Origin: Pseudomonadota bacterium
GTDB lineage: Bacteria > Pseudomonadota > Gammaproteobacteria > UBA9214
Reading direction: 5' to 3'
NCBI GenBank assembly: GCA_039714155.1
Contig: JBDLJX010000003.1
Span: 1-63,328 of the forward strand
DNA: 63,328 nt
In this document: positions 1 through 63,328 of the stretch, one piece after another
Layout: every line of letters starts with the position of its first letter
How positions within the stretch are numbered: position 1 is the first letter of the stretch
The notes under the pieces: generated by a model
What the model saw: the letters and a program-made list of their open reading frames with translations, nothing else
Databases searched by the model: none
What the model was told of the DNA's origin: nothing
Made by a program: the position numbers and the translations under genes

Positions 1-1
1 T

Positions 2-250
2 CATCCGCCAGTCAGGATCGTGCTTGCCGCCGCGAGCGATGCAGTCCAGCTGGCTGGTGACAGCTCAAGCGAGTGGTACATGTATACCTACCGGATGCAA
101 CTCCTGAGCGAACAACAGGAGGAGGCGCCCGTCCTCATCTGTGGCGGCGCCTACAACTACCCCTTTTACGCCCGCTACCCCACACTTCAGGAAATGCATG
201 ATGCGCTGGGTGATTATGCAACCCTGACATTGCGGCGCCCCCTTTCCTGA
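2..250 (+). CDS. 3' end of an unidentified protein (truncated by window start)
   Basis: Frame is open from base 2 (HPPVRIVLAAASDAV...) to TGA at 248-250; no recognisable motif. Confidence 0.55.
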   Translation, partial: HPPVRIVLAAASDAVQLAGDSSSEWYMYTYRMQLLSEQQEEAPVLICGGAYNYPFYARYPTLQEMHDALGDYATLTLRRPLS

Positions 251-304
251 CCTTTTTTTGCAGACCCCTGTTTCGCGCCGCGTTTGTCAAAACCACACAC
301 CAGC

Positions 305-357
305 CCGAAGGGGACAAATTTATTCCCGACACCGGGTAATAAATCTGTCCCCTTTGG
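305..357. repeat. Palindromic REP-like element AAGGGGACA(A/G)ATTTATT...AATAAATCTGTCCCCTT
   Basis: Near-perfect ~20 bp inverted arms around a 13 nt spacer, intergenic. Confidence 0.75.
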
Positions 358-507
358 CACTCGGATATAAGATATTTTACCAGTCATAACAATCATATAT
401 CTGACACCACCGTACGGTTTGGGATGACTGTCAAACCATTCCAGGTTATGTATTTTGACTCACTACTGTCAGCCCTCCGATTGACTGAGTGTGTATGGTG
501 TGTATTA

Positions 508-699
508 ATGCGTAGCAGGGATGTGATTAAACGACTGGAGACCGAGGGCTGGATACTGATTCATGCAAAAGGCTCTCACTTTCAGTTCACCCACCCGGTA
601 AAGCCTGGCCGGGTGACCGTGCCACACCCGAAAAAGGATTTACCTGTTGGCACACTGCGCAATATTTATCGCCAGGTGGGCTGGCGCTGGGGTCAGTAA
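508..699 (+). CDS. hicA: HicA family toxin (mRNA interferase)
   Basis: MRSRDVIKRLETEGW...KGSHFQFTHP..GRVTVPHPKKDLPVGTLRNI is the HicA signature; ATG at 508 chosen over the ORF-track start 424. Confidence 0.93.
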   Translation: MRSRDVIKRLETEGWILIHAKGSHFQFTHPVKPGRVTVPHPKKDLPVGTLRNIYRQVGWRWGQ

Positions 700-700
700 G

Positions 701-1108
701 ATGCGTTATACGGTTGTCATTCATAAAGACAAATCGTCGGATTACGGCGTGACGGTACCCGACTTGCCGGGTTGTTTTTCGGCGGGCGATACGATGGAAG
801 ATGCAATGACCAATGTTGTCGAGGCCATCGAGTGTCATCTGGAAGGTTTGTTGTTTGATGGTGAGGCCATTCCCGAGGCGCAGTCCGTTGAGGTACATCA
901 GAAGAACAAAGATTTTAAAGGCGGTATCTGGGCACTGGTGAATGTCGATCTTTCCAAACTGGCCAGCAAGGCGAAACGGATTAACATCACGCTTCCTGAG
1001 CGTGTGTTGGCGTTGGTGGATGAGCAGGCGAAACGCGAGGGGGAGAGTCGTTCGGGGTTACTGGCGCGTGCAGTGCTGGATTATATCGGGCGGAACAAGG
1101 TGGCTTGA
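701..1108 (+). CDS. hicB: HicB family antitoxin with C-terminal ribbon-helix-helix
   Basis: YTVVIHKD..YGVTVPDLPGCFSAGDT.E.A motif; C-terminal KRINITLPERVLALVDE; starts 1 nt after the hicA stop. Confidence 0.93.
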   Translation: MRYTVVIHKDKSSDYGVTVPDLPGCFSAGDTMEDAMTNVVEAIECHLEGLLFDGEAIPEAQSVEVHQKNKDFKGGIWALVNVDLSKLASKAKRINITLPERVLALVDEQAKREGESRSGLLARAVLDYIGRNKVA

Positions 1109-1176
1109 TTGATATTCGTGGCTAAAGCCTGTCCCCGCGCTGGCGGGGGCCGCACCTACGGGGACGGGAAATTCCT

Positions 1177-1201
1177 GTTGGAGCGCCGGCCTTCGGCGCG
1201 A
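1177..1201 (+). repeat. REP family A copy (GT.GGAGCG-hairpin-CGCGA); a degenerate opposite copy lies at ~1116-1159
   Basis: gttggagcgccggccttcggcgcga matches other family A copies in the window. Confidence 0.6.
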
Positions 1202-1267
1202 TTGTTTGGACGGCATTGTGGTCAGGAGACCGCTCCTGCAAAGGCCCTGATCATCTAGACTGTGGGT

Positions 1268-1816
1268 ATGCGTTACCTCGTTGCAAAACCCCGCTTCCGC
1301 GTCCTGCTGATAGCACTGCTGCTGAGCGCTTGCGCCTCGCAGGTTCCGCAGAACATCCGGCAAGCGCCTGCCGACACTCCGTCGCTGGAGCAGGTGCGTG
1401 AGAACGCCGCCGACTACCTGGGGCGGCCGGTGCGCTGGGGCGGTACGATCATCGAAACCGGGAACCGGGAAGACGCCACCTGGCTGACCGTGCTGGGGCG
1501 GCCCCTGAGCAAGTCCGGGAAACCGGAGTACACCGATGACAGCGCCGGGCGTTTCATCGCCATCGTGCCCGAATTCCTGGATCCGCAGGTCTATGCTCCC
1601 GACCGGCAGGTCACCGTCACCGGCACATTGCTGCGCACCGAAGCCGGCAAGGTGGGGGAATATCCCTATACCTATCCCGTTGTCCAGGCGGATGCCTGGT
1701 ACCTGTGGCCCGAGGCAACCGAACGGCCCTACGGCTACCCGTATCCCGGGTGGTATGATCCCTGGTATTACGATTCCTGGTATCCGTACGGATACCCCTA
1801 CCGCTACCGGCGTTGA
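1268..1816 (+). CDS. slp: Slp family outer-membrane lipoprotein
   Basis: Lipobox LLSAC; VRWGGTII, GRFIA....FLDP.VYAPDRQVTVTG, YPVV.......W Slp motifs; Tyr/Trp/Pro-rich tail. Confidence 0.88.
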   Translation: MRYLVAKPRFRVLLIALLLSACASQVPQNIRQAPADTPSLEQVRENAADYLGRPVRWGGTIIETGNREDATWLTVLGRPLSKSGKPEYTDDSAGRFIAIVPEFLDPQVYAPDRQVTVTGTLLRTEAGKVGEYPYTYPVVQADAWYLWPEATERPYGYPYPGWYDPWYYDSWYPYGYPYRYRR

Positions 1817-2355
1817 CCCGAATCCTCATGCTGCCGCGCTCCACCCTGCCAGTCATCCTGCTCCTGCTGCTGAGCGCCTGCGCCAGTGGTCCCACCTTCA
1901 ATACCGGCGGGGTCGACCGCTCGCTGACACCACGGGACTTCGCCACCCGTCCGCAGATGGCCACGGGCAGGAGTGTGCAGTGGGGCGGCGTCATCCTGAG
2001 CACCACCAACCTGCAGGACAGCACGCAGGTCGAGGTGCTGGCCTACCCGCTCGACGCCGATGCGCGGCCGCAAAGCGACAGCAATCCGCTGGGACGCTTT
2101 ATCCTCGAGCGGGCCGGTTACCTGGAACCGGCCACCTATGCCGAGGGCCGGCAGATCACGGTGGTCGGGACGGTGACTGGCACCAGGGCCGGCCAGGTCG
2201 GCGAATCGGACTATATCTACCCGGTCATCTCCGCCCGGCAACTCTACCTGTGGCCCCCGGGCCGGGGGCGCGATGGTGTTGGCGTTGGCGGCTATATCGG
2301 CATCGGCGTGGGAAGCGGTGGCAACTGGGGCAGCGGTGTGGGGGTTGGGTTTTGA
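1813..2355 (+). CDS. slp: Slp family outer-membrane lipoprotein (tandem paralog)
   Basis: Lipobox LLSAC; VQWGGVIL, GRFI.....YLEP..YAEGRQITVVG; 4 nt overlap with the upstream paralog; Gly-rich tail. Confidence 0.88.
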   Translation: MTRILMLPRSTLPVILLLLLSACASGPTFNTGGVDRSLTPRDFATRPQMATGRSVQWGGVILSTTNLQDSTQVEVLAYPLDADARPQSDSNPLGRFILERAGYLEPATYAEGRQITVVGTVTGTRAGQVGESDYIYPVISARQLYLWPPGRGRDGVGVGGYIGIGVGSGGNWGSGVGVGF

Positions 2356-2390
2356 ATGGATCGCGGACGCGGCCCGCTTCTTTATATTAT

Positions 2391-2425
2391 TCCCTCTCCC
2401 AGGCCCTTCCCGGCGGGAGAGGGGA
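2391..2425. repeat. Intergenic hairpin TCCCTCTCCC...GGGAGAGGGGA (REP-like) between convergent genes; related hairpin at 3902-3934
   Basis: Inverted arms visible in the sequence. Confidence 0.55.
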
Positions 2426-2460
2426 TGCACTGTTCCCGGACGCGAGGCAGTGACTCGGCA

Positions 2461-3831
2461 TCATTTAATAATCCGATAACACGGCACATATTCCGTTACC
2501 GGCAGTTTCATGCGGTGTTGTGCGACGAACGACTTCAGCAGCGTATCCAGCGGGTCCATGATGCCGGCATCGCCGCGTATCTCGAAGTGGCCGTACTTCT
2601 CGATGGCACGAATCCCCTCGTCCTTGACGTTGCCGGCGACGATGCCGGAGAACGCACGCCGCAGGTTGGCCGCGAGTTGATGGCCGGGCAGGTCATGGCG
2701 CAGTTCCAGGTTGCGCATGTTTTCGTGCGTCGGGATAAACGGCTGCTGGAATTCCTGCTCGATCGTGAGTGCCCAGTTGAAGTAATAGGCGTCATCGCGC
2801 TGCTTGCGGTAGGCGCGCACCGCGGCGATGCCTGCTTTCATTTCTCTGGCCACACCCGCGGGATCATCGATGATGATGGTGTAACGCCGTTGCGCCCCGG
2901 CGCCGAGTGTGGCGGCGATAAATGCATCGATTTCCTTGAAGTAGTCCGCCGCACTGGCCGGGCCGGTAAAGATCAGTGGAAACGGCAGGTCGGCATTGTC
3001 CGGGTGCAGCAGCAGGCCGAGCATATAGAGGATTTCCTCGGCGGTACCGACACCGCCGGGGAACACGACGATACCGTGCGCGGTGCGCACGAACGCCTCC
3101 AGGCGTTTCTCGATGTCCGGCAGGATGACGAGGTCGTTGACGATCGGGTTGGGCGATTCCGCGGCGATGATGCCCGGTTCCGTGATACCGAGGTATTGCC
3201 CGTCGCGGATACGCTGCTTGGCATGGCCGATGGTCGCGCCCTTCATCGGGCCCTTCATTGCGCCCGGCCCGCAACCGGTGCAGGTGTCCAGGCCGCGCAG
3301 CCCCAGCTGGTAGCCGACCTCCTTGGTGTAGTCGTATTCCTTGCGGCTGATCGAATGGCCGCCCCAGCAGACCACCGTGCGTGGATTGGTGTTCGGGCGC
3401 AGGATATTGGCGTTGCGCAACATGTGAAACACGGCGTTGGTGATGCCTTCCGAGGACATCAGGTCGAATTTCGGGTTGGTGGTGATCTTGTCACTGACGT
3501 ACACCACGTCGCGCAATACCGCCAGCAGGTGCTCGCTGATGCCCTTGATCATAACGCCGTCGACGAAGGCACTGGCCGGCGCACCGCTGACCTTCAGCTT
3601 GATGCCGCGTTCTTCCGGGATGATCTCGATGTCAAAGGATTGGTAGCGTTCCAGCAACTCCTTGCCATCGTCCAGTTCGCTGCCGACGTTCAGTACCGCC
3701 AGCGCGCAGTTGCGCAGCGTGGTGTACAGCCCGCCAGTACTGGTATCGAGCAGCTTGGCCACTTCGGCCCTGGACAGCACTTCCAGGCTGCCTTCGGGTG
3801 TAATCACGGCATCAACGGTTTCGTATTGCAT
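2461..3831 (-). CDS. ppnN: Nucleotide 5'-monophosphate nucleosidase PpnN (YgdH, LOG family)
   Basis: CWGGHSI..EY.Y...VG..LGLR.LD.CTGCGPGAMKGPMKGA.IGHAKQ, PDIEKRLEAF, FPGGVGTAEE. Confidence 0.95.
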   Translation of the reverse strand: MQYETVDAVITPEGSLEVLSRAEVAKLLDTSTGGLYTTLRNCALAVLNVGSELDDGKELLERYQSFDIEIIPEERGIKLKVSGAPASAFVDGVMIKGISEHLLAVLRDVVYVSDKITTNPKFDLMSSEGITNAVFHMLRNANILRPNTNPRTVVCWGGHSISRKEYDYTKEVGYQLGLRGLDTCTGCGPGAMKGPMKGATIGHAKQRIRDGQYLGITEPGIIAAESPNPIVNDLVILPDIEKRLEAFVRTAHGIVVFPGGVGTAEEILYMLGLLLHPDNADLPFPLIFTGPASAADYFKEIDAFIAATLGAGAQRRYTIIIDDPAGVAREMKAGIAAVRAYRKQRDDAYYFNWALTIEQEFQQPFIPTHENMRNLELRHDLPGHQLAANLRRAFSGIVAGNVKDEGIRAIEKYGHFEIRGDAGIMDPLDTLLKSFVAQHRMKLPVTEYVPCYRIIK

Positions 3832-3934
3832 GGTTTGTGTTTTCCGGGTTAGGGATAAACAGTGTCAGGGCACAATTTCTGCTTATAGTATAGTGCTGTC
3901 CCTTAACTCCCTCTCTCGGAAGGAGAAGGAGTTA

Positions 3935-3979
3935 ACCCGCATTTCTCACCGCGGGGCGAGATGATCGCGCAGAGATTTG
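3935..3979 (+). repeat. Truncated left end of ERIC-like element (subfamily B)
   Basis: TA-acccgcatttctcaccgcggggcgagatgatcgcgcagagatttg nearly identical to the start of the 36470 copy. Confidence 0.8.
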
Positions 3980-4016
3980 CACTTAAGGGGACAACCCCCT
4001 GTTCATCAAGGGAACT

Positions 4017-4655
4017 TCAATAGGCATTGTTGTGGCTGAGGTGGTCCAGGCGGGCCTGCTGGTCCTCCAGGTCAAGTTCGAGGTCAATGATCTCGTCTTC
4101 GACGCTGTGCATTTCCTGCTGCAGTTCGCTGAGATCGTGGAGGATCATCACCCGCTGATCGGCCTTGAGGCCATCCGCGATCAGGTCTGCCAGTTTTTGG
4201 GCCCTGTTGTTTTCCAGGTTTGACAGTGTTTGTTTACGGTTATTGATGCGTGAATGTGTCTTGTTGACCGCGGAGCGTGCCAGGTAGAGTTGCCGGCCGG
4301 TGTTGTAGGCATCGCGAAAATCATCTTCCAGTGCCGTCGGGCAAACGGCGGCAAAACCACGCCCGGCATTGCCGAGGCGGTAACCGTTGTCCGCCTTGCA
4401 GTACTGATGCAGGCCTTCCTCGCGGCCGGCGCGGTAGGCATCCAGATCCGGGACCACGGCATGTTTTGCGCAGTCCTTGCGGTACTCGCCGATCACGGCG
4501 GCGGACTTGCCGGCGACGCCGTCCTGGTAGCCGATCAGGCGCCAGTCGGCGAGCATGCATTCGTCCTTGTCGAGGGTGGCACAGCCTTGCAGCAGTACCA
4601 GTACGGCCAGCATGGCCCCGGTGATGAGTGGCTTGCGTTTGCGTGTCTCAGTCAT
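4017..4655 (-). CDS. DUF2799-family lipoprotein with C-terminal coiled coil
   Basis: Lipobox LQGC; EC..ADW..IGY.DG..G....Y..G.EEGL..YC...NGY..G pattern. Confidence 0.85.
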   Translation of the reverse strand: MTETRKRKPLITGAMLAVLVLLQGCATLDKDECMLADWRLIGYQDGVAGKSAAVIGEYRKDCAKHAVVPDLDAYRAGREEGLHQYCKADNGYRLGNAGRGFAAVCPTALEDDFRDAYNTGRQLYLARSAVNKTHSRINNRKQTLSNLENNRAQKLADLIADGLKADQRVMILHDLSELQQEMHSVEDEIIDLELDLEDQQARLDHLSHNNAY

Positions 4656-4868
4656 GATATTACCTCCCCGGTTTGCCTGTCATTGCGCCGCCTGGCGGTC
4701 GCTGATTCCTTATATAGCGGCATGCTTTGAGAATTCCTGGAGTTGGTCCCGCCCGGGCGCGGTTGAGCATGCAGCACCAGCATGAAATGGGTTCTGTCTG
4801 ACAATGAAATCAGCAGCTGGCTGACAGACACATATATCTCCATTGATTACGGTCTCCCCTTTAACCCG

Positions 4869-4958
4869 CATTCAATCCGGATTAACGAGCAATGGCGGAT
4901 TGTGTTTCGCTGGCAAGCCGGCAATGCCTTCGAGGCCGAAGTGACAGACTATCATTGA
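4869..4958 (+). pseudogene. higB: C-terminal remnant of a HigB (RelE-like) toxin
   Basis: Translates HSIRINEQWRIVFRWQAGNAFEAEVTDYH*, the typical HigB C-terminus, 11 nt upstream of higA; sequence further upstream no longer resembles HigB. Confidence 0.8.
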
Positions 4959-4969
4959 GGTGTGGAACC

Positions 4970-5236
4970 ATGAAACAACCGACTAATCCCTTTCATCCCG
5001 GCGAGATTTTGCTGGAGGAGTTTTTGCAGCCGGCGGACATTACCCAGACGGCATTTGCCGGGCAACTGGGGTGGACACGTGCGCGCCTCAATGAACTCAT
5101 CAAGGGCAAACGCGGGATTACGGCGGAGTCGGCACTGGATCTGGCGGAGGTGCTGGGGACGTCGGCAAAGTTGTGGATGAATTTACAGGCGACGTGGGAT
5201 CTGGACCAGGCGATGAAGCGGCGGGTGATGGCGTAG
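4970..5236 (+). CDS. higA: HigA family antitoxin (HTH)
   Basis: HPGEILLEEFL.P...TQ..FA..LG......NE.IKGKR.IT...AL.LA..LGTSA..W.NLQ. Confidence 0.92.
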   Translation: MKQPTNPFHPGEILLEEFLQPADITQTAFAGQLGWTRARLNELIKGKRGITAESALDLAEVLGTSAKLWMNLQATWDLDQAMKRRVMA

Positions 5237-5286
5237 AACGATTGTCGGATTACACTGCGCTTCCTCCTGGCTACGGCACTACGTAA

Positions 5287-5318
5287 TCCCGGATTGCGTT
5301 TCACTCCATCCGGGCTAC
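5287..5318 (-). repeat. REP family D copy (GTAGCCCGGATGGAGTGAAACGCAATCCGGGA); others at 21808-21887 (inverted pair) and 49570-49598
   Basis: Near-identical 32 bp palindromes starting with GTAG at three loci. Confidence 0.8.
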
Positions 5319-5372
5319 GGTACTTCCTGGTTATCGCGCCTGCAAGGTGCTCCTGCATGTTCGCGGTCAGGT

Positions 5373-5557
5373 CTGCGCAATGTGCCGAGGCACGCCTGGA
5401 AGGTATGAGCAAGCTTGCGGAGGCCACCGGCCTGAATCGTGAGAGTCTGTACCGGATGTTATCCGGGAAGGGTGACCCGGAGTTGAAAAGCCTTGATCGG
5501 CTGTTGCATGCACTCGGTTTGAAGATTACCGTCGATGTTGACGAGCATGCGGCGTAA
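5373..5557 (+). pseudogene. Frameshifted C-terminal half of an HI1420-type addiction-module antidote (HTH)
   Basis: ctg cgc aat gt|gcc gag gca = LRNV/AEARLEGMSKLAEATGLNRESLYRMLSGKGDPELKSL; one base missing at ~5383, N-terminal half absent. Confidence 0.7.
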
Positions 5558-5565
5558 TTAACTAT

Positions 5566-5691
5566 TCGCGAGCAAAGCCCGCTCCTGCGGTTCTATTTTG
5601 AAGGGCGGTAATATTCGCGGCTGAAGCCGCTCCTACCCGTACATCTGACAATCAACGTTTAATCCGCGTGTAGGAGCGAATTCATTCGCGA
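5566..5691. repeat. Cluster of three family A REPs (5566-5588, 5615-5636, 5670-5691)
   Basis: tcgcgagcaaagcccgctcctgc, tcgcggctgaagccgctcctac, gtaggagcgaattcattcgcga. Confidence 0.85.
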
Positions 5692-5780
5692 CCCGCGATC
5701 ATGATCCATTACCTGTTCGCGGCTCTTTTTTGAGGTTGGTCAGACCAATTACCCGTCAATCCAGCAATCCTGTGGCGCCT

Positions 5781-5814
5781 GTTCAGCCTGTATTCAGCGA
5801 ACATTGCCTATCCT
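5781..5814 (+). promoter_or_regulatory. PhoP-type direct-repeat box plus -10
   Basis: GTTCAG-cctgt-ATTCAG, 11 nt, TATCCT; matches the Pseudomonas PhoP-box consensus GTTCAG-N5-RTTCAG as recalled; upstream of the phoP-like operon. Confidence 0.7.
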
Positions 5815-5886
5815 GACTGTGAATCATGGAAAACAGGGCCTTGCTGCCCTGCCCTGGCACACAACCCAAGCAACAGGAGACAGACA

Positions 5887-6414
5887 ATGAAACGCATAAT
5901 GACTGTAGTGACAATCGGGATCCCGGCGCTGGCCTTTTCCGGGGCCGCCATTTCGGAACATGGATTCATTGGCAAGGCCAGGGTCATCAACGCCGAACCG
6001 CTGTATGAAACCGTTGAAGTGGCACACCCGGTCACCGAGTGCTGGACGGAACGGGTCACTCGCAACGAGCACCGGCACGGCGACTATCTTGCACCGATCG
6101 CCGGCGGCATTGTCGGCGGTGTGGTCGGCAAGAAGATCGGCAGGGGGCGTGGAAAAACCGCACTGACCATCGCCGGTACGTTGCTTGGCGCCTCACTCGG
6201 GCAGCAGTACAATTCATCGCACTCAGGGCGACGCCAGCGGGTTGAACACGTGAGACGCTGCGAAACCGTTGATCGATACGAACGAGAGGAGCAACTCACG
6301 GGCTATCGTGTAAAATACCGTTATGAGGGACAAACCTACTACACGCAGACCACCGAACACCCGGGCAAGTTCATACCGGTGCGCGTCAGGGTGTCGCCGG
6401 TTAACGGGATTTAA
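5887..6414 (+). CDS. Glycine-zipper 2TM domain protein (YcfJ-like), exported
   Basis: Signal peptide; GGIVGGVVGKKIGRGRGK..LTIAGTLLGASLG zipper; C-terminal GYRVKYRYEGQ. Confidence 0.85.
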   Translation: MKRIMTVVTIGIPALAFSGAAISEHGFIGKARVINAEPLYETVEVAHPVTECWTERVTRNEHRHGDYLAPIAGGIVGGVVGKKIGRGRGKTALTIAGTLLGASLGQQYNSSHSGRRQRVEHVRRCETVDRYEREEQLTGYRVKYRYEGQTYYTQTTEHPGKFIPVRVRVSPVNGI

Positions 6415-6435
6415 TGCAACATTACACACCAACCA

Positions 6436-6759
6436 ATGACTAACGGACGGCTGATTACCGGCTGCTTGATCCTGTTACTGGCCACTGGCCCGGTAATGGC
6501 CGCGCCGTTTCATCAGTCTCCGTTTTATTATCACCCGCTGCTGGTCGCGCAACGCGATCATGCCGGCAATGGCGGCATCAGCCTGGACGAGGCGGTCGCG
6601 CAGGCACGGCAACGGAACAAGGGCAAGGTACTGTCTGCGGAGACCATCCGTGTCGATGGTCGCAAGGTCCACCGCATCAAGATCCTGACGAAGAACGGGC
6701 GGGTCAAGCGCATCCAGATCGATGCCCGTAGCGGGAAGAAAATGAAACGCGGACATTGA
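6436..6759 (+). CDS. PepSY domain protein, exported
   Basis: Signal peptide; ISLDEAVAQARQRNKGKVLSAE......VHRIKILTKNGRVKRIQIDARSG. Confidence 0.85.
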   Translation: MTNGRLITGCLILLLATGPVMAAPFHQSPFYYHPLLVAQRDHAGNGGISLDEAVAQARQRNKGKVLSAETIRVDGRKVHRIKILTKNGRVKRIQIDARSGKKMKRGH

Positions 6760-6762
6760 GCC

Positions 6763-7446
6763 ATGCATATCCTGGTTGTCGAAGACGAAACCCGCCTGCG
6801 CGAGCAACTGAGGGACCGCCTGCGTGACAGTGGCTACGTCGTCGAGGTGGCTGCCGACGGTGAGGAAGGCCTGTACTACGGCGAGGAATATCCGCTCGAC
6901 CTGGCGATTATCGATCTCGGGCTGCCGAAGTTGTCCGGTATCGAACTGATCCGCCGCCTGCGCTCCCGGGACCGGCATTTCCCGATCCTGATCCTGACGG
7001 CCAGGGGCAACTGGCAGGACAAGGTAGATGGCCTGGAAACCGGCGCCGATGATTACCTGGTCAAGCCGTTTCGCTTCGAGGAGCTCGAGGCGCGTTTGAA
7101 TGCCCTGTTGCGCCGCGCATCCGGCTGGTCGAAACCGGTGCTGGACTGCGGACCGATTTCGCTGGATACCGGCAAACAGTCCATCACGGTCTCGGGCAAT
7201 GCCGTGGAACTGACCGCCTTTGAGTACCGGGTGCTGGAATACCTGATGCTGCACGCCGGTGAAGTCATCTCCAAGACCGAACTGACGGACAACCTCTACG
7301 AGCAGGATTTCGACCGCGACAGTAATGTACTGGAAGTGTTCATCGGACGCCTGCGTCGCAAGCTGGACCCGGATAACACCATCAGCCCCATAGAAACACT
7401 GCGTGGCCGCGGCTATCGGTTCCGGCTGGAAGCCAACGCCGGCTGA
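6763..7446 (+). CDS. phoP: OmpR-family response regulator, PhoP-like
   Basis: ILVVEDE, DLAIIDLGLP, PILILTARGNWQDKVDGL..GADDYLVKPF.FEEL.ARLNALLRR, closely resembling Pseudomonas PhoP. Confidence 0.85.
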   Translation: MHILVVEDETRLREQLRDRLRDSGYVVEVAADGEEGLYYGEEYPLDLAIIDLGLPKLSGIELIRRLRSRDRHFPILILTARGNWQDKVDGLETGADDYLVKPFRFEELEARLNALLRRASGWSKPVLDCGPISLDTGKQSITVSGNAVELTAFEYRVLEYLMLHAGEVISKTELTDNLYEQDFDRDSNVLEVFIGRLRRKLDPDNTISPIETLRGRGYRFRLEANAG

Positions 7447-8792
7447 TGCGTTCGCTGCACAGCCGACTGCTGCTGGCTGCATCCCTGGTTCTTGCCGGCT
7501 TCCTTGGTGCCACCGGCCTGGCGCTCGACAAGGCCTTTCGCGTCAGTGCCGAGGCCGCCATGCAGGACCGCCTGCAGTCTCATATCTACGCCCTGCTGGC
7601 CGCCGCGGATGAAGATGACAACGGCCGCATGACCCCGCCACAGGAGCTGCCGGAACCACGCTTCTCGAAACCGGATTCAGGTCTGTATGCGGTCATCACC
7701 AGCGGCAACGGTAAACCGCTGTGGCACTCCACCTCCCTGACCGGGCGCAACATCAACGTGACGGAACAACAAATGCCCGGCAAGCGCCACTTTAGCCGGC
7801 TAGCCCGCTCGGGCATGCAACTGTATGCCCTCGCGCTTGGCGTTGCCTGGGAAGACGATGCCGGCACGGAGGCGTTGTACACATTCACCGTGGCGGAAGA
7901 TACCACGGTGTTCCAGACGGAGATCGACAGTTTCCGTTCTACCTTGTGGCGCTGGCTCGGCGGCATGGCACTGGTGCTGCTGCTGGCGCAGGGTGTCATC
8001 CTGCGCTGGGGCCTGCGGCCACTGCGGACGGTTAGCAATGACCTGCAGCAGATCGAAAAAGGCCGCGCAGACCGTCTGGACGGACACTACCCCAGGGAAC
8101 TCACCGGCTTGACCTCCAGCCTGAATTCCCTGATCGAGCACAGCAAGGCGGTACAGATCCGTTACCGCAACAGCCTCGATGACCTCGCCCACAGCCTGAA
8201 AACACCACTGGCCATTTTGCAGTCCAGCCCCCCGGACAGCAGTCGCAACCCTGATACCAGCCACGCCCTGGTCAGGGAACAGGTGGAACGCATGGATGAA
8301 ATCATCAGCCATCAATTACAACGCGCCGCCGTCTCCGGCCGGACCACACTGGCCAAACCGGTATCGGTTGGCAAGGTCGTGGAGCGGCTGGTGCGCTCCC
8401 TCGACAAGGTGTACCGGGAAAAACAGCTGACGGTTAACCTGGAACTGGACCCGTCAGCCAGCTTCACAGGGGACGAGGCCGACCTGACGGAGGTCCTCGG
8501 CAACCTGCTGGAGAACGCCTACAAGTACTGCCACCGTGCGGTCCGGGTGTGCGTGCGGACGGGCCCACACACCGACGGTGTCGAGATCAGCATCGAAGAC
8601 GACGGCCCCGGCATTGCAGCAGATCAGGTCGACACCGTCCTGCAACGCGGCAAACGCATGGACGAGTCGATTCCCGGTCAGGGCCTCGGCCTGAGCATGG
8701 CCAGCGAAATTATTACCGTGTATGGCGGGCAACTGGCATTTGCTGTCAGCCCCCTGGGCGGCACCCTGCTGCGGGTCAGTTTCCGCGATTGA
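7446..8792 (+). CDS. phoQ: Sensor histidine kinase, PhoQ-like
   Basis: Two TM segments, HAMP, H-box DLAHSLKTPL, N-box GNLLENAYKY, G-boxes DDGPGI and GQGLGL. Confidence 0.85.
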   Translation: MRSLHSRLLLAASLVLAGFLGATGLALDKAFRVSAEAAMQDRLQSHIYALLAAADEDDNGRMTPPQELPEPRFSKPDSGLYAVITSGNGKPLWHSTSLTGRNINVTEQQMPGKRHFSRLARSGMQLYALALGVAWEDDAGTEALYTFTVAEDTTVFQTEIDSFRSTLWRWLGGMALVLLLAQGVILRWGLRPLRTVSNDLQQIEKGRADRLDGHYPRELTGLTSSLNSLIEHSKAVQIRYRNSLDDLAHSLKTPLAILQSSPPDSSRNPDTSHALVREQVERMDEIISHQLQRAAVSGRTTLAKPVSVGKVVERLVRSLDKVYREKQLTVNLELDPSASFTGDEADLTEVLGNLLENAYKYCHRAVRVCVRTGPHTDGVEISIEDDGPGIAADQVDTVLQRGKRMDESIPGQGLGLSMASEIITVYGGQLAFAVSPLGGTLLRVSFRD

Positions 8793-8828
8793 CCCGGTAG
8801 TCAGTTCTTCACAGGTCGGGTTAGCCAT

Positions 8829-8923
8829 GTGGGAGCGTCGTCGCCTACAGGGATGTAGGTGAGGGGCGTGAGCAGGACGCGGAAGCTTCCCCGGCGCGAA
8901 TCGCGGCGAGACGCCGCTCCCAC
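8829..8923. repeat. Composite family A REP pair with internal insert
   Basis: gtgggagcg...ccccggcgcga followed by tcgcggcgagacgccgctcccac; same layout, without the insert, at 44936-44983. Confidence 0.7.
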
Positions 8924-8957
8924 AGTAAGAATATTCTTTCAATAATGAGGGCAACCT

Positions 8958-9356
8958 TCACCGCATTGGTGACAGGCTGACGTTCACTGGTATCCGCTCA
9001 CCGGGGTCGTAAGACAACCGGGTGGTCTCCGTCTCACCGCCATAGCGATAGGTCACCCGGTAACCGCTAATGTGTTCGCGAGCGCGTTGTTCAGTGACGT
9101 TTCTGCAGCGGTGCTGTTGCTGCCACTGACGAACCTGATGCCGGATATCCTCACCGATGGTCGCCGCGATGTCGTTAAATTCCCGCGCCGTGGCATCCGG
9201 TTCAGTACATACCCGGCGTGTGATCGGCTCATAGCGTGTTTCCATGACAGGCTCTACGTTCAACACCGGCGCAAAGGCCTGGTATTCCACGGCGTGCGTG
9301 AAGCCGCTCATGAGCCAGACAAGCAACAGGACCTGTATCTTCATTCCGGTTCTCAT
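8958..9356 (-). CDS. Exported YcfJ-like protein lacking the glycine zipper
   Basis: Signal peptide; A.VLNVEPV.ET...C and GYRVTYRYGGE...DPGERIPV.V match the 5887 protein; zipper segment replaced. Confidence 0.75.
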   Translation of the reverse strand: MRTGMKIQVLLLVWLMSGFTHAVEYQAFAPVLNVEPVMETRYEPITRRVCTEPDATAREFNDIAATIGEDIRHQVRQWQQQHRCRNVTEQRAREHISGYRVTYRYGGETETTRLSYDPGERIPVNVSLSPMR

Positions 9357-9401
9357 TGGTCTGCTCCTGTTCAGTTTGCCGGATGCCTTGATGGTTTTGC
9401 A

Positions 9402-9471
9402 GTAGGAGCGACTTCAGTCGCGATGGGTTGTTAATAATTCAGCCAGTTATCGCGGCTGAAGCCGCTCCTAC
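9402..9471. repeat. REPIN-like inverted pair of family A REPs
   Basis: gtaggagcgacttcagtcgcga ... tcgcggctgaagccgctcctac. Confidence 0.85.
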
Positions 9472-9538
9472 GGTTGCTGTTTGTAATTATGTGAGACAGC
9501 AGTAACACTGCATACATAATCAGTTTCGTGTGCAACAT

Positions 9539-10333
9539 TTATCCAAACCCCATCTTGTCGAGCAACTGCTCTCCACTGCTGCGCTCGGCCTCGTCGGTAT
9601 ACTGCATCACTACATCAAAGCCACCTTCCGGTAGCCGAAACCAGTCCAGGCGCAAGTTACCAAACCCGGGCTGCAGCCGGTCAACAAAGGCGGCCGCACG
9701 GTAGGGACGGGAAAAATGGATGATGAACAGGCGATTCTGCCCCGCATAGCGTTGCCGTGCCGTGCCGCTGCGTGCCTTGCCGCTGCCGTTCAGGACATAC
9801 TCAAGATGCCGCAGGATATAGGCGCTGTACCAGACCGCACCGGCCGGCAAGCGCCCCCCGGACACAGGTATCCGTGAAGGTCCGTAATTATAGGCCGCCA
9901 GGGTGCGGTACCAGTTGCCATCATAGCGTTGCTGCAGTTCCTTCAGGTAGCGTGCACCGGCATCCACATTGGTACAGGGATCCAGCACCTCGGACAGGCG
10001 CTCCAGCCCCAGGTGTTTCGCCGTAGCGGGCCAGAGAATCTGCATCAGGCCGTAGGCATTGGCCTTCGAACGGGCCCGCGGTTTGAAATCACTCTCGCCC
10101 CTGGCAACGGCCAGTAACAGGGTTTCCGGCAGGTCATGGGCAGAGGCCGCGCGACTGAAGCAATGTGCATAGGGAAAGTCCAGTGCCGGCGAGGTTTGCA
10201 GGGCGTTCGTCGCATAGGTCTGCCAGCGCGCTTCCGTTGCCAGGCGATCGATCGAGGTATCCGTTTTCGCAGCTGCTGTGGTGGTCCACGACACACTTAT
10301 ACAAAGTATCAGTATCGATGGATGCCGCAGCAT
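9539..10333 (-). CDS. SLT-family lytic transglycosylase with C-terminal SPOR-like domain
   Basis: AVARGESDF (catalytic Glu), AYGLMQI, NVDAGARYL, LAAYNYG; signal peptide; short C-terminal alpha/beta domain. Confidence 0.9.
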   Translation of the reverse strand: MLRHPSILILCISVSWTTTAAAKTDTSIDRLATEARWQTYATNALQTSPALDFPYAHCFSRAASAHDLPETLLLAVARGESDFKPRARSKANAYGLMQILWPATAKHLGLERLSEVLDPCTNVDAGARYLKELQQRYDGNWYRTLAAYNYGPSRIPVSGGRLPAGAVWYSAYILRHLEYVLNGSGKARSGTARQRYAGQNRLFIIHFSRPYRAAAFVDRLQPGFGNLRLDWFRLPEGGFDVVMQYTDEAERSSGEQLLDKMGFG

Positions 10334-10335
10334 GG

Positions 10336-10875
10336 CTATTCCAGTTCGAGTCCGGTTATGGTCTGAATATGCTCGACCAGCACCTGCCGTTCCCCGTCAT
10401 CCCGGTAACTGAAAACCACCTGATAGTTTCCCGGGCTTTCATTCACCACTTCCATGGGCACATCAGTCGCCAGGGCCAGGCGTCGTGCAAAGCCGTTTGC
10501 CGCCCACTCGCTCCGGAAGGGACTCCAGACCCGATAGCGGGACCCCGCCATGTCGCCACTGCGATCATCGGTTTCCTGGGCAGCCACGGACTGATTCCAT
10601 GACTGCGGGTCCAGTGCCAGTTCGTTACCGGTAGCATCAGGCTTGCTCTCTTCAGCCGGGCTGGCAGTGTCTGTAACCGGAAGTACCGGGCTGTCGACAG
10701 CATTGTCGACCGGTACATCCTCTGCCGGTGCCGGTTCGGTAACCCTGCGGTCTGTATCCGCCTCACTGCTGACGACTTCCTTCACCAGCGTTGGCGAGTT
10801 GCCGGTACTCAGGGCCAGCAGGAATACCCCCGACATCAACAAGGCACCGACCAGAAATCCTATAGCCCGCGTCAT
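10336..10875 (-). CDS. Membrane-anchored protein with low-complexity linker and SPOR-like C-terminus
   Basis: ATGA overlap with the upstream stop; N-terminal TM; acidic Pro/Ala linker; RVWSPFRSEWAANGFARRL...YQVVF resembles the C-terminus of the neighbouring SLT. Confidence 0.7.
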   Translation of the reverse strand: MTRAIGFLVGALLMSGVFLLALSTGNSPTLVKEVVSSEADTDRRVTEPAPAEDVPVDNAVDSPVLPVTDTASPAEESKPDATGNELALDPQSWNQSVAAQETDDRSGDMAGSRYRVWSPFRSEWAANGFARRLALATDVPMEVVNESPGNYQVVFSYRDDGERQVLVEHIQTITGLELE

Positions 10876-12299
10876 GGCAACCGCCTCGCCGTCCACACGG
10901 CATGGTCGCGGTTCGCCGCGATCAGGCGGTCAAGCCTGTCCAGCCACGGGTCCCGGTCTTCAGCATCACCCTGCATACCCGCAGCATTGCTGCAGGCATC
11001 GGGCAGGTCCTGCAACAGCTGGCGAAATTGCCGTCCCGGTTCGGCGCCACTGACGGCAATGGCATAGACCGTTGGCCAGTCGGACGACTGAAAACGTGCC
11101 TCGGGAAACCGGTACGCATGCCTGCCCGGGTGTGCCTGTGCGGGGGCCGTCGTGTCACAGGTAGCGGACAGTTGACTGATACCGTCTTTGGTACCATGCG
11201 CAATCACAAACACCGCGTCGGCCTGTTCGACGTCCACTTCCAGCACCGGGCAGCCGTGCTGCCCGTCGCTGCAACTGTCACGCCAGGCACCACTGTTTGC
11301 GTGCCGCACCAGTTCCATGCGGGCAATGCTCGGCTTCATCCTGCTGCTATCCCGAGCCACGCTGCGTTTGCCGGGATGGCTGCCGGCGGGCGGGAGTCGA
11401 ATCCAGGTCGCCGTGTCCATGCCGGCAAGGTGGTCGCCGGAGCCCCCGGGATGCAGTATGACCCAGACCTGGTAAAGACCCGGCTGAATCATGTGGCTCT
11501 CGCCGCGCAGCACGAAGTTCGCCTGCCGGCCTGCATCGGTCACCTGTACCTCCCGGTAACGCGACAGGTTATTGCCGATCAACTGCAACAGGGTACGCAG
11601 CTGCGGCTGGTCAGAGGCAAGCTTGTCTACCTTGATTTTCAGGTCTTCCACATCCTGTTGCCGCAACAGGCAACTCAGGTTGTTGGCCAGGTAGGTTGCG
11701 GCCAGGTCCGGCTGGCCGGCACTGAAGGGCAAAACCCTGAGACCCCGCAGTGACTCATCGGTACGCCGCACTTGCAGGGCGCGCAACTCGTTACCGGTCA
11801 GACTCCCCGACCAGTGCTGGCTGAATCCGCTGACCCATTCACCTGCCTGCACATCCAGGGCACGCACCGATACGCGGAACTGTGCCGTTGCCGTGCGTGC
11901 AATCTCGATGCCGATAAAATAACTGGCATCACGACTTCTGCCGCACTGTACCTGGTCCAGCCGGCGGTGATGTCGGGCTTGCTGTTGCTGTGGTTGCCAG
12001 GGCACGTGTACGCCGGGCGTTTGCAGCAGGCTGTCCATGAGCCGGTCACGCATGCTGCGCGTCAGGCCGTCGATGTCCGGCTGTATATCGTCGCCATCGA
12101 GGTGCACGATAATCACCGGCTCGCCCTTGAAGCGCGGGTGCTGGCCAAGTTGTTGCGACACGTAGGGTGCAAGTTCGGTATCCACCCAGTCTTGCAGTGT
12201 TGACGGTGTGCCGTGCACGGGACGCAGCGGATTCTGACTGCAGCCGGCGGTCAGCAGCAGGAGCAGTAATGCAATCAGGGCATGGCGCCTGGTTATCAC
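10872..12299 (-). CDS. Uncharacterised 475 aa lipoprotein
   Basis: Lipobox LTAGC; N-terminal region loosely recalls FlgO/CsgG/TolB-N-like folds (unverified). Confidence 0.75.
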   Translation of the reverse strand: MITRRHALIALLLLLLTAGCSQNPLRPVHGTPSTLQDWVDTELAPYVSQQLGQHPRFKGEPVIIVHLDGDDIQPDIDGLTRSMRDRLMDSLLQTPGVHVPWQPQQQQARHHRRLDQVQCGRSRDASYFIGIEIARTATAQFRVSVRALDVQAGEWVSGFSQHWSGSLTGNELRALQVRRTDESLRGLRVLPFSAGQPDLAATYLANNLSCLLRQQDVEDLKIKVDKLASDQPQLRTLLQLIGNNLSRYREVQVTDAGRQANFVLRGESHMIQPGLYQVWVILHPGGSGDHLAGMDTATWIRLPPAGSHPGKRSVARDSSRMKPSIARMELVRHANSGAWRDSCSDGQHGCPVLEVDVEQADAVFVIAHGTKDGISQLSATCDTTAPAQAHPGRHAYRFPEARFQSSDWPTVYAIAVSGAEPGRQFRQLLQDLPDACSNAAGMQGDAEDRDPWLDRLDRLIAANRDHAVWTARRLP

Positions 12300-12302
12300 T
12301 TC

Positions 12303-13283
12303 TCACTCCTCCAGTACCACCTGGCCGTCGCTACGGATCACCAGCGCACCACCCTGCTGTCCCCGGGTGAGTGAGGCAATGGCCGCTTGTGTAGCTGCTG
12401 GCAATTGCACCCCCCAGACAACGGTGGACTGCCCGGGGCCGTCTGCCGTGTTTTTCAGGCTGTGAATGTAGTGTGCCGGCACGGTCAGCGCCGACATCTC
12501 GTGAAACCATCCTGGCAATGACTCTGGCGCAACAGCCGGCCTGCCCGCATCCATCGACAGGCGCCAGGCCTGTTGATTGGCCATGCCGTACAGGCTGACG
12601 CTACCCGCCGCGACCAGTCGATCGAGTGCGGCCGCGGAGGCAAAGCGCAAGCTAAACCCCTGCCTGGCGGGTACCGGTTTTACTGCGGGCGCTGCTGGTG
12701 CTTGTTTCTCGATCACAGACTTGTCCGGTTTTTGCTGTGACCGGCGCTTGATTGCCTCGATTTCCTTGCGGCTGTGATCCAGCTGCACCTGTGTGTCCAG
12801 CAGTCGCCCACGGAGTTCGTCCAGGTCCTGTTCTTGCTGCATCGAGGCCTGTTCGATATCGGCCAGCAGCTTGCGTCCCTGCTCAAGCTGCCGGTCCAGG
12901 GTGTCCAGCTGCGCTTCGAGGCGGTTGCGTTGCTCGCGTGCCTGTTGTGTTTGCCCGGCAAGCTGTTCAAGCTGTCGTTGCGCAACAGTCAGAACATGCT
13001 GCGTCCGCTCCTTTGCTGATTTCAGTGCCTGCAGTTCGACCTGCAGTTCCCGTACCTGTTGCTGCTGCGCCCTGATCTCCTGCCGTATCCTTGCCGCCTG
13101 CGGAGGCTGGGCGGGTTTGTCCGGCTCCTGTACCGGAATCCCCTGCACCAGTGCGAATATGGCCATCAGGCACAGACCGATGATTGACATGAAGCGCATG
13201 ACATCCGTTTGCAGGGCATCGGTATCTCTCCCTGCCGCACCGGCGGCAGCTGGATACTTTGCATGTCGGCGCCGCTGCATCAT
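12303..13283 (-). CDS. MotB/ExbD-like single-TM protein with ~120 aa coiled coil
   Basis: QTDVMRFMSIIGLCLMAIFALV: Asp at the start of a TM helix; heptad-rich segment; no OmpA-like domain seen. Confidence 0.7.
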   Translation of the reverse strand: MMQRRRHAKYPAAAGAAGRDTDALQTDVMRFMSIIGLCLMAIFALVQGIPVQEPDKPAQPPQAARIRQEIRAQQQQVRELQVELQALKSAKERTQHVLTVAQRQLEQLAGQTQQAREQRNRLEAQLDTLDRQLEQGRKLLADIEQASMQQEQDLDELRGRLLDTQVQLDHSRKEIEAIKRRSQQKPDKSVIEKQAPAAPAVKPVPARQGFSLRFASAAALDRLVAAGSVSLYGMANQQAWRLSMDAGRPAVAPESLPGWFHEMSALTVPAHYIHSLKNTADGPGQSTVVWGVQLPAATQAAIASLTRGQQGGALVIRSDGQVVLEE

Positions 13284-13945
13284 TGTTCTTCCTGTAATGT
13301 GTACGCCGTGCTTCCGCGTGTGCCAGCACCGTCGATAGACTCGCGTATATCACTGAGCAATGTTTCAACCCGGTTGGCGTGGTGTTGCTCCTGTGCCTCG
13401 TAATAGCGACTCAGCCGGGTTCCCAGCAGAGAACTCTTGATGACACGCATCAGGTAACCGCCAATGCCGCCGACGATGGTGGTTGTCAGCGCCGTCAGGA
13501 TGCCGCCCTCCACCAGCCGCTGCAGCACGGCATAGGCACCGGCTTGTGTCGCCACCCCCGGATCACCGAGGGCATACAACAGCGCACTGCGCATGCCGAT
13601 CGCGGTCCAGATCACGCCGATACCGAAGAACAGGCTGGTCCAGACATCGTTCAGATGCTCGAGCTGGCTGATCTCATCCTGTGGACGGTTGTCATCGAGC
13701 CGCTGTTGCAACGTCCGCAGGCTATGGATATACAGGCCCAGGGTGATGCCGAACGGCAGTATCGATAACCCCAGGTTGCGCCGGCTCCACTCAAACAGCA
13801 CCTGGATCCGGGGCGCCTCGAGAATGGATATCGAAATGACCTCGAGCACGCTCAGCAGGTACACCGCCACCAGGCCGGTGATGAAGCTGAGCGTCATGCC
13901 CAGCAACATACCCTTGAAAAAGCCGCGATCCCTCAGCTGTTTCAT
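13280..13945 (-). CDS. MotA/TolQ/ExbB-like proton-channel protein
   Basis: FFGIGVIWTAIGM (cf. lGllGTviGm) and GILTALTTTIVG (cf. GiatAL.tT..G) TM motifs. Confidence 0.75.
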   Translation of the reverse strand: MKQLRDRGFFKGMLLGMTLSFITGLVAVYLLSVLEVISISILEAPRIQVLFEWSRRNLGLSILPFGITLGLYIHSLRTLQQRLDDNRPQDEISQLEHLNDVWTSLFFGIGVIWTAIGMRSALLYALGDPGVATQAGAYAVLQRLVEGGILTALTTTIVGGIGGYLMRVIKSSLLGTRLSRYYEAQEQHHANRVETLLSDIRESIDGAGTRGSTAYTLQEEQ

Positions 13946-13951
13946 CGCCCA

Positions 13952-14509
13952 TTACTCAATCGGCCCACAGGCCTCGCAGGTGGCCTCCAGCACCAGTTCG
14001 GTCTCCTGATACAGGTTGCTGGCGCGGGTGTAATTAAGCCGGTCCGCACTGATCTTGAGCAGGCCCTGCTCCTTGTCGGCCAGTTCCCGGTTCATGTCAC
14101 GCATGACATCGGACTGGTGCGGGCAGGTTTGTGCACAGACACTGTAATCGCTGACCAGGGACACGTACTTGATACCAAAATAACGGTTATAGAGTTCCCG
14201 CGCCTGCCGCTTGCTCAACAGACCTGTGTCATTCGACCACAACAGGAAGTCGCTGAAGCTGGCCTTGTTCTCCTTTTTCGGGTCGCCTTCCGCGATCGTC
14301 AGCAGGCGCTGGAAGTAGGCATCGAACTCATGTTCGCAACCGGTTTCCAGATCGAAGCGGGCGGCACTGATGGCACGTTCCAGGTTCGGTCCCTCCGGCA
14401 GGCTGCAGGCAGTCGCGTGGGTGGGATTGCTGCTGCAGGCGGCCAGTGACGTGGTGATAGCCGCCACGGTAACGAGTCCGGTCAGTTTGATTTTCATTGC
14501 TGTGTTCAT
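13952..14509 (-). CDS. Uncharacterised helical Cys-containing lipoprotein
   Basis: Lipobox SLAAC; SD GGAG upstream; Cys pairs CAQTC, CEAC. Confidence 0.75.
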   Translation of the reverse strand: MNTAMKIKLTGLVTVAAITTSLAACSSNPTHATACSLPEGPNLERAISAARFDLETGCEHEFDAYFQRLLTIAEGDPKKENKASFSDFLLWSNDTGLLSKRQARELYNRYFGIKYVSLVSDYSVCAQTCPHQSDVMRDMNRELADKEQGLLKISADRLNYTRASNLYQETELVLEATCEACGPIE

Positions 14510-14533
14510 GCCTTTTCTCCAGTTCAGTTGCTG

Positions 14534-15373
14534 TCACATTTGCAGGGCACTTTCATAGCCGTGGTCGGCCGGCCCGGCGGGCGGGATGGCCATCGGCATG
14601 ACGTCCAGTTCTTCACCGAACAGGATGGCCTTGACGCCGGCCACCACTTCCTGCATCTCCGGGGTAATGGTCCCGAATGACTGGTTAAGCTGTTCCATCA
14701 GGGTTGCGCGGCTGATCTCTTCGCGGGTACGTGCGATCAGACTGGACGTCTCCTGCATATCGAGATAGATATCCGAGGCAATCACGGCCAGTGAGGAATT
14801 GTTCTTGCCACCGGAACGCGACACCAGCTTGTAATACTGGCTAAAGCGGGCACTGAGCCGCATGCCCGAGCGGCCGCGCAGTGATGGCTGACTGGCAGCG
14901 GCCGATTTACCGGACTCTGCCCCTATCAGCAGTTCCTGCAGGGTCCAGGACGTTTTCTTCTGGCCCAGTTCCTTGCGAATGCGCTTCTCGAGACTGGACG
15001 AGGTGGCATTCACCGCGGTTTCCATCTCCGGCAGCTTGTCTGCCATGATATTCAGCATCTCGAGATAACTTTTTCCGAGTTGCCTGGCAATGCGCTCGCA
15101 ACCGGGATCACCTTCGTTGCCTTCGCACTTGCTGCCCAGGTAAAGCTTTTGCTGTTCATCCAGCTGGCTGATAACGCCCTGCAGCCCGGTTTCCATCTCC
15201 GCGGCGACATTGCCGGTATGCTTGATTTCCTCCAGTACGGTGGTCGGAAACAACTTGATAGTCGGTGCAGTCGGACTTGCATAAGCGCCCACCGGCAGCA
15301 GCAGGCAGCCGGTCAGCAGCTGTTTGAAAAAATTCCGTGTGCCTTTCCAGTCACAGATCGTTGCAATCTTCAT
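14534..15373 (-). CDS. Uncharacterised secreted helical/coiled-coil protein (first gene of the operon)
   Basis: AAGGAGG SD before ATG 15373; signal peptide ending AYA; CEGNEGDPGC loop. Confidence 0.75.
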   Translation of the reverse strand: MKIATICDWKGTRNFFKQLLTGCLLLPVGAYASPTAPTIKLFPTTVLEEIKHTGNVAAEMETGLQGVISQLDEQQKLYLGSKCEGNEGDPGCERIARQLGKSYLEMLNIMADKLPEMETAVNATSSSLEKRIRKELGQKKTSWTLQELLIGAESGKSAAASQPSLRGRSGMRLSARFSQYYKLVSRSGGKNNSSLAVIASDIYLDMQETSSLIARTREEISRATLMEQLNQSFGTITPEMQEVVAGVKAILFGEELDVMPMAIPPAGPADHGYESALQM

Positions 15374-15446
15374 TGGGAGCCCCTCCTTGCAGTCATTGAT
15401 ATCATGATTTACCTTGAAGCCTTCGCGGCCTGTGTTTGTGAGGATT

Positions 15447-15480
15447 AATATAGGCAAGTGTTCCTGAACAGAACCTGAAT
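15447..15480 (-). promoter_or_regulatory. PhoP-type direct-repeat box plus -10 for the 15373 operon
   Basis: Minus strand ATTCAG-gttct-GTTCAG, 11 nt, TATATT; same geometry as 5781-5814. Confidence 0.7.
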
Positions 15481-15508
15481 GGCGCTGAAAAAAGGCTGGT
15501 GGTGACAG

Positions 15509-15556
15509 GCGGGAGCGCCGGCCCCGGCGTGAAACACGGCTGGAAGACGCTCCTGC
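15509..15556. repeat. Degenerate family A REP pair
   Basis: gcgggagcgccggccccggcgtga...gacgctcctgc. Confidence 0.6.
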
Positions 15557-15701
15557 AGGTTATCAGCATGTACAGGCTGGATCAGGCCGGCAGGCCGCGT
15601 AATCCGGCAGTAATTCCGGGCCTGAACGAGCGGATGCCTGAATTTTGCTACAATCAGGACAGGAGAATAATGAAAAGCGATGTCGGGCCGATTACATTCC
15701 A

Positions 15702-16595
15702 GTGACTAACAACTCTTCCATATCGGGGATACAAGGACTTCTGGCAATACCCCTGTCGTTGTTGCTGCTCTCGGCCACGGTATTTTCTTCCAGTGTGTTT
15801 GGACATGCCGGTATTCAGGAGGAGATCAAAGAGATCACCCGGTTGATCCGGCAAGACCCGGCGAATGCGCAATTGTATTTGCAGCGCGGCGATCTATACC
15901 GCATTCACCAGGACTGGGATCATGCGCGGGAAGATTTTCACAAGGCACTGCAAGCGGGTACCGATGATGCCAGTGCCGAGACCGGTCTGGGCCGGACTTG
16001 TTTTGACCAGGGCTTGCACCAGCAGGCGCTTGCGCATCTGAACCGTGCGCTGGCCCTGCAACCGGGCAATGTGCGTGCGCTGGTCACCCGGGCAAAGACC
16101 TGGAGGGTGCTGGGCAAACCGCTTGCCACCGCCGCGGATTACACGCGGGCCATCCGGCAATTTCAGTCACCCCGGGAACCACTGCCCGAGTATTATCTGC
16201 AACGTGCCCGTGCATATGCCGCGGCAGGCGATCCACACATCGGCCAGGCCCTGCAGGGCCTGGATGAAGGCATGCAGGTACTGGGCAATATCCAGACCCT
16301 CGCACTTTATGCCGTGGAACTCGAAACACAGCGCGGCAATGTCGAAGCGGCGCTTGAGCGTCTCGATACCATCCTGGCAGGTTCGCCGCGCAGGGAATCC
16401 CTGCTGCTGCAACGCGGCGACATCCTGCTGGCGGCAAATCGCAACGCGGAAGCACAACAGGAGTTTCTCGCGGCACAGGCGGCAATTGCTGCCCTGCCCC
16501 TGCAACGCCGTCACACCCGATCGATGCAGCAACTGGCAGCGGCACTGACTGGCCGATTGCAATCAGCAGCACAGCAGGATGATCATGCACAGTAG
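15702..16595 (+). CDS. Exported tetratricopeptide-repeat protein
   Basis: Repeated TPR helices (AQLYLQRGDLYR..QDW..A..DF..AL); signal-like N-terminus; start uncertain (15645 or GTG 15702). Confidence 0.8.
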   Translation: MTNNSSISGIQGLLAIPLSLLLLSATVFSSSVFGHAGIQEEIKEITRLIRQDPANAQLYLQRGDLYRIHQDWDHAREDFHKALQAGTDDASAETGLGRTCFDQGLHQQALAHLNRALALQPGNVRALVTRAKTWRVLGKPLATAADYTRAIRQFQSPREPLPEYYLQRARAYAAAGDPHIGQALQGLDEGMQVLGNIQTLALYAVELETQRGNVEAALERLDTILAGSPRRESLLLQRGDILLAANRNAEAQQEFLAAQAAIAALPLQRRHTRSMQQLAAALTGRLQSAAQQDDHAQ

Positions 16596-18927
16596 GCCGA
16601 AATACCGGCGATCCGCGCTGCTGCTGGCGCTGCTGCTCTGGCCATTCTGCAGCCTGGCGGCGCCCCAGGTGCTGGTGCAGGCCGGTTCAGCGAACAAGTA
16701 CCTGGCCAACAGCAGTGACCCGGGGATCGGGCTGGACTGGACTGTAAAAAACTACCCCCCTGAGTCAAGCTGGGACGTGGGCAGCTACGGCATCGGTTAT
16801 GAAAACGACTCGGGCGCACAGAACCTGTTTCAAACCACGGTACCGACTAATACCCGCTCCCTGTATACCCGGACAACATTTACAATCACGAACAAGAACA
16901 ATGTCACCAGTATGTTACTCGGCGTGGACTACGACGATGGTTACGTTGCCTGGATCAATGGTACCGAGGTGTTCCGTTCCGCCTCAATGCCCGGCGGCAC
17001 GCCAGTCTGGAACTCAACCCCGGCCTCGCATGAGTCGAGTAACGGCTCGAGCCCCAATTATTCACCGTTGCAGGATATCTCGTCGACCGCCATTCCGAAG
17101 TTGAAGAACGGCACCAACACACTGGCTATTGCTGCCTACAACCGTTCCGGCTCTTCCAGCGACCTGGTACTGGTTCCACAGCTGTCCATCAATGACAACG
17201 TCACGCGCGGCCCGTATTTGCAACAAGGCACACCCACCAGCGTCATCGTTCAGTGGCGGACTGCAACGGCAACTGACAGCCGGGTCCGCTATGGCACCGC
17301 ACCCGGCAATCTCACCAGTGTTGTCGATGTTGCAGGCAGTACCACGGAACATACGGTCACGCTGAGTGGTTTGACGCCGGATACCACTTACTACTATTCC
17401 ATTGGCAGTACCACCGGGGTGTTTGCCGGTGATGATGCCGATCATTTCTTTCTGACATCGCCAACGGCTGGCACGGCCAAGCCCACCCGCATCTGGGTGT
17501 TGGGTGATTCCGGTACGGCGAATGCCAATGCACAGGCCGTTGCCGATGCCTATGCAAACTTTACCGGCAGCACCCACACCGACCTGTGGCTGATGCTGGG
17601 TGATAACGCCTATAACGACGGGACCGATATTGAGTACCAGGCCGCCGTATTTGATATGTACCCGGAGATGCTGCGCAAGTCCGTACTGTGGGCAACACTG
17701 GGGAACCACGATGGCCATACGGCGGATTCTGCGACACAGTCCGGGCCGTATTACGATATCTTTACCCTGCCGAAAAATGGCGAGGCCGGTGGACTGGTCT
17801 CAGGGACAGAAGCCTATTATTCCTTTGATTACGGCAACATCCATTTCATTTGCCTGGAATCCCACGAAACCGACCGTTCGCCCACCGGGGCAATGCTGAC
17901 CTGGCTGGGCCTGGATCTGGCGGCCACAACGCAGGAGTGGATCATCGCCTTCTGGCATCACCCGCCTTATACCAAGGGCAGTCACGATTCCGATACCGAA
18001 ACCCGGTTGGTGGAAATGCGGCAAAATGCCCTGCCGATTCTGGAAGCAGCCGGTGTGGACCTGGTGCTGTCCGGGCACAGTCATTCCTATGAACGTTCTT
18101 TTTTGCTTGACGGGCATTACGGCCTCTCGGGCACCCTCGCGAATTCCATGAAGATTGATACCGGTGATGGCAAAACCAATGGCGATGGTGCCTACAAGGA
18201 TGTGTATGACGAGGCCAATCCGTTTCAGGGTGCTGTCTATGTCACGGCGGGCAGCTCCGGCAAGACCAGCAACGGTTCGCTGGACCACCCGGTGATGGTG
18301 CATGCCTCCCTCAAACAGCTTGGTTCACTGGTGCTGGATGTGAACGGCAACCGCCTGGATGCCACGTTTGTGAGAGAGAATGGCAGCGTCGATGATTACT
18401 TCACCATTCTGAAGGCACCGGACAATTGCCCGCTGGTGGCGAACCCGTCACAACTGGACACCGATGGCGACGGCCTCGGTGATGCTTGCGACGAGGATGA
18501 TGACGACGACGGACTGAGCGACAGCTTTGAACAGGGCATTGGTACCAATCCGCTATTGAGTGATACCGACGGAGACGGGCTGAGTGACTTTTTTGAAGTG
18601 AATTTTGACAATGACCCGGCCTACACACCCGGCACGGATCTCAATCCCCTGCTGGATGACACGGATGGTGATGGCCATGCCGATGCGGCCGACCCGATTC
18701 CACTGACGTTTAATTTTGACGATGGTGATGTGGCGCCCAGGGACAACCCGGATGGCAACATCAATGCCGGCGATTATGTCGTCATGATGAGGATCGTGCT
18801 CGGACTGGTGACAGCGGGTGATACCGAACTGGCACATGGCGATCTCTATCCACCCGGCGCACCTGACGGCGAAATCGGCCTCCCGGACATGTTGCAACTG
18901 TTGCAACTTCCCGGCTTGCAGGAATAA
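16579..18927 (+). CDS. Secreted purple-acid-phosphatase-like metallophosphoesterase with FN3-like, TSP3-like Ca-binding repeats and dockerin-like tail
   Basis: RGPYLQ PAP N-domain; GDSG, GDNAY, GNHD, WHHPPY, SGHSHSYER; DNCP.VANPSQLDTDGDG.GDACD repeats; duplicated D...DG.I...D loop at the C-terminus. Confidence 0.88.
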   Translation: MIMHSRPKYRRSALLLALLLWPFCSLAAPQVLVQAGSANKYLANSSDPGIGLDWTVKNYPPESSWDVGSYGIGYENDSGAQNLFQTTVPTNTRSLYTRTTFTITNKNNVTSMLLGVDYDDGYVAWINGTEVFRSASMPGGTPVWNSTPASHESSNGSSPNYSPLQDISSTAIPKLKNGTNTLAIAAYNRSGSSSDLVLVPQLSINDNVTRGPYLQQGTPTSVIVQWRTATATDSRVRYGTAPGNLTSVVDVAGSTTEHTVTLSGLTPDTTYYYSIGSTTGVFAGDDADHFFLTSPTAGTAKPTRIWVLGDSGTANANAQAVADAYANFTGSTHTDLWLMLGDNAYNDGTDIEYQAAVFDMYPEMLRKSVLWATLGNHDGHTADSATQSGPYYDIFTLPKNGEAGGLVSGTEAYYSFDYGNIHFICLESHETDRSPTGAMLTWLGLDLAATTQEWIIAFWHHPPYTKGSHDSDTETRLVEMRQNALPILEAAGVDLVLSGHSHSYERSFLLDGHYGLSGTLANSMKIDTGDGKTNGDGAYKDVYDEANPFQGAVYVTAGSSGKTSNGSLDHPVMVHASLKQLGSLVLDVNGNRLDATFVRENGSVDDYFTILKAPDNCPLVANPSQLDTDGDGLGDACDEDDDDDGLSDSFEQGIGTNPLLSDTDGDGLSDFFEVNFDNDPAYTPGTDLNPLLDDTDGDGHADAADPIPLTFNFDDGDVAPRDNPDGNINAGDYVVMMRIVLGLVTAGDTELAHGDLYPPGAPDGEIGLPDMLQLLQLPGLQE

Positions 18928-19068
18928 AGATATCGGGGACCGGCCCCGATCCCTTAATATCCTTCGGGTTATGCCGACAGTGGTTATGTAATATTCTGTT
19001 AACTGGCAAATCAGGTGTAAAAACCGGGTATTAGGGGGCTGTACCATTAATATTTTTGGAGGTTATTC

Positions 19069-19368
19069 ATGAAGTTATCATTTATCGGCTTGATTCAGGG
19101 AATTCTCCTGGGATGGGCGTTTATCCCGGCCGGCGTACTGGCCTGTCATCCGGGGCAGGATGGTTGCCTGGGTTGTAATGACGAGGAGTTGCCAGTATGT
19201 CTGCAGGCATTTGTGATGGAAGTATGCGAGAACTCCGGCAATCCGGCCACCTGCGACAGCCGTCGCGTCTACGATGATGCGGAACGCCATGTTCTGACCA
19301 ACACCGGCAGACATATGTCCCGCATACGCGCCATGGTCCGGAGCTCCCGCAAGTACCAGCTTCACTGA
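19069..19368 (+). CDS. Small exported six-Cys protein
   Basis: SD GGAGG, signal peptide ending VLA, mature part CHPGQDGCLGC..C..C..C. Confidence 0.65.
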   Translation: MKLSFIGLIQGILLGWAFIPAGVLACHPGQDGCLGCNDEELPVCLQAFVMEVCENSGNPATCDSRRVYDDAERHVLTNTGRHMSRIRAMVRSSRKYQLH

Positions 19369-19415
19369 GGCGGGGTATCCACAACAGTTCCTGCAAGAAC
19401 TATCCATACCAATCA

Positions 19416-19468
19416 GCCCACATTTCTCACCACGATGACGAGCCCTCGCCCCGCGGTGAGAAGTACGG
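19416..19468 (-). repeat. Internally deleted ERIC-like element (short subfamily B)
   Basis: Reverse complement matches 22742-22796. Confidence 0.8.
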
Positions 19469-19471
19469 CCT

Positions 19472-19547
19472 GCAGGAGCGAATTCATTCGCGATGGTGTT
19501 GCATGAATATACCTGCAATGTTCTTTCGCGGCTGAAGCCGCTCCTGC
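19472..19547. repeat. REPIN-like inverted pair of family A REPs
   Basis: gcaggagcgaattcattcgcga ... tcgcggctgaagccgctcctgc. Confidence 0.85.
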
Positions 19548-19571
19548 GGGATAATATCCATCAACAGGTAA

Positions 19572-21755
19572 TCATGATGACCGCGGTGGCAAGCCGGTGT
19601 GTTGAGTGAGGATTTTCTTTCCCCGGGTACGATGCTGGTGGGCGGCGGCGGAGTTCTTGCGTCGGGGTGACTTGTAGTCTTTCTTCTCTTGTGGTTGTTC
19701 TTTCGGAATGAGCTGGTGTTCACCGTTGCCAATGAGGTCGGTACGCCCCATCCCCTTGAGTCTTTCGCGAAGCAACGGCCAGTTGTCCGGGTCGTGGTAG
19801 CGCAGGAAGGCCTTGTGCAAATTGCGCTGCTCCGGGTCCTTGACGGATTCCACAGTTTCGCTCTTGTAGCCAACTTTCTTCAGCGGGTTCTTGCCGGTAT
19901 GGAACATGGCGGTCGCCGTGGCCATCGGTGACGGGTAAAACGCCTGCACCTGGTCGGCACGGAAGCCGTTGTGTTTGAGCCATAAAGCGAGGTTCAGCAT
20001 ATCCTCGTTAGTGGTGCCGGGGTGCGCAGCGATGAAGTATGGAATCAGGTACTGTTCCTTGCCGGCTTCTTTCGAGAACTTCTCGAACAGCTTCTTGAAC
20101 CTGTCATAGCTGCCGATGCCCGGTTTCATCATTTTCGACAACGGCCCGTCCTCGGTGTGTTCCGGGGCGATCTTGAGGTAGCCGCCGACGTGGTGGGTGA
20201 CCAGCTCTTGCACATATTCCGGGTCTTCAACGGCGAGATCATAGCGAAGTCCCGAGGCAATCAGCACTTTCCTGACGCCCTTGAGCTTGCGCGCCTCGCG
20301 GTAGAGTTGCGTCAGTGCCGAGTGGTTGGTGTTGAGGTTCGGGCAGATACCGGGATACACACAGCTCGGCTTGCGACAGGCGGCCTCGATCTCGCGGCTC
20401 TTGCAGGCGATGCGGTACATGTTCGCGGTCGGCCCGCCAAGGTCGGAGATGACACCGGTGAAACCCGGCACCATGTCGCGGATCTGCTCGATCTCGTTGA
20501 GAATCGATTCCCTTGAGCGGTTCTGGATGATGCGGCCCTCGTGCTCGGTGATGGAGCAGAAGGTGCAGCCACCGAAGCAGCCGCGCATGATGTTTACCGA
20601 GAAACGGATCATTTCCCAGGCAGGAATTCGTGCGCCCTGGTATGACGGGTGCGGTACACGCGCATACGGCATGCCAAAGATGTAATCCATTTCTGCCGTG
20701 GTCAGCGGCACCGGTGGCGGGTTCAGCCAGATATCCCGGCCGTCATGGCTCTGTACCAGCGCCCGCGCATTGCCGGGGTTGGTCTCGAGATGCAGCACAC
20801 GGCTGGCATGCGCGTACAGCGCCCTGTCGTTGCGCACCTTTTCAAATGATGGCAGACGGATGACGGTCTTGCTGCGGTCAAGTTTCCCTGGCTGTGTGAA
20901 CTCAACGATCTGTGCCCCGCTCTCGTCGATGCCATATTGCTGTGTATTGCGGCGCTGCTTTTCGCAGTCGGTGATTTCCTGCGTATTGATATAGGGATTG
21001 ACAATCCGGTCGATGCGCCCGGGCCGGTCGATGCGGGTGGAGTCGATTTCCTGGTAGCCGTCCGGGGTGTCGTGGCGGATAAAGGCGGTACCGCGCACAT
21101 CGGTAATTTCCTCGATGACCTCGCCCAGCGACAGACGCTGCGCAATCTCGGCGATGGCACGCTCGGCATTGCCGTAGAGCAGGATGTCGGCGTTGGCATC
21201 CAGCAGGATAGAGCGGCGCACCGTGTCCTGCCAGTAGTCGTAGTGTGCGATGCGCCGCAGGGAGGCCTCGATACCGCCAAGCACAATCGGCACACCCTGG
21301 TATGCCTCGCGACAGCGCTGGCTGTAGACCAGCGAGCAGCGGTCCGGGCGTGCCCCGCCCTGCCCGTCCGGCGTGTAGGCATCGTCCGAGCGTGGTTTGC
21401 GATCAGCGGTGTAGCGATTGATCATGGAATCCATGTTGCCGGCGGTCACACCGAAGAACAGGTTCGGTTTACCGAGCGCCATGAACGGGTCTTTCGAGTG
21501 CCAGTCGGGTTGCGCGATGATGCCGACGCGGAAGCCCTGTGCCTCTAACAGCCGGCCGATGATGGCCATACCAAAGGACGGTTGGTCGACGTAGGCATCG
21601 CCGGTGACGATGATGATGTCGCAGGAATCCCAGCCGAGCATATCCATCTCCGCCCGCGACACGGGCAGGAATTTACTGCTGCCGTAACACTCGGCCCAGT
21701 ACTTCGGATAGTCGTACAGGCTGGTGTCGGCCTTGGGGACAGGGATGGCGGACAT
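19572..21755 (-). CDS. ygiQ: YgiQ family radical SAM protein
   Basis: [28 protein letters not shown] (CxxxCxxC), [19 protein letters not shown]. Confidence 0.95.
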
Positions 21756-21807
21756 GGGGAATACAGGTGTTTACAGGGATTTTACAGGAAATCCGGTTCT
21801 ATGACCT

Positions 21808-21887
21808 GTAGCCCGGATAAAATGCAGTGAAATCCGGGAATACTTATATACCCAATCCCGGATTACGTTTCACTCCATCCGGGTTAT
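21808..21887. repeat. Inverted pair of family D REPs
   Basis: gtagcccggataaaatgcagtgaaatccggga ... tcccggattacgtttcactccatccgggtta. Confidence 0.8.
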
Positions 21888-21945
21888 GGCACTTTCGCAG
21901 TTATGGGACAGCAATCGGATTGCCTCCGATTACTTGTCCATTCGA

Positions 21946-22389
21946 TCAGGAACCCGGGGCCTCATCTGGCGGTGACTCTGACGCCTTGATGCAAGCGTCG
22001 ATGTATTCATCCAGTTTGTTTTTGGCAGTGTGGTCGAGACTCTGGAACTCGACACCGACATGGAAGCGGTCCTGGGCAAGGCGTTCGTAGTGCACCAGCT
22101 GCACCTTGTCCTTGATGATGGTGGCGTGCTGGCTGCCGGCCTTTATCTTGAAACAGATCTCGAGGATGACGTCGTGGACAGTACCCGGGGTGCGCTGCTC
22201 TTCCGGTATCAGTGCATTGATCAGTTGCAAACCGCACTGGAACTTCAGCCCACCGAGTGACAGGTTGAGAACGCGTGCCGAACCAGGGCTCTCGCCCGGC
22301 AGGCCGGCTTCGCAGGATATGTCGGTTTCAATACGCCGGTGGCGACGGTTGATCCTGAGGTGTTGTTCCGTTGTATTGTTCAAGTGCAA
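21946..22389 (-). CDS. PilZ domain protein
   Basis: RRHRR (RxxxR) and NLSLGG (N/DxSxxG) motifs; GVEF near the end. Confidence 0.8.
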   Translation of the reverse strand: MHLNNTTEQHLRINRRHRRIETDISCEAGLPGESPGSARVLNLSLGGLKFQCGLQLINALIPEEQRTPGTVHDVILEICFKIKAGSQHATIIKDKVQLVHYERLAQDRFHVGVEFQSLDHTAKNKLDEYIDACIKASESPPDEAPGS

Positions 22390-22606
22390 TCTGGCGGGTT
22401 GTTATCCCTGCGGTTGACCTGTCCCTGCCTCGTGGCACAGGCCCCGGTTCGTCTTCGAATCAGGGCCGAGAATGTATGCTTCGGCCAGGCAAAGGTCAAG
22501 TGCGAGGCGTTTTTCCCGCCTGACGCAGATAAATTTTCCGATCAAAATTAAACAGCTGTCAAATTAGTCAAAAATACACCAGACAGACTGGTCTATCTTT
22601 AATGCC

Positions 22607-22838
22607 TCATTCTTCAGCCTGCTGTTCTTCCAGTTTGATCTGCTGGTAGATCTCTTTCCTGTGCACAGCTATTTCACGGGGTGCGTTGATGCCGATTCTG
22701 GCCTGGCACACCAAGCACGGTGATGCTGACATCATCATCTAGCCCGCACTTCTCACCGCGGGGCGAGGGCTCGTCTTCGTGGTGAGAAATGCGGGCTAGC
22801 ATCAGGGTCTCCCCTGTCCTTCGAGTAAGTATCAACAC
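22607..22838 (-). pseudogene. csrA: csrA/rsmA pseudogene interrupted by a 55 bp palindromic element and frameshifted
   Basis: GGAGG SD, GTG start; MLILTRRTGETLML [element] [11 protein letters not shown] / frameshift / [31 protein letters not shown]; not in the ORF track. Confidence 0.9.
22742..22796. mobile_element. Short ERIC-like/MITE element with TA target-site duplication
   Basis: TA-gcccgcacttctcacc...ggtgagaaatgcgggc-TA; removing element plus one TA restores the csrA frame. Confidence 0.85.
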
Positions 22839-22912
22839 GGGCGGGGCCTCCTTATCGCTTCTTTCGCTCCTGCAGTAAGATTTATTGCGATGATTGGATA
22901 ATTATCTCTGAT

Positions 22913-23635
22913 TCAGGCAGTTAAAGGAGTCTTCAGAATATCGGGGGGCAGCTCGTAACCGGCCTGCTGCATGGCATCGAGAATCATGCCAACTGTCTGG
23001 TCAACCGTGAACCGGTCAGTATTGATGGCCAGATCGAAATTGCTGCAGTCGTTGGCATCCACGCCATAGAGTGTCTTGAGGTAGTCGGCGCGTTCACTGT
23101 CGACCTGTTGGACACGCCGCTCGGCGGCATCCGGATCGAGTCCTTCACGTTCCCTGATACGCGCGGCACATTTTGACAACGAGCCGATGATCCGTACCCG
23201 GAAACAGCGCTTCGGCCCCAGGATCAGGTGCGCACCGCGACCGACGATGACACCACCCTTGGCGGAAATATTGAGTATCACCTTGACCAGGTGATGCAGG
23301 TAGCGTTCCTGCGAATAGCTCTTGTCACGAAACAGGTCCTGCCACCAGTTGCTGTCGATGTGCTTGATCCGTTCATCCAGCACCTTGACCAGTTCAACAT
23401 CGACATTGGCACGCCTGGCGACTTCCTGCAGGATAATACGGTCGCAACAACGCACACCGAGCCGGTCGGCCAGGGCCTGCGCCGTTTCCTTGCCAAGTGC
23501 GCCACAGCCACGGGATACGGTAACAACATAGGTGGCACGGCGGGCTGCGGCTGCCCGCTCCTCGGTTGCCTTGCGCTCAGCCGCAATTTCCGAGCCAACC
23601 AGCGCCTCAATCAGTCGTTCTGCACTGCATTTCAT
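22913..23635 (-). CDS. Cytidylate kinase-like family protein
   Basis: VTVSRGCGALGK..A..LA.RLG; GGVIVGRGA..IL; FDLAINT. Confidence 0.85.
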   Translation of the reverse strand: MKCSAERLIEALVGSEIAAERKATEERAAAARRATYVVTVSRGCGALGKETAQALADRLGVRCCDRIILQEVARRANVDVELVKVLDERIKHIDSNWWQDLFRDKSYSQERYLHHLVKVILNISAKGGVIVGRGAHLILGPKRCFRVRIIGSLSKCAARIREREGLDPDAAERRVQQVDSERADYLKTLYGVDANDCSNFDLAINTDRFTVDQTVGMILDAMQQAGYELPPDILKTPLTA

Positions 23636-23720
23636 CGGGTTAGTAGAGCCAGTGAAAATGAAAGTCTAGTGTAGCAAATCCGTCTGCCTCTGACAGGGGC
23701 GTCAATGGTTGTATGGAGGC

Positions 23721-23749
23721 AAAAACAAAACGGCCGCCAGAGGCGGCCG
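23721..23749 (-). terminator. Intrinsic terminator on the minus strand
   Basis: cggccgcc-tct-ggcggccg followed by ttttgttttt on the minus strand. Confidence 0.7.
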
Positions 23750-23817
23750 CTATTGCGTATTGCATGTATTACCAGAGAGAGAGTAAGTTCATTGTAACTT
23801 CCCGCTCCGGAGAATCT

Positions 23818-23835
23818 ATTGTACTGAAGTACAAT
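23818..23835. promoter_or_regulatory. Perfect 18 bp palindrome ATTGTACT-GA-AGTACAAT (operator candidate; TACAAT on both strands)
   Basis: Exact inverted repeat in a divergent intergenic region. Confidence 0.5.
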
Positions 23836-23859
23836 CTGGCCGGGATCAACCAGTGGCCC

Positions 23860-24027
23860 TTCAAGCTGATAACAACGGCTACAGAACCAACACAGCTGAG
23901 TGCCGGTTTTTTTATTAAATGGCCACGAAATCCACGAAAGGACACGGAAAAATGTCTTTAAGGCTTTTATCCTTCCGTGTTTTTCCGTGGATTCCGTGGC
24001 AATAATATCTGTCTTTTTCAGGTTGAA
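23860..24027. mobile_element. ~170 bp MITE-like element (family E): TTCAANCTGA terminal IRs and internal CCACGGAA triplet hairpin
   Basis: Colinear with 53860-54030; inverted degenerate copy at 30783-30924. Confidence 0.75.
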
Positions 24028-24038
24028 AAAGTACTAGA

Positions 24039-25268
24039 ATGAATGCAGGCAACGCGACAATCCGGTATCAAATGACTCCATTGCACTGCATCCGTCTGCT
24101 GGCCCTGCTCCTGTTTTGCTGGGCTGTGGCTGTCAGTCCGGCAGCAGGACGATCGGTCAGCCAGAGCGTGACGGTTGAAGGCGATAACTGGTTACTCAGG
24201 ATCCCGGCAGGCACACGCCTTGAGGTGTTGAATGCCAGCCTCGATGGCCCGCGCCTGATGCACTTCCTGCCCAACGGCGACCTTGTTATTGGTTCCCGCT
24301 CCGGCAAAGTCTACCGGCTGGTGCCGCCCTACAGCCATGCAGAGGTACTGGTAGAACTCAGCGGCTATCCGCACAGCATTGTCTGGCGCAATGGCGAGTT
24401 ACTGATTGCCCGGACCGATGGCCTCTACCGGGCGCCCTACACTCCCGGTCAACAGACCATTGAACGGGATGCCGTCAAACTGCTGGTGGCCTTGCCCGGT
24501 GGTGGTGGCCACAACAGCCGCACGGTTGCAATCGGGCCGGATAAACGCATCTACATTGCGCTTGGCATTAGCGGCAACTGCCCGAATGAATATCTCGATA
24601 ACAGTTATCGTTTTGATGATCGCCGCGGAGGGGTGTTTGTTGTCGATGAATCCGGCAAGGAACCAAAGCTGGTGCCATTTGCTTCCGGCCTGCGCAATCC
24701 GGTTGGATTCGACTGGCATCCACAGACCGGTGGGTTGTATGCCTCGAATAACGGCCCCGACCACCTTGGCTATGAACAACCACCGGAATATTTCTCAAGG
24801 CTGACCGCGGGGTCGTTTCATGGCATGCCGTGGTACCAGTTTGATGGCAAGCGTATCAACCGCGACAGCTGTATCCGCAGTGACCCACCACGCCGGGATG
24901 TGACTGCACCGGTGGCCACTTTCCCTGCACGGAATGCCCCGATGGGAGTGACGTTTGTACCGGAAGGTGCGCTGGGTAATCGCTACACCGGCAACGCCAT
25001 TGTCGCGTTGAAAGGTTCCTGGGGCACGAAACCCTCCGGCGGCATGTTCGGCAGCAAGGCGACACGGCGACATCCAAAACTGGTTATGGTGGCATTCAGT
25101 AACGGCAAAGCCACGGGTGAAATACGTGATCTTGTTACCGGCCTGCAGCGCCCGGATGGTGAACGCCTGTTACGTCCGGTCGGTGTTGCTTTTGGCCCGG
25201 ACGGTGCACTGTACTTCACCAGTGATTCACATCTGGAAGGTCTGTTCCGCTTGCAAGTTATCCATTGA
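24039..25268 (+). CDS. PQQ-dependent sugar/sorbosone dehydrogenase family (beta-propeller), exported
   Basis: GGGHNSRT...GPD..IY..LG, ASGLRNPVGFDW, NGPD, RPVGVAFGPDGALY.T.D. Confidence 0.88.
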   Translation: MNAGNATIRYQMTPLHCIRLLALLLFCWAVAVSPAAGRSVSQSVTVEGDNWLLRIPAGTRLEVLNASLDGPRLMHFLPNGDLVIGSRSGKVYRLVPPYSHAEVLVELSGYPHSIVWRNGELLIARTDGLYRAPYTPGQQTIERDAVKLLVALPGGGGHNSRTVAIGPDKRIYIALGISGNCPNEYLDNSYRFDDRRGGVFVVDESGKEPKLVPFASGLRNPVGFDWHPQTGGLYASNNGPDHLGYEQPPEYFSRLTAGSFHGMPWYQFDGKRINRDSCIRSDPPRRDVTAPVATFPARNAPMGVTFVPEGALGNRYTGNAIVALKGSWGTKPSGGMFGSKATRRHPKLVMVAFSNGKATGEIRDLVTGLQRPDGERLLRPVGVAFGPDGALYFTSDSHLEGLFRLQVIH

Positions 25269-25374
25269 AACGTCGCTTTGCACTTTCATAATGGTTGCAT
25301 GATAAAACTGCGCAGTAGATGCGAAACGTGATGCTTGCAAAACCCGATGAATAATCGTTTAATGGGAAGTCCTG

Positions 25375-25402
25375 GGCCGCTGGAAGCGGCCTTTTTCTTT
25401 TT
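25375..25402 (+). terminator. Intrinsic terminator
   Basis: ggccgc-tggaa-gcggcc followed by tttttcttttt. Confidence 0.7.
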
Positions 25403-25418
25403 GAAATCAAGTGCTTCT

Positions 25419-25452
25419 GTGTCATAATCCCGTCATGCTGGTATTTCATTAT
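25419..25452 (+). promoter_or_regulatory. Pho box candidate upstream of phoH
   Basis: GTGTCAT-aatc-CCGTCAT (11 bp period), 10 nt, CATTAT. Confidence 0.6.
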
Positions 25453-25550
25453 CGAACTCGGGCAGCCACCGGGAGGATATCCATGTAAGTAGTCTCAACG
25501 CGCATACCCCGGTAGATCAATTTTGCATTCATTTACGAGAGGGATTCCGC

Positions 25551-26333
25551 ATGTCAAAACACACGCGTAGCAGATGCAAGTTGACCAGCAAGAAAGCACG
25601 AAGGCGTACAGACAACGAGTTAACAAACCACGACGGCGTCGTTATCGATATCAACGCCTTCGCCTCCCACCCCCCCGATAAACACCTTTCGCATTACCAG
25701 CATAACAATCACCCGATCATCCAGGCACGCAACCGCGCCCAGGGTGAATACATGGCGGCGATCAACACTCACCAGTTGACATTTGGTATTGGTCCTGCCG
25801 GTACCGGCAAAACCTTCTGTGCCACGGCAATGGCCGTGCAGGCATTCGAACACCGCCAGATCGATCGCATCATTTTCAGTCGCCCGGCGGTTGAGTCCGG
25901 CGAAAGCCTCGGCTTTCTGCCTGGCAAGGTGCAGGAAAAGCTCGAACCCTGGTTCGGCACCTTCCGCACTTATCTCAATGACATGCTCGGACGCGGCGTG
26001 GTTGACTGTGCACTGAAAAACGAACGCATCGTGTTTGAACCGCTCGCCTACATGCGCGGCAAGACCTTCGAGGATGCCTTCGTGATTCTCGACGAGGCGC
26101 AGAACTGTACCCGCTTGCAGCTGAAGATGTTCCTGACGCGCATCGGCGAACGCACCCGCGTGATCATCAACGGTGATACAAACCAGAGCGATATTGGTAA
26201 TGGCTCGGGACTCGTGGATGCCGCTACACGATTACGTGGCGTCAGCAACATTCACGTGCATGAGTTCGAGTGCGGCGATATTGTTCGCAGCAAACTGGTG
26301 CGGGATATTATCGAGCGTTACGAGACGGGCTGA
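25551..26333 (+). CDS. phoH: PhoH family ATPase
   Basis: GPAGTGKT, RPAVE..E.LGFLPG...EKL.PW, LAYMRGKTF..AFVILDEAQN, GD..QSD. Confidence 0.95.
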   Translation: MSKHTRSRCKLTSKKARRRTDNELTNHDGVVIDINAFASHPPDKHLSHYQHNNHPIIQARNRAQGEYMAAINTHQLTFGIGPAGTGKTFCATAMAVQAFEHRQIDRIIFSRPAVESGESLGFLPGKVQEKLEPWFGTFRTYLNDMLGRGVVDCALKNERIVFEPLAYMRGKTFEDAFVILDEAQNCTRLQLKMFLTRIGERTRVIINGDTNQSDIGNGSGLVDAATRLRGVSNIHVHEFECGDIVRSKLVRDIIERYETG

Positions 26334-26374
26334 CTACATAGCCCAATAAAACGTTCACATTACAAATAGCAGTT

Positions 26375-26443
26375 GTAGGAGCGACTTCAGTCGCGATAGC
26401 TAACTAAAATATCCAAACCCGTCGCGACTGAAGTCGCTCCTAC
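26375..26443. repeat. REPIN-like perfect inverted pair of 22 bp family A REPs
   Basis: gtaggagcgacttcagtcgcga / tcgcgactgaagtcgctcctac. Confidence 0.9.
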
Positions 26444-26456
26444 TACAAAACAATCC

Positions 26457-27329
26457 ATGCACTGGTTTTACCTGACCCTGTTATCGGCCTTCTTTCTGGC
26501 CACGGCGGACACCGTAACCAAGCGTTACCTGTCACACTACCCGGCCAGCGAACTGGTACTGGTGCGCTTTGGTGCCTGTGGCGCATTGTTACTGCCGCTG
26601 TTGTTCCTGCAACCCTGGCCGGCCCTGCCGGCGCCATTCTGGGGCTGGGTGGCCGCCCTGCTGCCCTTCGAGATTCTCGCCATGTGGCTGTATATGAAGG
26701 CCATCCGCAAATCACCATTGTCACTGACCCTGCCCTACCTGGCGTTTACCCCGGTCTTCAATACGGTGACCGGCTATGTACTGCTGGGCGAGACCGTGAC
26801 ACTACAGGGCTTTTCGGGAATTGCACTGGTCGTGTGCGGGGCCTGGCTGCTGAATCTCGATGCGCTGCGCATCGATCGCGGCTGGAATGTACTGTCGCCC
26901 TTTCGTGCAATCAGCGATGAGCCCGGTTCACGCCTGATGCTGATTGTGGCAGCGCTCTACAGCCTGACCTCGGTCATGGGCAAGGGTGCACTGCAGTATG
27001 TGCCGCCGGGTTTCTTCGGCCCGTTTTATTTCGTGCTGCTGGGACTGGCGACAGCCATCATCTTTGCCCGGCGCGACGTCAAACCCTGGCAGGTGCTGAC
27101 CCGACACCCCTGGGCCCATCTCGGTGTCGGGCTGTTCATGGGCCTGATGGTGCTGACACATTTCTATGCCATTCAACACGTCGAGGTCGCCTACATGATT
27201 GCCGTGAAACGCACCAGCCTGCTGTTCGGCATGTTGTACGGGGCGTGGCTGTTCAGGGAAACCGGACTGGCATGGAATTTTGCAGCCGGTCTGTTGATGG
27301 TGCTGGGTGTCTATCTGATTGCGGGCTGA
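26457..27329 (+). CDS. EamA/DMT family transporter
   Basis: ~10 TM helices, duplicated halves, LGE..T...G..L..G motif. Confidence 0.88.
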   Translation: MHWFYLTLLSAFFLATADTVTKRYLSHYPASELVLVRFGACGALLLPLLFLQPWPALPAPFWGWVAALLPFEILAMWLYMKAIRKSPLSLTLPYLAFTPVFNTVTGYVLLGETVTLQGFSGIALVVCGAWLLNLDALRIDRGWNVLSPFRAISDEPGSRLMLIVAALYSLTSVMGKGALQYVPPGFFGPFYFVLLGLATAIIFARRDVKPWQVLTRHPWAHLGVGLFMGLMVLTHFYAIQHVEVAYMIAVKRTSLLFGMLYGAWLFRETGLAWNFAAGLLMVLGVYLIAG

Positions 27330-27373
27330 TAAAAAACCTGATGGTTCTTCCAGAATAATCCGTGTTGCCAACT

Positions 27374-27643
27374 TCACTTTACGGTTAATGATTTCTTTTT
27401 TTTCTCCCCGACATCTTCCACCTGCCAGCTAATCCGGATATTGAGCCGGTTGTGATTCTCTTCCCGGGTAGCGGTAATCTTGAGGTCCAGCAGACCCTCA
27501 GGCCTCATGGCAATTTTTTCATTCTCATCGCTGAAGGTAATTTTCCCCCTGGCAATACCGCTGGTGATGGACTTCAGAATATCCTGAATGGATTTTTCAT
27601 CCTGCAGTGACTGGTGGCGGAAACTTCTTTTCCCACTTCTCAT
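27374..27643 (-). CDS. Amphi-Trp domain protein (GAK system)
   Basis: Amphipathic helix, G.ITF, ..L.I.ISW ending. Confidence 0.85.
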   Translation of the reverse strand: MRSGKRSFRHQSLQDEKSIQDILKSITSGIARGKITFSDENEKIAMRPEGLLDLKITATREENHNRLNIRISWQVEDVGEKKKKSLTVK

Positions 27644-27702
27644 TTTTTACATATCCGTTGCCAGCATTCCCCGTTAACTGTGTCAGGCCCGGGAATGACA
27701 GT

Positions 27703-29037
27703 TTAGTGACTGATTGATGCCGGTTCAAAAACCTTGATATAAGGATAGTCGGTACTGATCCCCATCACCAGCCCTTCGGGTCTGAAGATAGTGACCGCCG
27801 CCCCTTGCCCTTCAAGCCCCTCTTTTTCCCTTGAGTTGCGGTCCAGCGTGGTATCGCATTCGAAATTGACGATGCCTTTCCTCAACATAACCCGCTGTCC
27901 ATGCAACAGGTTACGATGCCCGTGAACAATAGCATGCACACCGCTTTTTTTTCTGAGCATCCTGACACCATACCGGGTCAGGGGCATGTCTACCGGACGA
28001 TACTTGGTGCGAATAATATTGGCCATGGGGCCATAGTAGAAATCAAACGGGTCCCTGTACATTTGCCTCCGGAATTTCCGGTTGAGATGTTTCATGCCTT
28101 TTTCACTGATCAATTTCGCCATTCGGTCATCAATACCGGCGTGGACAAAAATAAAAGAACCTTCACGGCAACCAAGCTTCATACGTTTGTAAAACCACGC
28201 GTATTCACCTTTTGAATGTAAAAACAACTCCTGCCATTTCCTTGCAGCAGCGTACACCATACGCAGGGACAACCCTGCCTTCTCGCAATCCGCTTCGAAA
28301 TTCTCAAGCTTCTTGCGTAATCTCTGCACCTCACGCTCGATCGTCGAATCCGGCATCGCCCATACAGCCTGTTGTGGAAACTCCCGGAACCAGTTTTTCG
28401 AAGGATAGAGCCGTCGCCTGCATTCACGGCTACCCGGCACATCGTGCAATGCATCTTTTCCCTGCAGGTACCGGTCACGAATCTCGGTCAGGAAAGGAAT
28501 CACCTTGGGCCCCATGCGAATAAAAAAATGGTCGATTCTCGGGTCCGGCTCCATCCCGGCTGCCTTTATTCCAAGCATCATGCGGATATCATGATTACCG
28601 GCCAGCAGTTGCACGTCACCACCGCGATCAATCAGCAGTCGGATGACACGCAACAGTCGCAGTGCGCTTGGGCCCTTGTCAAAACAGTCGCCGCCGATAA
28701 GAAAACGCGCCTTCCTCCCGGCCCTGGTGAGCTTGAAATCCTTGTCTCCTGGCCCGGTTTTTTTCACACCGCCAGAGGCAACCAGTGAGGCGATAAAGGC
28801 ATCGGCATCGGCATGCAAATCGGAGATGAAATACACGGTCCGTTTCGGCCATACCCATGGCTCCCGGCCGATAGCCTTGCGCATTTCCTGCACATAGGCA
28901 GCACTGTGGTATTTGTCTTTTCTAACGGAAAGCTGTTTGCCCAGCATCCAGACCTGTCCCTGCCCCGGGAGGCTGGCCTTGATCCAGGATTCTCCCCTGT
29001 AACGCGGCAGGTATATATGTGAATTCTCCAGCTGCAT
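27703..29037 (-). CDS. Calcineurin-like metallophosphoesterase
   Basis: SDLHAD, GDCFDKG, GNHD, FVHAG, HGH; ATG 29037 preferred over 29151. Confidence 0.85.
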   Translation of the reverse strand: MQLENSHIYLPRYRGESWIKASLPGQGQVWMLGKQLSVRKDKYHSAAYVQEMRKAIGREPWVWPKRTVYFISDLHADADAFIASLVASGGVKKTGPGDKDFKLTRAGRKARFLIGGDCFDKGPSALRLLRVIRLLIDRGGDVQLLAGNHDIRMMLGIKAAGMEPDPRIDHFFIRMGPKVIPFLTEIRDRYLQGKDALHDVPGSRECRRRLYPSKNWFREFPQQAVWAMPDSTIEREVQRLRKKLENFEADCEKAGLSLRMVYAAARKWQELFLHSKGEYAWFYKRMKLGCREGSFIFVHAGIDDRMAKLISEKGMKHLNRKFRRQMYRDPFDFYYGPMANIIRTKYRPVDMPLTRYGVRMLRKKSGVHAIVHGHRNLLHGQRVMLRKGIVNFECDTTLDRNSREKEGLEGQGAAVTIFRPEGLVMGISTDYPYIKVFEPASISH

Positions 29038-29051
29038 GACCTGTTTCCCGC

Positions 29052-29753
29052 CTAGTCCGTGAAGCTGCTCTGTATGGTGCGCACCTTCCAGTCTCCCCCG
29101 ACATGGCGCCATTGCCCCCCGGGAAGATATTCGATCATGACCGGCCGGCAATGATGCATGCTGAGCTGCCTGAGTTGTTCAATCCCGAGCACACCAAGAT
29201 GGTACGCCGCATGACGAAAGGCAGCACCATGGCCCATGAAGATCTTTACACTGTCGTACTTTTCGCGTGGCAGTGCAGCCATGCATTGTGCCAGGTGTCC
29301 AGCCACCCGCTCGCCGGCCTCCAGCAGGGATTCGGCACCCTGTAACGGCAGACGGTAATGACTGTCCGCCTTCCAGTCATCAGGCGGATCGGAAACCCGC
29401 GGATCCTGCTGCAGGACCGCCTCGATCTGTGCTGTCGTGAGGTTGGCCAGGCAGCCGACACCTCTTTCAGCCAGCTCGTCATAACTCTCGATACGCAGCG
29501 TGGATGAAACCAGGTCGGCAAGCCTGTCAGCAAATATCACTGCAGTCTGCCAGGCACGAAGCATACGGGATGAATCAATGGAGGGTACCAGGGTCCAGTC
29601 ATTCCGGACGATCATGTCTTTCAGGGCTTGCGCACCTTCCTGCGCCCGGGTTTCTCCTTCGCGATTGAGTGGATACGGTTGGTGGGCACTGGGGGTATCC
29701 GGCAACTGCTGATAATCGCCATGTCGGATCAGGGCTGCAATGATTCTACCCAT
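29052..29753 (-). CDS. Histidine phosphatase family protein
   Basis: LIRHGDY, SSRMLRAWQTA, ELAERG, GHGA. Confidence 0.85.
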   Translation of the reverse strand: MGRIIAALIRHGDYQQLPDTPSAHQPYPLNREGETRAQEGAQALKDMIVRNDWTLVPSIDSSRMLRAWQTAVIFADRLADLVSSTLRIESYDELAERGVGCLANLTTAQIEAVLQQDPRVSDPPDDWKADSHYRLPLQGAESLLEAGERVAGHLAQCMAALPREKYDSVKIFMGHGAAFRHAAYHLGVLGIEQLRQLSMHHCRPVMIEYLPGGQWRHVGGDWKVRTIQSSFTD

Positions 29754-29756
29754 ATT

Positions 29757-30722
29757 TCAGAGCATAGCTGCCAGTTTGATAACCAACGGCCGCAGTTCCT
29801 CCTGCTTCAGCTGACTGGCTGCCTTTTCCGGGCTCACCCACTGACGCCCCCGGTGGCGTTCCTCCCACTCCTCATCCGGTATGACACGGGTTACTTTCAT
29901 TGGATATACAGCCACGGTACAGGTGGCGCCCCACTTTTCACATGTGTAGCTGCCGAGCGCGGTATCCGCAACCTCCCCTTCGATACCCGCCTCTTCCATT
30001 GCTTCCTTTGCGGCTGATTCCTGTGGTGAAAGCCCCGGGTCCTTGATGCCTTTCGGGACCACCAGATGATGTTGCTTACTGGACGCTATGACCAGTATTT
30101 CCGGTTTCCCGTCACGCATACGGTATGGAATCACGGATGACTGGGTATAGTAGTAAGCGGGCCGGTCACGCCAATCCTTGCCGTCCGGCGCCGGGTAGGG
30201 AAATTTCTTCGGCAACGTTTCAGGACGCGTAATGGAGTCAAGACGGGCGCATCCGGCGATCAGTGCACGCCAGTCAGCCGGCATCTTTAATCTGGCCAGA
30301 GTCGCTGTCGGCAACAGTTTGCCATCCTCCGGCGCCGGAACCGCTGCGCTCGCCAGCCAGACAAGCAACTCCTCCAGCCCCGGGTTATGTCCTACCAGCA
30401 TGACCCGGCCCGCGGTATCCGGGCAATCACCGAGTACCGCAAGCAATTCATCAATATCAGCTGCGTAAATACGCTTGTCCTGCTGTATCCCCTCGTCGCC
30501 CCTACCCATGGCCTTGCAGGCCTTCTGGGCCGTGACCAGCGCACGTTCCGCAGACGATGTGACAATAAGGTCAGGTACCATTTTCTGCTGCGCGAGCCAT
30601 ACCCCGATGCGCTGGGCACCCCGTTTGCCGCGGTCCTTCAGCGGGCGATGATAATCATCAACGCCGGTATTCCAGTCGGACTTGCCGTGGCGCAGCAGCA
30701 GCAGTTCACGTGTCATGATCAT
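29757..30722 (-). CDS. SixA-like histidine phosphatase fused to a NUDIX (DIPP-like) domain
   Basis: LLRHGKSDW...RPL..RG, VGHNPGL; C-terminal VIPYR...PKG...AAKEAMEEAG. Confidence 0.88.
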   Translation of the reverse strand: MIMTRELLLLRHGKSDWNTGVDDYHRPLKDRGKRGAQRIGVWLAQQKMVPDLIVTSSAERALVTAQKACKAMGRGDEGIQQDKRIYAADIDELLAVLGDCPDTAGRVMLVGHNPGLEELLVWLASAAVPAPEDGKLLPTATLARLKMPADWRALIAGCARLDSITRPETLPKKFPYPAPDGKDWRDRPAYYYTQSSVIPYRMRDGKPEILVIASSKQHHLVVPKGIKDPGLSPQESAAKEAMEEAGIEGEVADTALGSYTCEKWGATCTVAVYPMKVTRVIPDEEWEERHRGRQWVSPEKAASQLKQEELRPLVIKLAAML

Positions 30723-30782
30723 TTAAGCTCCTGTTATCCGCTCAGACCAGAATGGCACTTAAACTTAAGCACATGCTACTCA

Positions 30783-30924
30783 TTCAGTCTGAAAAAGAAT
30801 CATATTATCGCCACGGAATCCACGGAAAAACACGGAAATATAAATGCATTAAAAGACATTTTTCCGTGTCCTTTCGTGGATTCCGTGGCCAATTGGATAT
30901 TTATAATAGATGACACCAGTTGAG
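30783..30924. mobile_element. Inverted, degenerate family E element (core hairpin 30810-30889)
   Basis: Core is the near reverse complement of 23922-24000. Confidence 0.7.
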
Positions 30925-30938
30925 TAAGCAGCCTTCGC

Positions 30939-32027
30939 TCAGGCCAGTATCTCATGCAAACAGCACTCTGACAGGGCGGAAAAATCTACCCGCCCCCTGG
31001 CCACATAGACAGCAACACCTTCAAGTGCATCCAGATAGGCGGCTTCATCAAAGGCTGTCGTATCTTCCAGGAAGGTGCCATCCGGATACTGGTAGAACGG
31101 ACCGGGAGATTTCATCAAGGCACCCAGCAGGTCACGGTGTGCTGCCAGATCCACCTGCTCGACTTTCAGCTCCGTCTCACTGCCACGCTGCCAGTCAAGT
31201 ATCAGGAATGCCTCCAGGGGAGCCTCCGTTATGATCCGCCCGGGTCCGTAGACCCTGTCAATATGTACATCGTATTTTTCCTCGAGCTCCCAAAGCTCTG
31301 CACCTGGCAACTGCAGCAGCGCCTCGCGCTGTTGCGCAGGAATGAGGCTGTGCAGTTTTTGATTATGGACGATGGTACCGGGATTGATGCGCGGTAATTT
31401 CGGTATTCCGCGCGCCAGTATCTGGCCGGAACCGGCATGGATAAACAAACGATCGTTGGTCAGGTAGGACACCTCGTCATTGTCCAGCAGATGCAGCATC
31501 AGGGTAGACTTGCCACCACCGGAGAACCCGGCAATGCCGATGCCCTTGCCCCGGTAGACCAGCCCCGCTGCATGACAAATCAGCCAGCCCCGGTGTTGCA
31601 GCCAGTTCATGTACTGGGAGTTGATGAAATTGATCACCTGGTTGTTGTATTTCAGGCACGGACCAGCGGCGATCCGGTGACGCTCACTTTGCAAAAAAAC
31701 CATACCGGTACGCACCTTGCGAACCAGGCGTCCGCCCGGCAGGTCCGCATAGGAATCCTTGCGTCCGGTCTTGCCCGGCTCGCGTTTCCAGTCGATAAAG
31801 TCGATATCCAGCTCGGGCGCATCGCGTTCAATGGCAATGATGTCGACGTCCGGCGTCATTGCCTCGCTTGCGACATGCGAGAAATAATCGGCAAGGTCTG
31901 CCAGCAGTTCCGTGGAATTGGAGCGCAACCTCAGCATACATCCATCGAGCGCAAGATACAGTTCATCAGCGCACAAACGTGCTTCACCCTGCAATGCGCT
32001 CACGGCAGATTCTTCTGTGTAGCCCAT
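30939..32027 (-). CDS. HprK-related kinase B (GAK system)
   Basis: HAAGL......IAGFSGGGKSTL.L, NDRLF, PKLPRINPGTI; ATG 32027. Confidence 0.88.
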   Translation of the reverse strand: MGYTEESAVSALQGEARLCADELYLALDGCMLRLRSNSTELLADLADYFSHVASEAMTPDVDIIAIERDAPELDIDFIDWKREPGKTGRKDSYADLPGGRLVRKVRTGMVFLQSERHRIAAGPCLKYNNQVINFINSQYMNWLQHRGWLICHAAGLVYRGKGIGIAGFSGGGKSTLMLHLLDNDEVSYLTNDRLFIHAGSGQILARGIPKLPRINPGTIVHNQKLHSLIPAQQREALLQLPGAELWELEEKYDVHIDRVYGPGRIITEAPLEAFLILDWQRGSETELKVEQVDLAAHRDLLGALMKSPGPFYQYPDGTFLEDTTAFDEAAYLDALEGVAVYVARGRVDFSALSECCLHEILA

Positions 32028-32046
32028 CGTCGTGCCCCTCTCTTTC

Positions 32047-32937
32047 TCATGCCTCGAGTTGACGCAGCACATGTTCTGCATACAAACCGGCGGCATCGAT
32101 GCCAATCCCTTCGAGCGCACCACGGAAACCCCCGAATGCCGAGACTTCGAAAACAATCGGACCCTCATTTGTTTCGGCAACATCGACCGTGGTGAAGTCC
32201 ATATCAAACAGCGCCTGCGCCTGTTGTGCAAACTCTATCACCGCATCCGGCGGTGTATGCGCGGCATACCTGCCGCCACTGTGTATGGTCGTGTTCCAGG
32301 CATCGTCCCTCGACACCCTGGCATAGCTGCCGAGATATTCACCATCCAGGAACACCATCCCCAGGTCCCGGCCTGGCAGGTCGATTTTCTGCTGGATATA
32401 CATCATGGGATTGTCCACCTGAAAGGCGCGAATCTCACGCTCGATCTCGGCGTGGTCCCGGTGCGCGTCGATCACACACATGCCACGTGCCTTGGTGGAA
32501 TACAGGGGCTTGAAGACCGCACTGCCAAAATCCTGTACGGCCGTTAGCGCGGCCCCGACATCCTCGGTGACCCGGGTTGCCGGCATGGGAATGCCGGCGT
32601 TACGCAGGGTTACGGTACAGCTCAGGCGATCGATCAGACGCAGGATATGCTCCGCCCGGCTGAAGACCCGGACTCCGGCCTGCTCGGCCACGCGCAGCAG
32701 TTCCAGGCGATCCAGGGTATTGGGGTTGTAGCTGGCACTGATCTTTTTGACAATCAGGGCATCCAGCTGACACAAATCCTGATCCTGGAATAACAGGCGC
32801 TGCCGTTCCAGATCGAGGCTGACGCCAGCCATATCGATCACCAGCCGGTAGCCGGTCCTTGCCGCAACGGCATCGGCCAGGGTTTCCGTGGACCATTTCC
32901 CCGCTATGCCGATAACACCGATTTTGTATTCAGCCAA
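32047..32937 (-). CDS. GAK system ATP-grasp enzyme (RimK-like)
   Basis: IGVIG..GKWSTE.LADAV, DRLSCTVTL, KPLYSTKARGM, WNTTIHSGG, FEVSAFGGF; TTG start after AAGGAG. Confidence 0.9.
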   Translation of the reverse strand: MAEYKIGVIGIAGKWSTETLADAVAARTGYRLVIDMAGVSLDLERQRLLFQDQDLCQLDALIVKKISASYNPNTLDRLELLRVAEQAGVRVFSRAEHILRLIDRLSCTVTLRNAGIPMPATRVTEDVGAALTAVQDFGSAVFKPLYSTKARGMCVIDAHRDHAEIEREIRAFQVDNPMMYIQQKIDLPGRDLGMVFLDGEYLGSYARVSRDDAWNTTIHSGGRYAAHTPPDAVIEFAQQAQALFDMDFTTVDVAETNEGPIVFEVSAFGGFRGALEGIGIDAAGLYAEHVLRQLEA

Positions 32938-34570
32938 TGAAAATCTCCTTGACCGGAACACGAAACGATGCCGGATCCTTCAGGTCTGCAGCCAGCACCT
33001 GCTCGAGCAGGTAACGCGCACGCAGGAACATGGCGCGTGCCAGTGACTTGTCAAGGATAAACCGTGTCGATGTGGCAAACGAGCGCGCCAGCCCCAGGGC
33101 CAGGCGCAGCTCAAAGGTCCTGTCACCGGATTTCCCGGCATAGGCCGCTGCAAAACGGTAGAAATCCTGCGTCAGTATCAGGATACGTTTGCGTAGTGGT
33201 GCGTCGAAAATCTGCAGGCGGTAATTGGACACCATAAAAACCGATACATCCTGTACATAGTCCATGTAACGCGAACGATGCAGGTCAATGAAATTGATTT
33301 TCTTCTCCAGCGGGTCGTAGATGATGTTATCCACATTGAAATCGCCATGGATATAGACTGAAAATGGCGCCCTGATCCCGGCTTCGAGACGATGCGCCTG
33401 CTTCAGCAATGCGCCAAACGAAGCAACGGATTTGCCACAGATACAGCAGCCATCCTGCCGAAACTCCGGATGGATGGTATACACCTCCTCCAGGCGCCTT
33501 GAGAGTTGCCGCATGTAACCGGCGGCAACCGGTTTGCCGGTACGGGTCTCGCGCCATACCTTTCCCAGGGTACGGTTCAGCTGCTTCAGGGTCTGCCTGA
33601 GCAGACGGGTCGGCTCATGCAGTAATATCTGCTCGAATGTCTGTCCGGCCAGATGCTCAATCAATAACGAGGCAGACTGCCCGCGCTTGTGGTAGGAAAG
33701 AATCCTCGGCGCCAGACCCGGGTATATTTCCTGCCAGCTGTTCAGGCCCCTGCGCTCCTCCCGCAACTTGCGCTTCTTGCCGTCCTTGTAGATGGCTACA
33801 TAACCGGTATCTTCCTGGCCCGTTGCGCTGATACCGGAAATGCCGCTGCCTGAACGGGTTTCCGCAATCGGCTCGACCACCAGGTCTGCAGAGTTATTTG
33901 CCGTATCCAGCTGTTCCATTGAGGCACGCAGGGAATGGTAGCGATCAATGTTGATGGGCTGCCCCAGATTGGCGGATATAATGGCTTCGCTGATATTAAG
34001 CATGGCATCCCCCATCTGCTCAATGCCATGGACCAGGAACAGTCCCGCCACCAGGTCTTCCGTATGTTTCTTGCGCTTCAGTCCCGCGGTGTATTTTTTT
34101 ACCAGTTTTTGGCTGGCCTTGTCCAGGCTCGGCTTGATCCGGCCGATCTTGAGGGCCAGCCGGGTGTCATTTCGACGAATCGCAGGTTCAATCCGGTCAA
34201 GTCCCCTGCTGATTCCGCCCAGCATGGTTTTACAGGTGCCGGCGCCAGTGCAACGCCTGTTTTGCAGCTGATCCAGTTGCTGGATACATTCACGGCACAA
34301 GCCGGTGATACGTTCCAGGTCTGTCGCAATGGATTCAATGGCCCGCAGTGAAGCAATATCTGTACCTGATTCGCCGGCCTTGATGACCTGGTGGTGGCAG
34401 CTGTCGTGTATCCGCAGCATGAGATTATAGGCATAGCCGCTGCGGTCAAGAATACGCCGGGCAACGCTTGCCGAGGGGGTATCAAGATAGGCCTGTAGAT
34501 TGGAGACCTGGGACCCGACCTCGGCAATCAGGAAGCGGAGATTGTTGCGTATATTCTTCGAAATTCTCAT
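32930..34570 (-). CDS. PhoU-like domain fused to an APH/choline-kinase-like phosphotransferase
   Basis: N-terminal ATDLERI / IEQMGD PhoU-like repeats; HGDFNVDN and FIDL kinase motifs. Confidence 0.82.
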   Translation of the reverse strand: MRISKNIRNNLRFLIAEVGSQVSNLQAYLDTPSASVARRILDRSGYAYNLMLRIHDSCHHQVIKAGESGTDIASLRAIESIATDLERITGLCRECIQQLDQLQNRRCTGAGTCKTMLGGISRGLDRIEPAIRRNDTRLALKIGRIKPSLDKASQKLVKKYTAGLKRKKHTEDLVAGLFLVHGIEQMGDAMLNISEAIISANLGQPINIDRYHSLRASMEQLDTANNSADLVVEPIAETRSGSGISGISATGQEDTGYVAIYKDGKKRKLREERRGLNSWQEIYPGLAPRILSYHKRGQSASLLIEHLAGQTFEQILLHEPTRLLRQTLKQLNRTLGKVWRETRTGKPVAAGYMRQLSRRLEEVYTIHPEFRQDGCCICGKSVASFGALLKQAHRLEAGIRAPFSVYIHGDFNVDNIIYDPLEKKINFIDLHRSRYMDYVQDVSVFMVSNYRLQIFDAPLRKRILILTQDFYRFAAAYAGKSGDRTFELRLALGLARSFATSTRFILDKSLARAMFLRARYLLEQVLAADLKDPASFRVPVKEIFIG

Positions 34571-35043
34571 TACCAGTCGATGGTCCCCAGATAGACGGTG
34601 CCTGTGCCCTCGCTGGAATCCGCCAGGTACGGGGCCAGTGACCTCGGGTAAAGCGGCATGCCCGCAAGCTCGTCCAGCCTCGCCCAGACTACCTCTACCT
34701 GGTGCTTGTCCGGGTGGTGGCCGTTTATGGGCGCATAGTCATCAGGAACCGTGCACGCGAACAGAAACTCGACCAGGTGACGTGTGCCCCCGGGCGGTGT
34801 GTCCCGCGGCTTGAAACAGTCTGCCACGCAGACAAGTTCGCGGATTTCCACCCGGGTGCCGATTTCCTCCATGCATTCACGGTGCAGCGCCTGTTCCAGG
34901 GTCTCCCCGGGATCCTGGCCACCTCCCGGTAATGCAAACCGCTCACCCTCTTCATAGCCATCCTTGCGCAGCAGCAGGATGTGATTGTCCTGCAGAATCA
35001 GTGCGCGGGCAGCATTGCGTATCGGTGGGATAATCGATTCCAT
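34570..35043 (-). CDS. NUDIX hydrolase
   Basis: LPGGGQDPGETLEQALHRECMEEIG Nudix box. Confidence 0.9.
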   Translation of the reverse strand: MESIIPPIRNAARALILQDNHILLLRKDGYEEGERFALPGGGQDPGETLEQALHRECMEEIGTRVEIRELVCVADCFKPRDTPPGGTRHLVEFLFACTVPDDYAPINGHHPDKHQVEVVWARLDELAGMPLYPRSLAPYLADSSEGTGTVYLGTIDW

Positions 35044-35194
35044 TGGTCCACTGAAGTGGTTATTTTATTGCAATACCCAATCATACCAGTCAAATACCCG
35101 TATTATTGATAATAACCTGTGTAAACCAGCTTCACCCGGGAGCCTGTATCAAACAGGTCCACAAACGATCCTGAATGACTAAACGGACCTGACT

Positions 35195-36397
35195 GTGCCA
35201 GCACATAACCCCCTCAGAATCACCCGTACTGTACGAATACCTGACCGGGTGCGACTCAGTCGCTATCTGAAAACACCCGAACTGGGACCACGCATTTTGT
35301 TTTTCAGTGGCGGCACGGCCCTCACCGCTACGAGCCGTGTTTTAAAGCGCTACACGCACAACTCCATACACCTGGTCACCCCCTTTGATTCCGGTGGCAG
35401 CTCGGCAAAGCTGCGACAGGCCTTCTCCATGCCATCGATTGGCGACCTCCGCAGCCGGCTGGTAGCCCTCGCAGATGAAAACATTACCGGCCATCCGGAG
35501 GTTTACCAGTTATTCACCTATCGCTTTCCCGCCGATCAACCGGCCCGTGACCTGTTGGCCAGGCTCGACCTGATGAGCAGGGGCAAGGAACCGCTGGTGG
35601 CAGCCATCTCCAACCCCATGCGCCGTCTCATCCGCAACCAGCTGGGTTATTTCCGCAAGGCGATGCCGGATGATTTCGATCTGCGTGGCGCCAGCACCGG
35701 CAACCTGATTCTTGCCGGTGGCTACCTGAATAACCACAAGCATCTGGACCCGATCATTTTCCTGTTCTCGAAGCTGGTCAATGTACTGGGCACGGTACGC
35801 ACCGTGGTCAATGATAATCTGCACCTGGCGGCAGAGCTGGAGGATGGCAGTTACGTGACCGGCCAGCATCGGCTGACCGGCAAGGAAGTCGCACCATTGG
35901 GGTCCCCCGTCAGCCGGCTGTTCCTGTCCAGTCATCCCGACAAGCCCGTAGCCGCGAAAGCGGAAATGCGCAAAAAGAACCGCAGACTGATCCAGCAGGC
36001 AGAGCTCATCTGCTACCCTCCCGGCAGTTTCTATACGAGCCTGATAGCCAACCTGCTGCCGACAGGAGTTGGTTCAGCCATCGCCGGAACCGATTGCCCG
36101 AAAGTCTACATTCCCAACCTCGGGCAGGACCCGGAACAAATCGGTATGACCCTGGACAGTTCCGTACGGACCCTGCTCGATTACCTGCGTGCCGATAACA
36201 CGGACAAGTGTCCCAACGGGAAACTGCTGAATTTTGTGCTTATTGACAGCAAGCGGGGCAAATACCAATCATCACTGTCAACCCCGCTGATGCAGGAAGC
36301 GGCTATCCGGATCATCGATACCCGGCTGATCAGCAAACACAGTGCGCCTTATTATGATGCTGAACTGCTGGCTTCGGCCCTGCTGTCCCTGACATAG
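35195..36397 (+). CDS. GAK system CofD-like protein (CofD/UPF0052 family)
   Basis: FFSGGTAL, TPFDSGGSS..LR......GDLRSRL, GNLILAGGY, YPPGSFYTS, YIPN. Confidence 0.9.
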   Translation: MPAHNPLRITRTVRIPDRVRLSRYLKTPELGPRILFFSGGTALTATSRVLKRYTHNSIHLVTPFDSGGSSAKLRQAFSMPSIGDLRSRLVALADENITGHPEVYQLFTYRFPADQPARDLLARLDLMSRGKEPLVAAISNPMRRLIRNQLGYFRKAMPDDFDLRGASTGNLILAGGYLNNHKHLDPIIFLFSKLVNVLGTVRTVVNDNLHLAAELEDGSYVTGQHRLTGKEVAPLGSPVSRLFLSSHPDKPVAAKAEMRKKNRRLIQQAELICYPPGSFYTSLIANLLPTGVGSAIAGTDCPKVYIPNLGQDPEQIGMTLDSSVRTLLDYLRADNTDKCPNGKLLNFVLIDSKRGKYQSSLSTPLMQEAAIRIIDTRLISKHSAPYYDAELLASALLSLT

Positions 36398-36469
36398 GGG
36401 GTTGCGCTGATTGGTGGCAAGAACCTGCCCGGTTTCCAGGCAAGACATTTACAATACGAAATTGCCCTA

Positions 36470-36630
36470 GCCCGCACTTCTCACCGCGGGGCGAGATGAT
36501 CGCGCAGAGATTTGGATTCACAGCGCATTTTCTGAAGGAGCGGAATACGGACTGTATTTCCGACTGAAGAAAATCCGCTGTGGATTCAAAGATCAAGTGA
36601 GGGCTCGTCATCGTGGTGAGAAATGCGGGC
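36470..36630 (+). mobile_element. Full-length 161 bp ERIC-like palindromic element (subfamily B)
   Basis: Terminal IRs gcccgcacttctcacc / ggtgagaaatgcgggc, nested internal hairpin, flanked by TA and TG. Confidence 0.8.
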
Positions 36631-36653
36631 TGAGTCCGATTCCGGGAGCGGGA

Positions 36654-37958
36654 ATGATGAGTATCTGGTCACAGGCCAAAGATCTGGCAGCACAAACGCC
36701 CGGCGATCGGAATCGATATGTCGATTTTCTTCGTGCCGTGTCAATCCTGGCGGTAATCACCGGCCATTGGCTGATTGCTGCTCTTTATTACCATGACGGA
36801 TCGCTAACCCCGGGTGATCTGCTCGTAATTCAACCCGATACGCAGTGGTTGACCTGGCTGTTCCAGGTTATGCCGATATTCTTCATCGTCGGTGGTTATG
36901 CCAATGCCGTCTCGCTGGAAAGCGCACGCCGACGCGAGATTGGTTATGCGGGTTGGCTGGCAGCGCGCCTTAATCGCCTCGTTACACCGCTGCTTGTCTT
37001 GTTGCTGGGTTGGGCGTTACTCGCGGCAATATTGTATTTCTCGGGCGTCAGTGGCGATGTTACCCGGCTCGCATCCCGGGCTGCTCTGATCCCAACCTGG
37101 TTTCTTGCGATCTATATCATGGTAGTCGTACTTGCCCCGGCAACCTACATCGCGTGGCGGCGTTGGGGTTTTGCCTCGTTTTGGGCGCTTGCGGCAGTCG
37201 GCGCCCTCGTCGATATCGCCTTTTTCGCGGCTGATCTTCAATGGCTGGGCTGGAGTAATTACTTCTGGATCTGGCTCTCCGTTCACCATCTTGGATATGC
37301 CTGGCGGGATGGCCGCATGGGTAGCCCGGCGCGGCTGTTGACTTACTCAGCGCTCGGCTTGTTGGCGCTGGGGTTGCTGGTTTTCAAAGGGCCGTATCCT
37401 TTTGCGATGGTGGGATCACCGGACGATGGCTTAAGCAACTCACTCCCGCCGAAAATTACGTTACTGATGCTCGGCATTTCCCAGTTCGGTTTGCTCCTGG
37501 CAATTGAAGGTCCGATGCGACGCATGTTGTCCGGCATTCGTGTTTGGGCTGCAACGGTATTGATCAATAGCATGATCATGACCCTCTATCTCTGGCACCT
37601 GACCGTAATGGTGATCATCGTTGCACTGGCTTACCTGGCAGGGGGTCTGGGGCTGGGACTGGAACCGGGGAGTGCCGACTGGTGGGTCACTCGACCGATA
37701 TGGATAGCCGTTCTTTATGCCGCGTTATTGCCGGTAACCTTGCTGTTCTCGCCGTTCGAAAGACGTGCGCGCGCCGCTGACGCAGCAGTTCCGGCAACAG
37801 CGAGGCTGGTCGGTGGCGCCGCGCTTCTTTGCCTTGGCGTTGCGCTACTCGCCCTTTTTGGATTCGGAAGTGCTCCGTTGCCGAGGCTTGATATTGCTGC
37901 ATTCCTGATGGTAGTTGCAGGAGCTGCAATCAGTGGTTTACTGCCCGGGTTCAAATAA
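36654..37958 (+). CDS. Acyltransferase-3 family membrane protein
   Basis: RNRYVDFLRA......V..GHW, FQVMP.FF.VGGYAN, LYLWH; ORF-track extension to 36597 comes from the MITE. Confidence 0.88.
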   Translation: MMSIWSQAKDLAAQTPGDRNRYVDFLRAVSILAVITGHWLIAALYYHDGSLTPGDLLVIQPDTQWLTWLFQVMPIFFIVGGYANAVSLESARRREIGYAGWLAARLNRLVTPLLVLLLGWALLAAILYFSGVSGDVTRLASRAALIPTWFLAIYIMVVVLAPATYIAWRRWGFASFWALAAVGALVDIAFFAADLQWLGWSNYFWIWLSVHHLGYAWRDGRMGSPARLLTYSALGLLALGLLVFKGPYPFAMVGSPDDGLSNSLPPKITLLMLGISQFGLLLAIEGPMRRMLSGIRVWAATVLINSMIMTLYLWHLTVMVIIVALAYLAGGLGLGLEPGSADWWVTRPIWIAVLYAALLPVTLLFSPFERRARAADAAVPATARLVGGAALLCLGVALLALFGFGSAPLPRLDIAAFLMVVAGAAISGLLPGFK

Positions 37959-38041
37959 GATCTGAAGATCGGGGCATTTCCGACAGTTGTGTGAGCCGAT
38001 TACAGGATCGGCCGGCTTGCGTATATAGTTGCCCGAACCTA

Positions 38042-38204
38042 ACCCGAAAAATTCATAAATCATGCGCAATCTCGCTTGTCTCTTGACTCCACAAGGAATA
38101 TTTCCTCGGTCGGCCGTAATCACCGATACGCCACTCCCTCGAAAATTTCCTTGTGAAACCAATATCCTGCGCGATCTTTGCGCAGATTTATGAAATTTCC
38201 GGGC
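38042..38204 (-). mobile_element. 163 bp ERIC-like element (subfamily C) flanked by TA on both sides
   Basis: Near-identical reverse complement at 60413-~60560; homologous to subfamily B. Confidence 0.8.
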
Positions 38205-38293
38205 TAAAGAGGGGAAACGCCGGAGTGCACGACAAAACCGACAGGTCGAACACAAACCTCGATCCACCGAATCGGGGAGGGTCGGGCCAGGGT

Positions 38294-39178
38294 GTGTCGT
38301 CCACCTACGCCATCGGCGACGTCCAGGGCTGCTTCGATGACCTGCTGAGGCTCCTGGAGAAGCTTGACTTCGATCCGGACGTCGACCGTCTCTGGTTTAC
38401 CGGAGATCTCGTCAACAAGGGACCCAACTCACTGGAGTTGTTGCGCTTCGTGCGCGGCCTCGGCAACGCCGCCATCAGCGTACTCGGCAACCACGACCTG
38501 CACCTCCTGGCCGTGGCCGCCGGGGCGGTCAAGATCCGCAAGAAGGACACTATCGCCGAGATCCTCGACGCCCCCGACTGCGAGGAGTTCCTGTTCTGGC
38601 TGCGCCACCAACCGGTCCTGCACCACAGCGAGACCCTCGGTTTCACCATGGTCCATGCCGGGCTCCCTCCCCAGTGGGATCTGGATAAAGCCCGGCAATG
38701 CGCCCGCGAGCTGGAGACCGTGCTGCAGAATTCCGGTTACGAGGACCTGTTCCTGCACCTTCCGGGAGACGGACCGCTGCGCTGGCGGGAAGATCTGGAC
38801 GGCTGGGGGCGCCTTCGTTTCATCACCAACTGCTTCACCCAGCTGCGCTGGTGCGACCTCAGCGGCCGCATCGATCTGCCGGGGAAAAGACGAACGGCCC
38901 CGGCGAAGAAAAAACGCTCGCGGCCCTGGTTTGAGATCCCGCACCGTGCCAGCAAACCGCTGTGGATTCTTTTCGGACACTGGGCGAAGCTCGTAGTCGC
39001 CCCGCCGGCCAGAGGGGCCGCGGGTGTGGTCCCCCTGGACACCGGCTGTGCCAACGGCGGCCGGTTCACCGCGTTTCGACTCGAAGACTGGCGCCACTTC
39101 AAGCTAAAGTGCAAGAACAAGGCCGTGCCCTGGAGAAGTCTCGCGACGTCCGACCGTGACGCCCAGGAAGACCCATGA
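38294..39178 (+). CDS. apaH: Symmetrical Ap4A hydrolase ApaH
   Basis: YAIGDVQGC, LWFTGDLVNKGP.SL, LGNHDLHLL, MVHAG, FGHWA, LDTGC. Confidence 0.9.
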   Translation: MSSTYAIGDVQGCFDDLLRLLEKLDFDPDVDRLWFTGDLVNKGPNSLELLRFVRGLGNAAISVLGNHDLHLLAVAAGAVKIRKKDTIAEILDAPDCEEFLFWLRHQPVLHHSETLGFTMVHAGLPPQWDLDKARQCARELETVLQNSGYEDLFLHLPGDGPLRWREDLDGWGRLRFITNCFTQLRWCDLSGRIDLPGKRRTAPAKKKRSRPWFEIPHRASKPLWILFGHWAKLVVAPPARGAAGVVPLDTGCANGGRFTAFRLEDWRHFKLKCKNKAVPWRSLATSDRDAQEDP

Positions 39179-39272
39179 GGCGTTTAGCAACCAAACCAGA
39201 GCCTCCCGTTATATACAGAAAACCCACAAGCAGGACCCGCGCCTCGCGGGGAATACTTACCATTCCCCAAGG

Positions 39273-40526
39273 TTACGTTTCCTCACTGGCCGGAACACCG
39301 GCAGGATGTCGTATATTGACCTGGTCAATACTGCGGTCTGATGCCCTGACAATCCTGACTTCCAGATTGTCGATTGTGAATATTTCATCCTCACACGGAA
39401 TATATTCCGTATGGTTCAGGATCCACAGGCTTACTGTATCGGTTGGTTTGCCGGGAAGATCCACATCAAAGAACTCTTCCACCACCCGTAGTTCAGCCGA
39501 GCCTTCCACAATAATCTCATTCCTGGAAACACTGTCGACATCGAGTGGTGCAACATCACTTTCATCATAGATTTCGCCGACCAGCTCCTCGAGCAGGTCT
39601 TCGAGTGTCGCGATTCCCCGCACATCACCGTATTCATCCACGACGATTGAGAAAAGGCGGTTACGCCGTCTTAACGTGGCAAACAGATCATCGATGGCCT
39701 GGTACTGCGACACAAACAGCGGCTCGTGGGCAATATTGCCCAGCCGTTCTTCCATCTGGCCGTTCGCGGAAGCCCTGAGCAGATCCCTCAGGTACAGCAC
39801 CTTCGTAAAGTTATCGTTTTGTCCTTCAAACAAAGGTATCCGCGAGTACCGCTCCTGTGAGACCACCGGCAGCGCCTCGGCAACCGTAAGGGTGGCATCC
39901 AGGGAAAATATCCGGCCCTTGGGCGTCATGACATCCCTGACTTTCAGGTCATTGAAGGCAAATACCCGCTCGATAATTTCCCTTTCATCATGTTCGATGG
40001 CGCCTTCCTCGACACCGTATCCCAGCATACCGATGAGTTCCAACTCGGTAACCGTTGGATCGCTCTTGCCACCCGTCAGGCGATGTACCCAGTTGGTAAA
40101 GTGGCCAAAGAACCAGACCAGCGGATAGATCAGGCGCATGAATAGCAGCAACGGGTAAGAGATGAACAGTGAAATGCGCTCGGAATAACGTGTTGCCAGA
40201 CTCTTGGGGGTAATTTCACCAAATACCAGAATAAACAGGGTAAGCACACCAACGGCAATACCGGGTCCGGCACTGCCAAATTCCCGTATTGCAACGACCG
40301 TCGCCAGTGCCGAAGCCGCAATATTGACCAGGTTGTTCCCTATCAGGATTGTCGTCAGCATTCGCGAAGGGTCTTTCTTGAGCTGGTACAGCGCCTTTGC
40401 GCCGGCACGGTCTTCCTTGACAAGGGCCTCCGCCCGCGCCATCGACAATGCTACCAGGGCCGTCTCCGAACCGGAAAAAATACCGGAGAAAACCAGCAAG
40501 ACCAGCAGAATACCAATCTCAATCAT
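39273..40526 (-). CDS. Hemolysin/CNNM family (DUF21-CBS-CBS-CorC_HlyC) membrane protein
   Basis: FSGSETAL, ILIGNNLVN, FGEITPK, YSRIP, VDEYG..G..TLEDLLEELVGEI.DE. Confidence 0.92.
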   Translation of the reverse strand: MIEIGILLVLLVFSGIFSGSETALVALSMARAEALVKEDRAGAKALYQLKKDPSRMLTTILIGNNLVNIAASALATVVAIREFGSAGPGIAVGVLTLFILVFGEITPKSLATRYSERISLFISYPLLLFMRLIYPLVWFFGHFTNWVHRLTGGKSDPTVTELELIGMLGYGVEEGAIEHDEREIIERVFAFNDLKVRDVMTPKGRIFSLDATLTVAEALPVVSQERYSRIPLFEGQNDNFTKVLYLRDLLRASANGQMEERLGNIAHEPLFVSQYQAIDDLFATLRRRNRLFSIVVDEYGDVRGIATLEDLLEELVGEIYDESDVAPLDVDSVSRNEIIVEGSAELRVVEEFFDVDLPGKPTDTVSLWILNHTEYIPCEDEIFTIDNLEVRIVRASDRSIDQVNIRHPAGVPASEET

Positions 40527-40736
40527 TCATTCTTACCTGAAACAACCCCAACACCCGCAATGGCTGCATGAGGCGGTTTGCATTGCATGATTGGGAGTTT
40601 TAGTGACAGAATAGACTATATAACAAATACGGTTTCCGAATTACCATGCATACTTGTCATATTCAGGCACCTGTCTGAGTAATCAGTCTGGCGCAGACAC
40701 GATTATCACCGGAGAGCAACCCGGACAATACAACAA

Positions 40737-42284
40737 ATGCGTATCGAATTTATCATTCCCGAAGATCTGGACTACGAAGACCTGCAGTCAACGCTTCGGA
40801 AAAACACCCGGATGCTCCCGGAACCGGTACGGACAATCTACAGGACGTACTACGACAGTTTTGACTGGCGCCTGTATCAGAACGATTCCCTGCTTGAAGA
40901 CACCCGTGACGGCAATGAACACACACTGGTGTGGCAGACCCTGAAGGGCGAATACCGCTGCCCCCGGTTAAAGCTGCATGCAGCACCCCGGTTTGCCAGA
41001 GACCTGCCACATGGACCGTTTCGCAACAGCCTGGAACCGGTGCTTGAAATGCGCGAACTCATCCCGAAAGTCAGGATCCGTTCCCGGATCAATAGCCTGC
41101 GCATCCTGAACAGGGACGAAAAAACCGTGGCCTGGCTGACAGTCGAGGAAAACACCCTGCTGCGGCAGAAAGGGACACGCTCCGGAAAACTTGATAAGCG
41201 GGCTGTAGTGATTCCGGTCAGGGGCTACCCGAAACCCGGCAAGGCGCTGGCAAGACGCCTTCAGGAGCAGGGTCTGACCCCCGCGCAGGATGACCTCATG
41301 CTGGCGGCCCTGTCCACTACCGGTGCAATACCGGCCAGCTATTCTTCCAAGCTGGACCTGAAGCTGGATCCCGCCATGCGTGCAGACAGGACAACCAAGG
41401 TCATCCTGCACCGGCTCCTCGATATCATGTTACAAAACGAGGCTGGCACCCGCACGGGTACGGATACCGAATTCCTGCATGATTTCCGTGTCGCAATCCG
41501 CCGCACCCGTTCGGCCCTCACCCAGATCAAGGCGGTATTTCCGAAACGCATCGTTGACCGTTATAAAACCGAATTTGCCTGGCTCGGCGGGGTAACCAGC
41601 CCCAGCCGTGACCTGGATGTGTATTTACTGAATTTTGATGAATACCGTGACAGCCTGTCAGCCGCCATGCAGGCCGATATCGAACCACTGCGTGATTTTC
41701 TCATCAGGCACCAGAAGACTGAACACAGGACCCTGGTCAAGGCACTGGATTCGGCGCGCTACCGCCGGCTGATCAGGAACTGGCGTCTGTTTCTGGACCA
41801 GCCGGTCAACGAACGCTCGACACTGAAAAATGCAGGCCGGCCCGTCATTGAGGTTGCCTGCGAACGGATCTGGCGTGTCTACCGGTGCGCCATCCGGGAG
41901 GGTAATGCGATCAATGCAGAGTCGCCCGCGGATGCCCTGCATGAACTGCGCAAGACCTGCAAGAAACTGCGATATCTCATGGAGTTCTTCCAGAGCCTGT
42001 ATACGACCGGTAATATCAAGGAGTTAATCCGGGTACTCAAGACACTGCAGGACAACCTGGGTAATTTTCAGGATTACGAGGTACAGGTCACCACATTGAA
42101 AAAATTCAGCCACCAGATGGTTGCCGAAGGTACAGTCCCTCCTGATACGCTGCTCGCCATGGGTATGCTTATCGACGGCCTGGAACGGCGCCAGCATCAG
42201 GCGCGGGAAGAATTTGCCGGCCGGTTCGCGAATTTCTACCTGCAGGAAAATCAGGACCGGTTCCGGAAACTGTTCGCATATTAA
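40737..42284 (+). CDS. CYTH-like + CHAD domain protein (polyphosphate-binding family)
   Basis: YYDSFDWRL; E.LHDFRVA.RR.RS; LHELRK.CKKLRY..E, LQD.LG..QD. Confidence 0.9.
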   Translation: MRIEFIIPEDLDYEDLQSTLRKNTRMLPEPVRTIYRTYYDSFDWRLYQNDSLLEDTRDGNEHTLVWQTLKGEYRCPRLKLHAAPRFARDLPHGPFRNSLEPVLEMRELIPKVRIRSRINSLRILNRDEKTVAWLTVEENTLLRQKGTRSGKLDKRAVVIPVRGYPKPGKALARRLQEQGLTPAQDDLMLAALSTTGAIPASYSSKLDLKLDPAMRADRTTKVILHRLLDIMLQNEAGTRTGTDTEFLHDFRVAIRRTRSALTQIKAVFPKRIVDRYKTEFAWLGGVTSPSRDLDVYLLNFDEYRDSLSAAMQADIEPLRDFLIRHQKTEHRTLVKALDSARYRRLIRNWRLFLDQPVNERSTLKNAGRPVIEVACERIWRVYRCAIREGNAINAESPADALHELRKTCKKLRYLMEFFQSLYTTGNIKELIRVLKTLQDNLGNFQDYEVQVTTLKKFSHQMVAEGTVPPDTLLAMGMLIDGLERRQHQAREEFAGRFANFYLQENQDRFRKLFAY

Positions 42285-42300
42285 CCAGGGAACCCCCAGT

Positions 42301-43053
42301 TTGAAAGTAATCGCCACATACAACATCAAGGGCGGTGTCGGCAAGACGGCAACCGCGGTTAACCTCGCCTGGCTGGCGGCCCGCGAAGGTGCGCCAACAC
42401 TGGTCTGGGACCTCGATCCCCAGGGCGCCGCAAGCTACTACTTCCGTATCAAACCCAGTATCAAGGGAGGCGGCAAACGCCTGGTTCAGGGCAAGCGGGA
42501 CCTGGATGATTTTATCCGCGGTACCGATTATGAACTGCTCGATCTGCTGCCAGCGGATTTTTCCTACCGGAATATGGATCTTTACCTGGAACAGGCGAAA
42601 AACCCGATACGCCAGCTGCGCAAACTGCTCAAACCCTTCAAGAGTGAATATTACTATGTTTTTCTTGACTGCCCGCCGAGCATTTCCCTGGTATCGGAAA
42701 ACATCTTCGAGGCGACCGACACGGTGCTGGTACCAACCATACCAACCACCCTGTCGTTGCGCACCTACAAGCAGATCCGGAAATTTTTCCGGCAGCACGC
42801 ACTTGACACAGTCAAGATCCTGCCGTTCTTCTCTATGGTCGACCGCCGCAAGCAAATGCACCGCACTATCGTTGACAACCCGCCCGGGTACGTGGAGAAC
42901 CTCCTGCAGAACCATATTCCCTACAACAGTATCGTTGAGCGTATGGGAGACTATCGTGCCCCGCTGGGCGAATTTGCACCCAACAGCCATGCCAGCCGCT
43001 GCTATGAGGCCCTGTGGGAAGATGTCAGACAGCAGTTATCCGGCCAGGAATAA
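42301..43053 (+). CDS. ParA/Soj family ATPase
   Basis: YNIKGGVGKT deviant Walker A, WDLDPQG, DCPPS; TTG start 42301. Confidence 0.9.
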   Translation: MKVIATYNIKGGVGKTATAVNLAWLAAREGAPTLVWDLDPQGAASYYFRIKPSIKGGGKRLVQGKRDLDDFIRGTDYELLDLLPADFSYRNMDLYLEQAKNPIRQLRKLLKPFKSEYYYVFLDCPPSISLVSENIFEATDTVLVPTIPTTLSLRTYKQIRKFFRQHALDTVKILPFFSMVDRRKQMHRTIVDNPPGYVENLLQNHIPYNSIVERMGDYRAPLGEFAPNSHASRCYEALWEDVRQQLSGQE

Positions 43054-43128
43054 GCCGCTTATTTCCAGGGAGTATCCCGGCAACAGCACACCCGCATCCT
43101 GCGGGTCTGAATCCTCACACCGTAATAA

Positions 43129-43142
43129 TTGATCCAGATCAA
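43129..43142. promoter_or_regulatory. FNR/Anr-type box
   Basis: TTGAT-ccag-ATCAA, perfect consensus; AATACT ~20 nt downstream. Confidence 0.7.
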
Positions 43143-43250
43143 AAAAACGCCATATATCAGGCAATACTGATTGCTCCTGACTCAGCCTGATGCCAGCATG
43201 TTTAGTTCACTAATCATGTCACCTTGAAAAAATTGAGGGGGTTAAGGAAC

Positions 43251-43601
43251 ATGAAACCAGCCATTATCGATATTCCCGGCATCGGGCCGGCAGCAGCAGA
43301 AACACTGGCCGAACATCGCATCAGGAGTCTTGCCGGCCTTGCCAGGGCATCTGTCGAGAAAATCACCGCCATTCCCGGTTTCAGTGAAGCACGCGCCACC
43401 CAGGTCATCGCAGCCGCCGCCGAGCTGCTTGCCGCATCAGGAACAACCCCGGCAGCCAAAGACGCAGGTGAGGAATCCGGGAAAAAGACCAAGTCTGGCG
43501 GCAAAGGCAAAAAAGACAAGAAGAAAAAAGACAAGGGAAAAGGCAAGAATAAGGGTAAAGGTAAGGGCAAGAACAAGGGAAAGAAGAAAGGCAAGAAATA
43601 G
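43251..43601 (+). CDS. Helix-hairpin-helix protein with Lys/Gly-rich tail
   Basis: IPGIGPAAA..L and IPGFSEARA HhH pair; tail KGKKDKKKKDKGKGKNKGKGKGKNKGKKKGKK. Confidence 0.85.
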   Translation: MKPAIIDIPGIGPAAAETLAEHRIRSLAGLARASVEKITAIPGFSEARATQVIAAAAELLAASGTTPAAKDAGEESGKKTKSGGKGKKDKKKKDKGKGKNKGKGKGKNKGKKKGKK

Positions 43602-43667
43602 TACTGACGCCACTAACCGGCATCGTCGACTCCTGAAAACCATTTCGGATCAGCCGGCAGTTGCTGT

Positions 43668-43691
43668 GCAGGAGCGGGCTCTAGCCCGCGA
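43668..43691 (+). repeat. Family A REP
   Basis: gcaggagcgggctctagcccgcga. Confidence 0.7.
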
Positions 43692-43809
43692 ACCCTGTCT
43701 CCCCCGGCCACCACTTTCGCCAGTAAGCTGGCTCCTGCAACCAACTGCCCGGGCATGCGACCATTGTGTGCCCATCATATGCACCAGTCATTCCGGCCAC
43801 TCTCGAAAT

Positions 43810-43854
43810 TTATCATCACATGGTAATAAAACGGTAACATTCCGCTGTTATTGT
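43810..43854 (+). promoter_or_regulatory. Tandem Pho box upstream of pstS
   Basis: TTATCAT-caca-TGGTAAT-aaaa-CGGTAAC (11 bp period), 10 nt, TATTGT. Confidence 0.65.
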
Positions 43855-44021
43855 TAGCTAACCTTAAGCTAACGCAAATTTAATATCTCTCTAATACTGA
43901 CCTGACAACACGTCTCTTCAGCGACTGGAATAACCGTCTCCACAAGCTGGAAAGACTGTAAACGCCGGGAGAAAACCGGTGTTTATGTGTAATGCATACA
44001 TATTCAACTGGAGCTGAAATC

Positions 44022-44894
44022 ATGAAACTGAAACTCATTCTTTCCACAACGCTGCTGGTGTCCGCCCTGCTAACCACAATGGCCCCGCAGGCACGCACCC
44101 TGATCCAGAACAAGGGCTCGGATACACTGGTCAATGTCGCCCAGGCCTGGGCAGAAGCCTACCCGAAGGTTAACCCCGATGTCGCTGTTGCTGTCTCCGG
44201 CGGCGGCTCCGGCACGGGCATTGCGGCCATGATCAACGGCACGGTGGATATTGCCAACGCCAGCCGCAAGATGAAGGCCAAGGAGATGAAGCTGGCCAAG
44301 GAAAACGGCCAGTCACCGGTCGAGCATGTCGTCGGCTACGATGCGCTGGCGGTATTCATTCACAGGGACAACCCGGTCAAGTCCATGTCGCTGGCACAAT
44401 TAAAGGACATCTACGGCCGTGACCCCAAGGTCAAAAAGTGGTCGGACATGGGCATCACCGTTCCCGGCTGCAAGGACAAGATTGTGGTGGTGAGCCGGCA
44501 GAACAATTCCGGCACCTACGTCTATTTCAAGGAGACCGTGCTGGGCAAGAAAGGCAAGTATCGCCAGGGAACACTGGATATGCACGGCTCCAAGGATGTT
44601 GTTGACCTGGTCGAGAAGACACCCTGCGCCATCGGCTACAGTGGTCTGGCCTATGCCACGGACCACCTCAAGATGGTCTGCATAGCAAAAGACGGCGCGG
44701 ATGCCTGTGTAAACCCGAGTGTTGGAACAGCCAGCGACCGCAGTTATCCCATTGCCCGTCCGCTGTTCATGTACACCGACGGTGAGCCCAAGGGCGCGAT
44801 CAAGGCCTACATGGACTGGATTCAGAGCGATGCCGGTCAATGTATATTGAAGAAAAAAGGCTACGCCCCAATACGCGCCGTCAAGTGCGACTGA
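44022..44894 (+). CDS. pstS: Phosphate ABC transporter substrate-binding protein
   Basis: KGSDT, GGGSGTGI, DIANASR, SRQNNSGTY..F, YPIARPLFMY; ATG 44022 after GGAG. Confidence 0.93.
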   Translation: MKLKLILSTTLLVSALLTTMAPQARTLIQNKGSDTLVNVAQAWAEAYPKVNPDVAVAVSGGGSGTGIAAMINGTVDIANASRKMKAKEMKLAKENGQSPVEHVVGYDALAVFIHRDNPVKSMSLAQLKDIYGRDPKVKKWSDMGITVPGCKDKIVVVSRQNNSGTYVYFKETVLGKKGKYRQGTLDMHGSKDVVDLVEKTPCAIGYSGLAYATDHLKMVCIAKDGADACVNPSVGTASDRSYPIARPLFMYTDGEPKGAIKAYMDWIQSDAGQCILKKKGYAPIRAVKCD

Positions 44895-44935
44895 GCTTCA
44901 ATTCTTTACACTGGGTCAGGTTCTTGACCGGTCCT

Positions 44936-44983
44936 GTGGGAGCGCCGTCCCCGGCGCGATTCGCGGCTGGAAGCCGCTCCTGC
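44936..44983. repeat. Head-to-head family A REP pair
   Basis: gtgggagcgccgtccccggcgcga-t-tcgcggctggaagccgctcctgc. Confidence 0.8.
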
Positions 44984-45052
44984 AGTAAGAGATTTTGCAA
45001 TGACCGGCATAACTACAAATTTTTTCAAGCTGCAACCACGGGATGCTAGACA

Positions 45053-46138
45053 ATGAGTCACTACGAAGAACGTCTGGAAAGAGACCTGGCCGCCATCCGC
45101 GTACAGGTGGCAGACATGGCCGCCCTGGTGGAAACAGGGGTCAAGAATGCCATGCACGCACTGCAAACCGGCAATAGCAAGCTCGCATCCGCCACCGTAC
45201 TTGCAGACCACCCGATCAACCGCTCCATGCGGTGGATCGACCAGTTATGTCATAAATTCATTGCCCTGCACCTGCCGAGCGCGGGTCATCTGCGGTTGCT
45301 GTCCTCCGTGATCCGGGCAAACATCGAACTGGAACGGATCGGAGATTACGCCGTCACCATCGCCCGCGAGGCATTACAACTGTCGGCACCTCCGTCAGGA
45401 CCAATGTCCCGTGAACTGGAACGTGTCGGCAGCGAGACGCAACTCATGCTGGGCCAGTCCATCAAGGCCTTTAACGAGCTCAATCCTGAAATGGCAAAAG
45501 GCACCATGATCATGGAAGAGCAGATGGAGAATGACCTGGACATCATCTATTCCGAGTTGATGGCCAATGACGACCGGGATGCGGTCAAGAACCTGCTGGC
45601 GATGTTCGCCGTTTTCACCCAGCTGAAACGGATCGCAGACCAGGCCAAGAACCTCTGCGAGGAAACGGTTTTCGCCGCTACCGGTGACACCAAGGCACCC
45701 AAGGTCTACAACATCCTGTTCATTGACGAGGACAACAGTTGTCAAAGCCAGATCGCCGAGGCCATTGCCCGCAAGAACTTTCCCGAAAGCGGCAACTACA
45801 CCAGCGCCGGGCGGCAACCTGCCGCCGGGCTGAATCCTGCCATGGTGGAATTTCTTGACAGCCATGGCGTAAGCCTTGCTGACACCGCCAAACCCAGACC
45901 CCTTGACATGACCCCGCTGGAACTGACCACACAGCATTTCATCGTCAGCCTGCAGGGCACGGTCAACTCCTACTTCGACCTGATCCCCTTCCACACCACC
46001 CCTCTGGAGTGGGACGTCGGTCCCGCCCCGGAGAGTAGTGATGAAGCCGGCATCAAGCGAATGGAAGAACTCTACCGTGACACGGCCGTCCAGGTTCGTG
46101 ACCTGATGGAAGCCCTGCGCGGTAAGGAAGCGCCTTGA
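45053..46138 (+). CDS. phoU: PhoU fused to a degenerate LMW-PTP/ArsC-like domain
   Basis: ELERIGDYA and LKRIADQAKNLCE PhoU repeats; ILFIDEDNSCQSQIAEA...SAG in place of C(X)5R. Confidence 0.85.
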   Translation: MSHYEERLERDLAAIRVQVADMAALVETGVKNAMHALQTGNSKLASATVLADHPINRSMRWIDQLCHKFIALHLPSAGHLRLLSSVIRANIELERIGDYAVTIAREALQLSAPPSGPMSRELERVGSETQLMLGQSIKAFNELNPEMAKGTMIMEEQMENDLDIIYSELMANDDRDAVKNLLAMFAVFTQLKRIADQAKNLCEETVFAATGDTKAPKVYNILFIDEDNSCQSQIAEAIARKNFPESGNYTSAGRQPAAGLNPAMVEFLDSHGVSLADTAKPRPLDMTPLELTTQHFIVSLQGTVNSYFDLIPFHTTPLEWDVGPAPESSDEAGIKRMEELYRDTAVQVRDLMEALRGKEAP

Positions 46139-46139
46139 T

Positions 46140-47072
46140 ATGCCCGACCAGCAGCTGACAGAGAGAGCCAGCATGACGGCATTCGATCGTCGCAACGCCG
46201 ACTGGTATATCGACAAGCTGGTCCAGGTGCTGGTCTTCATCGGCGGCATCTCGGCCATCATCTTTGTCGTCGGTATCTTTGCCTTCGTCACCAAGGAAGG
46301 CTTCGGTTTCATTCTCGACCGCTTCGATTTCCAGGAATTCTTCACCTCCCCCTACTGGTACCCCGCCGAAGAGGAGGATCCTGAATATGGTATCCTGGCG
46401 CTGATCGCGGGCACGGCCAGTGTCACCGGACTGGCCATGCTGGTGGCCATCCCGTTTTCACTGGGCGCGGCGATCTATGTCGCCGAATTTGCCAGCGGCA
46501 AGACCCGGGAGACCCTCAAGGTACTGGTGGAACTGCTGGCCGCCATCCCCTCGGTGGTATGGGGCTTCATCGGTCTCAGCATCATGAACCCGCTGATCAT
46601 ACAAGTCTTTGACGTCCCGGTGGGACTGAATGTACTGAACGCCGGCATTATCCTCGGACTGATGGCCGCACCCATCATGACATCCATCGCCGAGGATGCT
46701 CTCAAGGCGGTGCCCGACCGTTACCGGGAAGCCGCTGAAGCCATGGGCGCCACCCGCTGGCAGGTCATCTACAAGACTGTGTTACCGGCCGCCAAGAATG
46801 GCCTGCTGGGTGCTGTCCTGCTGGGTGTCGGCCGGGGTTTCGGCGAAACCATGGCCGTGCTGATGGCCACCGGTCACTCGATCAACATCCCGCACAGCAT
46901 CTTCGACTCGGTGCGCGCCCTGACGGCCACCATTGCCGCGGAACTGGGTGAAACCGCCGTCGGTTCCGATCACTACCAGGTACTGTTCACCATCGGCATC
47001 TTCCTGTTCCTGATCACTTTCGTTATTAACCTCACCGCCGATCTGATCGTGCGTGGCGTACGCAAGGGGTAG
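46140..47072 (+). CDS. pstC: Phosphate ABC permease PstC
   Basis: ELLAAIPSVVWG, P.RYREAA.AMGATRW, GRGFGETMAV.M. Confidence 0.93.
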   Translation: MPDQQLTERASMTAFDRRNADWYIDKLVQVLVFIGGISAIIFVVGIFAFVTKEGFGFILDRFDFQEFFTSPYWYPAEEEDPEYGILALIAGTASVTGLAMLVAIPFSLGAAIYVAEFASGKTRETLKVLVELLAAIPSVVWGFIGLSIMNPLIIQVFDVPVGLNVLNAGIILGLMAAPIMTSIAEDALKAVPDRYREAAEAMGATRWQVIYKTVLPAAKNGLLGAVLLGVGRGFGETMAVLMATGHSINIPHSIFDSVRALTATIAAELGETAVGSDHYQVLFTIGIFLFLITFVINLTADLIVRGVRKG

Positions 47073-47081
47073 GTACTAATC

Positions 47082-47951
47082 ATGTTCGAGACATCCGCAC
47101 TCAATATCAAAAACCAGCGGGTCCAGCGACTGTTTAATATCCTGTTCCTGCTGATGACCATGTTGCTGATTTTGCCGGTGCTGCTGATACTCGGGACCCT
47201 GGTTGCAAAAGGCGGCTCGGTCATCTCGATCGATTTCCTGTTCACCGCCCCGACCGACGGCATGACCGCAGGCGGCCTGTTCCCTGCCCTGCTGGGCACC
47301 GTCTGGCTGGTGGCGGTGGCGCTGCTGATCTCCGTGCCGCTGGGAATCGCAGCCGCCATCTATCTCAGCGAGTACGCAGGCAACAACTGGTTCACCCGCA
47401 TCATCAACCTGGCCATTATCAACCTGGCCGGCGTACCGTCGATCGTGCACGCCCTGTTCGGTGTCGGCGCCTTCGTGCTATTTTTCGGCTTTGGCACCAG
47501 CATCCTCGCGGCCAGCCTGACGCTGGCCATCATGACCCTGCCGGTGGTGATTGTGGCGACCCGCGAATCCCTGCAGGCGGTCCCGCATGCGTTTCGCGAG
47601 GCCTGCTGGAACATGGGCGCCACCCGCTGGCAGACCATTCGCCGCGTGGTGCTGCCCAATGCCGTCTCCGGCATCCTGACCGGTGTCATTCTCGAGGTAT
47701 CGCGCACCTCCGGTGAGACCGCGCCCATCATGTTCACCGGCGCCGTATTCTTCACGCCGTTCCTGCCACAGGGGATCTTTGACCAGACCATGGCCATGTC
47801 CCTGCACCTGTTCGTGGTATCGACGCAGGTCCCCGGCGTCCCCGAAGACCTGCCTTACGGTGTGGCCCTGGTGCTCATCGCCATGGTACTGCTGATGAAC
47901 AGCATCTCCATCGCCTTCCGTACCTGGTTGCGGGGTAAAAAGAAATGGTAG
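47082..47951 (+). CDS. pstA: Phosphate ABC permease PstA
   Basis: NLAGVPSIV..LFG, REA....GATRWQTI, R..GETAPI. Confidence 0.93.
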   Translation: MFETSALNIKNQRVQRLFNILFLLMTMLLILPVLLILGTLVAKGGSVISIDFLFTAPTDGMTAGGLFPALLGTVWLVAVALLISVPLGIAAAIYLSEYAGNNWFTRIINLAIINLAGVPSIVHALFGVGAFVLFFGFGTSILAASLTLAIMTLPVVIVATRESLQAVPHAFREACWNMGATRWQTIRRVVLPNAVSGILTGVILEVSRTSGETAPIMFTGAVFFTPFLPQGIFDQTMAMSLHLFVVSTQVPGVPEDLPYGVALVLIAMVLLMNSISIAFRTWLRGKKKW

Positions 47952-48748
47952 CCGGTATGCAGACAGCCGCACCTGCACCGGTAGCGGAACAAGTACCCAT
48001 CAAACTGGAAGTGCGCAACCTGTCCATTCGCTATGGCGATACAGCCGCACTCAGTGACGTCAGCCTGGACATCCGTGAACACGAAATCTTCGGCATCATC
48101 GGTCCGGCCAATGCCGGCAAGACCTCGTTCCTGAAAACGCTGAACCGCATGGACACGTTCAACTCCAGTATGCATGTCGGCGGTGAAATCCTGTTCAACG
48201 GTCTTGATATCCACCGCCTGAAAAATGTCTATGCATTGCGTTCCCGTATCGGTGTGGTATTCCCCCTGCCGGTCGGTCTGCCAATGACGATTTATGACAA
48301 CGTGGCCCTCGCCCCGCGCCTGTCAGGTATGAAAAAAAAGACCGACCTCGACATCATCGTCGAGCGCTGCCTGACCCGCGCCGCACTCTGGGATGAGGTC
48401 AAGGACCGGCTGACTTCCCTCGGCAGTCTGCTCTCCGGTGGCCAGCAGCAGCGCCTGACGATCGCCCGCGCGCTGTCCCAGGAACCGGAAGTGCTGATGC
48501 TCGACGAGTTCTCCATCGCCGTCGACCCGGTGACGACCATGCGCATCGAGGATGTCCTCAAGGAACTGAAACAGGAAATGACCATCATCCTGGTCACCAA
48601 CCTGGTACAGCAGGCGCGGCGTCTTGCCAGCCGAACCGCATTTTTCCTCAATGGCGAGTGCGTGGAAATCGGCGCGACCGAGGACCTGTTTACCGGCGAG
48701 GTCAAGGACCAGCGCACCCGGGATTACGTCGAGGGACGGTTTGGATAA
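47945..48748 (+). CDS. pstB: PstB-like ATPase 1 (intact signature, H-loop His replaced by Asn)
   Basis: GPANAGKT, LSGGQQQR, LDEF, LVTN, T..YVEGRFG. Confidence 0.88.
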   Translation: MVAGMQTAAPAPVAEQVPIKLEVRNLSIRYGDTAALSDVSLDIREHEIFGIIGPANAGKTSFLKTLNRMDTFNSSMHVGGEILFNGLDIHRLKNVYALRSRIGVVFPLPVGLPMTIYDNVALAPRLSGMKKKTDLDIIVERCLTRAALWDEVKDRLTSLGSLLSGGQQQRLTIARALSQEPEVLMLDEFSIAVDPVTTMRIEDVLKELKQEMTIILVTNLVQQARRLASRTAFFLNGECVEIGATEDLFTGEVKDQRTRDYVEGRFG

Positions 48749-49552
48749 ATGATGAATACAAGCAGCCAGGCAGTCATTGATAATCCGGTGGAATATGCCA
48801 TCCAGACAGAGCGATTGAATCTCTGGTATGGCACGTTTCAGGCGCTGTTCGATATCGATCTCGACATCAAGCAAGGCATCATCACTTCCCTCATCGGACC
48901 TTCCGGGTGCGGCAAATCAACCTTCCTGCGCAGTGTCAACCGCATTAATGAACGGCTCGGTTATGTGCGCATCGAGGGTTCGATCAATGTCTTCGACCAC
49001 AACATCTATGACCCGGCTGTCGAACTTGTACAGGTGCGCAAACAGATCGGCATGGTCTTCCAGCGACCAAACCCGCTACCGATTTCCATCCGCGACAACG
49101 TGCTGTTCGGCTACAACCTGCATTCGGAAGGCAAACGTGCCTCGCGCAGTGAACAGGATGATATCGCCGAGGACGCCCTTCGCCAGGTACTGTTATGGGA
49201 CAAGGTCAAGGACCGGCTGGACAGCAAGGGCACCGAACTCTCGCTGGAGGAACAGCAGAAACTCTGTATCGCCCGCCTGCTGCCCGTCAAGCCCGGCTTG
49301 CTGCTGATGGATGAACCCTGCTCCGCGCTCGACCCCAAGGGCACCGAGGCCGTGGAAGAGCTGATATGGGAACTGCGCGGCAAGTACACCATCCTCATCG
49401 TGACCCACAACATGGCCCAGGCGCGTCGCGCCAGCGAAGAATGCATCTTTATGCTGATGGGCAAGGTGGTGGAACACACGGCCACCGAAGACATGTTTGT
49501 CACACCCCGGAAACAGGAAACGGCGGACTACATCGAAGGCCGTTACGGCTAG
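48749..49552 (+). CDS. pstB: PstB-like ATPase 2 (degenerate signature, intact Walker A/B and H-loop)
   Basis: GPSGCGKS, MVFQRPNP, LSLEEQQKL, MDEPCSALDP, IVTHN, YIEGRYG. Confidence 0.9.
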   Translation: MMNTSSQAVIDNPVEYAIQTERLNLWYGTFQALFDIDLDIKQGIITSLIGPSGCGKSTFLRSVNRINERLGYVRIEGSINVFDHNIYDPAVELVQVRKQIGMVFQRPNPLPISIRDNVLFGYNLHSEGKRASRSEQDDIAEDALRQVLLWDKVKDRLDSKGTELSLEEQQKLCIARLLPVKPGLLLMDEPCSALDPKGTEAVEELIWELRGKYTILIVTHNMAQARRASEECIFMLMGKVVEHTATEDMFVTPRKQETADYIEGRYG

Positions 49553-49685
49553 CCCGCACAGATTGCCTGGCCCGGATGGAGTGTAACGGAATCCGGGAAA
49601 CTTGTTCCAAATAAGGCCCCGGATTCCGGCCCCTGGCTTACACCCCTCTTTGATTTGCTGACCACCTGCCATATCCTTGCATACC

Positions 49686-50372
49686 ATGTCCTGCATCCTG
49701 GTTGTCGATGATGATCCCGCCATCCGCGAAATGGTCGGCATGGCACTGGCCCGCGAAAGATACGAAGTCCTTGAAGCCGGGAGCGCGCTGGAAGCACGTC
49801 AGATAATCACTTCCCGAAAGCCTGACCTGATACTTCTCGACTGGATGCTGCCTGGACAATCGGGATTCGAATTCGCCCGTACATTGCAGAGGGATTCCGT
49901 TCACAAGCAGATTCCCGTCATCATGTTAACGGCGCGGGACCAGGAAGAAGACAAGGTGGCCGCACTGGAGGCCGGCGCGGATGATTATGTAGCCAAACCT
50001 TTCTCGGTCTCCGAACTGCTGGCACGCATCAAGGCCGTGCTGCGCCGCACCACCCGGGATACCGACGGGGAAATCCTGGCAAGCGATACGCTGCGCCTGG
50101 ACCCGGCAAGTCACCGGGTCAGCATCAATGACACCCCGCTGGAACTGACGCCCATGGAGTTTCAGTTACTGCTGTTCTTCATGACACACCCGGAGCGGGT
50201 TTACAGCCGTCAGCAATTGATCGACCGGGTCTGGGGAACCAGTGTCTATGTAGAGGAACGCACCGTCGATGTTCACATTCGCCGCTTGCGCAAGACCCTG
50301 GAGCCGTCAGGACACGACCGGCTGGTGCAAACGGTTCGTGGTAGCGGCTACCGCTTCTCCACACACGATTGA
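49686..50372 (+). CDS. phoB: Phosphate regulon response regulator PhoB
   Basis: [57 protein letters not shown]. Confidence 0.92.
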
Positions 50373-51685
50373 GCACGGAATCTCTCCATTCCATGCCCAG
50401 CCACTGGCGAGAAGAACTCCGGCTGTTCCTCGGGGTAGTGCTCATAGCAGGCCTGGCGGGTACGCTAACGGGACAACTGCTGCCGTGCCTGTTGCTCGGC
50501 CTGCTGGTTTATCTCGGCTGGCATCTGTATCAACTGGCCCGTCTGCCGCACTTGCTCGACCAGGACGGGCAGGACGGTCCGCGGCCCAATGGCCTGTGGA
50601 AAGGCATCGTCCGGGAGGTCCGGGACCTGCAAGCCAGCAACCGCACCCGCAGACGCGATCTCTCATATCAGCTTGACCGTTTTCAGGACACGGTCAACAC
50701 ATTGCCCGATGCCGTGGTCATTCTGGGCCCGTCGGGCGGAATCGACTGGTCCAACCCCGCCGCCGGGAATCTGCTGGGTATCATGTGGCCGGGTTCACAG
50801 GGCCGGTTATTGACTGCTCTCGCACCGGACCCGGTACTCGGAGAATATCTGGCAAGCGGTGATTTTGCCATGCCGCTGGTCATTACCTCACCGGCAAACC
50901 GGGCAAAGATCCTGTCAGTTTTTATCGCCCCGCTAAAACATGAAGCCAACCGGCTAATGGTCGTGGCGCGAGACATAACCCGCCAGTATTACCTCGATGC
51001 AGCACGGCGTGATTTTGTGGCCAATGTGTCGCATGAACTGCGCACCCCCCTGACCGTAATATCCGGACTTGCTGAACAGCTGAACATGGATGAGCCTGAT
51101 CCGGCCATACTGCACCGGTCAACCGGGCTGATACTTCAACAGGCAAGACGCATGAGTGAACTGGTATCCGACCTGCTGACATTGTCACAGCTGGAAATGC
51201 AGCAGGAATCTGCACCTGAGGAGCACGTCCCGGTAGCGAAACTCCTCACGACCATCATCGAGGAAGCACGTACCCTGAGTGGTGCGGCGCAGCATGTACT
51301 GCAACTGGATATCCGTTCGCCAAACGGATTGCGCGGCAACGCAAAGGAACTCCGTACCGCCTTTTCAAACCTGGTTAGCAATGCAATCAGACATACCCCG
51401 AGCCAGGCGGAAGTCAGGGTCCGGTGGCAGGTGGATCATGCGGGCGCTCATCTCAGTGTCATTGATACCGGGGAAGGCATTGCCGCCCGCCACATCCCCC
51501 GCCTGACCGAACGACTGTATCGTGTCGATGCCAGCCATTCACGGGATACCGGGGGCACGGGCCTCGGACTGGCCATTGTCAAACACGTACTCGAGCACCA
51601 CGAGGCAGAACTGGAAATTATCAGCACGGTGGGAGGCGGCAGCACCTTTACCTGCCACTTCCCGTCCGCAAGAGTGATCTCATGA
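50369..51685 (+). CDS. phoR: Phosphate regulon sensor kinase PhoR
   Basis: PAS-like region, [46 protein letters not shown]. Confidence 0.92.
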
Positions 51686-51716
51686 TTAAAAAAGTATAGT
51701 GGCCTGGATGCAGCGG

Positions 51717-52127
51717 TCAGATGGTTTCCGGCAGTTTCTTCAGTACCTGCTTTAATCCGCCATTACTGACCAGTTTGAGGGCTTGCTGCAGCGACACCCA
51801 TTCACGCTTCCGGTCGGATTCTTCCCATACCTTGTAGATCCTGGTGACCCGCATCGGATAGACCTTGACGGTACAGGTCATGCCCCACTTCCTGTGCCGG
51901 TAGATACCCAGTGGCTTGCCGTGTACCCCGCCCTTCACACCGGCCTCTTCCAGCGCCTCCTTGGCAGCCGAGTTGCGCGCGCTGAGGTCGGACTCGATGA
52001 TGCCCTTGGGAATAATCCAGCGACGTTCCTTACGTGAGGTAATCAGGAGAATTTCAAGATTTCCCTTGCGCACCCGGTAGGGGATGACCCCGGACTGTCG
52101 GCAAAAGTAATCGGTCTTTACGGCCAT
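51717..52127 (-). CDS. NUDIX hydrolase, DIPP/Nudt3-like
   Basis: QSGVIPYR...EILLITSR...WIIPKG...AAKEALEEAGV. Confidence 0.88.
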   Translation of the reverse strand: MAVKTDYFCRQSGVIPYRVRKGNLEILLITSRKERRWIIPKGIIESDLSARNSAAKEALEEAGVKGGVHGKPLGIYRHRKWGMTCTVKVYPMRVTRIYKVWEESDRKREWVSLQQALKLVSNGGLKQVLKKLPETI

Positions 52128-52411
52128 AGGGTTCGTCTCTTGCTGCGGGTTATCAGATACACTTTAGCCAGACACACCCCTGCCAGACAAAGTAGAACAA
52201 CACGACAGGAATACAACCAGCCGGGAGTGTAACAATCCGTGGCACTAAAATACCACTGATTCCGATGACAACATGACCAGAGCGAAACAAGGCAAGCTGC
52301 GAAGAATCAGCCTCGCAGAGACTGAAAAAAACCTGCTGGCCATCTGCTACACTGTACGCGCTCTATATCAAAGACAGATACAGCCATTGCGGGAAACCGG
52401 TTCACTCCAGC

Positions 52412-53869
52412 ATGACGAAACAATCGATCTGGGAAAATATTCGGGGTTATTTCCACCCTGGTCAGGAAACCGTTATTCTCGATCACTCCCAAAGGCTTCG
52501 ACTCTCGGGCAAGGAACTGCGCATCCCCCTCAGTGGGTATCCGGAGTACCGGATCGAGATGGGCAAGCAGATTCTCATTCTGTCTCCGGACCCTGGCATC
52601 GCAGCATCTGATAACAAGTCACCCTGTGATTTCATCCTGTTCGACCCGGATCGATATCTTAACGGCATCGCCCATTTCCAAAGACTATCCCCCGGGTGTA
52701 CGCTTGCCATAGACAGCAAGGTTGAATATCAGGAACAGGTATTCAGCTCGCCACGTGATGCATTCCGCCGCCATTTTTCCGTTTCCCACACCGGTGACAG
52801 CCTGGTTTTCAGGGACCCGATATCGGAACTCGGCACCTATATTTCACTTACCGGCGACCCACAGGGAATTCCCGCACTTGCACAGCGGCGCAGGGCCGCC
52901 CTGAAGCGAGTCCTGGAAATTTTCGGCGGACCACTTGAGCCCCTGTCTCCACCTGAGGCAAGCGCAACCCTGAAACAGGTCAATGCCCTCCTCAGGAATG
53001 AAACCGGCCGTCACAAGGACGCCCTCGGCAACCCCGGTGGTGTCCTCGAGTTGCCGGACAATGTCACGCCGGTACTCGTCGGTGACCTGCATGCCCGGAT
53101 TGATAATCTGCTCACGATCCTCAGTGAGAATGCTGTCCTTGACCGCCTGGAGAAAGGCACAGCGGCACTGATCATCCTTGGGGATGCTGTACATTCGGAG
53201 GAACCTGGCAGACTCGATGACATGGAAAGTTCTCTGTTGATGATGGACCTGATTTTCAGGTTAAAACTGCAGTTTCCTGACCAGGTCTTCTATATCGTTG
53301 GCAACCATGACAGTTTTCTGCGTGAGTTAATGAAGCAAGGAATCCCCCAGGGGCTGCTCTGGGAAAAACAGGTGCTATCGTCACGCGGCGAGGCATACAA
53401 AACGGAACTGGAGCTCTTTTATCAACTGTCCCCGTTACTGGTACTCTCAAAAGATTTTATTGCCTGCCATGCAGGGCCCGCCCGCAGAAAAGTCTCGCAA
53501 CAAATCCTGATCGACGTACACCAGTTCCCCGATATTGTCCATGACATGACCTGGAACAGGATCAGGACTACGGCCTTCCCCGCTGGCTATACCCGTAGCG
53601 ATGTCTGTCAGTTCCGCAAGGGCCTGGAAGTCGGCACCGACACCCCGTTTATTGTCGGCCATCACCCCTGTTCCATTGATGAGACACTGTGGCTGAATGT
53701 CGGTCAGATCAATCAACACCACGTCATAATCAGCTCACGGCCCGATCGTGTCGGGATTTTCATCGGCATTGATGGCAAGATGGTGCCGCAAATCTACCCG
53801 GTTGAAGCACTAACCACGTGGCTGAATGAACAGGCCGCTGTGGCTACTCCTGGTACTCGTTCAAACTGA
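52412..53869 (+). CDS. Calcineurin-like metallophosphoesterase with N-terminal extra domain
   Basis: GDLHA, GDAVHSE, GNHD, CHAG, GHHP; stop codon lies within the family E element. Confidence 0.85.
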   Translation: MTKQSIWENIRGYFHPGQETVILDHSQRLRLSGKELRIPLSGYPEYRIEMGKQILILSPDPGIAASDNKSPCDFILFDPDRYLNGIAHFQRLSPGCTLAIDSKVEYQEQVFSSPRDAFRRHFSVSHTGDSLVFRDPISELGTYISLTGDPQGIPALAQRRRAALKRVLEIFGGPLEPLSPPEASATLKQVNALLRNETGRHKDALGNPGGVLELPDNVTPVLVGDLHARIDNLLTILSENAVLDRLEKGTAALIILGDAVHSEEPGRLDDMESSLLMMDLIFRLKLQFPDQVFYIVGNHDSFLRELMKQGIPQGLLWEKQVLSSRGEAYKTELELFYQLSPLLVLSKDFIACHAGPARRKVSQQILIDVHQFPDIVHDMTWNRIRTTAFPAGYTRSDVCQFRKGLEVGTDTPFIVGHHPCSIDETLWLNVGQINQHHVIISSRPDRVGIFIGIDGKMVPQIYPVEALTTWLNEQAAVATPGTRSN

Positions 53870-54030
53870 TAACAACGGATACAGAACCAAATCAAGCTGA
53901 GTGCCAGCTATATCATTGTAATAGCCACGAAACCCACGGAAGAACACGGAAAGATTTCTTGTAAAGTATTTATTTTTTCGTGTTCTTCCGTGGATTCCGT
54001 GGCCATAATTTCTATCTTTTTCAGGTTGAA
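53860..54030. mobile_element. ~170 bp family E element
   Basis: TTCAAACTGA...TCAGGTTGAA ends, internal CCACGGAA hairpin, colinear with 23860-24027. Confidence 0.75.
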
Positions 54031-54033
54031 GGA

Positions 54034-54630
54034 TTAGTAATCTTCCGCATCGATAATGGTCCGGGGCATACCTTCAAAATCGGTACGCACAATAACCCGC
54101 ATGCCGCAACGGTGAAAGTGCTGTGCCAGCAATTCATACACTGCGCATTGTCGCTCGACTTCCGCTTTTGTGAGCGCCCTGTCGACCGGGTGACTTTGAA
54201 CCGAAGCGCGGGCCTTGCGTATGGTGTAAATGCGATCAGGAGGCGGCAGCTGGAAATCAAAGACAAATCGCCTCCTCCAGTTGGTCTGAAAAAACCAGAT
54301 CCTTCCCGGAGGTATCTGGATCCGTCCATAATCTACCGGAGTCGGCGCAGCAAGCCATTCCCGGTCAAACACGGTACGGCTGTCACGAAACCCCTTGAAC
54401 GGCACTCTAAAGTGCACTTCCCGCGGCCGGAATGCCAGCACCCGGCTACGCCACCAGTGATCCAGTGCGAGATCGATACTGCCTTCTTCCGGCCAGCCAC
54501 CCAGCTTCTGGATCAGGCTGGACTTGCCACTGGCTGGCGGCCCGGTGACGATGATCTGGCGAAATCGCACCCCCCGGGGAACGGCCACACCCTTGATCCA
54601 GTCAACCGCTTCAAGCTCGACACTATTCAA
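54034..54630 (-). CDS. Small P-loop NTPase/kinase-like protein
   Basis: IIVTGPPASGKS Walker A; coupled downstream of pit. Confidence 0.75.
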   Translation of the reverse strand: MNSVELEAVDWIKGVAVPRGVRFRQIIVTGPPASGKSSLIQKLGGWPEEGSIDLALDHWWRSRVLAFRPREVHFRVPFKGFRDSRTVFDREWLAAPTPVDYGRIQIPPGRIWFFQTNWRRRFVFDFQLPPPDRIYTIRKARASVQSHPVDRALTKAEVERQCAVYELLAQHFHRCGMRVIVRTDFEGMPRTIIDAEDY

Positions 54631-54643
54631 TGAACAACATGCG

Positions 54644-55909
54644 TTATGTAAACATGCCCTTCAGGGTAAAGAAGAAGAGTGCTGCCAGCGCGGCGCCAAC
54701 CGGCAATGTCACAACCCAGGAGACCACGATACTGCCGATCACACGCAGATCGATTGCCCCGACACCACGCGCCAGACCAACCCCAATCACGGCGCCCACG
54801 GCAATATGCGTGGTGGAGACCGGCAAACCGGTACGTGACGCCAGCACGACGGTTGCCGCTGCCGCCAGCGTCGCACAATAGCCGCGGCTCGGTGTAAGCT
54901 GGGTAATGCCGCTGCCGATAGTCTTCATCACCCGGTAACCCATTGTTGCCAGACCGACAACGATACCGGTCCCGCCAAGCACCAGTATCCACAAGGGCAA
55001 GGCCGCCTTTTGACCAACTTCTCCGCCGGATTGCACAATACTGATGACGGCGGCAAGGGGCGCTATGCCGTTGGCGACATCGTTCGATCCATGTGCGAAG
55101 GCCATGGCACAGGCCGTGAATATCATCATGGGGGTGAAAACCTTTTCCACGCTGGCAAAGTGAAAGTCACGATCAGCACCCGGGTCGATCTCAATCCGTT
55201 TAATCAGGAACCAGCCAATGCCGGCCAGGGTCATGCCGAAAATCACTGCCACCACGAAACTCATACCTGCAGACAGTTCGAGGTTCAGGTGCTTCAGACC
55301 CTTGAACATGGTCACGAGGGAGATAATAAAACCGACCAGAAAGATGTAGCCTGGCCCCCAGCGTTTTGCGCTCTGGAAGGGATTATCCGTATTCAGGATC
55401 AGTCGACGGATACTCATCATCAGCAGGAAGGCGAGGGTTCCTCCCAGTAGCGGTGACACCACCCAGCTGGCCGCAATCTGGGAAACCTTGCCCCACTCCA
55501 CTGCATCGACCCCGATTCCCACCATTGCGAAGCCGATTACGGCACCGACGATGGAGTGCGTCGTCGAGACCGGCCAGCCCTTGGATGAGGCCATCATTAA
55601 CCAGACCGCTGCCGCCAACAGGGCGGCAAGCATCCCGAAGACCAGGATCTCCGGATTATTGACGATTGACGAGGGGTCAATAATGCCTTTGCGGATCGTC
55701 CTGGTCACATTGCCGCCAGCAATAAAGGCACCGGCAAATTCGAAGATAGCGGCAATGATGATGGCCTGTTTGACCGTAATGGCGCCCGAGCCCACGGACG
55801 TCCCCATGGCATTGGCCACATCATTGGCGCCTATACCCCAGGTCATATACAGCCCGAAGACAACGGCCATGGCCATAAAGATGAAACCGTATGTCGCGAT
55901 TATTTCCAT
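54644..55909 (-). CDS. pit: Inorganic phosphate transporter (PiT family)
   Basis: GANDVANAMGT and HGSNDVANG signatures, PVSTTH twice. Confidence 0.95.
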   Translation of the reverse strand: MEIIATYGFIFMAMAVVFGLYMTWGIGANDVANAMGTSVGSGAITVKQAIIIAAIFEFAGAFIAGGNVTRTIRKGIIDPSSIVNNPEILVFGMLAALLAAAVWLMMASSKGWPVSTTHSIVGAVIGFAMVGIGVDAVEWGKVSQIAASWVVSPLLGGTLAFLLMMSIRRLILNTDNPFQSAKRWGPGYIFLVGFIISLVTMFKGLKHLNLELSAGMSFVVAVIFGMTLAGIGWFLIKRIEIDPGADRDFHFASVEKVFTPMMIFTACAMAFAHGSNDVANGIAPLAAVISIVQSGGEVGQKAALPLWILVLGGTGIVVGLATMGYRVMKTIGSGITQLTPSRGYCATLAAAATVVLASRTGLPVSTTHIAVGAVIGVGLARGVGAIDLRVIGSIVVSWVVTLPVGAALAALFFFTLKGMFT

Positions 55910-55959
55910 TGGCTTGTTCCCGGATCAGTTTTTGTTAAAGGCAGGTCATTGCCAGCAGC

Positions 55960-56640
55960 TCATCTGGCGATCAGCAGACGCAGCCGGTCGCCAACCTTCT
56001 CGGCATAATCGGCCAGGTCCCCGACCCACTCGATCAGCTGGTACCACATCATTACGGAGACCGGCTTGATCTCGTCTTCATGGTCAAACAGGTGACGAGC
56101 CAGTTCAATACCGAGTTCATCCGTGTCATCTTCAATCAGATTCAGCTGCTCGACCATTTCCTCGACCCGGCTCGCCTCGCGCCCGCGAAAGCCCATGGCC
56201 AGCAGTTCGTCCAGTTCCTCGATGATTTTTGCCGACTGTTCGCAGGCATCAATACTGCGACGGGCAAGCGCCAGCATCGGCTCCTGCATGAAATCCGGTA
56301 TTTCCATGCGGCGTTCGACCAGCATCCCGGCAATATCCTGGGCCGTATCGGCGATTGAATCCTGCATTTGCAGAACTTCCAGCAGGTCACGCCGATCCAC
56401 CGGCATAAACAGGCTTCTTGGCAAGGCGCCACGCAAGTCATTCTTGATTCTGTCGGCCTCGGCTTCCCGCTCGAAGATCTTGTTTTTGGTGGCTACCACG
56501 CCCTCCTGGTCACCGGCAGCCAGGGCTTCAAACAAGGGTGGAATCTCACGGGCGCACTCAAGCACGATACGCATATGGCCCTGCATGGCCTTAAAGGGTG
56601 ACTTGCCAAACAGGTTTGCGAATGGATTGGTGGTTGACAT
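55960..56640 (-). CDS. DUF47/TIGR00153 PhoU-like Pit regulator
   Basis: FGKSPF..MQ.H, E.EAD.IK...R..LP..LF.P..R.DLL, DLAD.AE.VG. Confidence 0.9.
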   Translation of the reverse strand: MSTTNPFANLFGKSPFKAMQGHMRIVLECAREIPPLFEALAAGDQEGVVATKNKIFEREAEADRIKNDLRGALPRSLFMPVDRRDLLEVLQMQDSIADTAQDIAGMLVERRMEIPDFMQEPMLALARRSIDACEQSAKIIEELDELLAMGFRGREASRVEEMVEQLNLIEDDTDELGIELARHLFDHEDEIKPVSVMMWYQLIEWVGDLADYAEKVGDRLRLLIAR

Positions 56641-56880
56641 GGTTGTTATCTCCTGTGGCCTTCACTGCATAGAGGATACAGGCAGGTTCCCTGTTCGGGA
56701 AACCAGGAGCCTGGCTATGTATGACCTGGATCAAATAAGGCGGTGAAAAGCATATGCATGGTTGGTTTATTATGCCTGTCCGATGTACCCCCTGAACAGC
56801 CCGGTTTCCTGTCCTGGCGGGCGGCGGCAGATAACGACGGGCATCCTGACACTGCAACACCACGACACTGGGGCAAACGA

Positions 56881-58452
56881 CTATTTTTTACCATCAAGTA
56901 TCGCTTCCAGCCGGTCACAGAACGTACTGATCACCTTGATGCGCGCGAAACGCTTGTCGTTGCCCTCAACCAGCACCCAGGGAGCAGAATAGGTACTGGT
57001 GTGCTCGACGATATCGTTGACCGCCCATTCGTAATCATCCCATTTCTCGCGGTTGCGCCAGTCTTCCTCGGTCAGTTTCCAGCGTTTGTGGGGCGTCTGC
57101 TCACGGGCCTTGAAGCGTTCCAGTTGTTCATCCTTGGTTATGTGGACCCAGTATTTCAGCAGCAGGATCCCGTGGTCCGTCAGCTGTTCCTCGAATTCAT
57201 TGATCTCGGCAAAAGCCCGCTTCCATTCATCCTCGGAGGCAAACCCCTCAACCCGCTCCACCAGGACGCGTCCGTACCAGCTGCGGTCAAAAATGTTAAC
57301 ACGGCCGGCGCGGGACAGGTGTCGCCAGAAACGCCACAGGTAGTGGTGGGCCCGTTCTTCATCCGTTGGCGCGGCAATCGGCAGGACCTGGTAGTGGCGG
57401 GCATCCAGTGCTGCGGTTACCCGGCGGATTGCACCGCCCTTACCGGCGGCATCGGCCCCCTCGAACATCAGGATGGTCGATATCTTCTTCTTCAGTGCAT
57501 TGCGATGCAGCTTGTTCAGCCGCGCCTGGCATTTCTTCAGCTGCTTCTTGTAGTCGGATTTCTTCAGCTGCAGCGACATGTCCAGGCTGGACAGTACCGT
57601 GACCCTCTGCAGCGGGCGGATTACAGTAGCCGGTTCATCCGCCTCCCCTTTCGGGGCCTCCACAACTGATTGCCGATCCTCCGCCAGGTGCGACTCACGC
57701 TCAGCTGCCAGCTGCTCCAGCAATAATGCCTTGTTGCGGGCTTCGTCAAGATGTGTGGCGATCTCGTTGCGTACAATTTCCCCGATAGTCAGGCTGCGGA
57801 AACACGGGTCCACGCCCTCGACGATCGTCCAGGGTGCCGTACCGGTACTGGTGCGCATGATGGTACGCTCCGCCGCTGCCTCGAAGCGGTCATAAATGTG
57901 CCAGTGATCCCAGTCCTGCTGGGTGACCCGCCAGCTCGTCAGGGGATCCTTCTCCAGCTTCTTCAGGCGTCGATTCTGGGCATCATGACTCAGGTGCATC
58001 CAGAACTTGAGGATCAGCGCACCGTCATCGGCAAGGGCCTTCTCGAATGCCAGGATCCGGTCCAGACGGTCATCAAAGGTTGCCTCGTCATCCTTCTCAT
58101 ATACCCGGCGCAGTATCGGCTGCGAATACCAGGAACTCAGGAACAGGCCGATGTGACCATTTGGCGGTAAATCGCGCCAGAAGCGCCAGTATTCCGGCCG
58201 GTCACGTTCTTCATCGGACGGCTCGTCATAGGCCCTGGTGATCAGCCAGCGCGGATCCATCCACTCATTGAGAAGGTTAACGGTATCCCCCTTGCCGCCA
58301 CCATCCACGCCGGCAAACAGGATGATTACCGGAAATTCGCTGCTTACTCTGAGATTTGCCTGCACCTCGAGCAATGCCTGCCGCAGTACCGGTTCCCGCT
58401 GATTAAATTCACTTTTCGGAACTTTCTGCCCAAGCTCGGCTGTTCTGAACAT
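56881..58452 (-). CDS. pap: Polyphosphate:AMP phosphotransferase (two-domain class II PPK2)
   Basis: GVDGGGKG and EGADAAGKGG P-loops, FDRSWYGRVLVERVEG, WKLT.EDW. Confidence 0.93.
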   Translation of the reverse strand: MFRTAELGQKVPKSEFNQREPVLRQALLEVQANLRVSSEFPVIILFAGVDGGGKGDTVNLLNEWMDPRWLITRAYDEPSDEERDRPEYWRFWRDLPPNGHIGLFLSSWYSQPILRRVYEKDDEATFDDRLDRILAFEKALADDGALILKFWMHLSHDAQNRRLKKLEKDPLTSWRVTQQDWDHWHIYDRFEAAAERTIMRTSTGTAPWTIVEGVDPCFRSLTIGEIVRNEIATHLDEARNKALLLEQLAAERESHLAEDRQSVVEAPKGEADEPATVIRPLQRVTVLSSLDMSLQLKKSDYKKQLKKCQARLNKLHRNALKKKISTILMFEGADAAGKGGAIRRVTAALDARHYQVLPIAAPTDEERAHHYLWRFWRHLSRAGRVNIFDRSWYGRVLVERVEGFASEDEWKRAFAEINEFEEQLTDHGILLLKYWVHITKDEQLERFKAREQTPHKRWKLTEEDWRNREKWDDYEWAVNDIVEHTSTYSAPWVLVEGNDKRFARIKVISTFCDRLEAILDGKK

Positions 58453-58526
58453 GACTATCCTCCTGGTCTTCGACCCGTAGCCGTATCTACACCTTAACCG
58501 GAATCCTTAAAACCGTTATCATCTAT

Positions 58527-58569
58527 TATAATACCAGTCTTATAATACCAGTCTTAATTAATACCAGTC
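58527..58569 (+). repeat. 14 bp tandem repeat TATAATACCAGTCT x2 plus a degenerate third copy
   Basis: Read directly from the sequence. Confidence 0.85.
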
Positions 58570-58610
58570 CGAACGTTCCAGTCTGAATACGCTGGCAGGC
58601 AGGATGATAT

Positions 58611-59801
58611 ATGTCAAAGATTTTCGTTGAAGACCGGGAAGAAGATACGCGCGTTCCGTTCCTGCGCGGGATACTGACTCGCTCCCTGCAGGATTCAGGA
58701 CTGTCATTCGATACAGCCTATGAGCTGGCCACCGAAATTCGCAATGATCTCGACGATACACCACTGACAACCACTCATGAACTGCGCCAAAGGGTCCTTG
58801 AGCTGCTCAAGGCCCGTTCGGGTCAGGATGTCATTACCCGCTATGAGAAGCAGAAAAGACCCTTTGCCATCCAGGTGGAACAGCGGGACGGGCAGCTAAC
58901 ACCCTTTTCCAGGCTCGAATACCAGCACTGCCTTGAAAACATTGGCCTCACCAGCGAAGAGGCCATGGATGTTGTGACCACCGTCCACAAGCATCTGGTT
59001 GACCGGCGCACGGAGATGATCACCTCAAAGCGCCTGGGTGCACTGACCTACCGATACCTTCGGCAGTCAAGTGAACTGGGACCGGCGGTTGCCTTCCGCT
59101 GGCTGGTATGGCGTGATTTTATAAAGAGTGGCAGGCCGTTGATTTTCCTTATCGGTGGAACGGCAGGCTGCGGGAAAAGCACCACGGCCACCATGCTGGC
59201 AAGCCGCCTGGATATTGTCCGTACCCAGTCAACGGACATGCTGCGCGAGGTCATGCGCATCATGATGCCCGAACAACTTATTCCGGTACTGCATACTTCA
59301 TCATTTACCGCCTGGACGGCACTGCCCGGCCAACCGGAGGACATTCAGGAAGCATCGGACACACTGCTGATAAATGGCTACCAAAGCCAGGCAGATTTGC
59401 TCGCCGTCGCGATTGAAGCCGTTATCCAGCGCGCCCTGCGTGAGCAGGTGTCACTGATCCTGGAGGGTGTCCACATCCATCCGGCATTCATGGAACAACT
59501 GGCAAGAAACGATGATGCAACCGTTATACCCGTCATGCTGGGTATGCTGAAGCGCAAACAGCTGCAGCAGAGAATACACGGCCGGGGCACCGATGTACCA
59601 CAGCGTCGCGCCGATCGCTACCTGAAGCACTTTGACGAAATCTGGCGATTACAGTCCTATCTTCTGTCCGAGGCCGACCATGCAAATATACCTATCGTCG
59701 TCAATCGCGACAGGGACAAGGTGTTTCGTGAAATCATGCGCATCACCATCGAGACCCTTGCAACGGATTTCAACAATACGCCGCAAGCCGTCTTTGCATG
59801 A
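58611..59801 (+). CDS. Tandem ATP-cone + 2-phosphoglycerate-kinase-like P-loop protein
   Basis: Two V..RD/E...PF cone-like units; GGTAGCGKST..LA.RL......TD.LREVMR, ILEGVH. Confidence 0.8.
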   Translation: MSKIFVEDREEDTRVPFLRGILTRSLQDSGLSFDTAYELATEIRNDLDDTPLTTTHELRQRVLELLKARSGQDVITRYEKQKRPFAIQVEQRDGQLTPFSRLEYQHCLENIGLTSEEAMDVVTTVHKHLVDRRTEMITSKRLGALTYRYLRQSSELGPAVAFRWLVWRDFIKSGRPLIFLIGGTAGCGKSTTATMLASRLDIVRTQSTDMLREVMRIMMPEQLIPVLHTSSFTAWTALPGQPEDIQEASDTLLINGYQSQADLLAVAIEAVIQRALREQVSLILEGVHIHPAFMEQLARNDDATVIPVMLGMLKRKQLQQRIHGRGTDVPQRRADRYLKHFDEIWRLQSYLLSEADHANIPIVVNRDRDKVFREIMRITIETLATDFNNTPQAVFA

Positions 59802-59848
59802 CTCCTGGCGCAGGTACTGAACCGGGCAAACAAAAACCCGAAACCGGT

Positions 59849-60298
59849 TCAGGCTGCATGCTCTTCGTTACCACTAAGCTCCCGGATCAGGGGATAAAGC
59901 TTTTCCGTCTCATGCTGGATTCTTTCCAGGACCAGCTCGAACATTTCCTCTGAATCTTTCAGAAAGCGTTCATGGTCAGATATGGCCAGGGACACGGTCT
60001 GTTTCCTCGGGCACCATTTCTTCGTGTATTCCATCATGATTTTCCTGATTTCCTGCGAGCCTGACATAAAATTCCTGGCCAGTTCCTGTATCTCGCGGTC
60101 ATCATGCGTCAGCAGTCTGCTGTAAAGGTTCTTGTCGACAAGATCAATATGGTCCTTGACCTTGTTCGTGTAGCGGTTAAAGAGTTCACAACAGGTCCCG
60201 GAATCGCACATGGAGCGTTCCTTGAACAGGTAGAGCAACACGTTGGAGAGTTCCGTAATGCTGTGATTCTGGGTATTCAGATCTTCGTAGGTGATCAT
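59849..60298 (-). CDS. Hemerythrin-like (HHE) domain protein
   Basis: QNH..., HI..VD..LY..L, RI..E...LYP four-helix pattern. Confidence 0.75.
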   Translation of the reverse strand: MITYEDLNTQNHSITELSNVLLYLFKERSMCDSGTCCELFNRYTNKVKDHIDLVDKNLYSRLLTHDDREIQELARNFMSGSQEIRKIMMEYTKKWCPRKQTVSLAISDHERFLKDSEEMFELVLERIQHETEKLYPLIRELSGNEEHAA

Positions 60299-60328
60299 CG
60301 ATAATTCCTTCTTTCACCGGTCACTGTC

Positions 60329-60344
60329 AGCAACCATTAATCCA
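60329..60344 (-). promoter_or_regulatory. sigma54 -24/-12 promoter candidate for the hemerythrin gene
   Basis: Minus strand TGGATTAATGGTTGCT: GG-N10-GC with TTGCT; CACG positions mismatch. Confidence 0.4.
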
Positions 60345-60412
60345 ATACAAATGTTGAGGCTAGGATGTTGATCAGTACATGTCAACGAGTTGCAGCCCTG
60401 GAAATACATTTA

Positions 60413-60560
60413 ACCCGGGAATTTCATAAATCTGCACAAAGATCGCGCAGGATATTGGTTTCACAAGGAAATTTCCGAAGGAGTGACGGTTCAGTGATTA
60501 CGGCCCACCGGGGAAATATTCCTTGTGGAGTCAAGAGACAAGCGGGATTGTGCATGATTT
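60413..60560 (+). mobile_element. ERIC-like element, subfamily C (right end decayed)
   Basis: Matches the reverse complement of 38042-38204. Confidence 0.8.
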
Positions 60561-60577
60561 GTGTTTTAGTCGTGCAA

Positions 60578-61984
60578 TCAGTTCAGATCATAGCGCTTGA
60601 GCTTTCGATACAGGGTACGCTCACTGATGCCCAGTGCCGCCGCGACCTGTCTGCGGTTGTCATGGTACTTTAGTAACAGCTCCGATATGTGCCGCGCCTC
60701 CACTTCCTGTAACGTGTTACTTGCCTTGCCGTGTGATGTTACTGTCGCAGCCTGCGAGGCCGCCGCGGGCGCATGCTGCCCCGGGTGTTTCCTGCCGTGC
60801 GCAAGTTGTAGCAGCACGGTTTCGATCACGGCGTCATCAATCTCGCCAGCATTGGCGTGCGTGGCGGCAATAAACAGGATATTGCGCAGTTCGCGCACAT
60901 TGCCGGGGTATTCATATAACTTGAGCCGTTCGATCGCCGCCGGGGTCAGTTTGAATCTTTGATTCATGGTGTGGCTGAAAGGGCCCAGCAGATCAGGCAC
61001 CAGCACCTCGATATCATCCAGCCGTTCCCGCAGTGCAGGCAGGCGTACAAACAGGCAGGCGATCCGGTAGTACAGATCCTCGCGGAAATGACCGGCACTC
61101 ACCGACTCCCACAAGTGCCGGTTGGTGGCACAGACAATACGCACGTCAGCCTTGCGCGGCCTGCGACCACCGACGCGGCGGTACTGCCCCGATTCCAGTA
61201 CCCGTAACAGCTTGGCCTGCTGGGACAGCGGCAACTCGCCCACTTCGTCCAGGAACAGGGTGCCGCCATCGGCCTGCTCGAACAGGCCGGTCCGCTCACC
61301 GACACTGCCGGTAAACGCACCGCGCGCATGCCCGAAGACCTCGGCCTCGAACAGGGATTCGGTCAGCACCGTGCAGTCCACGGTAAGAAACGGCTGGTCA
61401 TGACGCGTGGAATGGTTGTGAATGAAATGTGCCGCCAGCTCCTTGCCGGTGCCGGTTTCTCCCTGCAGCAGCACCGGCGCCTGCGCCGCAGCTACCATCA
61501 TCATCTGCTCCATGCAGGCAAGAAATGGCGGCGTCTGGCCAACCATGCGCTTGCCATTGACGCGGCGCTCCTCGGGCCCCGAGAGTCGCTCAATCAACTC
61601 GCCCATGTAGAGTTCGCCATTACTGCCATGCAGCGGATAGGCGGTTACCCGCACCTGGGACATGCGGTGGTCCCCGTCAAAGTGGACATGCAGACAGGAA
61701 TCCGTCTTGCCTATTTCGAACAAATTGGCATGCGGGCAGTCTTCACCGCATTCATGACAAGGCGCATCATTATCGTGACTGACCTTGTGACACGTCATTC
61801 CCACAGCCTTGTCACGGGGTATGCCGAAGGTCTTTTCATAGGCACGGTTGATCGCCAGAATCCGGTAGTCCCGGTCGATCACGACAAACGGCTGTTCATG
61901 ACTGTCTACCAGTGCTTGCATCTCAACCGACACCGGTGTTACCGGATCAACCAAATTAACGATATTGGCTATTGATTTTTTCAT
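60578..61984 (-). CDS. PAS-domain sigma54-dependent activator with Fis-type HTH
   Basis: GETGTGKE, FGHARGAFTGS, GTLFLDEVGEL, FREDLYYR, PGNVREL, ALGISERTLYRKL. Confidence 0.93.
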   Translation of the reverse strand: MKKSIANIVNLVDPVTPVSVEMQALVDSHEQPFVVIDRDYRILAINRAYEKTFGIPRDKAVGMTCHKVSHDNDAPCHECGEDCPHANLFEIGKTDSCLHVHFDGDHRMSQVRVTAYPLHGSNGELYMGELIERLSGPEERRVNGKRMVGQTPPFLACMEQMMMVAAAQAPVLLQGETGTGKELAAHFIHNHSTRHDQPFLTVDCTVLTESLFEAEVFGHARGAFTGSVGERTGLFEQADGGTLFLDEVGELPLSQQAKLLRVLESGQYRRVGGRRPRKADVRIVCATNRHLWESVSAGHFREDLYYRIACLFVRLPALRERLDDIEVLVPDLLGPFSHTMNQRFKLTPAAIERLKLYEYPGNVRELRNILFIAATHANAGEIDDAVIETVLLQLAHGRKHPGQHAPAAASQAATVTSHGKASNTLQEVEARHISELLLKYHDNRRQVAAALGISERTLYRKLKRYDLN

Positions 61985-62080
61985 GACGCCCCCGACATCA
62001 ATTGTTCTTCCTTTTTACTGTCATTATTGTCACTGTATGACACGTGTATGAAACTCTACTACTGACATAATTGACATGAC

Positions 62081-62094
62081 TTGACATAGATCAA
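62081..62094. promoter_or_regulatory. FNR-like box upstream of the sigma54 activator
   Basis: TTGAC-atag-ATCAA (one mismatch) within a cluster of TGACA/TGTCA repeats. Confidence 0.45.
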
Positions 62095-62117
62095 GCCCCC
62101 GGTATTTACGCAATAAA

Positions 62118-62193
62118 TCGCGCCGGAAACGGCGCTCCCACACAGTGGTGTAATGCTATTGGGGGGTGTTGTGGGAGCGGCGTCCCGCCGCGA
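62118..62193. repeat. Family A REP pair
   Basis: tcgcgccggaaacggcgctcccac ... gtgggagcggcgtcccgccgcga. Confidence 0.8.
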
Positions 62194-62251
62194 AGAACCT
62201 CCCTCAGACTCTGCTTACGAGGCACATTCCCGGACAATCTTCTCATGAGTT

Positions 62252-62785
62252 ATGCTGCAAAGCATGATCAAATGTAATCCGATTATCTTTCTGATAGCAC
62301 TACTGTATCCATGGCTGGCCAACCCGGTAAGCGCCACTGGAACAATCGAGCCCTATGAAGGCTCATTGAAGCAACCCGGGATCACATTACAGGACCTGGA
62401 TCATCGAGCGCACACACTGGCGGATTACCGCGGCAAGGTGGTACTGGTTAACTTCTGGGCCAGCTGGTGTGTTCCCTGCATCACGGAAATGCCGGGAATG
62501 CAGAGACTGGCGGATACATTAACGGATCAACCCTTCGAGATCCTTGCAGTCAATGTTTCGGATACAGAAGACCGGATCCGCGAGTTTCTCCGGCGAATGA
62601 ACCTGCGCCTGACCATTCTGGTGGACCACAACGGGGATACCTTCAAGGCCTGGCAGGGAAAGGTGCTACCTGCCAGCTTTTTACTGGATCGCAGCGGCAG
62701 AATACGTTACCGGGTAATCGGCCCCCTGGAATGGGACAGCGAAGAGGTCGGCAAGATTATCGAAGCATTGCTCCAGCACCCCTGA
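62252..62785 (+). CDS. TlpA/CcmG-like thiol-disulfide oxidoreductase
   Basis: VLVNFWASWCVPC..EMP, LP.S.L.DR.G.I, GP..W. Confidence 0.92.
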   Translation: MLQSMIKCNPIIFLIALLYPWLANPVSATGTIEPYEGSLKQPGITLQDLDHRAHTLADYRGKVVLVNFWASWCVPCITEMPGMQRLADTLTDQPFEILAVNVSDTEDRIREFLRRMNLRLTILVDHNGDTFKAWQGKVLPASFLLDRSGRIRYRVIGPLEWDSEEVGKIIEALLQHP

Positions 62786-62813
62786 AAAAAAGGGGTGGCC
62801 GAAGCCACCCCTT
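62785..62813 (-). terminator. Intrinsic terminator for the cytochrome gene
   Basis: ggggtggc-ttcg-gccacccc hairpin followed by a T7 run on the minus strand. Confidence 0.8.
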
Positions 62814-62841
62814 AACTTGCCAACAAAGCTTCTTGATTTGA

Positions 62842-63327
62842 CTACTTCTGCCGGTGACAGAGACCGCAACCCACTATCGTGCCCTTCGGAATGATCGCGG
62901 TGGCGTTACCTGCTGCACAACCCGGCAGACTGCCCTTGTTGTCCTTGCAGAGGACCGTGCGCTCATCGTTGGTACGCGACAGCACCGTGCCTCTCAGGTC
63001 GTCACCGTGGCAGGAATCGCAGCCCGGACCCTGATTTCGGTAGCTGCGATGCTGCAAGTTCCAGCGGTCGTCTGACAGGAAGTTAGTTCCATTGTCCTCG
63101 CCGTTCACACCGAGATTGGGCTCGAGGTCCGCGATGGGATGCATGCCGTGCGGACCGTTATTGCCCAGCGGCAACGACTCGTCGGTGGGCTCGTGGCAGA
63201 CCTGGCACTCGGCGATGTAGCCCGTGTGGCCCTGGATCTGCTTGGCCGGGACGTTGTCATTGGCGTTCGGATTGGATGCCGGCCACTCCGCGTGGGTACT
63301 GCCGTGGCAGGCCTCGCAGAACAGTCC
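62842..63327 (-). CDS. C-terminal part of a multiheme c-type cytochrome (truncated by window end)
   Basis: Frame is open to the edge; CEACH, CQVCH, CDSCH, CGLCH. Confidence 0.9.
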   Translation of the reverse strand, partial: GLFCEACHGSTHAEWPASNPNANDNVPAKQIQGHTGYIAECQVCHEPTDESLPLGNNGPHGMHPIADLEPNLGVNGEDNGTNFLSDDRWNLQHRSYRNQGPGCDSCHGDDLRGTVLSRTNDERTVLCKDNKGSLPGCAAGNATAIIPKGTIVGCGLCHRQK

Positions 63328-63328
63328 A

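Follow-up and report, generated by a model that had tools for sequence, protein, structure and literature searches.

A conserved CHAD–ParA gene pair as a candidate system for positioning polyphosphate granules

Genes of the locus and their products

The locus occupies positions 40737–43601 of the window (the whole stretch of 63,328 nucleotides that was analyzed) and contains a gene for a CHAD protein, a gene for a ParA-type ATPase and a gene for a small HhH protein, all on the forward strand (Table 1). This order corresponds to that given in the first-pass annotation of the sequence, and parA starts exactly 16 nt past the stop codon of the CHAD gene. The gap between parA and the HhH gene is 197 nt, with ATG 43251 taken as the best start of the latter (the ORF list has TTG 43224). 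The absence of parB, also claimed earlier, was borne out in that no ParB-family Pfam match was found among the approximately 47 larger window ORFs scanned. The CNNM/CorC-type gene diverges from the CHAD gene, and this arrangement is kept across the window clade. The window represents a Pho/polyphosphate (polyP) island with phoH, apaH, pstSCAB–phoU, phoBR, PHO4 and PPK2 genes, and no carboxysome genes were detected among its Pfam-scanned ORFs. A sequence scan of the window revealed no informative promoter or terminator on the forward strand; there was also no sign of Pho regulation, since matches to the E. coli Pho box consensus were found at a near-chance frequency (8 versus 5.4 expected).

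Table 1. Coordinates of the genes and domains of the locus and of neighboring genes in the window
Feature	Position	Strand	Description
dCYTH–CHAD protein gene	40737..42284	+	515 aa; Pfam CHAD
dCYTH–CHAD N-domain	aa 1–~200, nt 40737–41336	+	predicted CYTH/TTM fold without ExExK
CHAD domain	aa 223–454, nt 41403–42098	+	Pfam CHAD, E = 1.4e-60
ParA/Soj-type deviant Walker A ATPase gene	42301..43053	+	250 aa; TTG start; Pfam
(HhH)2 protein gene with Lys/Gly/Asp tail	43251..43601	+	116 aa; Pfam HHH_5
CNNM/CorC-type divalent-cation transporter gene	39273..40526	-	Pfam CNNM, E = 5e-58; CBS; CorC_HlyC
pstS, phoU-LMWPc fusion, pstC, pstA, two pstB-like genes	43992..49552	+	Pfam
Two-domain polyphosphate kinase 2 (PPK2) gene	56881..58452	-	Pfam PPK2, E = 1e-137, two stretches

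The CHAD domain (PF05235) was identified with a score of 205.6 bits (Pfam cut-off 25.6), and it matched the CtCHAD structures 3e0s/6qv7 (E = 1e-43). Residues H248, R251, R255, R291, R412/Y413, R432 and K435 aligned to the polyP-binding residues of CtCHAD; H248, R251, R255, R291 and R412/Y413 corresponded to H253, R256, R260, R296 and R418/Y419 of CtCHAD, whose polyP-binding residues, polyP binding and granule localization are described in PMC6537752. Judging by this alignment, the window CHAD protein is a predicted polyP binder. CtCHAD (residues 208–522 of a 522-aa protein) belongs to the same family of proteins of approximately 520 aa, and in Pelodictyon parA adjoins the gene of an orthologue. 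The dCYTH–CHAD partner family as a whole comprised more than 1500 clusters at 50% identity. Passages of PMC6537752 report that CHAD proteins sit on polyP granules and that over-expressing them shifts the granules, and cite deletions of CHAD-protein genes in Ralstonia and of ygiF in E. coli as having no phenotype; the proteins deleted there are perhaps not members of the ParA-linked family.

The N-terminal domain of this protein had been labeled CYTH, which agrees with its predicted fold and has no counterpart in its sequence. No Pfam CYTH match was obtained for residues 1–215 of 30 family members at E-values of up to 10, and a PDB profile search of the same region with a 30-sequence profile gave no match. 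A homologue search with the domain yielded only 20 proteins, mostly fragments, which were used as the alignment for an AlphaFold2 (AF2) model of residues 1–215 (pLDDT 83). According to Foldseek, the model matched TTM/CYTH structures, including SaTTM 7ns8 (E = 2e-6) and E. coli YgiF 5a60 (TM 0.61), with a probability of 1.0 for 7ns8, 5a60, 2een, 3sy3 and 5a65 (TM 0.5–0.66), and thiamine triphosphatase and class IV cyclases were also among the fold matches. As modeled, the N-domain is a catalytically degenerate CYTH fold with an eight-stranded tunnel. Its strand 1 contains IEFII where CYTH has ExExK, and the ExExK motif was absent in 112 of 113 homologues. Given the missing motif and the lack of any match to the Pfam CYTH model, triphosphatase or cyclase activity of the domain is improbable.

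The ParA protein matched Pfam AAA_31 (E = 2e-32), as well as CbiA and ParA. The deviant Walker A motif KGGVGKT occupies residues 10–16, D37 and D39 are located in WDLDPQG, and the Walker B residue D123 is located in FLDCPP; K10, K15, D37, D39, D123, R183 and K184 were invariant in 145 sequences. Among solved structures, matches included ParA 8ray (E = 3e-22 over residues 3–239), TtSoj 1wcv (aligned over residues 4–245), HpSoj 6iub, and McdA 6noo (E = 3e-8) and 6non; by these E-values, the protein is nearer to Soj/ParA (3e-22 to 3e-14) than to McdA (3e-8). R183/K184 align with the "DxR" region of Soj, and the conserved basic residues, including this pair, suggest non-specific DNA binding. No obvious MinD-like C-terminal amphipathic helix was seen when the sequence was judged by eye. 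No NCBIfam model reached its cut-off; partition models scored far below theirs, and matches to BcsQ, MinD and tyrosine-kinase models were weak.

The HhH protein was identified by HHH_5 (PF14520; E = 2e-14, 54.1 bits, Pfam cut-off 27). AF2 predicted residues 1–62 to be folded and residues 63–116 to be disordered, with a pLDDT of 83–89 for HhH residues 1–60 and below 50 for the tail. The folds nearest to the model were the N-terminal (HhH)2 domain of RadA/Rad51 (rmsd 0.9–2 Å over about 56 residues) and NusA AR. The long Lys/Gly tail reported in the first-pass annotation is present: its 52 aa include 24 Lys and 12 Gly residues, with a net charge of about +19. Binding to DNA is a generic property of (HhH)2 domains and Lys tails. 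In a typical ParA partner, the N-terminus is a disordered peptide with a positive charge, which stimulates the ATPase (PMC10241942). According to the AF2 models and sequences, such a peptide is absent from both candidate partners, the N-terminus of the CHAD protein being acidic and predicted to be folded (a beta strand and a helix), and the sole basic disordered segment in either protein being the C-terminal tail of the HhH protein.

Conservation of the gene pair and its polyP context

In the first scan, 79 of 80 loci had the CHAD gene directly 5′ of parA; in the pooled set this held for 111 of the 129 unique orthologues with enough flank (109 recognized by script, with L087 and L133 added on inspection), which is far above chance. 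Stop and start codons overlapped by 4 nt in 60 of 115 pairs and by 1 nt in another 14 (74/115 in total), and the remaining pairs were mostly separated by no more than 20 nt. What looked like a natural CHAD–ParA fusion at L087 was attributed to an assembly indel and discarded. The pair was found in Gamma-, Beta- and Alphaproteobacteria, Desulfobacterota (Desulfuromonadales/Desulfobacterales), Calditrichia, KSB1 and Chlorobi, as well as in Actinobacteria MAGs (Microthrixaceae). The 18 unlinked ParAs belonged mostly to one Methylobacter/Methylococcaceae clade, and at least five MAGs having an unlinked ParA kept a CHAD orthologue elsewhere; in Methylobacter, parA had moved and pstS had remained with the CHAD gene. 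No ParB was encoded next to the ParA orthologues at the loci inspected.

Only 19 of 134 loci (~14%) had the HhH gene directly 3′ of parA, and for this reason the HhH protein cannot be essential to the module. It was also missing in seven loci of close relatives. Directly 3′ of parA it occurred in four of four loci whose HhH homologues were looked up individually, and in 22 gammaproteobacterial loci overall (19 unique loci and three looked up, L160–L162), three of the HhH-bearing loci being without pst. In a polyP cluster of Desulfuromonadales, the HhH gene is located ~1.1 kb past parA, with two genes in between. The family is small (158 clusters), all of its members with a known context fall in CHAD–ParA loci, and it was found nowhere else in the searches made; a loci search with the single HhH domain returned close relatives only. 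Synteny thus did not support the view of the three genes as one unit. The conserved unit is a translationally coupled two-gene CHAD–ParA operon without the HhH gene, the product of the latter being a lineage-limited add-on rather than a McdB-like partner at the core of the system.

The pair commonly adjoins ppk1, ppk2, ppx or pstSCAB–phoU. The order ppk1–CHAD–parA was found in Deltaproteobacteria and ppk2–CHAD–parA–ppk1 in Calditrichia; four further loci have both ppk1 and ppk2 flanking the pair, and ppx, ppk1, CYTH and SixA genes accompany it in the Desulfuromonadales cluster. It should be noted that pstSCAB–phoU flanks the trio only in the closer (window) clade, that in Methylococcaceae a divergent pstS is located beside the CHAD gene, and that many loci carry ppk1/ppk2/ppx or pepN instead of pst, with pepN being nearby in the Sedimenticola loci. 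The gene content of these loci points to a strong link between the CHAD–ParA pair and polyP. Of the polyP module originally proposed, the link of ParA to polyP was upheld by comparative genomics, and the HhH protein as a core partner was not.

Comparison with known systems

The pair resembles McdA/McdB in that an orphan ParA-type ATPase is encoded alongside a predicted cargo-binding protein in the gene cluster of the putative cargo, and by analogy a nucleoid matrix and a cargo-stimulated ATPase would be expected here as well. Meanwhile, the window ParA is closer to Soj and keeps the signature lysine, its neighbor is an upstream 515-aa CHAD protein rather than a small McdB encoded downstream, no McdB-like disordered N-terminal region is present, and, in place of a protein shell, a condensate of an inorganic polymer would be the cargo. 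In contrast to ParABS, no ParB was found among the scanned ORFs of the window or next to the inspected orthologues. The window protein shares the CHAD domain with polyP-contact residues with the CHAD "phosins" (R. eutropha PptA/PptB; CtCHAD, SsCHAD; E. coli YgiF TTM–CHAD) and, with YgiF, the order of a CYTH fold followed by CHAD; it differs in that the N-domain lacks ExExK and is not seen by Pfam CYTH, and in that its gene is paired with parA. The same gene association occurs in the folD–ppk–parA–CHAD cluster of Acidithiobacillus, with pepN nearby as in Sedimenticola. There, ParA was described as a plasmid/chromosome partition protein and CYTH–CHAD as an adenylate cyclase, and the cluster was drawn without a granule-positioning proposal or a distribution survey (PMC10892726; PMC6416229).

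The Lys-rich protein AlgP of P. aeruginosa spaces polyP granules, and its loss results in fewer, larger granules (PMC9239181, PMC13052382). Compared by composition and literature, the HhH protein is similar to AlgP and PhaF/PhaM (histone H1-like) in its small size and in its C-terminal tail, which is long, Lys-rich and disordered; AlgP and PhaF/PhaM are associated with granules (polyP or PHB), and the HhH protein is linked to polyP by gene context. Its N-domain is an (HhH)2 fold, whereas those of AlgP/PhaF are a coiled coil or a phasin; its tail consists of KG/KD/KK repeats, which differ in type from those reported for AlgP or PhaF, and its gene is genetically linked to a ParA. PHA granules had been listed in the first-pass annotation among the cargoes of ParA/MinD ATPases, whereas a 2025 organelle-positioning review gives PhaM/PhaF/PhaH for them, with ATP dependence unknown (PMC13052382). 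For polyP granules, the same review names only AlgP and likewise marks ATP dependence as unknown, and polyP is absent from the cargo lists of the ParA/MinD reviews (PMC11407121, PMC10241942). No published ParA for polyP granules was found in the literature searched, which included the 2023–2025 reviews and covered few subscription journals; relative to that literature, a granule-positioning role for the pair is new.

A possible role in granule positioning and its alternatives

Since the pair is conserved and coupled, lies in a context of polyP genes and keeps the CtCHAD contact residues, ParA-driven granule positioning is the best reading, and the pair is considered a strong candidate for an energy-driven system for positioning polyP granules with a probability of about 0.5. 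Starting from the observed gene identities, folds, synteny and conservation of motifs and polyP-contact residues, we infer the protein–protein contacts, the nucleoid matrix and the positioning outcome by analogy with known systems. The CHAD domain would coat polyP granules, and ATP-bound ParA dimers would bind the nucleoid non-specifically, as in ParABS and McdAB. The granule-bound CHAD protein would contact ParA, most likely via its family-specific N-domain, and stimulate ATP hydrolysis; granules climbing the resulting ParA gradients would stay separate, become distributed at intervals along the nucleoid and be passed on to both daughter cells. The HhH protein would probably act as an AlgP-like bridge to DNA and/or polyP, anchoring granules in the nucleoid or tuning their fusion, and may have been recruited separately by the window lineage and by a cluster of Desulfuromonadales. 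The fuller version, namely, a widespread ATP-driven partition system for polyP granules in which the CHAD protein plays the ParB/McdB role via a dead CYTH domain and, in some lineages, an (HhH)2 protein with a polylysine tail links granules to the nucleoid, is proposed more tentatively, its chances falling slightly short of even.

The polyP context fits equally well with a pair acting on polyP without positioning, in which ParA would be an assembly or regulatory NTPase (BcsQ-, FlhG- or SIMIBI-like) involved in granule nucleation, in recruitment of PPK/PPX, or in setting the activity or the oligomerization of the CHAD protein. The tight translational coupling, as for a stoichiometric complex, the lack of a partner with the canonical N-terminal peptide, the BcsQ labels given to many orthologues at JGI and the weak NCBIfam matches are consistent with such a role; however, among solved structures the nearest relatives are partition ATPases of the ParA/Soj type, neither the signature lysine nor the Soj-type basic residues vary, and every characterized nucleoid-binding member of the ParA family is a positioning system (PMC11407121). 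This explanation appears unlikely. Automatic annotation calls the orthologues chromosome partitioning proteins, as do the Acidithiobacillus papers, and a common ParA for partition of a chromosome or plasmid could have been placed here by accident; with no ParB found among the scanned window ORFs or next to the orthologues inspected, a chromosomal phosphate island as the setting, CHAD as the conserved neighbor and partition models far below their cut-offs, this is highly improbable. Scarcely more probable is a ParA serving phosphate uptake or signaling, e.g., by positioning Pst/PhoU/PhoR complexes: pstS–phoU–pstCAB does lie directly downstream in the window clade, and pstS is divergent by the CHAD gene in Methylococcaceae, but the pst link is limited to clades, whereas the CHAD link is nearly universal, other loci have polyP genes or pepN in place of pst, and the pstS of Methylobacter stayed with CHAD and not with the relocated ParA.

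A separate question concerns the HhH/Lys-tail protein, which might be an unrelated nucleoid-associated or Pho-regulated protein encoded between the CHAD–ParA unit and pstS. Its gene is missing from ~86% of orthologous loci, close relatives included, the 197-nt gap may hold its own promoter, and generic DNA binding would account for its domain and tail. Nevertheless, the confinement of this small family to CHAD–ParA loci, three of them without pst, and its recurrence in the Desulfuromonadales polyP cluster argue against an accidental neighbor, and we regard an unrelated protein as rather unlikely.

If polyP granules are positioned by the CHAD–ParA pair, they would be the first inorganic-polymer cargo for the ParA/MinD family, and the CYTH fold would have been reused as a non-catalytic module, which would also account for the N-domain of CtCHAD, a well-studied protein. 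New annotations would follow for genes that currently carry the labels "chromosome partitioning protein", "BcsQ" and "adenylate cyclase". The question of energy use in the spacing and inheritance of polyP granules was raised in PMC13052382, and the pair provides concrete gene candidates for it. Its carriers include cultured or tractable bacteria, namely, Methylotuvimicrobium buryatense 5G, Methylomonas lenta, Sedimenticola, Nitrosomonas marina, Chlorobi and Acidithiobacillus, and phosphorus-accumulating lineages, Microthrixaceae among them, carry the pair too.

The CHAD–ParA pair and its degenerate CYTH domain

The CHAD half of the gene 1 product resembled the structures of CtCHAD, the crystallised polyP-binding CHAD of Chlorobaculum tepidum (3e0s/6qv7, E about 1e-43). 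According to the alignment, its central-cavity residues H248, R251, R255, R291, and R412/Y413 were identical to H253, R256, R260, R296, and R418/Y419 of CtCHAD, which mutational analysis identified as polyP ligands in a family with proven nanomolar affinity for polyP (PMC6537752). The "front" patch of CtCHAD (R438/K441) corresponded to R432/K435, and two of the four residues equivalent to its "back" patch were basic. The first 200 residues matched nothing in Pfam or PDB, even with a 30-sequence profile. The AlphaFold2 (AF2) model of this N-domain (pLDDT 83) matched triphosphate tunnel metalloenzyme/CYTH structures (Foldseek probability 1.0, TM 0.5–0.66), among them SaTTM, E. coli YgiF, thiamine triphosphatase, and CyaB-type cyclases. 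Thus, the label "CYTH-CHAD" of the first-pass annotation was correct for the fold, but strand 1 reads IEFII and the defining CYTH motif ExExK is missing, as it is from 112 of 113 unique homologues; the N-domain is probably non-catalytic. Its conserved charged residues were D40, D43, R45, R106, K129, E137, R162, and K205, and the family signature was YYDSFDWRLY. The family with this degenerate domain (dCYTH-CHAD) is large, since a profile of the N-domain and the first ~80 CHAD residues yielded 1,551 clusters at 50% identity (E up to 1e-30). The CtCHAD crystal construct comprised residues 208–522 of a 522-aa protein of the same family, so this well-studied full-length protein carries the same dead-CYTH module at its N-terminus; the Pelodictyon luteolum orthologue of the full protein (E 1e-74) had parA directly downstream (locus L197, 3551–6196).

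Features of the window and their positions
Feature	Position	Strand	Assignment and remarks
HicB-like antitoxin gene	647–1108		RHH domain; near window start
"GAK system" set	32047–36397		RimK-like ATP-grasp, PhoU-domain/APH-kinase fusion, NUDIX, CofD-like; abuts phosphate island
CNNM/CorC divalent-cation transporter gene	39273–40526	divergent from CHAD	divergent throughout window clade
CHAD gene (gene 1), 515 aa	40737–42284	same as ParA and HhH genes	Pfam CHAD, residues 223–454, E 1.4e-60
ParA gene (gene 2), 250 aa, TTG start	42301–43053	same as CHAD gene	ParA/Soj-type ATPase
HhH gene (gene 3), 116 aa, best start ATG 43251	43251–43601	same as ParA gene	HHH_5
PhoU fused to low-molecular-weight phosphatase/ArsC-like domain	45053–46138		kept in every pst-linked relative examined
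Two tandem pstB-like ABC ATPase genes	47945–49552		after pstA; same arrangement in related loci L087/L088

The ParA start lies 16 nt past the CHAD stop, as first annotated, with an AGGGAA box ahead of it. The protein carries the deviant Walker A KGGVGKT, its ATPase motifs are intact, and its basic residues are conserved. The closest solved relatives were the ParA family protein 8ray (E 3e-22) and the Soj proteins of T. thermophilus and H. pylori, with McdA farther away (E 3e-8). No NCBIfam model scored above its cut-off, and the subfamily is therefore uncurated.

Related loci were gathered by ParA similarity, using the window ParA (round 1, orthologues at 88–58% identity) and a 51%-identical ParA from a distant contig (round 2) as queries, and an additional set was obtained with a methanotroph CHAD protein. 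CHAD was directly upstream of ParA in 79 of 80 round-1 loci, the remaining one being truncated by the contig end. Pooling and removal of duplicates left 144 unique ParAs, and in 129 of these the upstream sequence extended for 1.7 kb or more. Among the 129, CHAD was directly upstream in 111: 109 were found by script, and L133, whose gap is 412 nt, and L087, whose pair was called as one ORF, had escaped it solely because of its thresholds. The degenerate N-domain was present in all of these CHAD proteins. Of 115 unique pairs, 60 had a 4-nt and 14 a 1-nt overlap of stop and start, and nearly all the others were no more than 20 nt apart, as is characteristic of an operon with translational coupling. 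The 776-aa ORF combining CHAD and ParA in L087, a long ENA contig (3491–5821), differs from the near-identical L088 by four single-base indels and most likely arose during assembly, not by natural fusion of the genes.

Most of the 18 ParAs that lack a neighbouring CHAD belonged to one Methylobacter-type clade, which a neighbour-joining tree placed within the linked Methylococcaceae; there, parA had a response-regulator/GGDEF gene on one side and glycogen phosphorylase on the other (L099, 5500–9400, and related loci). In at least five such cases, the MAG had a CHAD orthologue beside pstS on a different contig, so the loss of linkage is secondary and the two genes still co-occur. Among the carriers of the pair were uncultured marine Gammaproteobacteria, Sedimenticola, Thiodiazotropha, Chromatiaceae, Methylococcaceae (Methylotuvimicrobium buryatense 5G, Methylomonas lenta, Methyloglobulus morosus), Methylophaga, Nitrosomonas marina, Aestuariispira insulae, and P. 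luteolum, as well as Desulfuromonadales, Desulfobacterales, Calditrichia, KSB1, and Microthrixaceae MAGs.

The HhH gene and the phosphate surroundings

In the AF2 model of the HhH protein, residues 1–62 formed an (HhH)2 bundle, nearest to the RadA/Rad51 N-terminal domain and NusA AR domains, and residues 63–116 were disordered. The long Lys/Gly tail noted earlier was borne out (24 Lys and 12 Gly in 52 residues, net charge +19). Long Arg-rich ORFs on both strands at 43214–43857, overlapping the tail-coding region, are alternative-frame artefacts of an AAG/GGC-rich repeat. The proposed synteny of three genes held for CHAD and ParA but not for the HhH gene. Of the 134 unique loci with sufficient sequence past ParA, only 19 had it directly after that gene, and it was missing from several close relatives; it is therefore outside the conserved core. 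The gene is nevertheless a non-random neighbour of the pair. Its family is small (158 clusters, all 85–112 aa, median tail charge +17); the order CNNM (divergent), CHAD, ParA, HhH, pstS was found in all four independently looked-up members, and HhH followed ParA also at three loci without pst genes (L029, L067, L075). The complete polyP cluster of a Desulfuromonadales MAG (L190, 1–7862) was ordered ppx (opposite strand), ppk1, dCYTH-CHAD, parA, canonical CYTH (EIERK), and SixA-like histidine phosphatase, and closed with an HhH homologue whose tail is (KKDV)n.

The window is a phosphate/polyP island. The trio is preceded, in this order, by phoH, two histidine phosphatases, the GAK set, apaH, and the CNNM/CorC gene, and followed by pstS, the phoU fusion, pstC, pstA, two pstB, phoB, and phoR; further along are a metallophosphoesterase, PHO4 with a PhoU_div protein, a two-domain PPK2, and a 2-phosphoglycerate-kinase-like protein. 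The CofD-like protein (NCBIfam TIGR04357, E 2e-165) is encoded upstream in related loci too. Related DNA occurs in marine sediment metagenomes. In other genomes, ppk1 was directly upstream of the pair (L106, L113, L138, L142, L190, L192), the pair was flanked by ppk1 upstream and ppk2 downstream (L019, L025, L028, L031), or the order was ppk2-CHAD-parA-ppk1 (L124, Calditrichia); ppx was present at L016, L106, and L190. In the window clade, pstSCAB-phoU was downstream of the pair, and in Sedimenticolaceae pepN was upstream, an arrangement also drawn for Acidithiobacillus. The CNNM/CorC gene, in three tandem copies at L087/L088 (1–3288), may bear on the high Mg content of polyP granules.

A putative positioning system for polyP granules

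A ParA-type positioning system with the polyP granule as cargo is plausible because of the polyP-binding domain, the intact ParA ATPase, the operonic coupling, and the repeated embedding among polyP genes. In such a system, the CHAD protein would act as cargo adaptor on the granule, and ParA would use the nucleoid as its matrix. The family-specific dead-CYTH domain would be the most likely ParA contact, as the sole feature always accompanying ParA, and the HhH protein might be an accessory AlgP-like bridge from DNA to polyP.

A weak point of this reading is that ParA partners usually act through a disordered basic N-terminal peptide (PMC10241942), which the AF2 models showed on neither the CHAD nor the HhH protein; the sole disordered basic segment among the candidate partners was the C-terminal tail of HhH, a protein missing from most genomes. 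The main rival, less likely but plausible, is an ATPase with a non-motor regulatory or assembly role on granules. An ordinary partition role for ParA fits poorly; the first-pass statement that the window has no parB agreed with a scan of ~47 larger ORFs, none of which had a ParB-family match. A Pst-related role likewise fits poorly.

For Acidithiobacillus, two papers drew a conserved folD-ppk-parA-CHAD cluster, in which ParA was described as a partition protein and the CYTH-CHAD protein as a cyclase (PMC10892726, PMC6416229). Reviews of ParA/MinD cargoes (PMC10241942, PMC11407121) mention no ParA acting on polyP granules, and neither do those of organelle positioning and polyP/chromatin (PMC13052382, PMC11894788), one of which lists the ATP dependence of granule positioning as unknown (PMC13052382); searches of an open-access library found none either. 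Since these sources name no such protein, CHAD–ParA would, on genomic evidence, be a ParA/MinD positioning module in which both the cargo and the kind of partner are new.

Follow-up and report, generated by a model that had tools for sequence, protein, structure and literature searches.

Gene content and order of the locus

The window, by which we mean the whole stretch of 63,328 nt analysed here, carries a pst operon whose phoU gene encodes an additional C-terminal domain. Its genes lie in the order CHAD, ParA-like ATPase, HhH, pstS, phoU*, pstC, pstA, pstB1, pstB2, phoB, phoR, where phoU* denotes the phoU-dArsC fusion gene. The features on which the analysis draws are as follows.

43822–43850, plus strand: Pho-box-like element of three 11-bp-phased units (GGTAAT, GGTAAC, GCTGTT), about 175–200 nt upstream of the likely pstS start
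43992–44894, plus strand: pstS, periplasmic phosphate-binding protein (TIGR02136, 241.7 bits, above cut-off; PBP_like_2, E 1e-44)
45053–46138, plus strand: phoU-dArsC fusion gene (phoU*), 361 aa (profile matches, structure model, Foldseek)
45071–45688, plus strand: PhoU domain, aa 7–212 (TIGR02135, 138 bits; Foldseek 4q25, TM 0.94)
45713–46135, plus strand: dead ArsC/LMW-PTP-fold domain, aa 221–361 (Pfam LMWPc, 28.3 bits; 3t38, E 7e-7; Foldseek 1lk0/1jf8, TM 0.85; dN/dS 0.14–0.25)
45725–45748, plus strand: remnant of the CX5R(S) loop, D225-E-D-N-S-C-Q231-S232 (alignments to ArsC; family counts)
46140–47072, plus strand: pstC (BPD_transp_1)
47082–47951, plus strand: pstA (BPD_transp_1)
47945–48748, plus strand: pstB1, degenerate ATPase subunit (TIGR00972, 285 bits, below the cut-off of 343)
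48749–49552, plus strand: pstB2, catalytically competent by its motifs, with LSLEE (TIGR00972, 318 bits, below the cut-off of 343)
49677–50372, plus strand: phoB, response regulator (Response_reg and Trans_reg_C)
50369–51685, plus strand: phoR, sensor kinase (canonical PhoR N-terminal domain, HisKA, HATPase_c)

Comparison with relatives places the real pstS start probably at the ATG at 44022 (MKLKL...). The first-pass annotation had noted that phoU sits between pstS and pstC rather than after pstB, and the ORF coordinates and profile matches bear this out. The start of pstC lies one base past the phoU* stop, and genes further downstream abut or overlap. This arrangement suggests that phoU* and pstC are translationally coupled, and the close spacing together with the abutting genes fits production of the fused protein alongside the transporter. 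We also considered a terminator or attenuator between pstS and phoU*, and dropped it: the interval has no terminator-like site on the plus strand, and its fold z-score is only -1.96.

A PhoU domain joined to an ArsC-like fold

The ORF at 45053–46138 on the plus strand encodes 361 aa, comprising PhoU (aa 7–212) and a domain of the ArsC/LMW-PTP fold (aa 221–361), hereafter the C-domain. Pfam recognises two PhoU repeats (PF01895, E 8e-22), and the NCBIfam model TIGR02135 (phoU_full) scores 138 bits over aa 7–212, above its curated equivalog cut-off of 130. The E/DxxxD-type acidic motifs of PhoU helices 3 and 6 (E94..D98; R193..N200) are both present, and E94, R95, D98, R193, and N200 are invariant in 77 sequences of the family. 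The C-domain matches Pfam LMWPc (PF01451) at aa 221–280 with 28.3 bits (cut-off 23.2), and reaches only 32 bits with the model for pI258-type ArsC (TIGR02691), far short of the equivalog cut-off of 174.3.

An AlphaFold2 model of the fusion, built with 77 family members as input, has a pLDDT of 95.4 and a pTM of 0.86 and places helices across residues 3–210. Foldseek matched aa 1–212 to the PhoU structure 4q25 (TM 0.94 of target, rmsd 1.3), so that the six-helix bundle fold is present. For the C-domain, the predicted model and the Pfam match agree on the four-stranded Rossmann-like LMW-PTP fold; the Foldseek matches are to pI258 ArsC (1lk0/1jf8; TM 0.85–0.86, probability 1.00), with thioredoxin-type arsenate reductases ranking ahead of true tyrosine phosphatases. 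A search of the ESM Atlas returned "ArsC/LMWPc-like" only, with scores below 0.9.

Full-text literature searches found no published description of a PhoU-ArsC/LMWPc fusion. The architecture is present in databases, in precomputed Pfam annotations, and has apparently gone unstudied.

Loss of the ArsC active site

In HMMER searches against the PDB, the fusion loop ILFIDEDNSCQSQ aligns with the CxxNxCRS segment of two arsenate reductases, 1jl3 from B. subtilis and 3t38 from C. glutamicum (E 7e-7), which places Asp225 at the position of the nucleophilic cysteine and Gln231 at that of the loop arginine. The genome supplies its own control: contig C5 codes for a canonical ArsC whose loop reads ILFLCTGNSCRSQ and whose relay cysteines are both present, and another contig (C62) for an ordinary, intact LMW-PTP. 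Relative to its own-genome ArsC, the fusion has exchanged Cys for Asp, Gly for Asp, and Arg for Gln in the loop, and has lost both cysteines of the redox relay (TVCG to SLQG, DSCP to NSYF); the Cys82/Cys89 disulfide relay positions of ArsC correspond to Q301 and F308. The DP general-acid position of PTPs shows no conservation across the C-domain family, and the C-X5-R-(S/T) phosphate-binding loop of LMW-PTP and ArsC is absent from the fusion C-domain.

The first-pass annotation had read this region as a catalytically dead LMW-PTP/ArsC domain attached to PhoU, with Cys replaced by Asp and Arg by Gln. Pfam, HMMER, Foldseek, and the alignment to the genome's own ArsC confirm the domain, and both substitutions, now numbered Asp225 and Gln231, are correct at 45053–46138, because the alignments to ArsC structures and to the own-genome ArsC agree.

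A separate domain family maintained by selection

When the C-domain alone was searched against 1.84 billion representative proteins, it gave 327 matches at E ≤ 1e-3, and the best 150 of these were nearly all proteins of ~360 aa with the domain at ~213–360, or fragments of such proteins. By these matches, the C-domain is a separate family, found nearly only behind PhoU. Close relatives (73–91% identity) are plentiful in metagenomes, where they are labelled simply PhoU. Scores were bimodal in two whole-genome samples, with frames of ~360–450 aa at 87–240 bits and ordinary ArsC at ≤ 50 bits; the fused form occurred in about 28 of 400 sampled genomes of the source phylum and in 15 of 81 sampled from the phylum of the Caldithrix genome. 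A few database representatives, among them P0239, P0212, and P0181, carry the dead ArsC-like domain behind unrelated N-termini (Ni_insertion, as Ni_insertion+PhoU; TrmE_N; a solute-binding (SBP) fragment). These odd architectures are singletons, and we take them to be chimeric or mis-called genes, not alternative fusions.

Among 75 diverse full-length proteins of the family, 67 have Asp and 6 have Glu at position 225, and none has Cys there. In place of the loop arginine, 39 have Leu and 13 have Ala, while Arg itself is kept by only 2. Of the two relay positions, the first holds Cys in a single member and the second in none. Retention of CxxxxxR by orthologues, which would have spoken against a dead domain, is thus not what the family displays. 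The eight-residue loop occurs as 73 different strings in 75 sequences: only the first Asp is conserved, the other seven positions are nearly free to vary, and bulky or charged residues stand in for the loop Gly. The DEDNSCQS string that the first-pass annotation had singled out is accordingly shared within the source clade and by some distant members, and family-wide only its first Asp is kept.

The strongly conserved positions of the C-domain are mostly core residues (F223, A235, A252, P312, F313, W320, L351), joined by Asp225, Lys214 in the linker, and Gly357 near the C-terminus. Because the most conserved positions lie in the core, no conserved partner-binding surface was recognised among the 75 members. 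In comparisons with close relatives, dN/dS was 0.14–0.25 for the C-domain and 0.10–0.20 for the PhoU domain, calculated by ungapped comparison of gap-free pairs only, with pairs carrying C-domain indels (L017–L023) left out. The C-domain values indicate that the domain is maintained by selection.

Linkage to an asymmetric pair of ATPase subunits

We compared 47 loci, 27 recovered through peptide patterns (from uncultured Gammaproteobacteria, Sedimenticola, Chromatiales, Candidatus Thiodiazotropha, Arenicellales, and one Caldithrix) and 20 more distant ones (33–47% identity) from a phylum-wide genome sample. The order pstS-phoU*-pstC-pstA-pstB1-pstB2 is kept in 45 of them, down to 30% identity and in two phyla, and the fusion gene is among the features that define this distinct six-gene variant of Pst. 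The two exceptions are the Caldithrix locus, with phoU* before pstS, and L076, an atypical second copy.

At L076 (G042:C75:60000-79900, ~8073–10697), the genes next to phoU* encode a permease that has diverged from PstC (33%) and just one ATPase, which is PstB2-like (49%), and this copy is without pstS, pstA, and pstB1. The gene content suggests that a fused PhoU may have been recruited there to a different ABC system.

The two PstB subunits have lost different motifs. PstB1 keeps Walker A, Walker B, and LSGGQ (the last in 42/42 loci), but Pro takes the place of the Q-loop Gln in 41/42 loci (as VVFPLP in 40, and in this genome), and Asn that of the H-loop His in all 42 (LVTNLV in this genome). 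PstB2 has LSLEE or LSLEA in place of LSGGQ in 41/43 loci, with its other motifs canonical. The substitutions are thus nearly invariant over loci of two phyla. Each ATP site of an ABC dimer combines the Walker and catalytic motifs of one subunit with the signature of its partner. The catalytic loss in PstB1 and the signature loss in PstB2 therefore leave one degenerate and one consensus ATP site, the complementary loss across two nucleotide-binding domains that marks ABC pairs with a single degenerate site. In the heterodimer that PstB1 and PstB2 would form, the dead site pairs the catalytic side of PstB1 with the signature of PstB2, and the other site is live. In the literature searched, we found no report of an asymmetric Pst importer ATPase.

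Phosphate genes and regulation in the source genome

The only full-length PhoU proteins of the genome are the window copy and a collinear second operon copy on contig C141; its other PF01895 matches are long proteins with open frames of 600–664 aa. No PstB match reaches the TIGR00972 cut-off, and the phoU* operon type is therefore the genome's only Pst type. Judged by gene content, the ordinary work of PhoU must fall to the fused protein, because the genome has nothing else that could do it. Its regulatory context is that of a sole PhoU type with canonical phoB and phoR directly downstream.

The 4.9-kb contig C141 (L098:1-4940) carries pstS(3' end)-phoU*-pstC-pstA-pstB1-pstB2 at 85% nucleotide identity and nothing else. 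It may be a genuine paralogue of the operon, or it may come from a related organism whose DNA was binned with the MAG, for which the contamination estimate is 3.5%. Two copies likewise occur in the sampled genomes G042, G086, G110, and G146.

When the sequences upstream of pstS are aligned for nine orthologous loci, strong conservation is confined to the block GTAACAAAACGGTAACAT, and the more distant Thiodiazotropha loci have a near-consensus CTGTCAT-N4-CTGTAAC at the same place. The element at 43822–43850 looks like a variant Pho box with a half-site unlike the E. coli CTGTCAT. Given this conserved phased block and the Pho boxes of distant relatives, we infer PhoB binding here, and the operon is probably PhoB-controlled.

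Several other genes of the neighbourhood relate to phosphate. Directly upstream of pstS (40737–43601) lie three genes, which encode a CHAD-domain protein (E 1e-60), an ATPase of the ParA type, and a small HhH protein whose tail is rich in Lys and Gly. This trio, or at minimum CHAD and ParA, also adjoins the operon in L032 and in the majority of close relatives. By analogy with CHAD as a polyphosphate binder (PMC6537752) and with AlgP, a histone-H1-like protein that spaces granules (PMC9239181), the trio could be a module for polyphosphate-granule binding and positioning. About 3 kb downstream of phoR, the minus strand encodes a Pit/PHO4-family phosphate carrier (54644–55909, E 1e-120), with a 226-aa ORF next to it (55960–56640, minus strand); a Nudix-like ORF at 51717–52127 (minus strand) was named by eye from its sequence. 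By their annotations, pst, phoBR, CHAD, Pit, and the neighbouring genes make up a phosphate-handling island.

Comparison with known systems

The fusion resembles canonical PhoU (E. coli/Salmonella; TIGR02135; 4q25 from P. aeruginosa, 1t72 from A. aeolicus) in fold, profile score, acidic motifs, and location in a pst operon next to phoBR. It differs in three respects: canonical PhoU is without the extra 150-aa C-terminal domain, its gene follows pstB instead of lying between pstS and pstC, and it works with a PstB homodimer, whereas the fusion is always paired with the asymmetric PstB1/PstB2.

For aa 221–361, the best sequence and fold matches are thioredoxin-coupled arsenate reductases (S. aureus pI258 1jf8/1lk0, B. 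subtilis 1jl3, C. glutamicum ArsC1' 3t38), which have the strand-loop-helix start, the SAG and W motifs, and the topology in common with the C-domain. The C-domain departs from them by Cys to Asp, by Arg to Gln (Leu in most of the family), by loss of the relay cysteines, and by a general-acid Asp that is unconserved. STYX-type pseudophosphatases are dead PTP domains that serve as binding modules, keep the phosphate-binding Arg, and bind phospho-ligands. They offer a parallel for a phosphatase fold that has lost its catalytic Cys, yet stays under selection and is reused without catalysis, but they belong to a different branch of the PTP superfamily and retain the Arg that the fusion C-domain has lost.

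As for the ATPase pair, heterodimeric ABC proteins such as TAP1/2, CFTR, and TM287/288 combine one consensus with one non-hydrolytic site through complementary substitutions. PstB1/PstB2 are alike in having one degenerate site, yet those proteins are exporters, whereas Pst is an importer. Tandem pstB1/pstB2 genes in Firmicutes likewise place two adjacent pstB in one operon with non-equivalent roles (E. faecalis, PMC12096839). In the E. faecalis pair, all motifs are present in both copies and phoU is unfused (PMC12096839); it is therefore not the same thing as the phoU* system, in which complementary motif loss leaves exactly one composite ATP site dead.

Possible roles of the C-domain

The reading we prefer, tentatively and with slightly less than even confidence, is that the C-domain is a non-catalytic docking or allosteric module that acts with the asymmetric PstB1/PstB2 dimer. 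PhoU* would be a working negative regulator that couples the Pst importer to PhoR/PhoB. Its C-domain would descend from a thioredoxin-type arsenate reductase whose chemistry is gone, and would serve as a protein-protein module providing a second, fixed contact between PhoU and the PstB1/PstB2 dimer. One PhoU* per transporter, as a stoichiometric subunit in a putative 1:1 ratio, could then sense or impose the conformational state of the nucleotide-binding domains and relay it to PhoR. The strict linkage to an asymmetric ATPase and the coupled gene arrangement are what suggest a fixed transporter subunit. Most likely, Asp225 would plug the former oxyanion hole and stabilise loop and helix as the thiolate did.

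Rates of evolution lend this docking reading weak support. In partial Mantel tests on pairwise distances from 38 operons, with PstC, PstA, and the PhoU domain controlled, dArsC distances covary with those of PstB1 (r 0.35) and PstB2 (r 0.33; 1 of 1000 permutations each), in a test that over-calls and treats related genomes as independent, on dArsC distances near saturation (mean 1.05), and with the PstB1 and PstB2 signals not separated from each other. With dArsC controlled in turn, the covariation of the PhoU domain with PstB vanishes (r 0.04 and 0.10). Between dArsC and PstS there is none (r 0.07). Contacts of the C-domain could alternatively be with PhoR, the membrane, or another PhoU*.

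The simplest competing view, which we consider unlikely, is that the C-domain has no specific partner and is an appendage of PhoU for folding, solubility, or oligomerisation. It would account for the concentration of conserved positions in the hydrophobic core and for the confident packing of the two domains in the model (pTM 0.86), and PhoU proteins are described as oligomerising (PMC11705898). It sits poorly with the strict coupling to one transporter type over two phyla, with a C-domain dN/dS near that of the PhoU domain, and with an evolutionary rate that covaries with PstB and not with PstS. A decaying arsenate reductase remnant on its way to being lost seems hardly credible: every catalytic residue is gone and the evolution of the domain outpaces that of PstCAB (mean distance 1.05 versus about 0.28), but the reading is already contradicted by an open frame of constant length in hundreds of clusters, dN/dS well below 1, the confident model, and retention across two phyla.

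Two further readings would leave the old active site a function. The first-pass annotation had proposed a sensor of oxyanions or phosphoproteins, perhaps discriminating arsenate, and a dead loop that still binds phosphate, arsenate, or a phosphoprotein would make the domain an intracellular ligand sensor feeding PhoU. Arsenate enters cells through Pst, the model predicts that the fold persists together with the loop-helix geometry whose backbone amides bind anions, and Ser232 and Asn228 of the old loop are still present in this protein. The idea is nevertheless improbable and disfavoured, because the anion-clamping Arg is gone (Leu, Ala, or Gln in nearly all members), the loop Gly is replaced, a carboxylate occupies the nucleophile site, with two more acidic loop residues in the source clade, and seven of the eight loop positions are unconserved, where a shared ligand pocket would be expected to be more constrained. 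Because an acidic residue is kept exactly at the old nucleophile site, it could instead have a chemical role, as a ligand for Mg or Mn, or as a phospho-acceptor or Asp nucleophile like those of receiver domains and HAD phosphatases. Asp or Glu occupies position 225 in 73/75 members, where strand 1 of a Rossmann-like sheet reaches its C-terminal end, a location like that of the HAD nucleophile; the D-x-D-x-S of the source clade resembles HAD motif I; and metal binding there would extend a known property of PhoU, that of E. coli being described as binding Mn and Mg (Gardner et al. 2014, cited in PMC12096839). We regard this as quite improbable, since the second Asp occurs in only 24/75 members, the loop contains Arg or Lys in many members, no further HAD or receiver motifs are conserved in the 75, and Foldseek matched the C-domain to ArsC/LMW-PTP folds only. 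The HAD and receiver signature of DxDx(T/V) or an acidic pocket with further motifs is absent from the C-domain. A HAD-like and an EF-hand-like reading of D-E-D-N-S...E were both dropped, as only the first Asp is conserved and, for the EF-hand, the helix starts too early. Ligand binding is probably not the role of Asp225.

Implications for Pho signalling

How PhoU couples Pst to PhoR is a long-standing open question, and we know of no structure of a PhoU-Pst-PhoR signalling complex. The PstB homodimer of E. coli presents two equivalent faces. A natural variant with built-in asymmetry, one dead and one live ATP site, provides a handle on how PhoU communicates with the pump, and it comes with a PhoU that carries an extra rigid domain and is apparently co-produced with the transporter. 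Such a defined 1:1 complex would lend itself to cryo-EM and to genetic work. The C-domain itself is a clean bacterial case of an enzyme fold reused after complete loss of its chemistry, and its hosts include environmentally important sulfur-oxidising Gammaproteobacteria (Thiodiazotropha symbionts, Sedimenticola) as well as a second phylum.

It is conceivable, though we think it rather doubtful, that PhoU*-PstS-C-A-B1-B2 is a distinct and widespread class of importer/sensor, in which the pseudo-ArsC domain would lock one PhoU on the asymmetric ATPase, read or set its non-hydrolytic site, and signal to PhoR. If true, this class would represent a Pho signalling architecture absent from the E. coli model.

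Follow-up and report, generated by a model that had tools for sequence, protein, structure and literature searches.

Tandem PstB ATPases with complementary motif substitutions suggest an asymmetric variant of the bacterial Pst importer

Background

Binding-protein-dependent type I importers are, in the textbook account, symmetric transporters driven by two identical ATPases. The combination of a consensus ATP site with a degenerate one is a central and still debated matter in exporters, namely CFTR, TAP, TM287/288 and Pdr5. In the Pst importer of Escherichia coli, one NBD is seated on PstA and one on PstC (PMC12976172), and PhoU is known to contact PstB in described systems (PMC4423584). Tandem PstB proteins have been described in Bacillus subtilis, where PstBA and PstBB were modelled as a heterodimer (PMC12096839, PMC11466899). 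For the type I importer HisQMP2, a single intact site was enough, according to the work of Nikaido and Ames as it is cited in PMC3971661. The deviant site of Pdr5 and Cdr1 is non-hydrolytic, with ATP being held throughout the whole cycle (bioRxiv 10.1101/2021.02.09.430491; PMC6533308). No account of a degenerate pair of PstBs was found in the literature searched, outside of which subscription papers mostly lay, and an earlier one is possible.

Gene content of the pst locus

The window analysed here (the whole stretch of 63,328 nucleotides) carries a pst operon on its forward strand, the last two genes of which encode two unlike PstB proteins, PstB1 and PstB2. The operon opens with pstS (43992..44894, + strand), encoding the periplasmic phosphate-binding protein (TIGR02136, 241.7 bits against a cut-off of 206.6), whose upstream position is kept in orthologous loci. 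This is followed by a gene for PhoU fused to an LMW-phosphatase/ArsC-like domain, a pseudo-phosphatase without the catalytic Cys (45053..46138, +), and by the permease genes pstC (46140..47072, +; TIGR02138, 281 bits) and pstA (47082..47951, +; TIGR00974, 260 bits), both exceeding their cut-offs. The ORFs of pstB1 (47945..48748, +; TIGR00972) and pstB2 (48749..49552, +) were found to be intact and to lie exactly where the initial annotation had placed them. Downstream are the response regulator gene phoB (49677..50372, +; TIGR02154, 333.8 bits) and the sensor kinase gene phoR (50369..51685, +; TIGR02966, 384.4 bits), again with scores above their cut-offs.

The stop codon of pstA overlaps the ATG of pstB1 (ATGGTAG), and the ATG of pstB2 abuts the TAA of pstB1, the two ORFs being divided by a stop codon. 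At other loci the spacing of pstB1 and pstB2 ranges from 0 to approximately 160 bp, and translational coupling is therefore not universal. The pair was found to share an operon with pstS, pstC and pstA, in the same order, at approximately 95 other loci. The phoB gene adjoins the cassette in close relatives but not in most other loci, PhoB-PhoR being its neighbour in a minority of loci only. A search for the E. coli-type Pho box returned eight matches against 5.4 expected, which is not significant, with none located upstream of pstS.

In the PhoU fusion protein, the match to PhoU (TIGR02135) spans residues 7-212, with an LMWPc domain (PF01451) starting from residue 221 (best stretch 221-280) and a match to the ArsC family (TIGR02691) that extends to about residue 328. 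Its P-loop, identified by translation, is NILFIDEDNSCQS (45710-45760). The Cys of the phosphatase domain was found to be replaced in all 14 orthologues compared (14/14), and the fusion occurs in most cassettes. The LMW-phosphatase domain carried on PhoU is thus predicted from its sequence to be catalytically dead.

Sequence motifs of PstB1 and PstB2

PstB1 and PstB2 are each 267 aa in length and share 38% identity. The best family for both is PstB (TIGR00972), with E values of 3.5e-85 for PstB1 and 2.5e-95 for PstB2, and scores of 285.3 and 318.5 bits that miss the equivalog cut-off of 343.2 bits. Both genes are at present annotated merely as 'phosphate ABC transporter ATP-binding protein'. 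Both proteins also aligned over their full length with PstB of E. coli (PDB 9k3x; E values of 7e-66 for PstB1 and 8e-72 for PstB2).

Motif coordinates were checked by translating the window, and all of the motif letters reported for the two proteins in the initial annotation were present. PstB1 combines an intact signature, LSGGQ (48431-48445, +), with a deviant Walker side, comprising the Walker A motif GPANAGKT (48101-48124, +), the Q-loop VVFPLPVGLP (48254-48283, +), the Walker B/D-loop region LMLDEFSIAVD (48494-48526, +) and the H-loop LVTNL (48590-48604, +). Its changes are Gln to Pro in the Q-loop, a deviation absent from the initial annotation, a direct His to Asn substitution in the H-loop, which is the precise form of the His loss that had been noted, and SALD to IAVD in the D-loop. 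The Walker A motif had also been regarded as degenerate; it is off the ABC consensus, but it fits GxxxxGK[ST] with Lys and Thr kept and is not obviously dead. Similarly, the deviance ascribed to DEFSIAVD holds for the D-loop but not for Walker B, where Asp-Glu is retained, including the catalytic Glu. In all, PstB1 retains Lys59, Thr60, Asp187, Glu188 and the A-loop Tyr30.

PstB2 has a canonical Walker A (GPSGCGKS, 48896-48919, +), Q-loop (MVFQRPNPLP, 49052-49081, +), Walker B/D-loop region (LLMDEPCSALD, 49301-49333, +) and H-loop (IVTHN, 49397-49411, +). The sole motif change is found in its signature (LSLEE, 49238-49252, +), in which Gly-Gly has become Leu-Glu. Neither subunit on its own possesses a complete canonical motif set, which was present in all 67 canonical PstBs used for comparison.

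Conservation, distribution and selection

Orthologues (90 of PstB1 and 94 of PstB2) were drawn from approximately 95 species-level genomes of roughly ten phyla. The PstB1 substitutions Q98P, H210N, S182I and P180F were each found in 90/90 orthologues and S45A in 86/90, with LSGGQ, K49, D178, E179 and the A-loop Tyr retained in every one (90/90); the extended signature LSGGQQQRL was likewise perfect in 90/90. Among the PstB2 orthologues, G156L together with G157E was present in 94/94, as were Walker A, the Gln, the His and Asp-Glu. The genes were found as a tandem pair at all 19 loci reached via PstB1 and at 78 of the 79 reached via PstB2, the single exception being a contig that begins inside the pair.

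Relatives at 90-94% identity are MAGs of uncultured Gammaproteobacteria, and an exact-sequence look-up returned no record for PstB1. Of the 1,460 matches obtained at E <= 1e-30 in a 50%-identity library, proteins of the PstB1 type make up a small family, in which most members are fragments. Cassettes were identified in Gamma-, Beta- and Alphaproteobacteria and Magnetococcales, and also in Planctomycetota, Myxococcota, Acidobacteriota, Poribacteria, Binatia, Verrucomicrobiota, Gemmatimonadota and Rhodothermia. Such a pair had been described initially as unusual for a gammaproteobacterial Pst system, which is correct in comparison to E. coli only; environmental Gammaproteobacteria (Sedimenticolaceae, Thiodiazotropha, Chromatiaceae, Halieaceae and Lysobacterales) commonly carry the cassette, which also occurs well beyond them. 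Evidence of a canonical Pst system co-existing with the cassette comes from loci L116, L159 and L110 only.

Both PstB1 and PstB2 are under purifying selection, with dN/dS values of approximately 0.10 and 0.06, respectively, similar to those of pstC and pstA. In a neighbour-joining tree each formed its own clade (bootstrap 100/100 for both) on a long branch, and a sister relationship of the two clades was recovered in 0/100 replicates. Divergence inside these clades was lower than that among canonical PstBs, and the pairwise distances of PstB1 and PstB2 were found to co-vary across loci (r = 0.89). A Clostridium MAG was found to encode a PstB pair of independent derivation that shows this complementarity too, which suggests that such pairs have arisen more than once. 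Gln or Arg at Walker A position 46 of PstB1 was paired with Gln or Leu at signature positions 155/158 of PstB2 in 5/5 cases; this co-variation was rejected as independent evidence, as it comes from a single deep clade only.

Composition of the two ATP sites

The geometry of composite sites (PMC7756269; PMC12976172) means that only a heterodimer can supply a consensus site, as a homodimer of PstB2 would have two LSLEE sites and a homodimer of PstB1 two sites without the Gln or His. We consider it probable that PstB1 and PstB2 form an obligate heterodimer in which one site hydrolyses ATP and the other is non-catalytic or very slow, constituting a distinct Pst subtype. The sequences are best read as an obligate heterodimer having a single consensus site, since the motifs are complementary, the substitutions are fixed, both genes are under purifying selection and the two are never apart. 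The correlated divergence of the pair likewise favours a physical heterodimer. A fused PstB1-PstB2 chain predicted using AlphaFold2 without an alignment gave a mean pLDDT of 33.7, too low for the model to be used.

According to this model, PstC and PstA would each carry one of the two NBDs. Site 1, comprising Walker A, the Q-loop, Walker B and the H-loop of PstB2 together with LSGGQ of PstB1, would be fully canonical, and would hydrolyse ATP and power transport. Site 2, consisting of Walker A/B of PstB1 and LSLEE of PstB2, keeps its nucleotide-binding residues and probably still binds nucleotide, but would be non-catalytic or very slow because it lacks the Gln of the Q-loop, the His of the H-loop and the Gly-Gly of the signature; its role may be structural or allosteric. 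As site 1 alone would be catalytic, approximately one ATP would be spent per transport cycle. We infer the heterodimer and its single active site, as well as the nucleotide occupancy of site 2 and the identity of the hydrolysing site, from sequence. Together, pstS, the phoU-pseudophosphatase gene, pstC, pstA, pstB1 and pstB2 may represent a distinct, horizontally mobile Pst importer subtype.

The initial annotation had assigned all intact motifs to one site and all defects to the other. The Walker-side and signature changes are indeed complementary in this manner, but the catalytic Glu is kept, and the D-loop of PstB1 falls on the wrong side of the division. This altered D-loop lies at the centre of the dimer and adjoins the consensus site; the separation of the sites is therefore not perfectly clean. 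As expected for one consensus and one degenerate site, the NBDs are non-identical, with deviations that are conserved and split between them. However, PstB1 keeps the Walker B catalytic Glu (90/90), the loss of which has been termed a hallmark of degenerate sites (PMC7544095).

This retention bears on an alternative in which both heterodimer sites are active, with the site of PstB1 and LSLEE having altered chemistry or kinetics (slower turnover, a different nucleotide or a turnover sensitive to ADP/Pi, for example) and not being dead. The Walker A Lys/Thr, the Walker B Asp and the A-loop Tyr are likewise kept in 90/90 orthologues, and MRP1 with His to Asn or Gln mutations in NBS2 still transports (PMC7756269). 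Since the Glu is kept and such an H-loop change is tolerated in MRP1, some hydrolysis at site 2 might exist. We nevertheless judge activity at both sites to be unlikely, as three contacts to the gamma-phosphate (the Q-loop Gln, H-loop His and signature Gly-Gly) have been jointly replaced and fixed, and as Leu-Glu in place of Gly-Gly resembles both the non-hydrolytic site of Pdr5 (LNVEQ) and CFTR G551E. In the latter, the Glu that replaces the second Gly of the signature repels the gamma-phosphate and so prevents ATP from driving dimerisation of the NBDs (PMC4178940). Due to this precedent, a role for ATP as glue at site 2 is uncertain, and by analogy site 2 may not close on ATP at all.

It is very unlikely that PstB1 and PstB2 instead form alternative homodimers, exchanged on PstCA according to conditions or serving separate cellular roles. 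Adjacent pstB genes with non-overlapping functions have been described in Enterococcus faecalis (PMC12096839), and the spacers between pstB1 and pstB2 at some loci could hold internal promoters. Yet the copies of E. faecalis and B. subtilis are both canonical (PMC12096839; locus L076), whereas a homodimer of either protein studied here would have two defective sites. Furthermore, the genes are never apart, their divergence is correlated and those of the window overlap or abut.

PstB1 could also be an ABC-fold regulator and not a transporter subunit, capping or inhibiting a PstB2 dimer, for example, or bridging to PhoU/PhoR. The Q-loop of PstB1, which is the principal point of contact with the coupling helix of the membrane subunit, is rewritten to PLPVGLP; this and the unusual PhoU fusion of the cassette are consistent with such a role. 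We regard it as extremely unlikely, as a PstB2 dimer would be left without any intact signature, PstB1 is full-length and collinear with PstB, and the invariant LSGGQQQRL is sensible only if it completes the ATP site of a partner. That the motif changes are neutral decay in a redundant copy (by drift or as an incipient pseudogene), a reading suggested solely by deviation from consensus in one sequence, is of negligible probability and was refuted by the alignment of orthologues that the initial annotation had proposed as a check, the identical changes being fixed in 90 and 94 orthologues of roughly ten phyla, with dN/dS near 0.1 and a within-clade divergence below that of canonical PstBs.

Wider significance

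The asymmetric PstB pair marks a widespread, apparently undescribed variant of the bacterial Pst importer. As its subunits can be mutated and purified separately, it offers a simple bacterial system in which to study the function of a non-catalytic site, a direct handle on whether one or two ATP are used per transport cycle and a route to uncoupling transport in Pst from Pho signalling. Sulfur-oxidising symbionts and sediment Gammaproteobacteria commonly carry the cassette, as do certain polyphosphate accumulators (Accumulibacter UW18, Dechloromonas SSD3), and for this reason it may matter for environmental phosphorus cycling. The designation of site 2 as a regulatory site with a role in PhoU/PhoR signalling, as put forward in the initial annotation, is speculation. 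A broader proposal, which we regard as doubtful, is that of an unrecognised class of type I importer, inherently asymmetric in catalysis and using one ATP per cycle, in which site 2, having co-evolved with the PhoU-pseudophosphatase, would be the allosteric point at which uptake is restrained, and PhoR signalled to, by the cytosolic phosphate level, the energy status or PhoU itself.

Comparison with known systems

Comparison to E. coli PstSCAB2 (PDB 9k3x/9k3s; PMC12976172) showed the same operon logic (pstS, pstC, pstA, pstB, phoU), and its PstB resembles PstB1 and PstB2 in NBD fold, length and sequence (approximately 45-47% identity), with no C-terminal regulatory domain in either system. However, E. 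coli has one pstB gene, whose product forms a homodimer in which both sites are canonical and identical, in place of two unlike genes, and the PhoU of the cassette differs in carrying a dead LMW-phosphatase domain and in being encoded between pstS and pstC. The tandem PstBs of Firmicutes share the arrangement of two adjacent pstB genes per pst operon, but both copies are canonical and fall outside the PstB1 and PstB2 clades. The names PstB1 and PstB2 are shared with the E. faecalis pair by coincidence.

The heterodimeric exporters TM287/288, TAP1/2, CFTR, BmrCD and MsRv1273c/72c (PMC7756269) likewise have non-identical NBDs with conserved, complementary deviations and one canonical site. Their NBDs, fused to membrane domains, have typically lost the catalytic Glu, whereas the present pair consists of free NBD polypeptides of a type I binding-protein-dependent importer, in which the Glu is kept and the Q-loop Gln, H-loop His and signature Gly-Gly are lost instead. 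The deviant signature of Pdr5/Cdr1, LNVEQ, is similar to LSLEE/LQLEQ in placing a hydrophobic residue and Glu at Gly-Gly (bioRxiv 10.1101/2021.02.09.430491; PMC6533308). Pdr5 differs in that the Walker A Lys, Walker B Glu and H-loop His are also lost, within one polypeptide, and it is a eukaryotic type V exporter with no common descent with the PstB pair. RbsA and NupO (PMC11466899) are likewise from importers, and one of their two ATP sites is predicted not to function; both belong to the ribose/nucleoside family and not to Pst, they have their tandem NBDs in a single polypeptide, and their dead half is without the Walker A Lys (and, in NupO, also the Walker B Asp-Glu), whereas PstB1 keeps this Lys.

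Organisation of the pst cassette

On the forward strand, pstS (43992-44894), pstC (46140-47072), pstA (47082-47951), phoB (49677-50372) and phoR (50369-51685) were found to pass their NCBIfam cut-offs, as was the PhoU portion of a fusion gene (45053-46138). PstB1 (47945-48748) and PstB2 (48749-49552), on the same strand, are complete ORFs of 267 aa each, with the PstB1 ATG overlapped by the pstA stop codon (ATGGTAG) and the PstB2 ATG immediately following the PstB1 TAA. Among NCBIfam profiles, TIGR00972 (PstB) was by far the best family for both, at scores (285.3 bits for PstB1, 318.5 bits for PstB2) under the equivalog cut-off of 343.2, and both aligned over the full length with the E. coli PstB from a recent cryo-EM structure (PDB 9k3x; E 7e-66 and 8e-72, respectively). 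They share only 38% identity with each other, and no further pstB was found in the window. Among the loci compared, phoB-phoR was located 3' of PstB2 only in the lineage of the window and some others.

Three genes directly upstream of pstS look like a polyphosphate-granule-associated set; they encode a protein with a CHAD domain (40737-42284), an ATPase of the ParA/MinD type (approximately 42300-43053) and a small protein in which a helix-hairpin-helix is combined with a Lys-rich tail (43224-43601). A search for Pho boxes of the E. coli type gave nothing above chance; GGTAAT/GGTAAC-like repeats approximately 11 bp apart in an AT-rich segment upstream of pstS (43800-43870) might be a candidate divergent PhoB site. 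Just after phoR lies a Nudix hydrolase (51717-52127, reverse strand), with a 49% identical paralogue approximately 22 kb upstream (29772-30155, reverse strand), and next a 485-aa metallophosphoesterase (52412-53869) that also follows phoR in a 91%-identical relative (L081). At 6763-7446, another response regulator of the OmpR/PhoB family shares 35% identity with PhoB and is followed by a 448-aa ORF.

Complementary motifs of PstB1 and PstB2

The motif strings of the initial annotation were borne out when the codons themselves were translated and the proteins aligned with E. coli PstB. In PstB1, Walker A (GPANAGKT) departs from the ABC consensus GPSGCGKS with the P-loop Lys and Thr kept, the Walker B Asp-Glu is followed by FSIAVD where PCSALD is expected, and the H-loop (LVTNL) has His replaced by Asn through direct substitution. 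The Q-loop (VVFPLPVGLP), absent from the initial annotation, has Pro in place of Gln. PstB1 thus combines a perfect signature (LSGGQQQRL) with a rewritten catalytic side. PstB2 is the reverse, being canonical in Walker A, Q-loop, Walker B, D-loop and H-loop with a signature (LSLEE) in which Leu-Glu replaces Gly-Gly.

To each ATP site, one ATP-binding subunit contributes its Walker A/B together with its A-, Q- and H-loops, and the other its signature (PMC7756269), a composite geometry that has been shown for PstB itself (PMC12976172). It follows that both sites of a PstB2 homodimer would have the LSLEE signature and both sites of a PstB1 homodimer would be without the Q-loop Gln or H-loop His, and that an all-canonical site would arise only in PstB1-PstB2, from the Walker side of PstB2 and the LSGGQ of PstB1. 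The reciprocal retention of motifs, along with the strict co-occurrence of the genes, is the main argument for the obligate heterodimer with one consensus site that we infer. The earlier statement that all defects fall in one site agrees with the complementary motifs but is slightly too clean, since the altered PstB1 D-loop is found in the middle of the dimer, adjacent to the consensus site. A fused PstB1-PstB2 chain modelled with AlphaFold2 from single sequence gave a pLDDT of 33.7, too low to be of use.

Conservation and distribution of the pair

With PstB1 as query against one genome per species, 19 loci (proteins 58-83% identical) were identified, each with a PstB2-type gene directly downstream. 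PstB2 as query yielded 80 further loci (76-94% identity), with PstB1 directly upstream in 78 of 79 new loci, the exception being a contig whose start falls within the pair. The pair was found in many environmental Gammaproteobacteria (Sedimenticolaceae, Candidatus Thiodiazotropha, a Solemya gill symbiont, Chromatiaceae, Halieaceae, Lysobacterales, Thiotrichales), in Accumulibacter UW18, Dechloromonas SSD3, Alphaproteobacteria and Magnetococcales, and also in Planctomycetota, Polyangiaceae, Holophagales, Thermoanaerobaculia, Poribacteria, Binatia, Limisphaera, Gemmatimonadaceae and Rhodothermia.

In E. coli numbering, the PstB1 changes Gln98Pro, His210Asn, Ser182Ile and Pro180Phe were each present in 90/90 distinct sequences, all of which kept LSGGQQQRL, Gly43/Gly48/Lys49, Asp178/Glu179, the D-loop Asp185 and the A-loop Tyr. 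Gly156Leu and Gly157Glu of PstB2 were present in 94/94, with Walker A, Q-loop Gln, Asp-Glu and H-loop His kept throughout. Among the 120 metagenome clusters closest to PstB1, 119 had all four marks, the remaining one missing only the exact DEFSIA string. Against seven relatives, dN/dS was approximately 0.10 for PstB1 and 0.06 for PstB2, similar to pstC and pstA. Drift, which the initial annotation had proposed to check by conservation in orthologues, was ruled out as the cause of the motif changes by their fixation, these dN/dS values and the co-occurrence of the genes.

PstB1 and PstB2 each formed a clade of their own (bootstrap 100/100), with less divergence inside each than among canonical PstBs. 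Their pairwise distances across loci were correlated (r = 0.89), indicating that the pair is inherited and transferred as a unit.

The second, altered site

Judged by its residues, the second site appears not to be simply "dead", as the initial annotation had termed it. Those that hold nucleotide (Walker A Lys/Thr, Walker B Asp, A-loop Tyr) are invariant in PstB1, as is the catalytic Glu, the loss of which is called the hallmark of typical degenerate exporter sites (PMC7544095). Those involved in sensing the gamma-phosphate or in acting on it (Q-loop Gln, H-loop His and the Gly-Gly of the partner) have been exchanged for new invariant ones. In CFTR G551E/D, the second signature Gly is replaced by Glu or Asp, by which the gamma-phosphate of ATP is repelled, so that ATP does not drive dimerisation at the affected site (PMC4178940), whereas the non-catalytic site of yeast Pdr5, with a signature (LNVEQ) very like LSLEE/LQLEQ, holds ATP through the whole cycle (bioRxiv 10.1101/2021.02.09.430491). 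As analogies, these precedents would point in different directions. Based on them and on the residues retained and lost, the second site most likely binds nucleotide without canonical hydrolysis. Alternatively, it may hydrolyse slowly, H-loop His to Asn by itself being tolerated in MRP1 (PMC7756269), or be ADP-bound or empty.

PhoU fusion and coexisting Pst systems

The cassette usually holds a 361-aa PhoU joined to an LMW-phosphatase/ArsC-like domain, detected in 14 of the 19 first loci and most of the second set; this fusion travels with PstB1/PstB2. At the phosphatase P-loop (45710-45760), ILFIDEDNSCQS is found in place of the C-x5-R motif, and among 14 fusion orthologues the nucleophilic Cys is gone in all and the Arg left in only 3. 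The domain is a pseudo-phosphatase that presumably acts in ligand binding or docking, and looks like a regulatory module. E. coli PhoU binds PstB through an unmapped interface (PMC4423584); the suggested tie between the altered site and PhoU/PhoR signalling is possible, if speculative.

Right beside the cassette, some genomes were found to encode a canonical pstCAB (L116, 6231-8798), a second long pstC-pstA (L159, 4935-8793) or a separate plain PhoU with PhoR-PhoB (L110, 4795-7550). The asymmetric Pst can thus occur alongside a standard one, and may in such genomes be a second, specialised system. In a Poribacteria MAG (L014, 7609-9935), PstB1/PstB2 are followed 3' by genes for a PstA-like protein, for a third PstB-like protein with degenerate motifs (GPTNSGKST, Q-loop Arg, LSIGQ, H-loop Asn) and for PhoU. 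In a Clostridium sp. MAG (L046), an asymmetric PstB pair (973-1773 and 4407-5171) flanks pstS-pstC-pstA, one copy being canonical apart from its signature (LSPGQ) and the other having Walker A Lys to Ile (GPANSGITT), Q-loop Gln to Asp and Walker B Glu to Arg with LSGGQ intact; this pair follows the same complementarity logic, with an apparently independent origin.

Comparison with known systems

No description of a degenerate or heterodimeric PstB was found in the literature searched, the coverage of which was incomplete, and the pair is unmentioned in a study of the Accumulibacter Pho regulon (PMC11361876). The tandem PstBs of Firmicutes (B. subtilis PstBA/BB, E. faecalis PstB1/B2) differ in that both copies are canonical (PMC12096839; our alignment) and are unrelated to the two clades in the tree. 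Among importers, degenerate sites are on record for RbsA and NupO, whose ATP-binding domains are fused in tandem (PMC11466899); apart from these, reviews assign such sites to exporters (PMC3971661, PMC7756269). A type I importer driven by one active site has a precedent in histidine permease (Nikaido and Ames, as cited in PMC3971661). We would class the PstB1/PstB2 pair as the consensus/degenerate arrangement of exporters occurring in a type I importer of the Pst family, in which the ATP-binding subunits are free and the motif signature is its own.
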